Shown here: one piece after another, positions 1 through 64,000 of the stretch | Layout: each line of letters starts with the position of its first letter | Position numbering within the stretch: position 1 is the stretch's first letter | Source: Octopus vulgaris | Lineage: Eukaryota | NCBI GenBank assembly: GCA_951406725.2 | Contig: OX597842.1 | Location: 25,668,001-25,732,000 of the forward strand | Direction of reading: 5' to 3' | Length of the DNA stretch: 64,000 bases | Translations under genes and position numbers: made by a program | The notes under the pieces: model-generated | Database searches by the model: none | What the model saw: the letters and a program-made list of their open reading frames with translations, nothing else | What the model was told of the DNA's origin: nothing

Positions 1-12027: not shown

Positions 12028-13306
12028 CACTTTGCCATTGTGGTGTTGTTTGAACTTCTTGTAGTCGTCTCTGAAACATCGGTTTCCCCTATTGGAAAAC
12101 AATTCTTAGCATTTGCTTCCTTGATGGAACCAGTCCTGCTGCCCCTTTTGGATTTTGGAGAATGCATGGATATTCCATTGATCAATTTCTTGTCCCTTTG
12201 TTTCATCAGGCCATGTTTATATATATAGAAAGGAAATTTGGACCTAGAAATCAACTTTTCTGCTTCTGTTTTCCTTCATTATGTGAGAATGTGCTACCCA
12301 TCATAACTGTGATCAGATAATGTGGGCCTTCGTGCTAACTATGCCAATGTGGTGTTGTTTGAACTTCTTGTAGTCGTCTCTGAAACGTTGGTTTCCCCTA
12401 TTGGAAAACAATTTTTAGCATTTGCTTCCTTGATGGAACCAGTCCTGCTGCCCCTTTTGGATTTCGGAGAATGCATGGATATTCCATTGATCAATTTGTT
12501 GTCCCTTTGTTTCATCAGGCCATGTTTATATATATAGAAAGGAAATTTGGACCTAGAAATCAACTTTTCTGCTTCTGTTTTCCTTCATTATGTGAGAATG
12601 TGCTACCCATCATAACTGTGATCAGATAATGTGGGCCTTTGTGCTAACTTTGCCATTGTGGTGTTGTTTGAACTTCTTGTAGTCGTCTCTGAAACGTCAG
12701 TTTCCCCAATTGGAAAACAATTTTTAGCATTTGCTTCCTTGATGGAACCAGTCCCGCTGCCTCTTTTGCATTTTGGAGAATGCATGGATATTCCATTGAT
12801 CAATTTGTTGTCCCTTTGTTTGATCGGGCCATGTTTTTATATATAGAAAGGAAATTTGGACCAAGAAATCAACTTATCTGCTTCTGTTTTCCTTCATTAT
12901 GTGAGAATGTGCTACCCATCATAACTGTGATCAGATAATGTGGGCCTTTGTTCTAACTTTGCCAATGTGGTGTTGTTTGAACTTCTTGTAGTCGTCTCTG
13001 AAACGTCGGTTTCCCCTATTGGAAAACAATTTTTAGCATTTGCTTCCTTGATGGAACCAGTCCCGCTGCCTCTTTTGCATTTTGGAGAATGCATGGATAT
13101 TCCATTGATCAATTTGTTGTCCCTTTGTTTCATAGGGCCATGTTTATATATATAGAAAGGAAATTTGGACGTAGAAATCAACTTTTCTGCTTCTATTTTC
13201 CTTCATTATATGAGAATGTGCTACCCATCATAACTGAGATCAGATAATGTGGGCCTTTCTGCTAACTTTGCCATTGTGGTGTTGTTTGAACTTCTTGTAG
13301 TTGTAT
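12028..13306. repeat. 309-bp tandem repeat, ~4 copies
   Basis: Equivalent positions at 12254, 12563 and 13181 are spaced by multiples of 309. Confidence 0.93.
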
Positions 13307-13580
13307 CTTCTTGTGTTCAGGAAACGTGGGCCTTTCTGCTAACTTTCCCAAAGTGTCTCAGGTGGTGTAGTTTGAATATCTGTTTTGGTTTCTGGAACAT
13401 CTGATTCCGTAATTACAAAATGGTTTATACCATTTCCTTGATGTCCTAGAAATCATGGAGTACCCAGCTTCCATTTGAAACATCTGATATGGATACGATC
13501 CATATAAATTTGACTAAAGTATTGACAACTTTTCAGTGGGTTCATTTTTCTGAATGCCATCAGGAACCATTTATATGGAA

Positions 13581-14090
13581 CTTGCAGTATCGCCCGGCGT
13601 TGCTCGGGTTTGTAAGGGAAATAACTATATAAGCATTTTTAGAGAGTTACTTCGCTTATAGATGCCAATTCGGGCTTTCTGAGCCATTTCTGTTTTGGTG
13701 TCTTCAAGCCATGAAGTCGTTGTTCTAAAAGAACGCTGGTCTCCTTGACAATGCTTTACGACGTTGATTTCCTTACACTACCTTCCCCACTGCTTCACGA
13801 GGGAGGGAAGAAGGGGAGAAGCAACACAGGTGCAGGTGTGACCATGGACGCCAACTCCACCGCCATCAACACACGAAAAATTATGCATTAAAATGGAATA
13901 AAAAAATTTTAAATTATTTTTTAAATCGTAGATTCATCGTAGACGTGCACTAATAACCAGACGGGCTCGATATGAATCACGACTATAAGATACCCGAATT
14001 TGGTTAAACTGCACTGCAAAATGTGGGAGTAGTTAGGAATCTAAATCGAAGGGGACAGACACTCACACAACTACAGTTTTATATATATGG
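13581..14090 (-). mobile_element. Non-autonomous Helitron-like element
   Basis: Shares gcagtatcgcccggcgttgctcgggtttgtaagggaaataactata with the element at 41518, including the subterminal hairpin. The CTAG end is mutated. Confidence 0.7.
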
Positions 14091-14524
14091 AATATACAGA
14101 GTATCTAATTCACATCATATGCCATTGTCCCCTGTGTCTTGTTGTTTTGAAGTTTGATATTTCAAGAGATGAGCAAAATTCATGTCTGCTACACGTTTAT
14201 TTTCCTGTTTCGGTTACTACGAAATTTTGAATGGAGAAGTCTACCTTGGTGTCTGTTACCCTTCACTGTTGCCACTGTGTTGCAGTAATGAGGGCCTGCA
14301 CACTAACTGTGCCAGCGTGGCACATGTGACAGTTTGAACTTCTGTAATTACTGCAGCCTTATTAGCCCTTACTTTCGCAACACATGTTGCATAAATTCCT
14401 CAATGTCCTTGGAATGAATGCTTACAAATCCTCCATTAGAAATACCCTACATGGATACAACCTAAAAAACCTGACAAAAGGATTGGCAAACTTGCAGTAG
14501 GTTCCATTTAAGGGATGGGGTGGG

Positions 14525-14823
14525 ATGTAAAAAGCACCATCCGTTCGTGGCCGTTGCCAGCCTCGCCTCGCCCCGTGCCGGTGACACGTAAAAAGCACCG
14601 TCCGTCCGTGGACGTTTGCCAGCTCTGTCTGGCACATGTGCGGGTGGCACGTAAAAAGCACCCACTACACTCTCAGAGTGGTTGGCGTTAGGAAGGGCAT
14701 CCAGCCGTAGAAACACTGCCAGATCAGACGGCCTGGTGCTGCCTCCTGGCTTCACAGACCCCAGTTGAACCGTCCAACCCATGCTAGCATGGGAAGCGGA
14801 CGCTAAATAATGATGATGATGAT
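14525..14823 (+). mobile_element. SINE-like or RTE-related retroposon with (ATG)n tail
   Basis: gagtggttggcgttaggaagggcatccagc..aaccgtccaacccatgctagcatgg..atgatgatgat. Second copy at 52750-53171. Confidence 0.75.
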
Positions 14824-15022
14824 TCAGGAACCGTTTATATGGAATTTGCAGAGAATCTGAGCTTTGTCAGTCTCTATCGTTATATTTGTTCATTTCATTC
14901 TTTGCAATTTGGAGCTTTTGGTTGAGTTTTGGTTTGACTCCATTTCGTTTTGGTGGCTTCCATTACAGCCATTGCTGGTTTAATTGCCATTTTCAAAGAT
15001 GCTAATAAGGTAACGAGTGTTT

Positions 15023-16680
15023 GCACACTACCTGTGCCAATGGGGCTCAGGTGGTGTAGTTTGAAATTCTGTAGTGACTTCTGATTCATCAGAATCTAAT
15101 TTAGGGAACTATCTTTGGGAGACTACAGCCCTTTATTCTCTGGGTGTCCTGCCTTGCACAAGTTACAAGGGAATGAAGCCTGCACACTGACTGTGCCAAT
15201 GTGGCTCAGGTGGTGTAGTTTGAAATTCTGTAGTGACTTCTGATTCATCAGAATCTAATTTAGGGAACTATCTTTGGGAGACTACAGCCCTTTATTCTCT
15301 GGGTGTCCTGCCTTGCACAAGTTACAAGGGAATGAAGCCTGCACACTGACTGTGCCAATGTGGCTCAGGTGGTGTAGTTTGAAATTCTGTAGTGACTTCT
15401 GATTCATCATAATCTAATTTAGGGAACTATCTTTGAGAGACTACAGCCCTTTATTCTCTGGGTGTCCTGCCCTACACAACAGCTAAAAGGGAATGAAGCC
15501 CGCACACTGACTGTGCCAATGTGGCTCAGGTGGGGTAGTTTGAAATTCTGTAGTGACTTCTGATTCATCAGAATCTAATTTAGGGAACTATCTTTGGGAG
15601 ACTACAGCCCTTTATTCTCTGGGTGTCCTGCCCTACACAACAGCTAAAAGGGAATGAAGCCCGCACACTGACTGTGCCAATGTGGCTCAGGTGGGGTAGT
15701 TTGAAATTCTGTAGTGACTTCTGATTCATCAAAATCTAATTTAGGGAACTATCTTTGAGAGACTACAGCCCTTTATTCTCTGGGTGTCCTGCCCTACACA
15801 ACAGCTAAAAGGGAATGAAGCCCGCACACTGACTGTGCCAATGTGGCTCAGGTGGGGTAGTTTGAAATTCTGTAGTGACTTCTGATTCATCAGAATCTAA
15901 TTTAGGGAACTATCTTTGGGAGACTACAGCCCTTTATTCTCTGGGTGTCCTGCCCTGTCCTACACAACAGTTACAAGGGAATGAAGCCTGCACACTGACT
16001 GTGCCAATGTGCCTCAGGTGGGGTAGTTTGAAATTCTGTAGTGACTTCTGATTCATCAAAATCTAATTTAGGGAACTATCTTTGGGAGACCACAGCCCTT
16101 TATTCTCTGGGTGTCCTGCCCTACACAACAGGTACAAGGGAATGAAGCCTGCATTCTGACTGTGCCAATGGGGCTCAGGTGGTGTAGTTTGAAATTCTGT
16201 AGGTACTTCTGATTCATCAGAATCTAATTTAGGGAACTATCTTTGGGAGACTACAGCCCTTTATTCTCTGGGTGTACTTCCCTACACAACAGGTACAAGG
16301 GAATGAAGCCTGCACTCTGACTGTGCCAATGTGGCTCAGGTGGTGTAGTTTGAAATTCTGTAGTAACTTCTGATTCATCAAAATCTAATTTAGGGAACTA
16401 TCTTTGGGAGACTACAGCCCTTTATTCTCTGGGTGTCCTTCCCTACACAACAGGTACAAGGGAATGAAGCCTGCACTCTGACTGTGCCAATGTGGCTCAG
16501 GTGGTGTAGTTTGAAATTCTGTAGTAACTTCTGATTCATCAAAATCTAATTTAGGGAACTATCTTTGGGAGACTACAGCCCTTTATTCTCTGGGTGTCCT
16601 GCCCTACACAACAGTTACAAGGGAATGAAGCCTGCACACTGACTGTGCCAATGTGGCTCAGGTGGTGTAGTTTGAAATTC
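15023..16680. repeat. ~160-bp satellite, 10 full units plus a partial
   Basis: Unit starts at 15023, 15182, 15341, 15502, 15663, 15824, 15990, 16151, 16312, 16473 and 16634. Confidence 0.96.
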
Positions 16681-16976
16681 AGCACAAGTGTTCAGGTAAT
16701 GTGGGCCTTTGTGCTAACTTTGCCCTTGTGGTGTTGTTTGAACTTCCTGTAGTTGTCTCTGGATCGTCTGTTTCCCCTATTGCAAAATAATTTTTAGCAT
16801 TTGCATTCTTAATGGAAGCAGCGCTGCTGCCTCGTTTATATTTTGTAGAATGCATGGATTTTCCATTGACCAATTTGTTGTCCCTTTGTTTCATAGGGAC
16901 ATGTGTATTTAAAAAGGAAATTTGGACATAGAAATCTACTTTTCTGCTTCTGTTTTCCTTTATCATGTGAGGATGT

Positions 16977-19243
16977 GCTATATTGAAGAGGATCAGCGAG
17001 AGCGCGTCCCCCTGTCTAACACCTCGACGAATCTCAATGGGTTCACTAACTTGCCCACTGACTGAGAATCTGGTAGTACTGCCTTCATAGATCCCCTCCA
17101 CAAGCGCTATAACGTGCTCGTGGAACCCAAGTCTCCGCAGTCCTGCATACCCCAACGTGTGCAAGACTGTATTGAAGGCCTTCGAGAGATCCAAAAATGC
17201 AACCTCCAGCCGCGGTATTCTCAGTCGGGCTTGCCTCCCCATCGTGTGACTGACGAGCTGCCAAAGGAGAAACACGAGTTCTCACTGCAGCCGTCAGCGT
17301 GGATAAAGCCTCTTTGGCTTGGATTCAGGGGAGTTACCTGAAGCATGCGCTTGGCGACCATTTTAGAGAATAAACGATACACTGCAGAACATATCGTGAT
17401 TGGTCGCCAATTTGCAAGATCGTATGGGTCGTCTGCCCTCTTTGATACGAGGACAGACCTACCCCGCTTCAGGATATCGGGTACTTTACCCGCCAGCAAC
17501 ATGCAGTTGCATATATTTGCTAGGACAGCTGGGTCCATTGATTTGATTTCACTAACAGTGATACCATCCGGACCCGCCGCTGAGGAGATCTTCATCCTAC
17601 GTCTATTGATCTTAACCTCTTCCACGGAGAACGGACTCAAGATGGAGCCGCTCTCAACCTGGGAGGAGGAGGGGTAGTTCTTCAGATCAACCTCAGGGCC
17701 TGGAGCAGAAAGCCTCCCTCTATAGAATTCCTCTATAGCATAAAGTGGGATAGGGCATTCCTGCTCCCTGTCCTCGCCTAACACAACTGCAAGGAGCCTC
17801 TTCCTATCTTTCTTGAATAAGTCCTGGTGGCGGGCGTACGCATGTTGCCTACCCCGCCGCCTAAAATTGGTGTTCTTGCTAGGATTCCTAACTCTACTAT
17901 TCCTGGTAGTCTCTTCCCTACACGATCCGTAGTGCTCCACCCAGTCCTCTACTCTTCTCTCAAAAGAGCCCCAGGCAGCCGAGGTCCCGTCTTCTACGAG
18001 TTCCAATAGGGCCTCGGAGAAGACTGCAGACCAACGGGTATGCCCGGGACATGCAGCATCGAGGAAGGATCCCTCCAGTCAAAATTAGACTGGGGTCCTC
18101 CCCTGATTTGTGGTTGGGAATTGGTCACGGACTGCTCTGACCCTTGATGACTCTTACGAGCCCTTTCGGCCAGGTCAGCCCTTTTCGATCCTACCTGTTT
18201 GGCTGTTTTGCCCGGTAGGAACCGTGCAATGGCTGCATTGATCTGCTTTACCCCTGTCTTTTTCAGCTCACTCCTTTTCAACGAGGACCGCTACTTCCTC
18301 GTCAGACTAACAGCCCCTGTGTCTTTGGCCTGTTGCCTCAGCAGCGGCTGCCCGATCGGCACGTTTTTTCGCAATTTGCTCTAAGCGAGCAGCAATCCTG
18401 CGCAGCACATTTGACATAAGCATCCTGTAGTGGCAAATGCCCGATCGACCTACGGCCGTCAAAAAAGAATGGCTGCAGTGGTCACAATCAAAGGAGACTA
18501 GAGCCGGACTAGGGGCAGGCGCTCTAAATGCACTACCATCGCACCGACCTGCGGACACCTCATAGAGTGGAGGTGCCCGCTTTCCCTATCACATTTACTG
18601 CATTTGTATACAGGCTTAATGCCATGTCTACATATTACGTGCTCCCACCAAACATTGGGGGAGGAGAAGCGCAGAGGACATAGTGGACTGGCTATGGAGC
18701 ATGACGCGCAGGGAATTGTAAGTGAGAATTCACTCCCAACTGGAGTGGGGCTTGATACCCCCACTACCTCCTCTCGATCCATTTCTAACTTAAGAGAATG
18801 AATGGGGAGGTCCCTAGCGACCCTATCTCGGTCCGTCTCTAAATCAGAAGACCGGACTTCATCGATGGGGTCATGTGCTAGGTCTAGTGGGAATTGTTCT
18901 CCTCTCACTATCAGGGAATGTTCTTTGTATTCTAGTCTAAATATGTTTACTCTATTTCTATAATACTTCAGTGTCGGACGCAAATTTAAGCGCCCGACAC
19001 TGGTCCTGTCGATGCCTATTGAGCCACTTGGACTTACTTGCGCCGGAGATGACTCGTCCCGTGCAAGGGAGGGTAGTCCTTCGGCTGACCGCATTTGGTT
19101 AATGCCGTCAGCCTGACGTGTGGGCCCCATCCCGGACCCACAGGCCACCAGTTTAACGGCACCTGGCTGCCGTATGTTTCTAAACTTATTAGTGAGCATC
19201 ACTATTCTTAGCGACATTTTACTAAGGATCCTAGCCGAAACGA
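16977..19243 (-). mobile_element. R2 copy 4: divergent lineage, 5'-truncated and 3'-truncated
   Basis: ORFs 18498-19256, 17994-18281, 17221-18006 and 16679-17275. Peptide differs conservatively from the other copies. Confidence 0.95.
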
Positions 19244-19300
19244 TTAAGAGAGTCATAGTTACTCCTGCCGTTTACCCACGCTTGGTTGAATTTCTTCACT

Positions 19301-19332
<32 letters not shown>

Positions 19333-19432
19333 CACGTCTGTGCGGCTTGGCCGGCTACACGATGCTCTGTTTTAATTACTGTCAGATTCCCCTGGTCCGT
19401 ACCAGTTCCGAGTCGACCGTTCACCGCCGGCC
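19244..19432 (-). rRNA. 28S rRNA fragment ending ...ATGACTCTCTTAA
   Basis: Plus strand ttaagagagtcatagttactc... is 28S up to 2 nt before the R2 bottom-strand nick. Confidence 0.95.
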
Positions 19433-19792
19433 TAACGCCTGCCTGTCTACGCTGTCAAATGCTTTTTCAAAGTCAACAAAGCACACACATAGTGTCGTTT
19501 GCCATTCCATTGTCTGCTCCACGATGACTCTGAGTGTCACAATCTTATCCGTGCATGATCTCTCCTTTCCGAGACCTGCCTGATCATCTCTGAGTGACTT
19601 GTCAATGGTATCTTTCAATTGCTCCAGGATGATTCTTGTAAGGACTTTGCTTGGAATGGAAAGCAAGGTAATTCCTCTCCATTTCCACTTTGTGATAAAA
19701 TCCCCACTCTTCGGCAGCTTCACCGAAAGAACCTTCTTCCAGTCGTTTGGGATCTTCTCTGTCCTCCGTACCAAGTTCAGCACATGGAGCAT
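19433..19792 (-). mobile_element. RTE-like RT fragment
   Basis: ORF 19421-19852. Confidence 0.88.
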
Positions 19793-21329
19793 GTAATTGT
19801 TTTGAATGTTGGTATTCACAAGAGAAATTCTTTGCCTGCGTGCTTCACCCATTTTCCAATCTCTCGTTTTATACTGTTGGAATTTTCATGCTGCTGTCTA
19901 AATATAAATACAAATTTGACTGTGCAGAACTACCTTTGTGTGTCTGCTGCCCTCCATTCTCAGATATGCCCTACTCAGTGCAAGAATAAGGTAGTGAGGG
20001 CCTGCATATTGTCTGTGCCAATGTGGTTCTTATTGTGTATTTAAATCTGTCATGAATTCTGATTTGTCAGATATTTCTTAAGCAACACAGCTTGTACAAT
20101 TCCTAATATTCTCTCCATCAATGGGTACCCTGCATCTAATCTAGATGGATTTAAACCAATAAAACATGGCACAGCTGGAGCAGATTGATGAATCAGAAGT
20201 TACTACAGAAGTTCAGATTGTACACTGGCACTACGGGTTGTACAATTCCTCCTCGTTTCAGTACATTTCCTCTTTTGGTATTGCAGGTTTTCTGTTCTGA
20301 ATTCTTCTATTGAGCATATCGGATCTTTACTAAGGGAGAGAGAAACAAGTGAAGCAGAAAGTTGGTTCTGTTCTGACGATTTTCATTAGAGCCATTGCAG
20401 TAGTCCATCATGTTTTTTGGATGGTGATTCAGATATTTGCTTTCTTGATGGAAACAGTCCAGTTGCTTCCTTTCAGTTTTGGAGAATACATGGGGTCTTC
20501 TTTGACCAATTTGTTGTCCCTTTGTTTCATATTGCAATTTGTATAAAAAAGGAAATTTGGACATAGAAATCTACTTTTCTGCTACTGTTTTCCTTCTTTA
20601 TATGAGAATGTGCTACCCATCATAACTGTGATCAGATAATGTGGGCCTTTGTGCTAACTTTGCCATTGTGGTGTTGTTTGAACTTCTTGTAGTTGTCTCC
20701 GTATCGTCTGATTCCCCTATTGTAAAACAATTTTTAGCATTTGCTTTCTTGATGGAAACAGTTCTGCTGCCTCTTATGGATTTTGGAGAATGCATGGATT
20801 TTCCATTGACCAATTTTTTGTCCCTTTGTTTCATCGGGCCATGTTTATATATATAGAAAGGAAATTTGGACCTAGAAATCAACTTTTCTGCTTCTGTTTT
20901 CCTTCATTATATGAGAATATGCTTCCCATCATATCAGTGATCAGATAATGTGGGCCTTTGTGCTAACTTTGCTTTTGTGGTGTTGTTTGAACTTCTTGTA
21001 GTTGTCTCCGTATCATCTGATTCCCTTTTTGCAAAATAATTTTTTTGCATTTGCTATCTTGATCGAAATAGTCCTGCTGCCTCTTTTGGATTTTGGAGAA
21101 TGCATGTTTCAGATACGTCTATTTCCAATATTGTAAAGCAGTTTTTAGCATTTGCTTTCATAATTGAAGCAGTCCTGCTGCCTTTTTTTACATTTTATAG
21201 AAAACTTGGATTTTCCATTGAGCAATTTGTTGTCCCTTTGTTTCATAGGGCCATGTGTATATAGAAAGGAATTTCTGGACATAGAAATCTGCTTTGCAGC
21301 CTCTATTTTCCTTTATCATGTGAGAATGT

Positions 21330-23603
21330 GCTATATTGAAGAGGATCAGTGAAAGCGTGTCCCCCTGTCTAACACCTCGACGAATCTCTATGCGTTCACT
21401 AACTTGCCCACCAACTGAGAATCTGGTAGTACTGCCTTCATAGATCCCCTCTACAAGCGCTATAACATGCTCGTGGAACCTAAGTCTCCGCAGTCCCGCT
21501 TACATAAGAGAGTGCGAGACTGTATCGAAGGCCTTCGAGAGATCCAAAAAGGCAACCTCCAGCCGCATTATTCTCAGCTGTGCTGGCCTCCCCATCGTGC
21601 GACTGATGAGCTGCTGAAGGAGAACCGAGTTGTCACTGCAGCCGTCAGCGCGGATAAAGCCTCTTTGGCTTGGATTAAGAGGAGTTACCTGAAGCATGCG
21701 CTTGGCAACCATTTTTGAAAATAAACGATAAACCGCAGAGCATATTGTAATTGGTCACCATTTTGCAAGATCGTATGGGTCGTCCGATCTCTTGGGTATG
21801 AGAATCGACTTCCCCCTCTTCAGGATCTCGGGTACTTTACCCGCCAGCAACATGCAGTTGCATATATTAGTTAGAACAGCTGGGTCCATCGCTTTAATTT
21901 CACCTATAGTGATACCGTCTGGACCCGCCGCTGAGGAGATCTTCATCTGACGTCTACTTACCTTAATCTCCCCCACGGAGAACGGACTCAACATGGAGTC
22001 GTTCTCAACCTGGGAGGAGGAGGGGTAGTTCTTCAGATCTACCTCAGGGCCTGGAGCGGAAAGCCTGCCCTTATAAAATTCCTCTATTGAATAGATTGGA
22101 ATAGGGCATTCCCGCTCCCTGTTTTCACCTAACACAACTGCAAGGAGCTTCTTCCTATTCTTTCTAAATAAATCTTGATGTCGGGCATAAGCTTGACGCT
22201 TATCCCGATGCCTAGGCTTAATGTTACTCTTGTTCGGTGTGTTCCTATCGCTAGCTAAATTTCTCCTGTTGTTGGTAACTACCCTACGCGATTTATAATG
22301 CTCCACCCAGTCCTCTATAGTTTTCTCAAATGAGCCCCAAGCAATCGCTGTCCCGTCTTCCACGAGTTCCAAAAGGGCCTCGGAGAGGACTGCAGACCAG
22401 CGGGTATGCCCGGGGCATGCAGAATCGAGGAAGGGGTACCTCCAGTCAAAACTAGACTGGGGTTCTCCCCCGATTTGTGATTGGGAGTTGGTCGTGGACT
22501 GTTCTGTCCCTTGATGACTCTTGCGAGCCCTTTTGGCCAGATCAGCCCTTTTCGATCCCACCTGTTTGGCTGTTTTGCCCGCTAGGAATTGTGCAATGGC
22601 AGCATTGATCTGCTTTACCCCTGTCTTCTTCAGCTCAGACTCCTTTTCAACGAGGACCGCTACTTCCTCTTCGGACCAACAGCCCCTGCGTCTTTGGCCA
22701 AAAGCCTCAGCAGCGGCTGGCCGATCGGCACATTTCTTTGTAATTTCTTCAAGGCGAGCAGCAATCCTGCGGGCATTCGCCTCAACAGGATGCTTATACT
22801 GCGATCGACCTACAGCCGTCAAAAAGAACGGCTGCAGTGGTCACAATCAAAGGAGGCTAGAGCCGGACTAGGGGCAGGTGCTCTAAATGCACTGCCATCA
22901 CATCTACCAGCGTGACACCTCAAAGAATGGAGGTGACCGCTTTCCCTATCACATTTGATGCATCTGTAGACAGGTCTAATACCATGTCTACAGATAACAT
23001 GCTACCCCCATGAATGGGGGGAGGAGAAGTGCAGAGGACATAGCGGGCAGGCTATGGAGCAAGACGCACAGGGAATTGCAAGTGAGAATTCTCTACCACC
23101 TGGAGTGGGGCTTGATACCCCCACTACCTCCTCTCGATCCATTTCTAAATTAAGAGAATGAATGGGGAGGTCCCTAGCATCACCCTCTCTGTCCGTCTCT
23201 AACGAAAACCGGACTTCATCGATGGGGTCATGTGCTAGGTCCAGTGGGAGTTGTTCTCCTCTCACTATCAGGGAATGTTCTTTGTATTCTAGTCTAAATA
23301 TGTTTACTCTATTTCTGTAATACTTCAGTGTCGGACGCAAAGTTAAGCGCCCGACACTGGTCCTGTCGATGCCTATTGAGCCACTTGGACTTACTTGCAC
23401 CGGAGATGACTCGTTGTCCCGTGCAAGGGAGGGTAGTCCTTCGGCCGACCGCATTTGGTTAATGCCGTCAGCCTGACGTGTGGGCCCCATACCGGACTCA
23501 CAGGCCACCAGTTTAACGGCACCTGGCTGCCGTATGTTTCTAAACTTATTAGTTAGCATCACTATTCCTAGCGGCATTTTACTAGGGATCCTAGCCGAAA
23601 CGA
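21330..23603 (-). mobile_element. R2 copy 5: 5'- and 3'-truncated
   Basis: ORFs 23002-23616, 21755-22822 and 21500-21712. Confidence 0.95.
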
Positions 23604-23638
<35 letters not shown>

Positions 23639-23660
23639 TGCTTGGTTGAATTTCTTCACT

Positions 23661-23692
<32 letters not shown>

Positions 23693-23792
23693 CGCGTCTG
23701 TGCAGCTTGGCCGGCTACGCGATGCTCTGTTTTAATTACTGTCGGATTCCCCTGGTCCGTACCAGTTCCGAGTTGACCGTTCACCGCCGGCC
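23604..23792 (-). rRNA. 28S rRNA fragment
   Basis: Near-identical to 19244-19432 at an offset of 4360. Confidence 0.95.
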
Positions 23793-24152
23793 TAACGCCT
23801 GCCTGTCTACGCTGTCAAATGCTTTTTCAAAGTCAACAAAGCACACACATAGTGATGTTTGCCATTCCATTGTCTGCTCCACGATGACTCTGAGTGTCAC
23901 AATCTTATCCGTGCATGATCTCTCCTTTCCGAGACCTGCCTGATCATCTCTGAGTGACTTGTCAATGGTATCTTTCAATTGCTCCAGGATGATTCTTGTA
24001 AGGACTTTGCTTGGAATGGAAAGCAAGGTAATTCCTCTCCATTTCCACTTTGTGATAAAATCCCTACTCTTCGGCAGCTTCACCGAAAGAACCTTCTTCC
24101 AGTCGTTTGGGATCTTCTCTGTCCTCCGTACCAAGTTCAGCACATGGAGCAT
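23793..24152 (-). mobile_element. RTE-like RT fragment
   Basis: ORF 23781-24212. Confidence 0.88.
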
Positions 24153-25689
24153 GTAATTGTTTTGAATGTTGGTATTCACAAGAGAAATTCTTTGCCTGCG
24201 TGCTTCACCCATTTTCCAATCTCTCGTTTTATACTGTTGGAATTTTCATGCTGCTGTCTAAATATAAATACAAATTTGACTGTGCAGAACTACCTTTGTG
24301 TGTCTGCTGCCCTCCATTCTCAGATATGCCCTACTCAGTGCAAGAATAAGGTAGTGAGGGCCTGCATATTGTCTGTGCCAATGTGGTTCTTATTGTGTAT
24401 TTAAATCTGTCATGAATTCTGATTTGTCAGATATTTCTTAAGCCATACAGCTTGTACAATTCCTAATATTCTCTCCATCAATGGGTACCCTGCATCTAAT
24501 CTAGATGGATTTAAACCAATAAAACATGGCACAGCTGGAGCAGATTGATGAATCAGAAGTTACTACAGAAGTTCAGATTGTACACTGGCACTACGGGTTG
24601 TACAATTCCTCCTCGTTTCAGTACATTTCCTCTTTTGGTATTGCAGGTTTTCTGTTCTGAATTCTTCTATTGAGCATATCGGATCTTTACTAAGAGAGAG
24701 AGAAACAAGTGAAGCAGAAAGTTGGTTCTGTTCTGACGTTTTTCATTAGAGCCATTGCAGTAGTCCATGCTGTTTTTTGGATGGTGATTCAGATATTTGC
24801 TTTCTTGATGGAAACAGTCCAGTTGCTTCCTTTCAGTTTTGGAGAATACATGGGGTCTTCTTTGACCAATTTGTTGTCCCTTTGTTTCATATTGCAATTT
24901 GTATAAAAAAGGAAATTTAGACATAGAAATCTACTTTTCTGCTACTGTTTTCCTTCTTTATATGAGAATGTGCTACCCATCATAACTGTGATCAGATAAT
25001 GTGGGCCTTTGTGCTAACTTTGCCATTGTGGTGTTGTTTGAACTTCTTGTAGTTGTCTCCGTATCGTCTGATTCCCCTATTGTAAAACAATTTTTAGCAT
25101 TTGCTTTCTTGATGGAAACAGTTCTGCTGCCTCTTATGGATTTTGAAGAATGCATGGATTTTCCATTGACCAATTTTTTGTCCCTTTGTTTCATCGGGCC
25201 ATGTTTATATATATAGAAAGGAAATTTGGACCTAGAAATCAACTTTTCTGCTTCTGTTTTCCTTCATTATATGAGAATATGCTTCCCATCATATCAGTGA
25301 TCAGATAATGTGGGCCTTTGTGCTAACTTTGCTTTTGTGGTGTTGTTTGAACTTCTTGTAGTTGTCTCCGTATCATCTGATTCCCTTTTTGCAAAATAAT
25401 TTTTTTGCATTTGCTATCTTGATCGAAATAGTCCTGCTGCCTCTTTTGGATTTTGGAGAATGCATGTTTCAGATACGTCTATTTCCACTATTGTAAAGCA
25501 GTTTTTAGCATTTGCTTTCATAATTGAAGCAGTCCTGCTGCCTTTTTTTACATTTTATAGAAAACTTGGATTTTCCATTGAGCAATTTGTTGTCCCTTTG
25601 TTTCATAGGGCCATGTGTATATAGAAAGGAATTTCTGGACATAGAAATCTGCTTTGCAGCCTCTATTTTCCTTTATCATGTGAGAATGT

Positions 25690-27966
25690 GATATATTGAA
25701 GAGGATCAGTGAAAGCGTGTCCCCCTGCCTAACACCTCGACGAATCTCTATGCGTTCACTAACTTGCCCACCAACTGAGAATCTGGTAGTACTGCCTTCA
25801 TAGATCCCCTCTACAAGTGCTATAACATGCTCGTGGAACCTAAGTCTCCGCAGTCCCGCTTACATAAGAGAGTGCGAGACTGTATCGAAGGCCTTCGCGA
25901 GATCCAAAAAGGCAACCTCCAGCCGCATTATTCTCAGCTGTGCTTGCCTCCCCATCGTGCGACTGATGAGCTGCTGAAGGAGAACCGAGTTGTCACTGCA
26001 GCCGTCAGCGCGGATAAAGCCTCTTTGGCTTGGATTAAGAGGAGTTACCTGAAGCATGCGCTTGGCGACCATCTTAGAAAATAAACGATAAACCGCAGAG
26101 CATATTGTAATTGGTCACCATTTTGCAAGATCGTATGGGTCGTCCGATCTCTTGGGTATGAGAATCGACTTCCCCCGCTTCAGGATCTCGGGTACTTTAC
26201 CCGCCAGCAACATGCAGTTGCATATATTAGTTAGAACAGCTGGGTCCATCGCTTTAATTTCACCTATAGTGATACCGTCTGGACCCGCCGCTGAGGAGAT
26301 CTTCATCTGACGTCTACTTACCTTAATCTCCCCCACGGAGAATGGACTCAAGATGGAGTCGTTCTCAACCTGGGAGGAGGAGGGGTAGTTCTTCAGATCT
26401 ACCTCAGGGCCTGGAGCGGAAAGCCTGCCCTTATAAAATTCCTCTATTGAATAGATTGGAATAGGGCATTCCCGCTCCCTGTTTTCACCTAACACAACTG
26501 CAAGGAGCTTCTTCCTATTCTTTCTAAATAAATCTTGATGTCGGGCATAAGCTTGACGCTTATCCCGATGCCTAGGCTTAATGTTACTCTTGTTCGGTGT
26601 GTTCCTATCGCTAGCTAAATTTCTCCTGTTGTTGGTAACTACCCTACGCGATTTATAATGCTCCACCCAGTCCTCTATAGTTTTCTCAAATGAGCCCCAA
26701 GCAATCGCTGTCCCGTCTTCCACGAGTTCCAAAAGGGCCTCGGAGAGGACTGCAGACCAGCGGGTATGCCCGGGGCATGCAGAATCGAGGAAGGGGTACC
26801 TCCAGTCAAAACTAGACTGGGGTTCTCCCCCGATTTGTGATTGGGAGTTGGTCGTGGACTGTTCTGTCCCTTGATGACTCTTGCGAGCCCTTTTGGCCAG
26901 ATCAGCCCTTTTCGATCCCACCTGTTTGGCTGTTTTGCCCGCTAGGAATTGTGCAATGGCAGCATTGATCTGCTTTACCCCTGTCTTCTTCAGCTCAGAC
27001 TCCTTTTCAACGAGGACCGCTACTTCCTCTTCGGACCAACAGCCCCTGCATCTTTGGCCAAAAGCCTCAGCAGCGGCTGGCCGATCGGCACATTTCTTTG
27101 TAATTTCTTCAAGGCGAGCAGCAATCCTGCGGGCATTCGCCTCAACAGGATGCTTATGCTGCGATCGACCTACAGCCGTCAAAAAAGAACGGCTGCAGTG
27201 GTCACAATCAAAGGAGGCTAGAGCCGGACTAGGGGCAGGTGCTCTAAATGCACTGCCATCACATCTACCAGCGTGACACCTCAAAGAATGGAGGTGACCG
27301 CTTTCCCTATCACATTTGATGCATCTGTAGACAGGTCTAATACCATGTCTACAGATAACATGCTACCCCCATGAATGGGGGGAGGAGAAGTGCAGAGGAC
27401 ATAGCGGGCAGGCTATGGAGCAAGACGCACAGGGAATTGCAAGTGAGAATTCTCTACCACCTGGAGTGGGGCTTGATACCCCCACTACCTCCTCTCGATC
27501 CATTTCTAAATTAAGAGAATGAATGGGGAGGTCCCTAGCATCACCCTCTCTGTCCGTCTCTAACGAAAACCGGACTTCATCGATGGGGTCATGTGCTAGG
27601 TCCAGTGGGAGTTGTTCTCCTCTCACTATCAGGGAATGTTCTTTGTATTCTAGTCTAAATATGTTTACTCTATTTCTGTAATACTTCAGTGTCGGACGCA
27701 AAGTTAAGCGCCCGACACTGGTCCTGTCGATGCCTATTGAGCCACTTGGACTTACTTGCACCGGAGATGACTCGTTGTCCCGTGCAAGGGAGGGTAGTCC
27801 TTCGGCCGACTGCATTTGGTTAATGCCGTCAGCCTGACGTGTGGGCCCCATCCCGGACTCACAGGCCACCAGTTTGGCGGCGCCTGGCTGCCGTATGTTT
27901 CTGAACTTAATAGTTAGCATCACTATTCCTAGCGGCATTTTACTAGGGATCCTAGCCGAAACGATA
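25690..27966 (-). mobile_element. R2 copy 6, near-identical to copy 5
   Basis: ORFs 27363-27938, 26115-27284 and 25860-26072. Confidence 0.95.
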
Positions 27967-28150
27967 AAGAGTCATAGTTACTCCCGCCGTTTACCCACGC
28001 TTGGTTGAATTTCTTCACTTTGACATTCAGAGCACAGGGCAGAAATCACATCGCGTCTGTGCGGCTTGGCCGGCTACGCGATGCTCTGTTTTAATTACTG
28101 TCGGATTCCCCCGGTCCGAACCAGTTCCGAATCGACCATTCACAGCAGGC
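27967..28150 (-). rRNA. 28S rRNA fragment
   Basis: Same variant as 4901-5086 (tccgaaccagttccgaatcgaccattcacagcaggc). Confidence 0.94.
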
Positions 28151-28511
28151 TGAACGCCTGCCTGTCTACGCTGTCAAATGCTTTTTCAAAGTCAACAAAG
28201 CACACACATAGTGGCCTTTGCCATTCCATTGTCTGCTCCACGATGACTCTGAGTGTCACAATCTTATCCGTGCATGATCTCTCCTTTCCGAGACCTGCCT
28301 GATCATCTCTGAGTGACTTGTCAATGGTATCTTTCAATTGCTCCAGGATGATTCTTGTAAGGACTTTGCTTGGAATGGAAAGCAAGGTAATTCCTCTCCA
28401 TTTTCACTTTGTGATAAAATCCCCACTCTTCGGCAGCTTCACCGAAAGAACCTTCTTCCAGTCGTTTGGGATCTTCTCTGTCCTCCGTACCAAGTTCAGC
28501 ACATGGAGCAT
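28151..28511 (-). mobile_element. RTE-like RT fragment
   Basis: ORF 28140-28385. Confidence 0.87.
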
Positions 28512-30179
28512 GTAATTCGTTTTGAATGTTGGTATTCACAAGAGAAATACTTTCCCTGCGTGCTTCAACCATTTTCCAATCTCTCTTGTTTTATACTGTT
28601 TTGTTTTGAAGTTTTTTCATTGCAACAATTGCTGCTTTCAAAGAGATTTCTTTGATACCAATTCTGACATTGGTATCTGGATTTTTGTTATCAATATTTT
28701 TGCACTCAAATTGTTTCTGAAGATCAGAAAGGATCTTATTTGACCAGTTCATCTCTTCATTTCATGCTGCTGTCTAAATATAAATACAAATTTGACTGTG
28801 CAGAACTACCTTTGTGTGTCTGCTGCCCTCCATTCTCACATATGTCCTACTCAGTGCAACAATAAGGTAGTGAGGGCCTGCATATTGTCTGTGCCAATGT
28901 GGTTCTCATTGTGTATTTAAATCTGTTGTGAATTCTGATTTGTCAGATATTTCTTAAGCAACACAGCTTGTACAATTCCCAATATTCTTTCCATCAATGG
29001 GTACCCTGCATCTAACCCAGATGGATTTAAACCAATAAAACATGGCACAGCTGGAGCAGATTGATGAATCAGAAGTTACTACAGAAGTTTAAATTTCACA
29101 TTTGCGACACCAGTTGTACAATTCCTCCTTGTTTCAGTACATTTCCTCTTTTGGTATTGCAGTTTTTCTGTTCTGAATTCTTCTATTGAGCATATCGGAT
29201 CTTTACTAAGAGAGAGAGAAACTTGTGAAGCAGAAAGTTGGTTCTGTTCTGACGATTTTCATTAGAGCCATTGCAGTAGTCCATCCTGTTTTTTGGATGG
29301 TGATTCAGATATTTGCTTTCTTGATGGAAACAGTCCAGTTGCTTCCTTTCAGTTTTGGAGAATACATGGGGTCTTCTTTGACCAATTTGTTGTCCCTTTG
29401 TTTCATATTGCAATTTGTATAAAGAAAGGAAATTTGGACATAGAAATCTACTTTTCTGCTTCTGTTGCCCTACATTATGTGAGAATGAGCTACTCAGCAC
29501 AACAGTGTTCATGTAATGAGGGCCTTTCTGCTAACTTTGTCATTGTGGTGTAGTTAGAATTTTTGTTGTGGTTTCAGATATATGGAATTCCACTTCTGCA
29601 AATAAATGTTTAGCATTTGCTTCCTTGATGGAACCAGTCCTGCTGCCCCTTTTGGATTTTGGAGAATGCATGGATATTCCATTGATCAATTTGTTGTCCC
29701 TTTGTTTCATCGGGCCATGTTTATATATATACAAAGGAAATTTGGACGTAGAAATCAACTTTTCTGCTTCTGTTTTCCTTCATTATGTGAGATTGTGCTA
29801 CCCATCATAACTGTGATCAGATAATGTGGGCCGTTGTGCTAAATTTGCCATTGTGGTGTTGTTTGAACTTCTTGTAGTCGTCTCTGAAATGTCGGTTTCC
29901 CCTATTGGAAAACAATTTTTAGCATTTGCTTCCTGGATGGAACCAGTCCTGCTTCCTCTTTTGGATTTTGGAGAATGCATGTTTCAGATACGTCTATTTC
30001 CACTATTGTAAAGCAGTTTTTAGCATTTGCTTTCATAATTGAAGCAGTCCTGCTGCCTTTTTTTACATTTTGTAGAATACATGGATTTTCCATTGAGCAA
30101 TTTTTTGTCACTTTGTTTCATAGGGCCATGTGTATATAGAAAGTTGCTGCCTCTATTTTCCTTTATCATGTGAGAATGT

Positions 30180-33100
30180 GCTATATTGAAGAGGATCAGT
30201 GAAAGCGTGTCCCCCTGTCTAACACCTCGACGTATCTCTATGGGTTCACTAAGTTGCCCACCGACTGTGAATCTGGTAGTACTGCCTTCATAGATCCCCT
30301 CTACAAGCGCTATAACGTGCTCATGGAACCCAAGTCTCTGCAGTCCAGCAAACCCCAACGAGTGCAAGACTGTATCGAAGGCCTTCGAGAGATCCAAGAA
30401 GGCAACCTCCAGCCACGGTATTCTCAGCCGTGCTGGCCTCCCCATAGCACGACTAACGAGCTGCTGAAGGAGAAATGAATTCTCACTGCAGCCGTCAGCG
30501 TGGATAAAGCCTCTCTGGCTTGGATTAAGAGGAGTTACCTGAAGCATGCGTTTGGCGACCATTTTAGAGAATAAACGATACACCGCAGAACATATCGTAA
30601 TTGGTCGCCAGTTCGCAAGATCGTAGGGGTCGTTTGATCTCTTTGATACGAGGACAGACCTAACTCGCTTCAGGATATCGGGTACTTTACCTGCCAGCAA
30701 CATGCAGTTGCATATATTTGCTAGGACAGCTGGGTCCATTGCTTTGATTTCACCTATAGTGATGCCATCTGGACCCTCCGCTGAAGAGATCTTCATTTGT
30801 TTTCTACTCACCTTAATCTCCTCCATGGAGAACGGACTCAAGATGGAGTCGTTCTCAACCTGGGAGGAGGAGGGGTAGTTCTTCAGATCTACCTTAGGGC
30901 CTGGAGCGGAAAGCCTGCCCTTATAAAATTCCTCTTTTGAATAGATTGGAATAGGGCATTCCTGCTCCCTGTTTTCACCTAACACAACTGCAAGGAGCAT
31001 CTTCCTATTTTTTCTAAATAGATCCTGATGACTGGCATAAGCTTGACGCTTATCCCGTCGCCTAAGTCTAGTGTTACTCTTATTTTGGTTATTCCTATCA
31101 CTAACTAAATTTCTCCTGTTGTTGGTAACTACCCTGCGCGATTTATAATGCTCCACCCAGTCCTCTATAGTTTTCTCAAATGAGCCCCAAGCAATCGCTG
31201 TCCCGTCTTCCATGAGTTCCAAAAGGGCCTCGGAGAAGACTGCAGACCAGTGGGTATGCCCGGGGCATGCAGAATCGAGGAAGGATCCCTCCAGTCAGAA
31301 CTAGACTGGGGTTCTCCCCAGATCAGCCCTTTTCGATCCCACCTGCTTGGCTGTTTTGCCTGGTAGGAACCGTGCAATGGCTGCATTTATCTGCTTTACC
31401 CCCGTCTTCTTCAGCTCTGACTCCTTTTCAACGAGGACCGCTACTTCCTCGTCGGACCAACAGCCCCTGCGTCTTTGGCCTATTGCCTCAGCAGCGGCTG
31501 CCCGATTGGCACTTTTCTTTGCAATTTGCTCTAAGCGAGCAGCAATCCTGCGGGCATTCGCCACTACAGGATGCTTATGCCGAACGTGCTGCGATCGACT
31601 TATAGCCATCAAAAAAGAATGGCTACAGTGGTCACAATCAAAGGAGGCTAGAGCTGGACTGGGGGCAGGTGCTCTAAATGCACTGCCATCACATCTACCA
31701 GCGTGACCCCTCAAAGAATGGAGGTGACCACTTTCCCTATCACATTTGATGCATCTGTAGACAGGTCTAATACCATGTCTACAGATAACATGCTACCCCC
31801 ATGAATGGGGGGAGGAGAAGTGCAGAGGACATAGCGGGCAGGCTATGGAGCATGACGCGCAGGGAATTGTAAGTGAGAATTCTCTACCACCTGGAGTGGG
31901 GCTTGATACCCCCACTACCTCCTCTCGATCCATTTCTAAATTAAGAGAATGAATGGGGAGGTCCCTAGCAACCCCATCTTTGTCTGTCTCTAACGAAAAC
32001 CGGACTTCATCGATGGGGTCATGTGCTAGGTCGAGTGGGAGTTGTTCTCCTCTCACTATCAGGGAATTTTCTTTGTATTCTAATCTAAATATGTTTGCTC
32101 TATTTCTGTAATACTTCAGTGTCGGACGCAAAGTTAAGCGCCCGACACTGGTCCTGTCGATGCCTATTGAGCCACTTGGACTTACTTGCACCGGAGATGA
32201 CTCGTTGTCCCGTGCAAGGGAGGGTAGTCCTTCGGCCGACCGCATTTGGTTAATGCCGTCAGCCTGACGTGTGGGCCCCATCCCGGACCCACAGGCCACC
32301 AGTTTAACGGCGCCTGGCTGCCGTGTGTTCCTAAACTTATTAGTTAGCATCACTATTCTTAGCGGCATTTTACTAGGGATCCTAACTGAAACGATAAAGT
32401 TGAACTTAAAGGAGGTGCAATGCCAACCCCCAAAAGAAAGGCAAACTTAACCACTAACCTAGCCTCAAAATCCTAACGGCCGCCCACCCGAGTACGGAGA
32501 CAGACAACAAGCAGCCCACCCACCCCCGAGAACTATTACCCCCAGAAAGCACCTGGGGGACTTGTCTAGGCTAACCGGGACCGTGAGTGTATCCACCCCA
32601 GACCTGGAGCGGTGAACAAGAACGAGACACCCTATGATAAGTCCTACGATAGATCCTATTACGGAAACCTCAACCGGCGAGTGAGGCGATAAAACACACT
32701 CAAGGCAAATATAGAAGATACGGCTAAATTCTACCCGTCACAACCACCGGCTAGACCATTAATATCAAAAGGGCGCCCATCCCTATGATAATCGCCCCAT
32801 AATGGAGGCAAGAGAAAGGTCCTTCACTCTACACTGTTACAAGACAACTGCCCGACTGTAATAGCTGGACAGTCCCCCATCTACAGCCCGTGAAGGGCTC
32901 TATTCCTTAACGCCGCAGCTGGGTACCTAACTCACAGGCCCCTCCACACCAGCTCAGGAAAAACCGGCGATCCACACCGATGAACCAACCGGAAACCCCG
33001 GCCACTATACGCCTAAGACTACAATTTATTGGCTCTAAAATAAAGCCATGACCTTTACTTTCTTGTCCCCGAAGGGAGAACCGCCCACTATCCGACTCAC

Positions 33101-33630
33101 ACAAACAGTAGCGCTCACCGGGTCACTAAAGACCAAAAGGATTCTAAGGGTTCAGCCAGCAGCCGCTCAACCTAACCAGTAGGGAGGCATGCACCCCCTA
33201 TCAGAATCGCCCAAAATCCACTAGCTCCCCACCAAAATAAATTGGAACCGCTTTGGAGAAAGAAGGACACGTTTAGTTTGTCCGATACGGGGTTTTTATC
33301 CGGCATTGTGTAAAGCATATCCAGCATCGACCCCGCATGGACGTAAGCTCTCTAACCACGCCAAGGTAGTGTCCAAAAGGGTGAAGCCTGGCAGTGCATC
33401 CACCTGGCAGTGCATCCACCTGCCGAGTAAAAAAACAGTGAGCAAAGCCCACTGAATCCTGACAGGTCATAACATACTAGGTCATAACATACTAGGTCAT
33501 AACATACTAGGTCATAACATACTAGGTCATAACATACCAGGTCATAACATACCAGGTCATAACATACCAGGCCTACCTGTTAATGCATCCACCTCAAAAG
33601 AGGTCATAAGAAACAGGCCCCACAAGAGCC
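30180..33630 (-). mobile_element. R2 copy 7: full 5' UTR, 3'-truncated, paralog of copy 3
   Basis: ORFs 31793-32368, 31301-31714 and 30020-31222. Confidence 0.95.
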
Positions 33631-33662
<32 letters not shown>

Positions 33663-33776
33663 GTTGAATTTCTTCACTTTGACATTCAGAGCACAGGGCT
33701 ACGCGATGCTCTGTTTTAATTACTGTCGGATTCCCCCGGTCTGTACCAGTTTCGAGTCGACTGTTCACCGCCGGCA
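33631..33776 (-). rRNA. 28S rRNA fragment with internal deletion
   Basis: Same deletion variant as 10626-10771. Confidence 0.92.
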
Positions 33777-34136
33777 TAACGCCTGCCTGTCTATGCTATC
33801 AAATGCTTTTTCAAAGTCAACAAAGCACACACATAGTGGCCTTTGCCATTCCATTGTCTGCTCCACGATGACTCTGAGTGTCACAATCTTGTCCGTGCAT
33901 GATCTCTCTTTTCCGAGACCTGCCTGATCATCTCTGAGTGACTTGTCAATGGTATCTTTCAATTGCTCCAGGATGATTCTTGTAAGGACTTTGCTTGGAA
34001 TGGAAAGCAAGGTAATTCCTCTCCATTTCCACTTTGTGATAAAATCCCTACTCTTCGGCAGCTTCACTGAAAGAACCTTCTTCCAGTCGTTTGGGATCTT
34101 CTCTGTCCTCCGTACCAAGTTCAGCACATGGAGCAT
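33777..34136 (-). mobile_element. RTE-like RT fragment
   Basis: ORF 33765-34196. Confidence 0.88.
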
Positions 34137-35435
34137 GTAATGGTTTTGAATGTTGGTATTCACAAGAGAAATTCTTTGCCTGCGTGCTTCACCCATTTTC
34201 CAATCTCTCTTGTTTTATACTGTTTTGTTTTGAAGTTTTTCATTGCAACAATTGCTGCTTTCAAAGAAATTTCTTTGATACCAATTCTGACATTGGTATC
34301 TGGATTTTTGTTATCAATATTTTTGCACTCAAATTGTTTCTGAAGATCAGAAAGGATCTTCTTTGACCAGTTCATCTCTTCATTTCATGCTGCTGTCTAA
34401 ATATAAATACAAATTTGACTGTGCAGAACTACCTTTGTGTGTCTGCTGCCCTCCATTCTCAGATATGTCCTACTCAGTGCAACAATAAGGTAGTGAGGGC
34501 CTGCATATTGTCTGTGCCAATGTGGTTCTCATTGTGTATTTAAATCTGTTGTGAATTCTGATTTGTCAGATATTTCTTAAGCAACACAGCTTGTACAAAT
34601 CCCAATATTCTCTCCATCAATGGGTACCCTGCGTCTAACCCAGATGGATTTAAACCAATAAAACATGGCACAGCTGGAGCAGATTGATGAATCAGAAGTT
34701 ACTACAGAAGTTTAAATTTCACTTTTGCAACACCAGTTGTACAATTCCTCCTCGTTTCAGTACATTTCCTCTTTTGGTATTGCAGTTTTTCTGTTCTGAA
34801 TTCTTCTATTGAGCATATCGAATCTTTACTAAGGGAGAGAAAAACATGTGAAGCAGAAAGTTGGTTCTGTTCTGACGATTTTCCTTAGAGCCATTGCAGT
34901 AGTCCATGCTGTTTTTTGGATGGTGATTCAGATATTTGATAGAACAGGTCCAGTTGCTTCCTTTCGTTTTGGAGAATACATGGGGTCTTCTTTGACCAAT
35001 TTGTTGTCCCTTTGTTTCATTGTGCAATCCGTGTATAGAAAGTAAATTTAGACATAGAAATCTACTTTTCTGCTTCTGTTGCCCTACATTATGTGAGAAT
35101 GTGCTACTCAGCACAACAGTGTTCAGGTAATGAGGGCCTTTCTGCTAACTTTGTCATTGTGGTGTAGTTAGAATTTTTGTTGTGGTTTCAGATATATGGA
35201 ATTCCACTTCTGGAAAAAAATGTTTAGCATTTGCTTCCTTGATAGAACCAGTCCTGCTGCCTGTTTTGGATTTTGGAGAAATCATGGATATTCCATTGAC
35301 CAATTTGTTGTCCCTTTGTTTCATCGGGCTATATTTACATTTATATGTCCAAATTTCCTTTCTATATATAGTTTGCAGCCTCTGTTTTCCTTCATTATAT
35401 GAGAATGTGCTACCCAACAATATCGTGATCAGATA

Positions 35436-37464
35436 ATGTGGGCCTTTGTGCTAACTTTGTCATTGTAGTCTGGTTAGAATTTCTGTTGTTTCTGGAACAT
35501 TTGATTCCCCTATTGCAAAACAGTTTTTACCATTTCCTTCATGTCGTAGAAATCAAGGAGTGTCCAGCATTAAAAATTCAAGGAATGAGATGCAGAAAAG
35601 CCACAGTCAGTCCATTGTATTTCATAGCATCCTCAGAAAATCCCTCCATTCTCAGATATGTCCTACTCGGTGCAAGAATAAGGTAGTGAGGGCCTGCATA
35701 TTGTCTGTGCCAATGTGGTTCTTATTGTGTATTTACATCTGTTGTGACTTCTGATTGGCCAGATATTACTTTAGCAACACAGATTGTACAACTCCCAATA
35801 TTCTGTGAATCAATGGGTACCCAGCATCGATGAGACGTACCCTAGATGGATTTAAACCAATAAAACATGGCACAGCTGGAGCAGATTGATGAATCAGAAG
35901 TTACTACAGAAGTTCAGATTGTACACTGGCACTACAGGTTGTACAATTCCTCCTTGTTTCAGTACATTTCCTCTTTTGGTATTGCAGTTTTTCTGTTCTG
36001 AATTCTTCTATTGAGTATATCGGATCTTTACTAAGAGAGAGAGAAACTTGTGAAGCAGAAAGTTGGTTCTGTTCTGATGATTTTCATTAGAGCCATTGCA
36101 GTAGTCCATCCTGTTTTTTGGATGGTGATTCAGATATTTGCTTTCTTGATGGAAACAGTCCAGTTGCTTCCTTTCAGTTTTGGAGAATACATGGGGTCTT
36201 CTTTGACCAATTTGTTGTCCCTTTGTTTCATATTGCAATTTGTATAAAGAAAGGAAATTTGGACATAGAAATCTACTTTTCTGCTTCTGTTGCCCAACAT
36301 TATGGGAGAATGTGCTACCCATCACAACAGTGTTCAGGTAATGTGGGCCTTTGTGCTGACTTTGTCATTGTAGTTTGGTTAGAATTTCTGTTGTTTCTGG
36401 TACATTTGATTCCACTATTGCAAAACAGTTTTTACCATTTCCTTCATGTCGTAGAAATCAAGGAGTGTCCAGCATTAAAAATTCAAGGAATGAGATGCAG
36501 AAAAGCCACAGTCAGTCCATTGTATTTCATAGCGTCCTCAGAAAATCCCTCCATTCTCAGATATGTCCTACTCGGTGCAAGAATAAGGTAGTGAGGGCCT
36601 GCACCTTGTCTGTGCCAATGTGGTTCTTATTGTGTATTTACATCTGTTGTGACTTCTGATTGGCCAGATATTACTTTAGCAACACAGATTGTACAACTCC
36701 TAATATTCTGTGAATCAATGGGTACCCAGCATCGATGAGACATACCCTAGATGGATATAAACCCATAAAACATGGCACAGCTGGAGCAGATTGATGAATC
36801 AGAAGTTACTACAGAAGTTTAAATTTCACTTTTGCGACACCAGTTGTACAATTCCTCCTCGTTTCAGTACATTTCCTCTTTTGGTATTGCAGTTTTGCTG
36901 TTCTGAATTCTTCTATTGAGCATATCGAATCTTTACTAAGAGAGGGAAAAACATGTGAAGCAGAAAGTTGGTTCTGTTCTGACGTTTTTCCTTAGAGCCA
37001 TTGCAGTAGTCCATGCTGTTTTGTGGATGGTGATTCAGATATTTGCTTTCTTGATGGAAACAGTCCAGTTGCTTCCTTTCAGTTTTGGAGAATACATGGG
37101 GTCTTCTTTGACCAATTTGTTGTCCCTTTGTTTCATATTGCAATTTGTATAAAGAAAGGAAATTTGGACATAGAAATCTACTTTTCTGCTTCCGTTGACC
37201 AACATTATGGGAGAATGTGCTACCCATCACAATAGTGTTAAGGTAATGTGGGCCTTTGTGCTGACTTTGTCATTGTAGTTTGGTTAGAATTTCTGTTTCT
37301 GGAACATTTGATTCCACTATTGCAAAACAGTTTTTACCATTTCCTTCATGTCGTAGAAATCAAGGAGTGTCCAGCATTAAAAATTCAAGGAATGAGATGC
37401 AGAAAAGCCACAGTCAGTCCATTGTATTTCATAGCATCCTCAGAAAATCCCTCCATTCTCAGAT
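35436..37464. repeat. ~905-bp tandem duplication of spacer sequence (~2.2 copies, no R2)
   Basis: Equivalent ORF ends at 36008 and 36913. The gtagaaatcaaggagtgtccagc block occurs at ~35546, 36451 and 37353. Confidence 0.85.
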
Positions 37465-37655
37465 ATGCTTAGCGGTATATCGTCCGTCTTTACGTTCTGA
37501 GTTCAAATTCCGCCGAGGTTGACTTTGCCTTTCATCCTTTCGGGGTTGATTAAATAAGTACCAGTTAACCAGGGGTCGATATAATCGACTTAATCCGTTT
37601 GTCTGTCCTTGTTTGTCATCTCTGTGTTTAGCCCCTCGTGGGTGGTAAAGAAATA
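37465..37655 (+). mobile_element. tRNA-derived SINE, 5'-truncated
   Basis: gagttcaaattcc B box, then gactttgcctttcatcctttcgggg..taagtaccag core. Duplicate of 40271-40501. Confidence 0.85.
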
Positions 37656-38534
37656 GCTAAGTTGGTCCCTCTCTTCCATTTCTCAGTATAGCGCCAATGC
37701 CAAACTATCTAGGTACATCGGTATAAAACTCGCTAAGTCATTTATATCTTGGTGTTTCACAACCAACTTCATCTCTTTCAACTAAGCGACTACATCTGTG
37801 TCACTGAAAAATCCGGCTTGATCATATCGTTTGAAATATCGACAACACTCATTCATTTTTCTGGGGTTTTTTTTATGTTATGGGCCGAAATAGCTTGTAG
37901 TGTGATTGAAGAAAAAACAACAGAAATAGAAGCAAAGGGGAAAAGGAAATACAGAGACCTTACCTGGTGACCGATCACTGTCAAGAAATAAACATGTCCT
38001 TCCACACTTGCCATCTCTCATCAAACTGCCCCAAGTGCTTTCTGCCTACGCATGCCCCTGGTGGCCCTTCTGTTGGCCCCTGCAGTCTTCTGTTTACCTC
38101 ATCTGCAATCCTCTCCACCAACACCACATAGCCCATCACATCCCACAACACCATAAATATAAATTTGACTGTGCAGAACTACCTTTGTGTGTCTGCTGCC
38201 CTCCATTCTCAGATATGCCCTACTCGGTGCAACAATAAGGTAGTGAGGGCCTGCATATTGTCTGTTCCAATGTGCCACTTATTGTGTATTTACATCTGTT
38301 GTGACTTCTGATTTGTCAGATATTTCTTTAGCAACAGAGGTTTTATAATTCCCAATATCCTTTCAATCAATGGGTACCCTGCATCTAACCTAGATGGATA
38401 TAAACCAATAAAACATGGCACAGCTGGAGCAGATTGATGAATCAGAAGTTACTACAGAAGTTCAAATTTCACTTTTGCGACACCAGTTGAGAAAAAATTC
38501 CTCCTCATTTTAGTTCATTTTGTTTTCTGGTATT

Positions 38535-38817
38535 TGTAGTGAGTGCGCGATTTGAATATAGAGGCACCTACCTTCTCTTCACAGTGACGGAGACCCTCCA
38601 GAGATGACTAGTCCTTCCTCGACCCGGACACTAACTACCCGGACACTAACGATAGCAGCTGCTAGCCCAAACCCTTAGCGACGTCCTCGCACGTCTTGTC
38701 ACCTGCACGACCCACGTTGGAAAGGGCGATTTCCGCTCCCTGCGCACACCTGACAGCTGACCCCTTCCGCTTGCCCCGCTTCCGGTCAACGCACCCGGCT
38801 GCTGACGTCATCCCACA
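38535..38817. mobile_element. Solo LTR (283 bp)
   Basis: TG...CA termini (tgtag...ccaca) with a 5-bp TSD GTATT on both sides. Absent from the paralogous site at ~41370. Confidence 0.85.
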
Positions 38818-39029
38818 GTATTTTAAGTCTTTTTGCATTTCAGTTTTGAGGACGTCATTGCTTTCCCTGTCTGCTTCACCTATTTTCCAATCACTCATGG
38901 TTTCAATCACTCATGCTTCACCTATTTTCCAATCACTCATGGTTTCATTTCAGCCATTTCAGCATCGAGATCCACTTTTAGGAAATATATTGCCTCACCT
39001 ATTTTCCAATCTCTCTTATTTCCCTCATT

Positions 39030-39245
39030 TCTGTTTTCGTGGTATTGCTTTGTCGATAATAAACTTTTGGGAGTCTGTTGCCCTTCATTCTGGACGTATG
39101 TCCTGACTTATGCAAATGTGATAAAGTTATGATGACCTGTACAATAACTGAGTCAGTGTGGCACAAATGCTCCATTTGACAAATGTAATCCTTCCCTCTG
39201 ATACTGAAAAGGGTGCTAAGATGATAAAGTTGGACCTGCATCAGT
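39030..39245 (-). mobile_element. Decayed LINE (RTE-like) C-terminal fragment, duplicated at ~41915-42125
   Basis: Peptide GHTSRMKGNRLPKVYY resembles the RTE GH..RM...RLPK motif. Confidence 0.5.
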
Positions 39246-39805
39246 ACCTTGATGCACCTACGGTAGTGGGCCCTGATTAAAATTTTAGCTCATTTTTTTT
39301 TTTTACTCAAAAATAAATCTCTGAACAAGGTATAAACAGTAACTGCATGACGATGTGAGGTATATTTGCCATCTCAATATGGCTAACCACGAAGGGTGGG
39401 TGTTACTGTAGCTTGTAGCCCCAGGAGAACATCTCCTCCAGCTGGCTATAGACACATTTTTGTGCTCTATCGGTATTTGCAAAGGGAAGGAAGGATGACC
39501 TCCCTTTGCAAATACCTTTGTGTGTCTGCTGCCCTCCATTCTCAGATATGCCCTACTCGGTGCAAGAATAAGGTAGTGAGGACCTGCATATTGTCTGTGC
39601 CAATGTGGTTCTCATTGTGTATTTACATCTGTTGTGACTTCTGATTGGCCAGATATTACTTTAGCAACACAGATTGTACAAGTCCCAATATTCTGTGAAT
39701 CAACGGGTACCCAGCATCGATGAGACATACCCTTGGTGGATATATACCCATAAAACATGGCACAGAGGGTGCAGATTGATGAATCAAAAGTCACTACAGA
39801 AGTTC

Positions 39806-40700
39806 AGATTTTACCCTTGTGTGACTTGCTGTCTCGTACCATGTGCGGGCCCTGACACTGGAAACACTCTCCTGTGAATGGTTGCAGAAGTTCCTTGTTT
39901 GACTCCTCTCTGCTACTCCTTGCTCGGCTACTTTTTGTTGTTGCAGTTGCTGCTTCTGGCGTCATCCAGCAACACGAATCTAGCACACGAGCCCAAGACA
40001 TAATGTCTACCATCGCCATAGAGTTTATGTTCGGCAGCTTTTGCAACTCGACCGACATGTGGTCAGCAAAGCCATTCACAAACGCTAACTTAACCGTTCA
40101 GTCCAGTGATTCTCCCTCATATCCCACCAGTTTAGCCAATCTTCTGAGTTCGTTCGCAAATACATCAACCTGTTCGCCAGTCGACTTTGCTTTCCCCAGG
40201 CAAGCATCCGCTTCAAACATTCTTTCTGCAAAGGCCTCCATCAAACTGATTTCTATTTTTTCCACGCTAAGGCGGTGAGCTGGTAGAAACGTTAGCACGC
40301 CGGGCGAAATGCTTAGCGGTATATCGTCCATCTTTATGTTCTGAGTTCAAATTCCGCCGAGGTCGACTTTGCCTTTCATCCTTTCGGGGTTGATTAAATA
40401 AGTACCAGTTACACACTGGGGTCGATATAATCGACTTAATCCGTTTGTCTGTCCTTATTTGTCCTCTCTCTGTTTAGCCCCTTGTGGATAGTAAAGAAAT
40501 AGCTAAGTTGGTCCCTCTCTTCCATTTCTCAGTATAGCGCCAATGCCAAACTATCTAGGTACATCGGTATAAAACTCGCTAAGTCATTTATATCTTGGTG
40601 TTTCGCAACCAACTTCATCTTTTTCAACCAAGCGACTACATCCGTGTCACCAAAAAATCCGGTTTGACCGTATCGTTTGAAATACGGACAACACTCATTC
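39806..40700 (-). mobile_element. Ty3/Gypsy-type gag fragment interrupted by a SINE; N-terminal part duplicated at 37656-37860
   Basis: Peptides DVVAWLKKMKLVAKHQDINDLASFIPMYL, GEQVDVFANELRRLAKLVG, AFVNGF and a zinc-knuckle remnant CFQCQGPH. Confidence 0.7.
40271..40501 (+). mobile_element. tRNA-derived SINE, full length
   Basis: ggcggtgagctggtagaaacgttagc head with a B box. Flanked by a gctaag direct repeat inside gag. Confidence 0.88.
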
Positions 40701-41517
40701 GTTTTTCTGGGGGTTTTTTTATGTTATGGGCCGAAATAGCTTGTAGTTTGATTGAAAAAAAAACAACAGAAATAGAAGGGAAAAGGAAATACAGAGACCT
40801 TACCTGGTGACCGATCACTGTCAAGAAATAAACATGTCCTTCCACACTTGCCATCTCTCATCAAACTGCCCCAAGTGCTTTCTGCCTACGCATGCCCCTG
40901 GTGGCCCTTCTGTTGGCCCCTGCAGTCTTCTGTTTACCTCATCTGCAATCCTCTCCACCAACACCACATAGCCCATCACATCCCACAACACCATAAATAT
41001 AAATTTGACTGTGCAGAACTACCTTTGTGTGTCTGCTGCCCTCCATTCTCAGATATGCCCTACTCGGTGCAACAATAAGGTAGTGAGGGCCTGCATATTG
41101 TCTGTTCCAATGTGCCACTTATTGTGTATTTACATCTGTTGTGACTTCTGATTTGTCAGATATTTCTTTAGCAACAGAGGTTTTATAATTCCCAAAATCC
41201 TTTCAATCAATGAGTACCCTGCATCTAATCTAGATGGATATAAACCAATAAAACATGGCACAGCTGGAGCAGATTGATGAATCAGAAGTTACTACAGAAG
41301 TTCAAATTTCACTTTTGCGACACCAGTTGTACAATTCCTCCTCATTTTAGTACATTTTGTTTTCTGGTATTTTAAGTCTTTTTGCATTTCAGTTTTGAGG
41401 ATGTCATTGCTTTTCCTGTCTGCTTCACATATTTTCCAATCTCTCTTCTTTCCTTCATTTCTGTTTTCATGGTTTCATTTCAGCCATTTCTGCATCTATA
41501 TCCACTTTTAGGAAATA

Positions 41518-41871
41518 CTAGCAGTATCGCCCGGCGTTGCTCAGGTTTGTAAGGGAAATAACTATAAAGCATTTTTAGAGAGTTATAGCCAAAAAATAGC
41601 GAAAAAAGAGTTAAAAAAGGTGGAGTTGCGCCCCCTAGACAGTTTGTGTTTTGTGTTTCTGATTCTCGACCCCATGTCGAATTTATCGATTTTTTTCAGA
41701 ACTGGGGGAACTTTTCAAAATTTTCGCTGCGTTAGTTTTGAATTATGCCATTCGGCTATATGTGTGTCAAGTTTCATCAGAATCGGTTGAAAGCCGTGGT
41801 CAGGGTGAGGGTACAAGCTAACAGGCACACAGAAACACACACAGACAAACTGCTGTTTATATAGAGAGAGA
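41518..41871 (-). mobile_element. Non-autonomous Helitron (354 bp)
   Basis: Minus strand 5'-TC...hairpin...CTAG-3', inserted between A and T with no TSD. The empty site ggaaata|tattgcctc is at ~38981. Confidence 0.88.
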
Positions 41872-42254
41872 TATTGCCTCACCTATTTTCCTATCTCTCT
41901 TATTTCCTTCATTTCTGTTTTCATGGTATTGCTTTGTCGATAATAAACTTTTGGGAGTCTGTTGCCCTTCATTCTGGACGTATGTCCTGCATTATACAAA
42001 TGTGATAAAGTTATGATGGCCTGTACAATAACTGAGTCAGTGTGGCACAAATGCTCCATTTGAGAAATGTAATCCTGCCTTCTGATACTGAAAAGGGAGC
42101 TAAGATGATAAAGTTGGACCTGCATCAGTACCTTGATGCACCTATGGTAGTGGGCCCTGATTAAAATTTTAGCTCATTTTTTTTTTTTTTTTACTCAATA
42201 ATAAATCTCTGAACAAGGTATAAACAGTAACTGCATGACGATGTGAGGTATATT

Positions 42255-42505
42255 TGCCATCTCAATATGGCTAACCACGAAGGGTGGGTGTTACTGTAGC
42301 TTGTAGCCCCCAGGAGAACATCTCCTCCAGCTGGCTATAGACACATTTTCTGTGCCCTATCGGAATTTGCAATGGGAAGGAAGGATGACCTCCCTTTGCA
42401 AATACTGATAGGGCACAGAAAATGTGTCGATAGCCAGCTGGAGATGTTCTCCTGGGGCTACAGTAACACCCACCCTTAGTGGTTAGCCATATTGAAATGG
42501 CAATA
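42255..42505. mobile_element. Foldback/MITE with ~110-bp inverted arms; half copy at 39365-39512
   Basis: ttgccatctcaatatggctaaccac..gggtgggtgttactgtagc is mirrored by gctacagtaacacccaccc..gtggttagccatattgaaatggcaa. Confidence 0.8.
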
Positions 42506-42508
42506 TAA

Positions 42509-42740
42509 AGGCGGCGAGCTGGCAGAAACGTTAGCATGCCGGGCGAAATGCGTAGCCGTATTTCGTCTGCCGTTACGTTCTGGGTCCAAATTTCGCCGAT
42601 GTCGACTTTGCCTTTCATCCTTTCGGGGTCGATTAATTAAGTACCAGTTACGCACTGGGGTCGATGTAATCGACTTAATCCATTTGTCTGTCCTTATTTG
42701 TCCCCTCTGTGTTTAGCCCCTTGTGGGTAGTAAAAAAATA
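42509..42740 (+). mobile_element. tRNA-derived SINE
   Basis: Same family as 40271-40501. Confidence 0.87.
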
Positions 42741-42814
42741 TATACTGAGATGGCAAGTATACCGCACATTTTTTTACTCAATTTTCCATTAAACCCTAAA
42801 AGGTTGTCTACAGT

Positions 42815-43015
42815 TTAGACAACTGGTCCTTTCAGTCTGTTTAGAAATAAACTGCCAATGGTCTTGTCGAGGATTTTACCAGAAAATATTCCTTCTAGCT
42901 GTTCTTTGGCATAAACCCTAATGTTAGTTTGGATAGATGTACTATAGCTTGACCAGGAACACTTGTTGAGGCTACCAAATATAGTACTAGCTTTGCTTGT
43001 TCTATACAAAATGTC
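42815..43015 (-). mobile_element. Decayed LINE RT fragment
   Basis: Peptide RTSKASTIFGSLNKCSW..IQTNIRVY resembles the RTE RI.KA...F..L...W..TK.RVY motif. Confidence 0.55.
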
Positions 43016-43504
43016 ATAATCAAGACCAGTAGTGGTCAGGATACTTCCTAAATTTTAATTTTCTTAGAAATTTTACATGTTTTGGTTCTTCTTGAAAAAA
43101 CGAACCTTATCAAAAGTATTTTAAAAAGTTAAGTGTAATAAAGTTCATAATTGTTTCTTACTGGTCTCAACAGTTATCCACGTGGTTGTTTTTTGTGGGG
43201 AGTAAGCATAATAGCTGTCTTATGTGTTCGAATAAAAGTAAGGAAAAAACCAGTGGCTGAAATGGTAGTAGCAGCAGTGACTGTTGGTCATAGCAGTAAT
43301 AACCGTGGTGGTGGTGGTTGGAATTGCAGCAGCTGATTGGCTGTAGCAGTCGTAGCAGCAGTGGAAGATTGTTGATCATAGTAGTAATAGTAGTGACCAT
43401 GGTGGTTGTAGTAATAGTAGCAGCGGTAGTAGTGATCGTGGTGGTAGTGGTAGAATTCCATTTTCCTTTTCGGAAGACCAATGTATTGTTTTAATGTTCC
43501 TGGC

Positions 43505-44015
43505 CCAGGGTGTTCAAACTTGGTCCGAATTTTCTAATAAAATAAAGTTCTTTATTTTGGCGTTGAGTGAAGGTTACGTTGTCACTGAATTTGTAAAGTG
43601 GGAAAGTTGTGAATTTAGGATTTTTATTTGAAGCACATCTATGTGTCCACTGACTGGTATTTTCCTGTACTCTGGATTCCTAATTTGGGACTTATGAACA
43701 GCCATCCTTTTTCGTAGGCTGTTTTTTGTATACCTATTGCACCCTGTGCATGTTAACACGTAAATTAAGTTTTCTGATGTACAGGTGAAGTTTGTTCTGA
43801 TGGTAAACTGATGGCCTTGGTAGAAGATTCAGAATTCACATTAGAACAAGATGACACAGATTCTGCAGTTGGGCTTTCCACATTTTCTAACTGCTGATTT
43901 TGTGGTTATTGTAGAGTGCAGTTTAGCTTGGGTTAAAATCTTTTTTAAGGATTTTGGTTGCCGTTTACTTTTAATGATGGTGTGTGTTTGGAGGATTCGG
44001 TTCATCTTTGGGTCT
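43505..44015 (-). mobile_element. Penelope-like element GIY-YIG endonuclease fragment
   Basis: Peptides RQPKSLKKILTQAK, KCGKPNCRIC, FTCTSENLIYVLTCTGC..SLRKRMAVH. Confidence 0.8.
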
Positions 44016-45100
44016 CCCTTGAGTATATATATAATATTATATTATATTTTTATAAGGGAATATCAATCCTTGTGAAGCTGGGATTGATATTCCCTTATAA
44101 AAATGAGACATTCAAGTTAAGAATATTAAGTTGAATTATTCTCAATAAGTAAATACATATATATCAAAGTATACATTGGTATATGTGTGTATTTATATTT
44201 AAGTGTGTACATATACAGGTGTGGCTGTGTGGTAAGAAGTTAGCTTCCATCCCACCTGCTCCTAGTTCCAATCCAGCCATGTCACCCCTTAGACAAGTGT
44301 CTTTTTATCGACATGGGCTGATAAAATTCATGTCAGTGGATTTCGTAGACACACTCGTAAAAGCATTTCTCACATACTTATATATTAAATAGTAAAAGAT
44401 TATAACTCTTTCCACAAAATAACACGGAAGGGCACAATATATTGAGCAAATATTTTTTTTCTTTTGAAAACAAAATGAGCTATTAAACCCTTTTACTTTT
44501 ACAAATTTTCTTTTGTCTTTCTACAAAAAAGAACACTAAAAAAACGAGGCAATAAACCTCTTAGACTTAGACACCGAGTCTCTTCAACCATCCCCTATCA
44601 ATTCTCTTGCCGCCTGCAGGCAATCCCTCAGCCGCAAGTCAGGGCACCAAAAGATATAATTGTAATATTTCTCCGAACAGGACTCCCCTGTTGTACTCTT
44701 TCGCCCCAACTTTCTCTCATTTTCTCTTCCTGTTTCTTGAGTAACTCTGAGATGGACTGGCGTCCTGTGCAGCTGGGGGGAACACATACGTCACAGAAAC
44801 TGGGAAACCAGGCCCATGAGCCTGGCTAGGCTTGAAAAGGGTGACGTTTATCATTTTATAATTAATTAATAATGACTGCTATTTTTAGCCCCCAATACAA
44901 CCAGTCAAGTATGACTCAAAACCACATTTTCACTTTTACACAATGAAGTCGGGAGAACAAGGAAAAATTTTAAGACCCTTTATAGTATCTCATCAGCAAA
45001 TTTTACTGACCCAGGGCCAAAAAGTCTGCTCGTCTTACCCATGTGTACAATGACCATTTATAATGCTGCAGCAAATTAAAAAAGGACCAAAGTGAATAAA

Positions 45101-45330
45101 AGTGGCTGTGTGGTAAGTGGTAAATAGCTTGCTAACCAACCACATGGTTCCAGGTTCAGTCCCACTGCGTGGCATCTTGGGCAAGTGTCTTCTGCTATAG
45201 CCGCGGGCTGACCAATGCCTTGTGAGTGGATTTGGTAGACGGAAACTGAAAGAAGCCTGTCGTATATGTGTGTGTGTATATATATATATATATATAGTGT
45301 ATGTGTTTGTCCCCCTAGCATTGCTTGACG
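45101..45330 (+). mobile_element. tRNA-derived SINE, second family
   Basis: gtggctgtgtggtaag A box, ggttcagtccc B box, cttgggcaagtgtcttct..ggatttggtagacggaaactgaaagaagcc. Confidence 0.85.
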
Positions 45331-47265
45331 ACAGATGCATGTGTGTGCATATATATATATATATTTCACACACACACACACAACCTTTGACATATCTTCT
45401 AACGTTTTTTTTTTTAAAACTTAATAGCGTTCGGTTAATCACTATACATATCCATCATATTCTGTAAAATGTCTTATTGACAAGTTTTTATTTCTTCATT
45501 TCCCTGAAGAGAAGATTCCATTATTTTACACCATTTTATTCCTTTGGAATAATACCAGTGATATCTTTGAAACATGTGTCAGAAGTAAAAGAATTTGAAT
45601 AACACCTGCATTTAACTCCATTTATTTTTATTTATTTATATATACATATATAAATAAATTCATGTGACTGTATGGTCTGTATAAATACATGTGTCCATGG
45701 ATGTATATATGATTTTGAATGTATATGGTGTGGGTGTGAATGTATGTATGAAATATTCAATTGTATATGGTATGTGTGTATATATATATGATGCTGATGA
45801 GTATGCCTGTGTATAATCAATATATTTTATATACCTACAAGCATTGTACATAAAACATTACTGTTAATAAACATTTGTTGATACATCTCATTCTCTATTT
45901 TCTTTTGCTTCCATTGAGTGCTCAAACTTTTCATGTTGACAAGGGGCCCCCGCCTCACCTGAATTTCATTTTCTAATCAAGTTCTTGCTAAGGGTTGGTG
46001 CTGAAGTCCATCATGAACCCTGGGACTTACAAGACTTACATCGGTTGTCAAGCAATGCTTGGGGGACAAACACATACACACATGGGCTTCTTTCAGTTTC
46101 CTTCTACCAAATCCACTCACAAGGCTTTGGTCAGATAAGGCTATAGTAGGAGACACTACATCTTATGTAGTTTCTACTTACGTCTTTTCTCCAGATTGAG
46201 CAGGACCATCTACCTGAAGGGATTTGTGATTTGTCTGCCTTCCTACTTACTAAGACTGGGTTTTGCTGGATTCACTCTAAGGCCCTTTGATTCTAGACCT
46301 TTGTAAGAATTAGCACTTCCTTCTCTAAGCCTAGATTCGAAATCGAACCCAAGAATCATCGGTCGTCAAAAACCAATACATTTAGAGGCGCGAAATTTTA
46401 GAATCTCTTTGTTCTGTCAAAAATTGATTGATCATCTCCCTTTGACCTGCGACCTCAGCCATGTCAGGCAAAGTTCAACTAGACAAGCGCTGACCTACTT
46501 AAGTAGTAACTCTGTTGCAGTATGTCTATCTTTCTAGCTGTTTCAAATATTATAAATACAAGGGAAAAACAGAGAAAGAAACACAATCGCAGCTGACACA
46601 CCAGCAGACAGATTTGTCTCGCCCCGCGTTTTGGAGACGACAGAGAAATGCCTACAGGCTACTGTTTCGAATGATTCACGCACACATCCACACGCACAAA
46701 CATATTCATCTTTAATATGTGTTCTATACAAGCAATGCGTAGCATTTGCTTACATTTGTATGTAGTGTACTTATAACCTTGTAAATAAATCCCTTTTTAA
46801 TCATGAAACAGTTTATGTATTTATTTACGTACACACACATCCACTACACCTTGCTTTCACACCTGAAACTTCTTCTCTAGTTCTGGTGTGGCTCAGCTAT
46901 TAGAGCAAAGTCATCAGCATACAATAACCGGTTCTTTTGGTCAAACTATTGTATCTCCAGCTGCTTCAGATGCCAAGATATCAAAAATTGTCAAAGTGTA
47001 GTACAACGGTTTTACTATGGAATGGTGAAACCATTTTTTCATTTTCTGAAAAAGCAACATTTTGGACTTACGACACTTTTGCATAATAGCAACGAACACA
47101 TTTTTGCCAGCTGAGTGAACTGGAGAACTGTGAAATAAAGTGTCTTGCTAAAGAACACAACCTGTCACCAAGAATTGAACTCTGGACCTTATGATCATGA
47201 GCCAAGTATCCTAACCAAGAAGCCACAAACCTTGGAGTTAGAAGATGGCAACAAAATATTTTACA

Positions 47266-48550
47266 GTAAAGATTGTTTGGCAATATAACATGGCAGTCCT
47301 GGTTTAGGACTAATGTTGCTGTAATTTTGCCCCAGGAGACATCGTCTCCAGCTGGCTATATGACATGATCTGTGTCCTTATATTTTCGATCAAGGGAATC
47401 TAGCACCCAACTCAGCTCAAAACAATATCTGTGTATCACAATTTTTGGGTTATTTCCCTTCATCGGCACAGAATAATTGTTTGGCCAGAGGTGGTGCTGC
47501 CAAATTCCCCTTTGAAATATATAGTTTTTAAAGTGACAATGATTTATAAATTAGAAAATTACTATTTTTAAATCTCACAACATGAGATATTCAGCGATAG
47601 TACTTTGTAGTAAATTGTTTGCCAACATAACATGGCGGTCCTGGTTTAGGACTAATGTTGCTGTAATTTACCCCCCGCAGACATTGTCTCCAGCTGGCTA
47701 TACGACACGATCTGTGTCCTTATATTTTCAAACAAGGGAATCTAGCACCCCCACTCAGCTCAAAACAATATCTGTGTATCGCGATTTCTGGGTTATTTCT
47801 CTTCATCGGCACAGAATAATTGTTTGGCTAGAGGTTGTTGTTTGTTCCTTCTCAAGCCATGCCTGGCTCATAGGGCTGGCTTTCCCGGTTTCCTTGGCGT
47901 ATAGGTTCCCCACCTGGACAGGATGCTGGTCCGTCGCAGGTGAGCTGCAAGATGCAGGAGGAAAGAGAGAGAGAAAGTTGTGGCGAAAGAGTCAGCAGAA
48001 GTTCACCATTATCGTCTGCCAGAGCCGCGTGGAGCTTAGGTGTTTCGCTCATAAATACACACATCGCCTGGTCTGAGATTTTAACCTGTGATCCCTCAAC
48101 CACGAGTTCGCTGCTCTAACCACTACGCCATGTGCCTTCTCATATATATATATACATGTTTGTTCCTTCTCGAGCCATGCCTGGCTCATAAGGGTCGGTT
48201 TCCCAGTTTCCTTGGTGTATAGGTTCCCCACCTGGATTGGACACCGGTCCGTCTGCTGGAGCCTCGTGGAGCTTAGGTGTTTCACTCATAAACACACACA
48301 TCATCCGGTCTGAGATTCGAACCCACGATCCCTCAACCGCGAGTCCGCTGCTCTAACCACTAGGCCATGTGTCTCCACTTGGCTAGAGGTGGCGCTGCCA
48401 AATTCCCGTTCGAAATATAGTTTTTAAAGGGACATCTAATCACTGATTTATAAATTAAAAAATTACTATTTTAAATCTCACAATGAGAGATATTCATCAA
48501 CATTACTTTGTAGCCATGTTATGTTGGCAAACAGTGTTTACTACAAAGTA
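47266..48550. repeat. Tandemly duplicated MITE-related repeat (~345-bp offset); second copy interrupted by a SINE dimer
   Basis: aacatggc.gtcctggtttaggactaatgttgctgtaattt at ~47288 and ~47629. Shares ccaggagac..gtctccagctggct with the foldback family. Confidence 0.7.
47836..48378 (-). mobile_element. tRNA-derived SINE dimer with 12-bp TSD
   Basis: Minus head gtggagacacatggcctagtggttagagc..ggttcgaatc. TSD TTGGCTAGAGGT at 47824-47835 and 48379-48390. Confidence 0.88.
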
Positions 48551-48557
48551 CTGTTAT

Positions 48558-48612
<55 letters not shown>

Positions 48613-48759
48613 TCTCTCCTTCTTTTTTCTGTGTCCCTTTCTGTAGAAGAGCGTAGGCTCGAAACGTAAAAGACTTTTTCTATTCCTGAGCGTTATACTA
48701 ATACATCTGTTTGTTTTGTACACCACCTGTCTTCGTCTTTTGTTTTTTTCGTAAACTCT

Positions 48760-48807
<48 letters not shown>

Positions 48808-48810
<3 letters not shown>

Positions 48811-49184
48811 TACTCTTTTACTTGTTTCAGTCATTTGACTGCGGCCATGCTGGAGCACCGCCTTTAGTCGAGCAAATCGACCCCGGGACTTATTCTTTGT
48901 AAGCCCAGTACTTATTTTATCGGTCTCTTTTGCCGAACTGCTAAGTGACGGGGACGTAAACACACCAGCATCGGTTGTCAAGCAATGCTAGGGGCACAAA
49001 CACAGACATACAAACACACATATATATATATACACATATATACGACAGGCTTCTTTCAGTTTCCGTCTACCAAATCCGCTCACAAGGCATTGGTCGGCCC
49101 GGGGCAATAGCAGAAGACACTTGCCCAAGGTGCCACGCAGTGGGACTGAACCCGGAACCATGTGGTTGGTAAGCAAGCAACTTA

Positions 49185-49231
<47 letters not shown>

Positions 49232-49390
49232 CTACGGGCTTCTTTCAGTTTCCATCTACCAAATCCACTCACAAGGCTTTGGTCGGCCCAAGGCTATAGT
49301 AGAAGACACTTGCCCAAGGTGCCACACAGTGGGACTGAACCCGGAACCATGTGGTTGGTAAGCAAGCTACTTACCACACAGCCACTCCTA
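48808..49390 (-). mobile_element. tRNA-derived SINE, second family, with duplicated head
   Basis: Reverse complement of the 53531 element. Head present twice. Confidence 0.85.
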
Positions 49391-50065
49391 TCTCACACTG
49401 TGAGATTTAAAAATAGTAATTTTCCAAAATACTTTACCTTCTAACAATAATGGAAATGGAATTTTCCTTGTCTATTATTGTAATATCTGACTTGTGTTCT
49501 CTGTTCCGATCCACTGAAACTGGAAAATCCCGCAACATCTTGCGTGTTTCCACTGACGATGCACATTGAGCGGAGCTTCTAGCTTCATTTCTCTGAAGTC
49601 TTTGCATTTTATGATGATTCATGAAAATTTAGACTGAAAGAGCTTAGCAGTGAACTGATGTCCCAACGAGGCAAAGTGTCCTAACAATATTGACGTTTGT
49701 TTTACAATAACAACATTGAGTTGACCCAACTGGTGACAGAGGAAGTGGTGGTGGTGGTCATCGGAAGTGATGACTTGGCAAAAAGAAATTAAGCAAATAA
49801 TTAAATAAAGAAAGGATTGGTGACTTCTTCAGGAATGTTATCATAAATATTGGGTTTCATACAGTGAACAAATAAGGAAAACAAATACTGTATGGATGTG
49901 TGTGTGTATGTATCAAGCCATTTATTTATCTATCCATTTATCTATCTACTCATCTTTCTATCCATCTATCTATCTACCTATGCATCTGACTATCTATCAA
50001 TATATCTATTTACCTCTCTATTTGTCTATCTATCTGTCTATTCATCCATCAACCCATCTTTCTGT

Positions 50066-50260
50066 CTGTATGTATGTATGCATGTGTATATATGTATGTA
50101 TGTATGTATATGTGTATGTATGTATATGTGTATGTATGTATATGTGTGTATGTATGTATATGTGTATATGTATGTATATGTGTATATGTATGTATGTATG
50201 TATAAATATATATATGTATGTATGTATATATATATATGTATGTATGTATATATGTATGTA

Positions 50261-50296
<36 letters not shown>

Positions 50297-50422
50297 TGTA
50301 TGTATATATGTATGTATGTATGTATATATGTATGTATGTATGTATATATGTATGTATGTATATATGTATGTATGTATATATGTATGTATGTATATATGTA
50401 TGTATGTATATATGTATGTATG

Positions 50423-50456
<34 letters not shown>

Positions 50457-50740
50457 TATATGTATGTATGTATATATGTATGTATGTATGTATGTATATA
50501 TATATATATGTATGTATGTATATATATATGTATGTATGTATATATATATATGTATGTATGTATATATGTATATATGTATGTATGTATATATATACGTATG
50601 TATGTATTTATGTATGTATGCATTTATGTATGTATATATATATATATATGTATGTATATATATATATGTATGTATATATATATATATGTATGTATGTATA
50701 TATGTATATATGTATGTATGTATATATATATGTATGTATG

Positions 50741-50771
<31 letters not shown>

Positions 50772-50816
50772 ATATATATATGTATGTATATATATATGTA
50801 TGTATGTATGTATGTA

Positions 50817-50852
<36 letters not shown>

Positions 50853-51241
50853 TGTATATATATATATGTATGTATATATATATGTATGTATGTATATATG
50901 TATGTATGTATATATGTATGTATGTATATATATATATATGTATGTATGTATATATGTATGTATGTATATATATATATGTATGTATATATATGTATATATA
51001 TATGTGTATGTATGTATATATGTATGTATGTATATGTATGTATGTATATATATGTATGTATGTATGTATATATGTATGTATGTATATGTATGTATGTATA
51101 TATATGTATGTATGTATGTATATATATATATGTATGTATATGTATGTATGTATGTATGTATATATATGTATGTATGTATGTATATATATATGTATATGTA
51201 TGTATGTATGTATGTATATATATGTATGTATGTATGTATAT

Positions 51242-51289
<48 letters not shown>

Positions 51290-51317
51290 GTATGTATATA
51301 TATGTATGTATGTATAT

Positions 51318-51365
<48 letters not shown>

Positions 51366-51417
51366 GTATGTATATATATGTATGTATGTATATATATATA
51401 TGTATGTATGTATGTAT

Positions 51418-51451
<34 letters not shown>

Positions 51452-51616
51452 GTATATATATGTATGTATGTATGTATGTATATATATGTATGTATGTATA
51501 TATATATATATATGTATGTATATATATATATATATGTATGTATGTATATATGTATGTATGTATGTATATGTATGTATGTATGTATATGTATGTATGTATA
51601 TATGTATGTATGAATG

Positions 51617-51652
<36 letters not shown>

Positions 51653-51774
51653 TATATATATATATGTATGTATGTATATATATATATATGTATGTATATA
51701 TATATATGTATGTATATACATATATATGTATGTATGTATATATATATATGTATGTATGTATATATATATATATG

Positions 51775-51806
<32 letters not shown>

Positions 51807-51988
51807 TGTATGTATGTATATATATATGTATGTATGTATATATATATATATATGTATGTATGTATGTATATATATATATGTATGTATGTATATATATATA
51901 TATGTATGTATGTATGTATATATATATATATGTATGTATGTATATATATATATATGTATGTATGTATATATATATATATGTATGTATG

Positions 51989-52025
<37 letters not shown>

Positions 52026-52558
52026 ATGTATATGTATGTATGTATATGTATATGTATGTATGTATATATATATATGTATGTATGTATATGTATATATATA
52101 TATGTATGTATGTATATGTATATATATATATGTATGTATGTATATGTATATATATATATGTATGTATGTATATGTATATATATATATGTATGTATGTATA
52201 TGTATATATATATATGTATGTATGTATATGTATATATATATATGTATGTATGTATATGTATATATATATATGTATGTATGTATATGTATATATATATATG
52301 TATGTATGTATATGTATATATATATGTATGTATATATATATATGTATGTATGTATATATATATATATGTATGTATGTATATATATATATATATGTATGTA
52401 TGTATATGTATGTATGTATATGTGCTATATATATGTATGTATATGTGCTATATATATGTATGTATATGTATGTATATGTATGTATATGTGTATATGTGTG
52501 TATGTATGTATGTATGTATGTATACGTATATATATGTGTGTATGTGTATATATATATA
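50066..52558. repeat. ~2.5-kb compound (TATG)n/(TA)n microsatellite
   Basis: Direct reading. Preceded by degenerate (TATC)n at 49920-50065. Confidence 0.98.
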
Positions 52559-52749
52559 GTTAGAATTTACAAACAAAACAAAAGATGAAGACGGGTGTGT
52601 AAACAACAAACAGATGTATTAGTTTAATGCCCCGGAAGTGAGAAAGTCTTTTATGTTTTGAGCCTATGCTCTTCGACAGAAAGAAACACAGAAATAAACA
52701 GGGAGAGAAAATAAAAAAGGTTTTAGTGGCTAATGATCTATCATATATA

Positions 52750-53171
52750 GTCACCATCCGATCGTGGCCGATCGCCAGCCTCATCTGGCTCCTGTGTCGG
52801 TGGCACATAAAAAACACCATCCGAGCGTGGTCGTCTGCTAGCCTTGTCTGGCACCTGTGTCGGTGGCACATAAAAACACCATCCGAGCGTGGCCGTTTGC
52901 CAGCCTCGTCTGGCACCTGTGTTGGTGGCACATAAAAACACCATCCGAGCGTGGCCGTTCGCCAGCCTCGTCTGGCACCTGTGTCGGTGGCACATAAAAT
53001 CACCCACTACACTCTCGGAGTGGTTGGCGTTAGGAAGGGCATCCAGCTGTAGAAACACTGCCAGATCTGACTGGCCTGGTGTAGCCTTCGGGCTCCCCAG
53101 ACCCCAGTTGAACCGTCCAACCCATGCTAGCATGGAAAGCGGACGTTAAATGATGATGATGATGATGATGA
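52750..53171 (+). mobile_element. SINE-like or RTE-related retroposon with ~58-bp internal tandem repeats and (ATG)n tail
   Basis: caccatccgagcgtgg..tctggcacctgtgtcggtggcacataaaa x4, followed by the same 3' end as 14525-14823. Confidence 0.78.
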
Positions 53172-53530
53172 CATATATGTGTGTGGTGACTCCAGCACTT
53201 GCACTGTTTGGGCTTGACTTCAGTGCAAATTTAGTAAAGTGAACGTGTAATTGCAAGTTTATTTGATTTCTGATAACACTGACCTCAAGTATGTAATTGC
53301 AGTCTATAACTTGGGCTCCTTTTATTGAGCCTGGCCACAGTTCATTTATTTTCGTTCAGTATCTTAGAGGTATCCTGTGTCAAAAATATCATTCATAGCA
53401 GACGTTCTCTCATGATCATTCACACACACACCTGACTCAGGCTCAGAAGTTACAGCTTGAGTTGTTATCTATAATTGTAAAAATTAAAAGCAATTCAAAT
53501 TCAATGTTTTCTTGAAACAATAAATTTCTA

Positions 53531-53924
53531 TAGGCGCAGAAGTGGCTGTGTGGTAAGTAGCTTGTTTACCAACCACATGGTTCCGGGTTCAGTCCCACTG
53601 CGTGGCACCTTGGGCAAGCGTCTTCTACTATAGCCTCGGGATGACCAAAGCCTTGTGAGTAGATTTGGTAGACGGAAACTGAAAGAAGCCTGTCGTATAT
53701 ATGTATATATATATATATGCGTGTGTGTTTGTGTTTGTCCCCCTAGCATTGCTTGACAACCGATGCTGGTGTGTTTATGTCCCTGTTACTTAGCGGTTCG
53801 GCAAAAGAGACCGATAGAATAAGTACTGGGCTTACAAAAGAATAAGTCCCGGGGTCGAGTTGCTCGATTAAAGGCGGTGCTCCAGCATGGCCGCAGTCAA
53901 ATGACTGAAACAAGTAAAGGAGAG
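53531..53924 (+). mobile_element. tRNA-derived SINE, second family, full length
   Basis: A and B boxes, central TA/TG tract, 3' ..ctccagcatggccgcagtcaaatgactgaaacaagtaaa. Confidence 0.9.
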
Positions 53925-54033
53925 ATTAGGATTTAAATTCCAGTCCATGAAAAGTTTCCTTTCTACAATATTCTTAAAGAAATGAAAAATTATCCAGTAA
54001 CTTGGGCTTGGTTGGAGTAAAATAATAAATGCA

Positions 54034-54525
54034 CCCTTTTAAAGCCTAGTCAGGCTCATGGGCCCTGTTTCCCAGTTTCAATGGCTTATGTGTTCCCCAG
54101 CTGGACGGGACGCCAGTCCATCGCAGCGTTTCTCATTTTTACCAGCTGAGTGGACCGGAGCAACGTGAAATGAAATGTTTTACTCAAGAACACATTGCGT
54201 TGCCCGGTCCAGGAATTGAAACCACAATCTTATGATCATGATGCTGACACCCTAACAACTAAGCCACGCACCTCCACTTTCGCCCTTTTAAAGCCTAGTC
54301 AGGCTCATTTGCCCGGTTTCCCTGTTTCAGTGGCGTATGTGTTCCCCAGCTGGACAGGACGCCAGTCCATCGCAGCGTTACTCATTTTTGCCAGCTGAGT
54401 GGACTGGAGCAATGTGAAATGAAGTGTTTTGCTCAAGAACACAACGCGTTGCCCAGTCCAGGAATTGAAACCACAATCTTACGATCATGGTGCTGACACC
54501 CTAACCAGAAGCCACGCACCTCCAC
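54034..54525 (-). mobile_element. Two tandem tRNA-derived SINE copies, third family
   Basis: cccttttaaagcctagtcaggctcat...ccacgcacctccac occurs twice. Related pieces at ~44730-44845 and 47100-47230. Confidence 0.8.
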
Positions 54526-54794
54526 GTTGGTGTAAAAGACTAACTGGTATCTCTTATCAAGAGTACAGGTGACAGTCAGACCGCTGATGTTTGTTGTGCA
54601 ATCCACTGTCGTTATTTGATTGCTGTTATTCTGTGCATCCGTGTGTAAAGACCACATGGTTCTGGGTTCAGTCCCACTGCGTGGCATCTTGGGCAAGTGT
54701 CTTCTACTATAGCCCCGATCCTACCAAAGCCTTGTGAGTGGATTTTGAAGGGTTGTTTTTATTTTTACCCTTAACTTAGAAATGGAGAAAGACA

Positions 54795-55820
54795 TAGGCG
54801 CAGGAGTGGCTATGTGGTAAGTAGCTTGCTAACCAACCACATGGTTCCAGGTTCAGTCCCACTGCGTGGCATCTTGGGCAAGTGTCTTCTGCTATAGCCC
54901 CAGGCCGACCAATGCCTTGTGAGTGGATTTGGTAGACAGAAACTGAAAGAAGCCCGTCGTATATATATATATATGTATATGTATATACGTTTGTGTGTCT
55001 GTGTTTGTCCCCCTAGCATTGCTTGACAACTGATGCTGGTGTGTTTACGTCCCCATCACTTAGCGGTTCGGCAAAAGAGACCGATAGAATAAGTACAAGG
55101 CTTACAAAGAATAAGTCCTGGGGTCGATTTGCTCGACTAAAGGCGGTGCTCCAGCATGGCCACAATCAAATGACTGAAACGAGTAAAAGAGAGTAAAGAG
55201 TATAGTGCTAGTGCATGCATATACAGCTGCATGTGTGCACACATACATGCGAGTACTGTCCAAATCTCCAACCAATCAAACAGGTAGCATGGCACCTTGG
55301 GCAAGTGTCTCCTACTATAGCCTCGGGCCAACCAAAGCCTTGTGAGTGGATTTGATAGACAGAAACTGAAAAGAAGCCCGTCGTATATATGTATAGATAT
55401 ATATGCATGTGTGTGTTTGTGTGTCTGTGTCTGTCCCCCCAACATCACTTGACAACCGATGCTGGTGTGTTTACGTCCCTGTAACTTAGCGGTTCGGCAA
55501 AAGAGACTGATAGAATAAGTACCAGTCTTACAAAGAATAAGTCCCGGGGTCGATTTGCTCAACTAAAAGGTGGTGCTCCAGCATGGCCGGTGTCAAATGA
55601 CTGAAACAAGTAAAAGAGTAAAAAAGAGAGTAAAGAGTATATATCTATATGTAATTATAAGTGCGTTTGTGTGTCTGTGTTTGTCCCCCTAACGTCACTT
55701 GACAACCGTGTGTTTATGTCCCTGCAACTTAGCGGTTCGGCAAAAGAAACCGATAGAATAAGTACTGGGCTTACAAAGAATAAGTCCTGAAATGACTGAA
55801 AAAAGTAAAAGAGTAAAGAG
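54795..55820 (+). mobile_element. Cluster of second-family SINE copies: one full, two 5'-truncated
   Basis: Repeated cttagcggttcggcaaaagagaccgatagaataagtac blocks. Confidence 0.85.
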
Positions 55821-56013
55821 TATTTAGTGAATGATGAAATTATATTTAAATATCACATTTTTTAAAAATAGATACAGTTGTTTCTTTAGTAGGCTTGTGG
55901 GTAAAGGTGCTTTATAAGCAGAGGCATATGTTGAGGTGGAGGGTTTCAGTCTCTGCCAAGTATTATAAAAGATAATAAATCTCCGAACGAGATGTAAACA
56001 GTAACCACTCGAC

Positions 56014-56556
56014 AACGTAAAGCGTACTAGCCATCATAATGTGGCTAACCACTAAGGGTGGGTGTTACTGTAGCTTTTAGCCCCAGGAGATCATCGTCTC
56101 CAGCTGGCTTTAGACACACTTTCTGTGCCCTTCTGATATTCGCAAAGGGAGGTCATCCCCTCTCGCAAACCTAAGTGATACATACGGACTATAGTTTCGA
56201 GGTTTTTGCCTCTTGTCAACGTACGGTAATCACCGGTTTTCGATTAGGGAGACCTGTTTGCGAATATCTATTTAATGTTTTTCCCAGCAACCACTGTCAC
56301 TAGATTTATTATTGCTTTCAGACAGTTTTTTGAAATCAGTGACAAACCAATCGACGAGAGGCAAAAACCTCGAAACTATAGTCCGTGTGTATCACTTAGG
56401 TTTTCGAGAGGGGATGACCTCCCTTTGCAAATATCAGAAGGGCACAGAAAGTGTGTCTAAAGCCAGCTGGAGACGACGATCTCCTGGGGCTAAACGCTTC
56501 AGTAACACCCACCCCCAGTGGCTAGCCACATTGAGATGGCTAGTACACTTTACGTT
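56014..56556. mobile_element. Foldback/MITE with ~205-bp inverted arms
   Basis: 56014-56218 is an imperfect reverse complement of 56353-56556. Same family as 42255. Confidence 0.85.
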
Positions 56557-57305
56557 ATTATAAAAGAGTTTTACTAAATATTTACAAGTTTTCTATCTAG
56601 TTAGATAGGAGGGGAAAAAGAAGGGGGTGTATAATTTTTACTTGGATTTAATGGTTCAGTGAAAGAGACTAATAGAATAAGGACCAGCCTTGAAAACATT
56701 AATTACAGGGTTGATTTATTTAACTGAAACCTTCAAGAAGGGGCCCCAGGTCAGCCCCACTCAAACAACTGCAAAAATAAAAACAAAACAAAACAATTCA
56801 GCACATGACCAGGGACATGATTGAACTCTGTATCAGGATGCTTCTGAAGAAGAAAAAACCCTAACCCTAACCCTAAGCCTAACCCTTCCCCCGCCCCTAA
56901 CCCAGTTTTTAAAAATAATTTCCACATAACTAAACACTTTTAAACTTCGTATACTTGTAGAATGTGTTTATAAAGCATCTTTTTCTTTTGGCTTTATTGA
57001 GAAAATTCTATAGTTTGTAAAATATTTGTTGTTTTTTTCTTCAAGTTCTGCAATTTCAACCAATCAATGACGTCTGTTGAGGTGAAAACATTCTGTGCCG
57101 TATGGATATGTCCCTCGTCTAAGAAACAGATTGGGTTTATTTACATTTGTGAAGAAAAAAGATACCCTTCCCCCTAACTCTAACCCTAAAACAGATTGAA
57201 ATGCAATAGATCGATTCTAGGGTCATAATTATGGGTGACAATTTCATATGACACCGCTAGAAAAAACTGCCGTTCAAACCGAAAAGATCCCAGATTCTTT
57301 CCTCT

Positions 57306-57550
57306 GTACTACTTAAGAAGAGTGGTCCCGGTGAGCGCACTCGCGCATCCGCACTAGCTAGTCGTAACTAGTCGATCCTACAACGACTATCTAGCAAAAT
57401 AAATAAAACAAAAAATAATTGTTTTACACACAGTAAATAATTTTTTTAAAACAAAGTAAATAAAACAAAAACACAAAGGATCGACTAGTCACGACTAGCA
57501 TGCGTGAGTACGCGAGTGCGCGCACCGGGACCACTCTTCTTAAGTAATAC
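57306..57550. mobile_element. MITE with ~70-bp inverted arms
   Basis: tacttaagaagagtggtcccggtg..ctagtcgatcc mirrored by ggatcgactag..caccgggaccactcttcttaagta. Confidence 0.8.
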
Positions 57551-57856
57551 CCGTTCCTCTACCACCACACGGTCTGAAATTTGCGGCGAGAGGTCTAGTC
57601 GATCACATTGACCCACCTTCTTAACTGGTACTTATTTCGGTAAATTTTCAGATTAACACCCGCGCGATTTTCACCAAAACAACGACAACAACAAAAAAAC
57701 CTCGGAGTTTTTTGCATGGAATCAAGTACCCTGACCTCCTAATATGCTGCAAATCCCATATTTTGGTTCGGAAAGTGTTAATCTGAAAATTTACAATTAT
57801 TTCATCGACCTCGATATGATGAAAAACAATGCCGACCTCGGCGGAATTCGAACTCC

Positions 57857-58277
57857 GGCAATCTTTCGTCTCTAGTAGACCTTTCCGTCGATTTCCGTAA
57901 AAAAGTTTGTTTATTTTTACATATGGGTTTGCGGGAACTTTTGAAGTAATGAGACCGAAAGAGACTAAGAGAAAGCGATTGTATGACGAGGGAAGTTCTT
58001 TTGAAGTTACCGTGCATGTGAAGCATTGATGTACATGTGTGTGTGTGTTTGATGGGGTCTGGGAGACAGACAGTATGTTGTGTAAGTGAAGTGCTTCTGT
58101 TAGTGTGTGTGAAGAGACAGAGAGAGTAATGTGTGAAAGAAAGAGATAACTGACATTTTTTACTCGGTGTATGTGTATATGTATGTATATTACTTCAAAA
58201 GTTCCCGCAAGCCCATATGTAAAAAAAAAATTGTTACGGAAATCGACGGAAAGGTCTACTAGAGACGAAAGATCGCC
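57857..58277. mobile_element. MITE with ~95-bp TIRs and 8-bp TSD, inserted in a SINE remnant
   Basis: ggcaatctttcgtctctagtagacc...ggtctactagagacgaaagatcgcc with CGAACTCC on both sides. Confidence 0.88.
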
Positions 58278-58419
58278 CGAACTCCGAACGAAAGAGCAGG
58301 AAGAAATGCCGCTAAGCATTTTATCCAATGCGTTAGCGATTCTGCCTTGTCTCACGCACACAGACAATGGTTTGAAATTCTGGCACCAGGCCAGCAGTTT
58401 TGGAGACGAAGGGTAAGCC

Positions 58420-59440
58420 CCAAGGATATCGACCCCTAGGACTTGGCTGGCACTAATTTTTATCGGAGCTGAAAGGCGAAGTCAACACCGGTGAAATTCG
58501 AACTCAGAATGTAGACAGACGAAATGTCGCTAAACAATTCGTCCGGCGTGTTTAACGATTCTGCCAGTTTACACACACACACACACACACACACATACAT
58601 ACATACACATACATACAATACGCCCGTAGTCGATATATACACACACACATACACAGAACTGCAACCAGCAAAACAGTGAAATCTGCTGCTAACACAGATA
58701 CACACCAGTATATATTTCTTTACTACACAAGGGGCTAAACACAGAGGGGACAAACAAGGACAGACATAGGTATTAAGTCGATTACATCGACCCCAGTGCA
58801 TAACTGGTACTTAATTTATCGACCCCGAAAGGATGAAAGGCAAAATCGACCTCGGCGGAATTTGAACTCAGAACGTAATGGCAGACGAAATACCTATTTC
58901 TTTACTACCCACAAGGGGCTAAACACAGAGGGGAACAAACAAGGACAGACATAGGTATTAAGTCGATTACATCGACCCCAGTGCGTAACTGGTACTTAAT
59001 TTATCGACCCCGAAACGGGTGAAAGGCAAAATCGACCTCGGTGGAATTTGAACTCAGAACGTAGCGGCAGACGAAATACGGCTACGCATTTCGCCCGGCG
59101 TGCTAACGTCTCTGCCAGCTCGCCGCCTTACACACAAACATACATACACACATACAATACGCCCGTAGTCGATATATATATATACACACACACATACACA
59201 TAACTGCAACCAGCAAAACAGTGAAGTGAAATCAGCTGCTAATACAGACACACACACACTAACACACAAACACACGTAAGTTCTAAGGATATCGATCCCT
59301 AGGACTTCGTTGGTACTAATTTTTATCGGACTAGAAAGGGCTGAACGGCGAAGTGAACATCGGTGGAATTTGAACTCAGAACGTAACGGCAGACGAAATT
59401 TCGCTCGGCGCGCTAACATTTCTGCCAGGCGCCGCCTTAC
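58420..59440 (-). mobile_element. Cluster of first-family SINE copies and fragments
   Basis: Repeated cggcggaatttgaactcagaacgta..gcagacgaaat and gaccccgaaaggatgaaaggcaaa. Confidence 0.82.
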
Positions 59441-59564
59441 ACACACACAAACACACATACATACAATACGCCCGTAGTCGCTTATATACACACACACATA
59501 CACATAACTGCAACGAGCGAAACGGTGAAATCAGCTGCTAATACAGATGCACACATATAGGCAT

Positions 59565-59992
59565 TAATACACACACACCAGCACGCACACACATGACAAC
59601 GTGCACTGCACGCACACACACTAGCACACAAAACAGGCACACACATTAGCACACAAACACACACACACATGACAACGTGCACTGCACACAAAACACACAC
59701 ACACACATATTAGCACACAAACACACTCACACACACACACATGACAACGTGCACTGCACGCACACACACTAGCACACAAAACACACATACACATTAGCAC
59801 ACAAACACACACACACACACACATGACAACGTGCACTGCACGCACACACACTAGCACACAAACAAACACACACACACGACAACGTGCACTGCACACAAAA
59901 CACACACACACACTAACACACAAAACACACAAGCACACAAAACACATACACACATTAGCACACACACACATGACAACGTGCACTGCACACAA
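59565..59992. repeat. CA-rich minisatellite with core gacaacgtgcactgcac (6 copies)
   Basis: Core at approximately 59595, 59671, 59743, 59825, 59878 and 59972. Confidence 0.85.
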
Positions 59993-60324
59993 ACGAAAAA
60001 TCAACCAATGAAAACAAAGTATTTTGCCGTAACGGACGACCAGGTGACCATCGGTGATTTCCGGTAGGAAGCGTTCTGCCGTGACCGGGGTAACCAGACC
60101 AGACACAGCTGCAGAAGGACAACATACACCCCCTTATATACACATGCATATATATGCATAAATATATATATATATGCGTACACATATATACATACATGTT
60201 GGTCTAGATTAGAGCTAAGACTTCACTCGGTAAGTATAGCCTTATATATGTATATATACACATTTATGTATACATATATACACTCCCCAACACGTGTGAA
60301 TGTATATATATGTGTGTGTGTGTA

Positions 60325-61597
60325 TCAGGTCGTCCCATAAGTTCTGTCCCATTTTTACCTGTTTTTTTTAAATCGAATGGAATTTAATAATATTTTATAT
60401 TGCTTTTATGCCTTTGTGTATATTTAAACTAATTAAATTTTATTTTACAGAAGAATAGGATTAAAATTTCTTTGGTTAAAACCCTTTCTGACAAGGAAGT
60501 ATCCAAGGAGCATTTGAGGGCCCATAATGCTTTATGGGTACAAAAAAGGAAACCCTGCAGCCGAAGCGACTCGAAATATACACTCAGGTTATGGGAAAGA
60601 ATGCTTGAATGAAAGAACTTGCTGAAGATGGTTTGCAAAATGCAGAAGTGGAGATTTCAGCCTTGAAGATGAAGATCGAACAGGACGTCCAGTTGAGTTT
60701 GATGATGAGCTCCTTGAGGCATCCCTTGAAGAAAATCCTGCATTATCAGTTGAAGAATTGGCAATAAAGCTTAGTTCAAACCGTACAGCTGTCCGTCGTC
60801 ACCTTCAACAACTTGGAAAGGTTCCTAAACTTGGGAAATGGGTGCCTCATGAATTGTCCGAAAGTAACCGCAAATCCAGGGTTGACATCTGCCCTTCACT
60901 CCATTCTTGTGAACCCATTTCACCCTTTTTGTCACCCTTTTTGGATAAATTTATGACTGGTGAGGAGAAATGGATCTTCTATCGAAATGTTAAACGTTTT
61001 AAACAGTGGCTTGGTAACAGAGAAAAAGCTCAACCACAACCGAGAAGGGAACTTCATGGGAAAAAAGGTCCTTCTCTCTATCTGGTGGGGTTGCAAAGGA
61101 GTAATTCACTTTGAATTGTTACCACCTAATGCAACAATCAATGCTCAAGTCTCCTGTCAGCAATTAGAGGGTTTGAACCAAGCTATGAAGAAAAAGAGAC
61201 CCTCTTTAGTGAATCAGAAAGGAGTGGTGTTTCATCAGGACAATGCGTGACCCATCACAGAAGATCAAAGAATTTGGTTGGGAAAAAAATTCCTCATCCA
61301 CCTTATTCTCCAGACCTTGTCCCTTCAGACTACCATTTGTTTCGAAGTTTACAGAATTATTTTGGGGCCATATAATTTTCACAAGCCAGGAGGAGATCGA
61401 ACCTGGCATTTCAGAGTTCTTCGCTTTGAAACTAAAAGAGTTTTTACATCGATGGGGTTAAAAAACTTGTAAACAGATGGAAGGAAGTCATAGATAATCA
61501 GGGAAAGGACATTGATGATTAAATTTCAATTAAATACAACATTTGATCACTTGTTTTCTTTATTCAAAATTCGGACAGAACTTATGGGATAACCTGA
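60325..61597 (+). mobile_element. Full-length decayed mariner (DD34D) transposon
   Basis: TIRs tcaggtcgtcccataagttctgtcc / ggacagaacttatgggataacctga flanked by TA. Transposase motifs WVPHEL, TGEEKW, FHQDNA and HPPYSPDL..SDYHLF are spread over frameshifted ORFs. Confidence 0.94.
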
Positions 61598-61645
61598 TAT
61601 ATATATTACTACGTGTGTGTGTGTATATATATATGTATATAACTA

Positions 61646-61702
<57 letters not shown>

Positions 61703-61911
61703 GTATATATATATGTATAACTACGTGTGTGTATATATGTACATATAACTACGTGTGTATAGATACGTATATATATATATATATGACTTACCGTATGTGA
61801 AAATTTACGTATTTATGTATGTATGTGTGTATATATATATGTGTGTGTGCGTACGTGGGTGTATATATAGTATATATGCGTATGTGTGTGTATATATAGT
61901 ATATATGCGTA

Positions 61912-61963
<52 letters not shown>

Positions 61964-62842
61964 CACATAACGTGTAAACTTTACGTATGTATGTGCATAA
62001 CTACATGAGTGTGTGTGTATATATATATATATGTGTGTGTGTGTATCTATATGTTTGACTACGTATGTGTGTGTATACAGATATATCGATGACTACATCT
62101 GTGTGTCTGGTATGTATAAAATGCATATAAAACTGTATACAAGCATTCTAATATCGAAAGACAGTCGTTTATGTATGTATGCATGAAACTTGGGTGTGTA
62201 GAATATATGAAGTTACGTTAGTGTTTGTATACACATCTTTCTGCAAAGTTCTTTTGAATAAAGAACAACGCGAAACTCGAAGTAAACAACGATGCTCCAG
62301 CATGGCTACAGTCTAATGACTGAAGCCAGTAAAAGATGTGTGTATATATATATATATGTTTGTATATATACATGTGTGTATCTATGTACGTATATCTATG
62401 AAAATATTGTATGTATATGTATGCCGTATATGTGTATATATATGTACGTATATGTATTTATACATATGTACATATATGTACGTACACATGTATATACGTA
62501 TGTACATATATATTTATGTACGTATGTAGGCATATATACATGTGTGTATCTATGTACGTATATGTTTGCATATATATATATGTACGTATTTGTGTATATA
62601 TATATATATGTTTGTATATATATATGTGTGTATCTATGTACGTATATCTATGAAAATATTGTATGTATATGTATGCCGTATATGTGTATATATATGTACG
62701 TATATGTATTTATACATATGTACATATATGTACGTACACATGTATATACGTATGTACATATATATTTATGTACGTATGTAGGCATATATACATGTGTGTA
62801 TCTATGTACGTATATGTTTGCATATATATATATGTACGTATT

Positions 62843-62887
<45 letters not shown>

Positions 62888-63127
62888 GTATTTGTGTATA
62901 TATGGCGGTGCCCCAGCATGGCCATAGCTCAAGAGCTGAAACTGGAAAACATAAAACATAAACAACATATATATACATATGTACGTATTTGTGTGTATAT
63001 ATATATGTACGTATTTGTGTGTGTGTGTGTATATATATATGTACGTATATGTATTTATACATATGTACGTATATGTTTGTGTATATATATATGTACGTAT
63101 ATGTTTATATATATATATGTACGTATT

Positions 63128-63166
<39 letters not shown>

Positions 63167-63223
63167 GTATATGTATTTATACATATGTACGTATATTTGT
63201 GTATATATATGTACGTATATGTT

Positions 63224-63260
<37 letters not shown>

Positions 63261-63361
63261 ACGTATATGTGTGTGTGTATATATATATATACGTACACAT
63301 ATGTATATACGTATATGCATATATATATATGTATGTGTATGCATATATATGTATGTACCTG

Positions 63362-63397
<36 letters not shown>
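61598..63397. repeat. TA/TG-rich low-complexity region with a ~250-bp tandem duplication
   Basis: Direct reading. The atctatgaaaatattgtatg anchor occurs at ~62394 and ~62646. Confidence 0.9.
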
Positions 63398-63669
63398 GTG
63401 CAAGTCCTGGGCGTTGGTTTGGCGGGCGATATGCCAGAGTTGGCGGTGTTGCTCCTCAAGTGTTTGTTCCGCATTGTCTGTTGCATTTTGAGTTCAAATC
63501 CCGCCTCTTTTGTCACCGGAAGACTACGAGCTCTCTCTCTCTCCTCCCCCAGCTCCATACTCCCCGTGAGAAGTGTACGAAGCCCTTCGTCCTTAAGCAA
63601 GTATTTCATCAGAAACCTTTCATCGCTCGTACAACAGCTGGCAAGAGAGAACGCAAATATCTACTTACA

Positions 63670-63788
63670 TTCTCTGTCTGTCTATCTCTCTCTCTGTCTG
63701 TCTCTGTCTGTCTGTCTGTCTCTCTGTCTGTCTCTGTCTTTCTGTCTGTCTATCTCTCTGTCTTTCTCTCTCTGTGTCTGTCTATCTC

Positions 63789-63819
<31 letters not shown>

Positions 63820-64000
63820 GTATGTCTCTCTCTGTCTCTCTCTCTCTCTGTCTGTCTGTCTCTCTCTGTGTCTTTCTCTCCCTCTCTCTGTCTATCTCTC
63901 TCTCTGTCTTTCTCTCTCTCTGTCTTTCTCTCTATCTCTCTCTGTCTGTCTCTCTCTCTCTGTCTTTCTCTCTCTCTGTCACTATCTCTCTGTCTCTATC
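63670..64000. repeat. (TC)n/(TCTG)n microsatellite
   Basis: Direct reading. Confidence 0.95.

Follow-up and report, generated by a model that had tools for sequence, protein, structure and literature searches.

A tandem array of R2 fragments outside the rDNA of Octopus vulgaris whose recombinant copies diverged under coding constraint

R2 copies usually turn over fast in rDNA, so that past subfamilies are seldom preserved. Seven R2 copies lie in tandem outside the rDNA in a 64,000-nucleotide stretch of the Octopus vulgaris genome (hereafter the window), and they raise the question of whether such copies simply decayed after duplication or descend from several R2 lineages that had diverged while still coding. 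The first-pass annotation, made from the sequence alone, had proposed the latter and supposed that active R2 subfamilies were written into a fixed cassette frame, which kept the array updated.

The window from position 1 to ~35,500 is a tandem array of ~4.4 kb units, arranged head-to-tail on one strand and including a higher-order duplication of 8.2 kb (3823-12024 and 26897-35020, 96%). On the minus strand, each unit runs from a LINE RT fragment through ~200 nt of 28S rDNA ending at the R2 target site to the 5' half of an R2 and then to 309-bp repeats and spacer; the R2, 28S and LINE pieces all share this strand. The R2 half contains three zinc fingers, a Myb motif, and the RT as far as the QGDxLS motif, and the best protein matches of the window are Octopus vulgaris gene models with 77-80% local identity. 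The locus is a TE-derived satellite or tandem array, with head-to-tail units homogenised by unequal exchange and a divergent copy at the edge. This most divergent copy, copy 4, sits at the edge of its own sub-array and carries one stop, four frameshifts and one micro-inversion. The copies and the parts of the copy 4 unit are as follows:

49-3444, minus strand: copy 1, with the long type of 5' end, a predicted ribozyme at 3136-3245 and a short 28S remnant
3445-4898, minus strand: copy 2, with the short type of 5' end; it ends after ~470 codons with a deletion into the next 28S piece
7139-10780, minus strand: copy 3, with the long type of 5' end, a predicted ribozyme at 10223-10332 and a 28S piece
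16679-16976, no strand assigned: 309-bp-type unit fused to the copy 4 3' end, sister of the other junction-adjacent units and 11-14% from them
16977-19243, minus strand: copy 4, an R2 5' half with the short 5' end; zinc fingers CCHH, CCHC and CCHH, Myb, linker, and RT to QGDxLS
17040-17163, minus strand: second swapped RT patch, codons 659-700, common to copies 3, 4 and 7; copies 1, 5 and 6 have a stop and G671R here
17425-17476, minus strand: swapped RT patch of the RSVLVSKR type, codons 555-572, partly common to copies 3, 4 and 7 and containing P566S
17851-17922, minus strand: hypervariable linker island, codons 402-430, just ahead of the conserved YARHQDLF stretch
18401-18443, no strand assigned: micro-inversion of 43 nt, private to copy 4
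19244-19443, minus strand: ~200 nt of 28S rDNA joined directly to copy 4 and ending at the R2 target site, with limits set by eye against the rDNA flanks printed in Table S2 of PMC13188248
19444-19885, minus strand: LINE RT fragment (APE-type) fused to the 28S piece of copy 4, RVT_1 E=7e-11
19884-21329, no strand assigned: stretch separating copy 4 from copy 5, made up of 309-bp repeat units and spacer that does not code
21330-23803, minus strand: copy 5, with the short type of 5' end and a 28S piece
25690-28163, minus strand: copy 6, with the short type of 5' end and a 28S piece; a single unbroken frame with three stops
30180-33785, minus strand: copy 7, with the long type of 5' end, a predicted ribozyme at 33265-33374 and a 28S piece

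Runs of the 309-bp repeat that contain no R2 occur at 12029-13308 and 34936-37467, with sub-types up to ~30% apart, and a 161-bp satellite (15022-16680, 10.3 copies, 96%), weakly similar to the array spacer and the 309-bp repeat, borders the copy 4 3' flank. Read as a 103-codon coding unit, the 309-bp repeat has stops in all six frames. The LINE fragment at 19444-19885 is presumably RTE-like. Further along the window are five AACCCT telomere-type repeats (56857-56886) and long TA-rich microsatellites (49923-52558 and 61600-64000) that yield spurious long ORFs.

The array copies derive from R2 lineage A. Both types of 5' junction end at the canonical 28S target (Rfam LSU matches), and zinc fingers of the CCHH, CCHC and CCHH types together with a Myb motif were read in the translations, three zinc fingers plus Myb being the definition of lineage A in the accessible text of PMC5035012. 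The Pfam match to a zinc finger is weak (E=0.0096), and the Myb motif (PF00249) is a precomputed annotation of the O. vulgaris protein P0001. The RT is nearest to R2 proteins (RVT_1 E=1e-15 to 1e-16, with named R2 proteins among the top matches), and homology to the octopod R2s of PMC13188248 is visible by eye in its Table S2. The copies are nevertheless R2 fragments, not elements: the YADD motif of the RT, the restriction-like endonuclease, the 3' UTR and the downstream 28S of an autonomous R2 are all lacking, and all seven copies carry stops or frameshifts. Copy 6 has no frameshift across 720 codons. Some of the 1-nt indels sit in homopolymers and could be sequencing errors, unlike the stops and the larger lesions. 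The similarity to full-length R2 proteins ends at the 309-bp junction, so the main truncation lies at the 3' end, inside the RT, with loss of the catalytic YADD and the endonuclease; the cut that the first-pass annotation had placed at the 5' end is not the main one. An R2 SIDE, which combines a 5' ribozyme with an R2 3' UTR and is inserted in 28S according to the part of PMC3414825 that defines it, does not fit either, since no copy has an R2 3' end or downstream 28S.

The copies diverged under coding constraint. In copy 4, the peptides PIPLYAIEEFYRGRL and DLFKKDRKRLL stand in place of PIPIYSIEEFYKGRL and DLFRKNRKKLL elsewhere, with minor variants in copies 1, 3 and 7, and all the peptides on which the first-pass annotation had built its case were found as quoted. 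Rates were computed with NG86 over 720 codons, with the copy 6 frame as guide and the copy 4 inversion at 18401-18443 excluded from every count. Copy 4 differs from the six others with dS of 0.25-0.29 and dN of 0.075-0.087, giving an omega of 0.27-0.33; among all 21 copy pairs, omega ranges from 0.22 to 0.68. In the copy 4 pairs, the 0-fold divergence is 0.074-0.081 versus a 4-fold divergence of 0.168-0.189 (Fisher P 1.5e-5 to 9e-8 in four of the four pairs tested), and the constraint persists when only transversions at 0-fold and 4-fold sites are compared (P 9.5e-4 to 2.4e-6) and when CpG sites are removed (P = 0.011, 0.020 and 1.1e-4 in three of three pairs). The changes private to copy 4 comprise 66 silent against 74 replacement or stop changes, with a neutral silent fraction of 0.23-0.28 (P=1.2e-6), and its two indels in the linker island keep the frame. 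The private changes of copies 1 and 3 look neutral (5 silent to 18 replacement), but pooled over copies 1, 3, 5, 6 and 7 they are still silent-biased (18:24, P=0.028). Windows with an NG86 dS of 0.8-0.95 rest on ~30 silent sites, and there the 4-fold excess over the flank is marginal (P=0.047-0.18). The avoidance test of constrained changes against conserved columns gave P=0.058, 0.13 and 0.24, and stop-codon dating, with 4.2 stops expected at a distance of 0.06, gave P(<=1)=0.07 and P(<=3)=0.37. We infer that the constraint was probably inherited from the working life of the donors and does not reflect a present function.

The copies are also recombinant. The PHI statistic is 0.132, versus 0.200 +/- 0.012 in 10,000 permutations (P=1e-4, 138 informative sites), with the same P for six and for five copies, and all six triplet run tests gave P<0.04, three of them at 1e-4. 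The mosaic structure that had been proposed is thereby confirmed, as is the exchange of patches that had been quoted for it: RSVLVSKR occurs in copies 3, 4 and 7 and KSILIPKR in copies 1, 5 and 6, copy 2 ending ahead of the region. In copies 3, 4 and 7, P566S in the RSVLVSKR patch and S659L in the second patch each introduce a residue found in 0 of 44 outside R2 proteins, and stop 664 and G671R are common to copies 1, 5 and 6. Because the swapped patches are damaged at conserved RT residues, the visible swaps were probably made between dead copies. Other lesions are distributed similarly, with stop 163 common to copies 3, 5, 6 and 7 and a 68-nt deletion common to copies 1, 2, 3 and 7. These shared stops, the deletion and the damaged patches indicate that lesions were amplified and exchanged and that selection does not at present maintain the frame of any copy in the window. 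An apparent patch of copy 4 at 18401-18443 was rejected as a donor tract, as it is the micro-inversion. The first 100 codons differ by 2-4% among copies and the 5' flanks by 1-8%, as expected if the edge copy 4 had been evened out from inside the array. Copies 1 and 2 (1171-2316 and 3806-4468, minus strand) appear in public databases as the protein-coding genes P0306 and P0160, both of which stop at the frameshift of the 68-nt deletion.

Between the Myb motif and the RT, the linker island differs by 15-22% between copies that are 1-2% apart on both sides. It differs among nearly all copies and contains no stops, and its silent sites are affected too. In windows chosen after inspection of the data, the island shows 13 differences in 87 nt between copies 3 and 7, versus 3 in 297 on the sides (P=6e-7), and 14 in 87 versus 4 in 291 between copies 1 and 2. 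Copy 4 differs from the others at 23-26 of 66 nt (0.35-0.39), approximately three times the flank divergence. The segment after the island is one that we take to be the RT N-terminal extension. Further linker variants are found in the proteins P0001, P0121 and P0305; the linker of copy 7 resembles that of P0305, and the linker of copy 2 resembles a piece of P0001. The island is a candidate for diversifying selection or for ancient alleles resistant to conversion.

The R2 family of the array is annotated on four other Octopus vulgaris sequences (84, 119, 128 and 182 Mb). At 39 diagnostic columns, which leave out eight columns in or beside the copy 4 inversion and one past the P0305 splice, P0305 (~430 open R2 codons) has the copy 4 residue in 11, the majority residue in 24 and another residue in 4. 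In the tree of columns 430-555, the majority copies are joined by the P0001 piece with a support of 81 and by P0305 with a support of 68, and copy 4 falls outside. The outside R2 copies thus lie between copy 4 and the other array copies in the RT-start tree, with moderate supports; a second tree, with distant outgroups only, gave no sensible rooting. P0001, P0121 and P0305 may themselves be copies of the array cassette. The gene models of P0001 (CAI9736399.1) and P0121 (CAI9736398.1) lie next to each other in O. vulgaris, and their splicing joins several R2 pieces that belong to the array family. The P0001 locus may contain an inverted copy, as residues 25-59 of P0001 correspond to the other strand of the R2 5' region.

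There are two types of 5' junction. In copies 2, 4, 5 and 6, the 28S target is joined straight to the ORF start region, and in copies 1, 3 and 7 there is an extra ~1.1-1.3 kb. The ends that copy 4 was said to hold in common with the others are therefore common only in part: it shares its 5' truncation point with copies 2, 5 and 6 but not with the longer copies 1, 3 and 7, and its 3' junction to the 309-bp repeat occurs in six of the seven copies, copy 2 being without it. The long 5' ends carry a predicted HDV-like R2 ribozyme, a pattern of P2, P3, L3, P1' and J4/2 over ~110 nt of the minus strand that is not present in copies 2, 4, 5 and 6. In copy 1, the P1' strand is fully paired to the 28S heptamer that precedes the target. 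None of 2000 shuffles reproduced this pairing, and 30 of 2000 gave any match to the pattern; the pairing agrees with the use of upstream 28S sequence by R2 ribozymes, as described in the available portion of PMC3774820. Rfam gave no detection of HDV-like ribozymes in copies 1, 3 and 7, and a loose version of the pattern found 6 further matches, 5 of them at one repeated RT site, that look like chance. The 5' layout of these three copies agrees by eye with the octopod R2 5' ends in Table S2 of PMC13188248. Their ribozymes are preceded by a duplicated target-like sequence and up to ~eight 15-nt tandem repeats. The stretch from ribozyme to ORF (~870 nt; 2270-3135, 9359-10222 and 32400-33264) is by eye longer than in the published octopod R2s and has no protein match. 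The long 5' segment was rejected as a second inserted element, as it contains the R2 ribozyme and has no protein match.

The short-type junction lies at most 2 nt from the target and has a microhomology of 3-4 nt, such as 5'-truncated R2 insertions show at their junctions in the accessible text of PMC2718515; this suggests that a second, independent rDNA junction entered the array by recombination. All 28S pieces share one derived deletion ~105 nt upstream, and the upstream part of these pieces therefore stems from a single capture. Given this shared deletion, and given that the end of copy 2 is a microhomology deletion within the array, a deletion inside the array is also a possible source of the short 5' junction. 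A hand count over the 200 nt of the 28S piece, against the published octopus rDNA flanks in PMC13188248 as far as these are printed, gives ~10 substitutions, 8 of which fall at CpG, plus one deletion. Since these changes are few relative to the 11-14% that separates the copy 4 3' flank from its sisters, the 28S piece seems to be of more recent origin than the 3' junction, which would already have been diverse when the 5' end departed from the rDNA.

The 309-bp junction within the RT has a microhomology of 4-5 nt. In a tree, the copy 4 3' flank clusters with the remaining 309-bp units next to junctions (support 0.983) at its distance of 11-14%. A divergence equal to that of the flanking non-R2 spacer had been named in the first-pass annotation as evidence that would speak against its proposal, and on this point the two sides of copy 4 disagree: its 4-fold divergence (0.17-0.19) does not significantly exceed that of the 3' flank (0.125-0.153; P=0.17, 0.29), but the 5' flanks, at 1-8%, lie far below it. 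The 0-fold divergence of copy 4 is below that of the 3' flank (P=0.049, 0.002), and silent differences extend to ~15 nt of the 3' junction. As the silent divergence is close to that of the 3' flank, a once-selected family of truncated R2 genes becomes possible.

R2 copies from elsewhere probably supplied some of the array sequence, as indicated by the outside R2 pieces that fall between copy 4 and the rest, the linker island, and the 28S piece that looks younger than the 3' junction. To this extent, the idea of subfamilies written into a cassette holds, but the visible swaps carry P566S, the stop and G671R and so probably did not come from active elements. Over the fingers and Myb within the first 400 aa, the published intact octopus R2s (R2-1_OVu and R2-1_OSi, sequences as given in PMC13188248) match the array majority at ~102 of 167 residues (~61%, hand count), and copy 4 matches the majority at 53 of 61 residues in fingers 1-2. 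The published R2s thus lack the near identity of the same family and are too distant to be the donor; with every copy broken as well, the supposed updating by active R2 finds no backing. Protein searches among longer proteins, near matches and 50% representatives gave no full-length member of the array R2 family, and shorter proteins gave 1 match at 57%. No intact protein of the array build was found among proteins of 666-2000 aa, a set in which annotation may mask one. A metagenome scan with P0305 returned a single weak locus (39% over 59 residues), and the ESM Atlas returned RT/R2 clusters under 0.8. The donors would be subfamilies of a second lineage-A family, perhaps extinct or not yet assembled.

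We consider it fairly probable that the locus is a tandem array of dead, 3'-truncated R2 pieces into which recombination brought sequence more than once from constrained R2 subfamilies, and that this sequence was afterwards exchanged between the dead copies. In such a history, an R2 5' half would have been fused inside the RT to a 309-bp repeat via the 4-5 nt microhomology and then amplified, and the 3' end of copy 4 would have stayed behind at the edge of the array as an old branch. Parts of the cassettes would later have been replaced by 28S-R2 5' ends out of the rDNA, one full-length with the ribozyme and one 5'-truncated, and by internal tracts from other members of the array R2 family. 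The stops, the 68-nt deletion and the damaged RT patches spread between copies, to judge from the shared lesions and the recombination signal, in directions that we infer, and the shuffling among dead copies would have proceeded by unequal crossover and gene conversion.

A former domesticated gene would explain part of the same evidence. The cassette (three zinc fingers, Myb, the RT start and a tail of ~25 codons from the 309-bp repeat) would then have been a multigene family under purifying selection that later died and that perhaps blocked R2 at the 28S target in a dominant-negative manner. The relation of copy 4 to its 3' flank at silent and 0-fold sites, the constraint that reaches up to the junction, the frames of copies 3, 4 and 7 that read on past it, and the unbroken 720 codons of copy 6 all fit a gene. 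We still regard it as unlikely, as neither an intact protein of the array build in the protein set nor an intact copy in the window was found, every one of the seven copies is disabled and lesions were amplified, the linker island exceeds the flank divergence roughly threefold, and a flow from the rDNA would be needed in any case to account for the second 5' junction and the young 28S piece. Distinctly unlikely is a host-kept archive or decoy against R2, refreshed by recombination, which might act as a candidate piRNA source or as a domesticated half-R2 that binds 28S without cutting and may have helped to extinguish the lineage; variant tracts, above all the hypervariable linker, would have been written into it from the evolving R2 population. 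More doubtful still is a host-maintained archive of R2 variants, for example a candidate piRNA source, into which the current R2 is still being written. The single strand of the R2, 28S and LINE pieces, the short foreign linker tracts within otherwise near-identical copies and the occurrence of piRNA clusters in molluscs (reported in the accessible part of PMC6128900) are in its favour, but the swapped patches carry damage, and the published rDNA R2 of O. vulgaris and O. sinensis is far more distant from the array majority than copy 4 is. No RNA run was among the 17 sequencing runs listed as holding copy 4 words.

It is very unlikely that assembly or polishing errors account for part of the patchwork, with reads of other R2 copies written into the array copies or evening them out. 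The islands are of about read length or shorter and some 1-nt indels lie in homopolymers, as such errors might, but the copies differ by 1-13% in nested, silent-biased sets, their flanks form a tree of their own, and polishing cannot produce a signal of coding constraint. Moreover, nine runs from six studies with four organism labels, one of which may be the source sample, hold 0.22-0.55 of the copy 4 words; the 8 of the 17 runs with shares of 0.20 or less were left out, and the rest of the window itself has 348 of the 2237 copy 4 31-mers. A single captured R2 piece that was duplicated and decayed neutrally, its pattern owed to chance and a CpG/transition bias, is extremely improbable. Several of the differences are CpG transitions and the signal weakens when CpG is removed, but the silent-rich private changes of copy 4, the significant transversion-only test and the in-frame linker indels reject this origin, in agreement with the first-pass annotation. 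We therefore retain the reading of dead R2 pieces with repeated import and shuffling.

On that reading, several past R2 subfamilies seem to be preserved side by side outside the rDNA, and the array is probably a record of how diverse an R2 lineage other than that of the published octopus element once was. Its R2 family is an octopod lineage-A family absent from the table of the 2026 survey (PMC13188248). The array provides a case in which the movement of sequence out of rDNA-resident elements into a different locus can be tested. The short hypervariable segment between Myb and the RT N-terminal extension has a genealogy much deeper than its neighbours and may be a site at which host and element are in conflict or at which template specificity is set. 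Should small RNAs or an intact truncated protein exist, the locus would represent a new form of host R2 control; otherwise, it is an informative fossil. In the open-access literature, we found no paper on this octopus array or on its combination of features. These features are the composite array outside the rDNA with its fixed 3' junction, several constrained R2 haplotypes, two 5' junctions and hypervariable linker; several R2 lineages in one genome are already known (PMC5035012 and PMC13188248, in the parts available).

Comparisons with known systems, drawn from the accessible parts of the cited papers, show which of these features recur elsewhere. The octopod lineage A R2s (R2-1_OVu, R2-1_OSi, R2-1_ORu and R2-1_ECi; Hassan et al. 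2026, PMC13188248), of which Table S2 lists one per octopod species and one each for six cephalopods, resemble the array in the three N-terminal zinc fingers, the Myb motif, the RT, the 28S junction and the layout of the 5' ribozyme core, with a strand pairing to the 28S heptamer before the target. In contrast to them, the array lacks the YADD motif, the endonuclease, the 3' UTR and the downstream 28S, and it is tandem and lies outside the rDNA. In the case of R2Br fun/deg of Bacillus rossius (Martoni et al. 2015, PMC4370867), two R2 variants ~9% apart likewise show gene-conversion tracts with disabling changes, but these are functional and degenerate forms inside the rDNA, whereas the octopus copies lie outside it, with a fixed non-R2 3' junction and with both sides once constrained. 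The R1-derived satellite of Drosophila melanogaster (McGurk and Barbash 2018, PMC5932611) is also a heterogeneous tandem array; it derives from a non-LTR element specific to rDNA and lies beyond the rDNA array itself. It consists of head-to-tail R1 with target duplications from double insertion, whereas the octopus unit, which comes in several constrained haplotypes, is a composite of LINE, 28S, half R2 and 309-bp repeats. In nascent R1/R2 subfamilies (Stage and Eickbush 2009, PMC2718515), as in the array, sublineages coexist in one species and 5'-truncated junctions show microhomology; recombination between those subfamilies is rare, at 1 of 115 informative clones, whereas in the octopus array the mixing is extensive and concerns dead copies.
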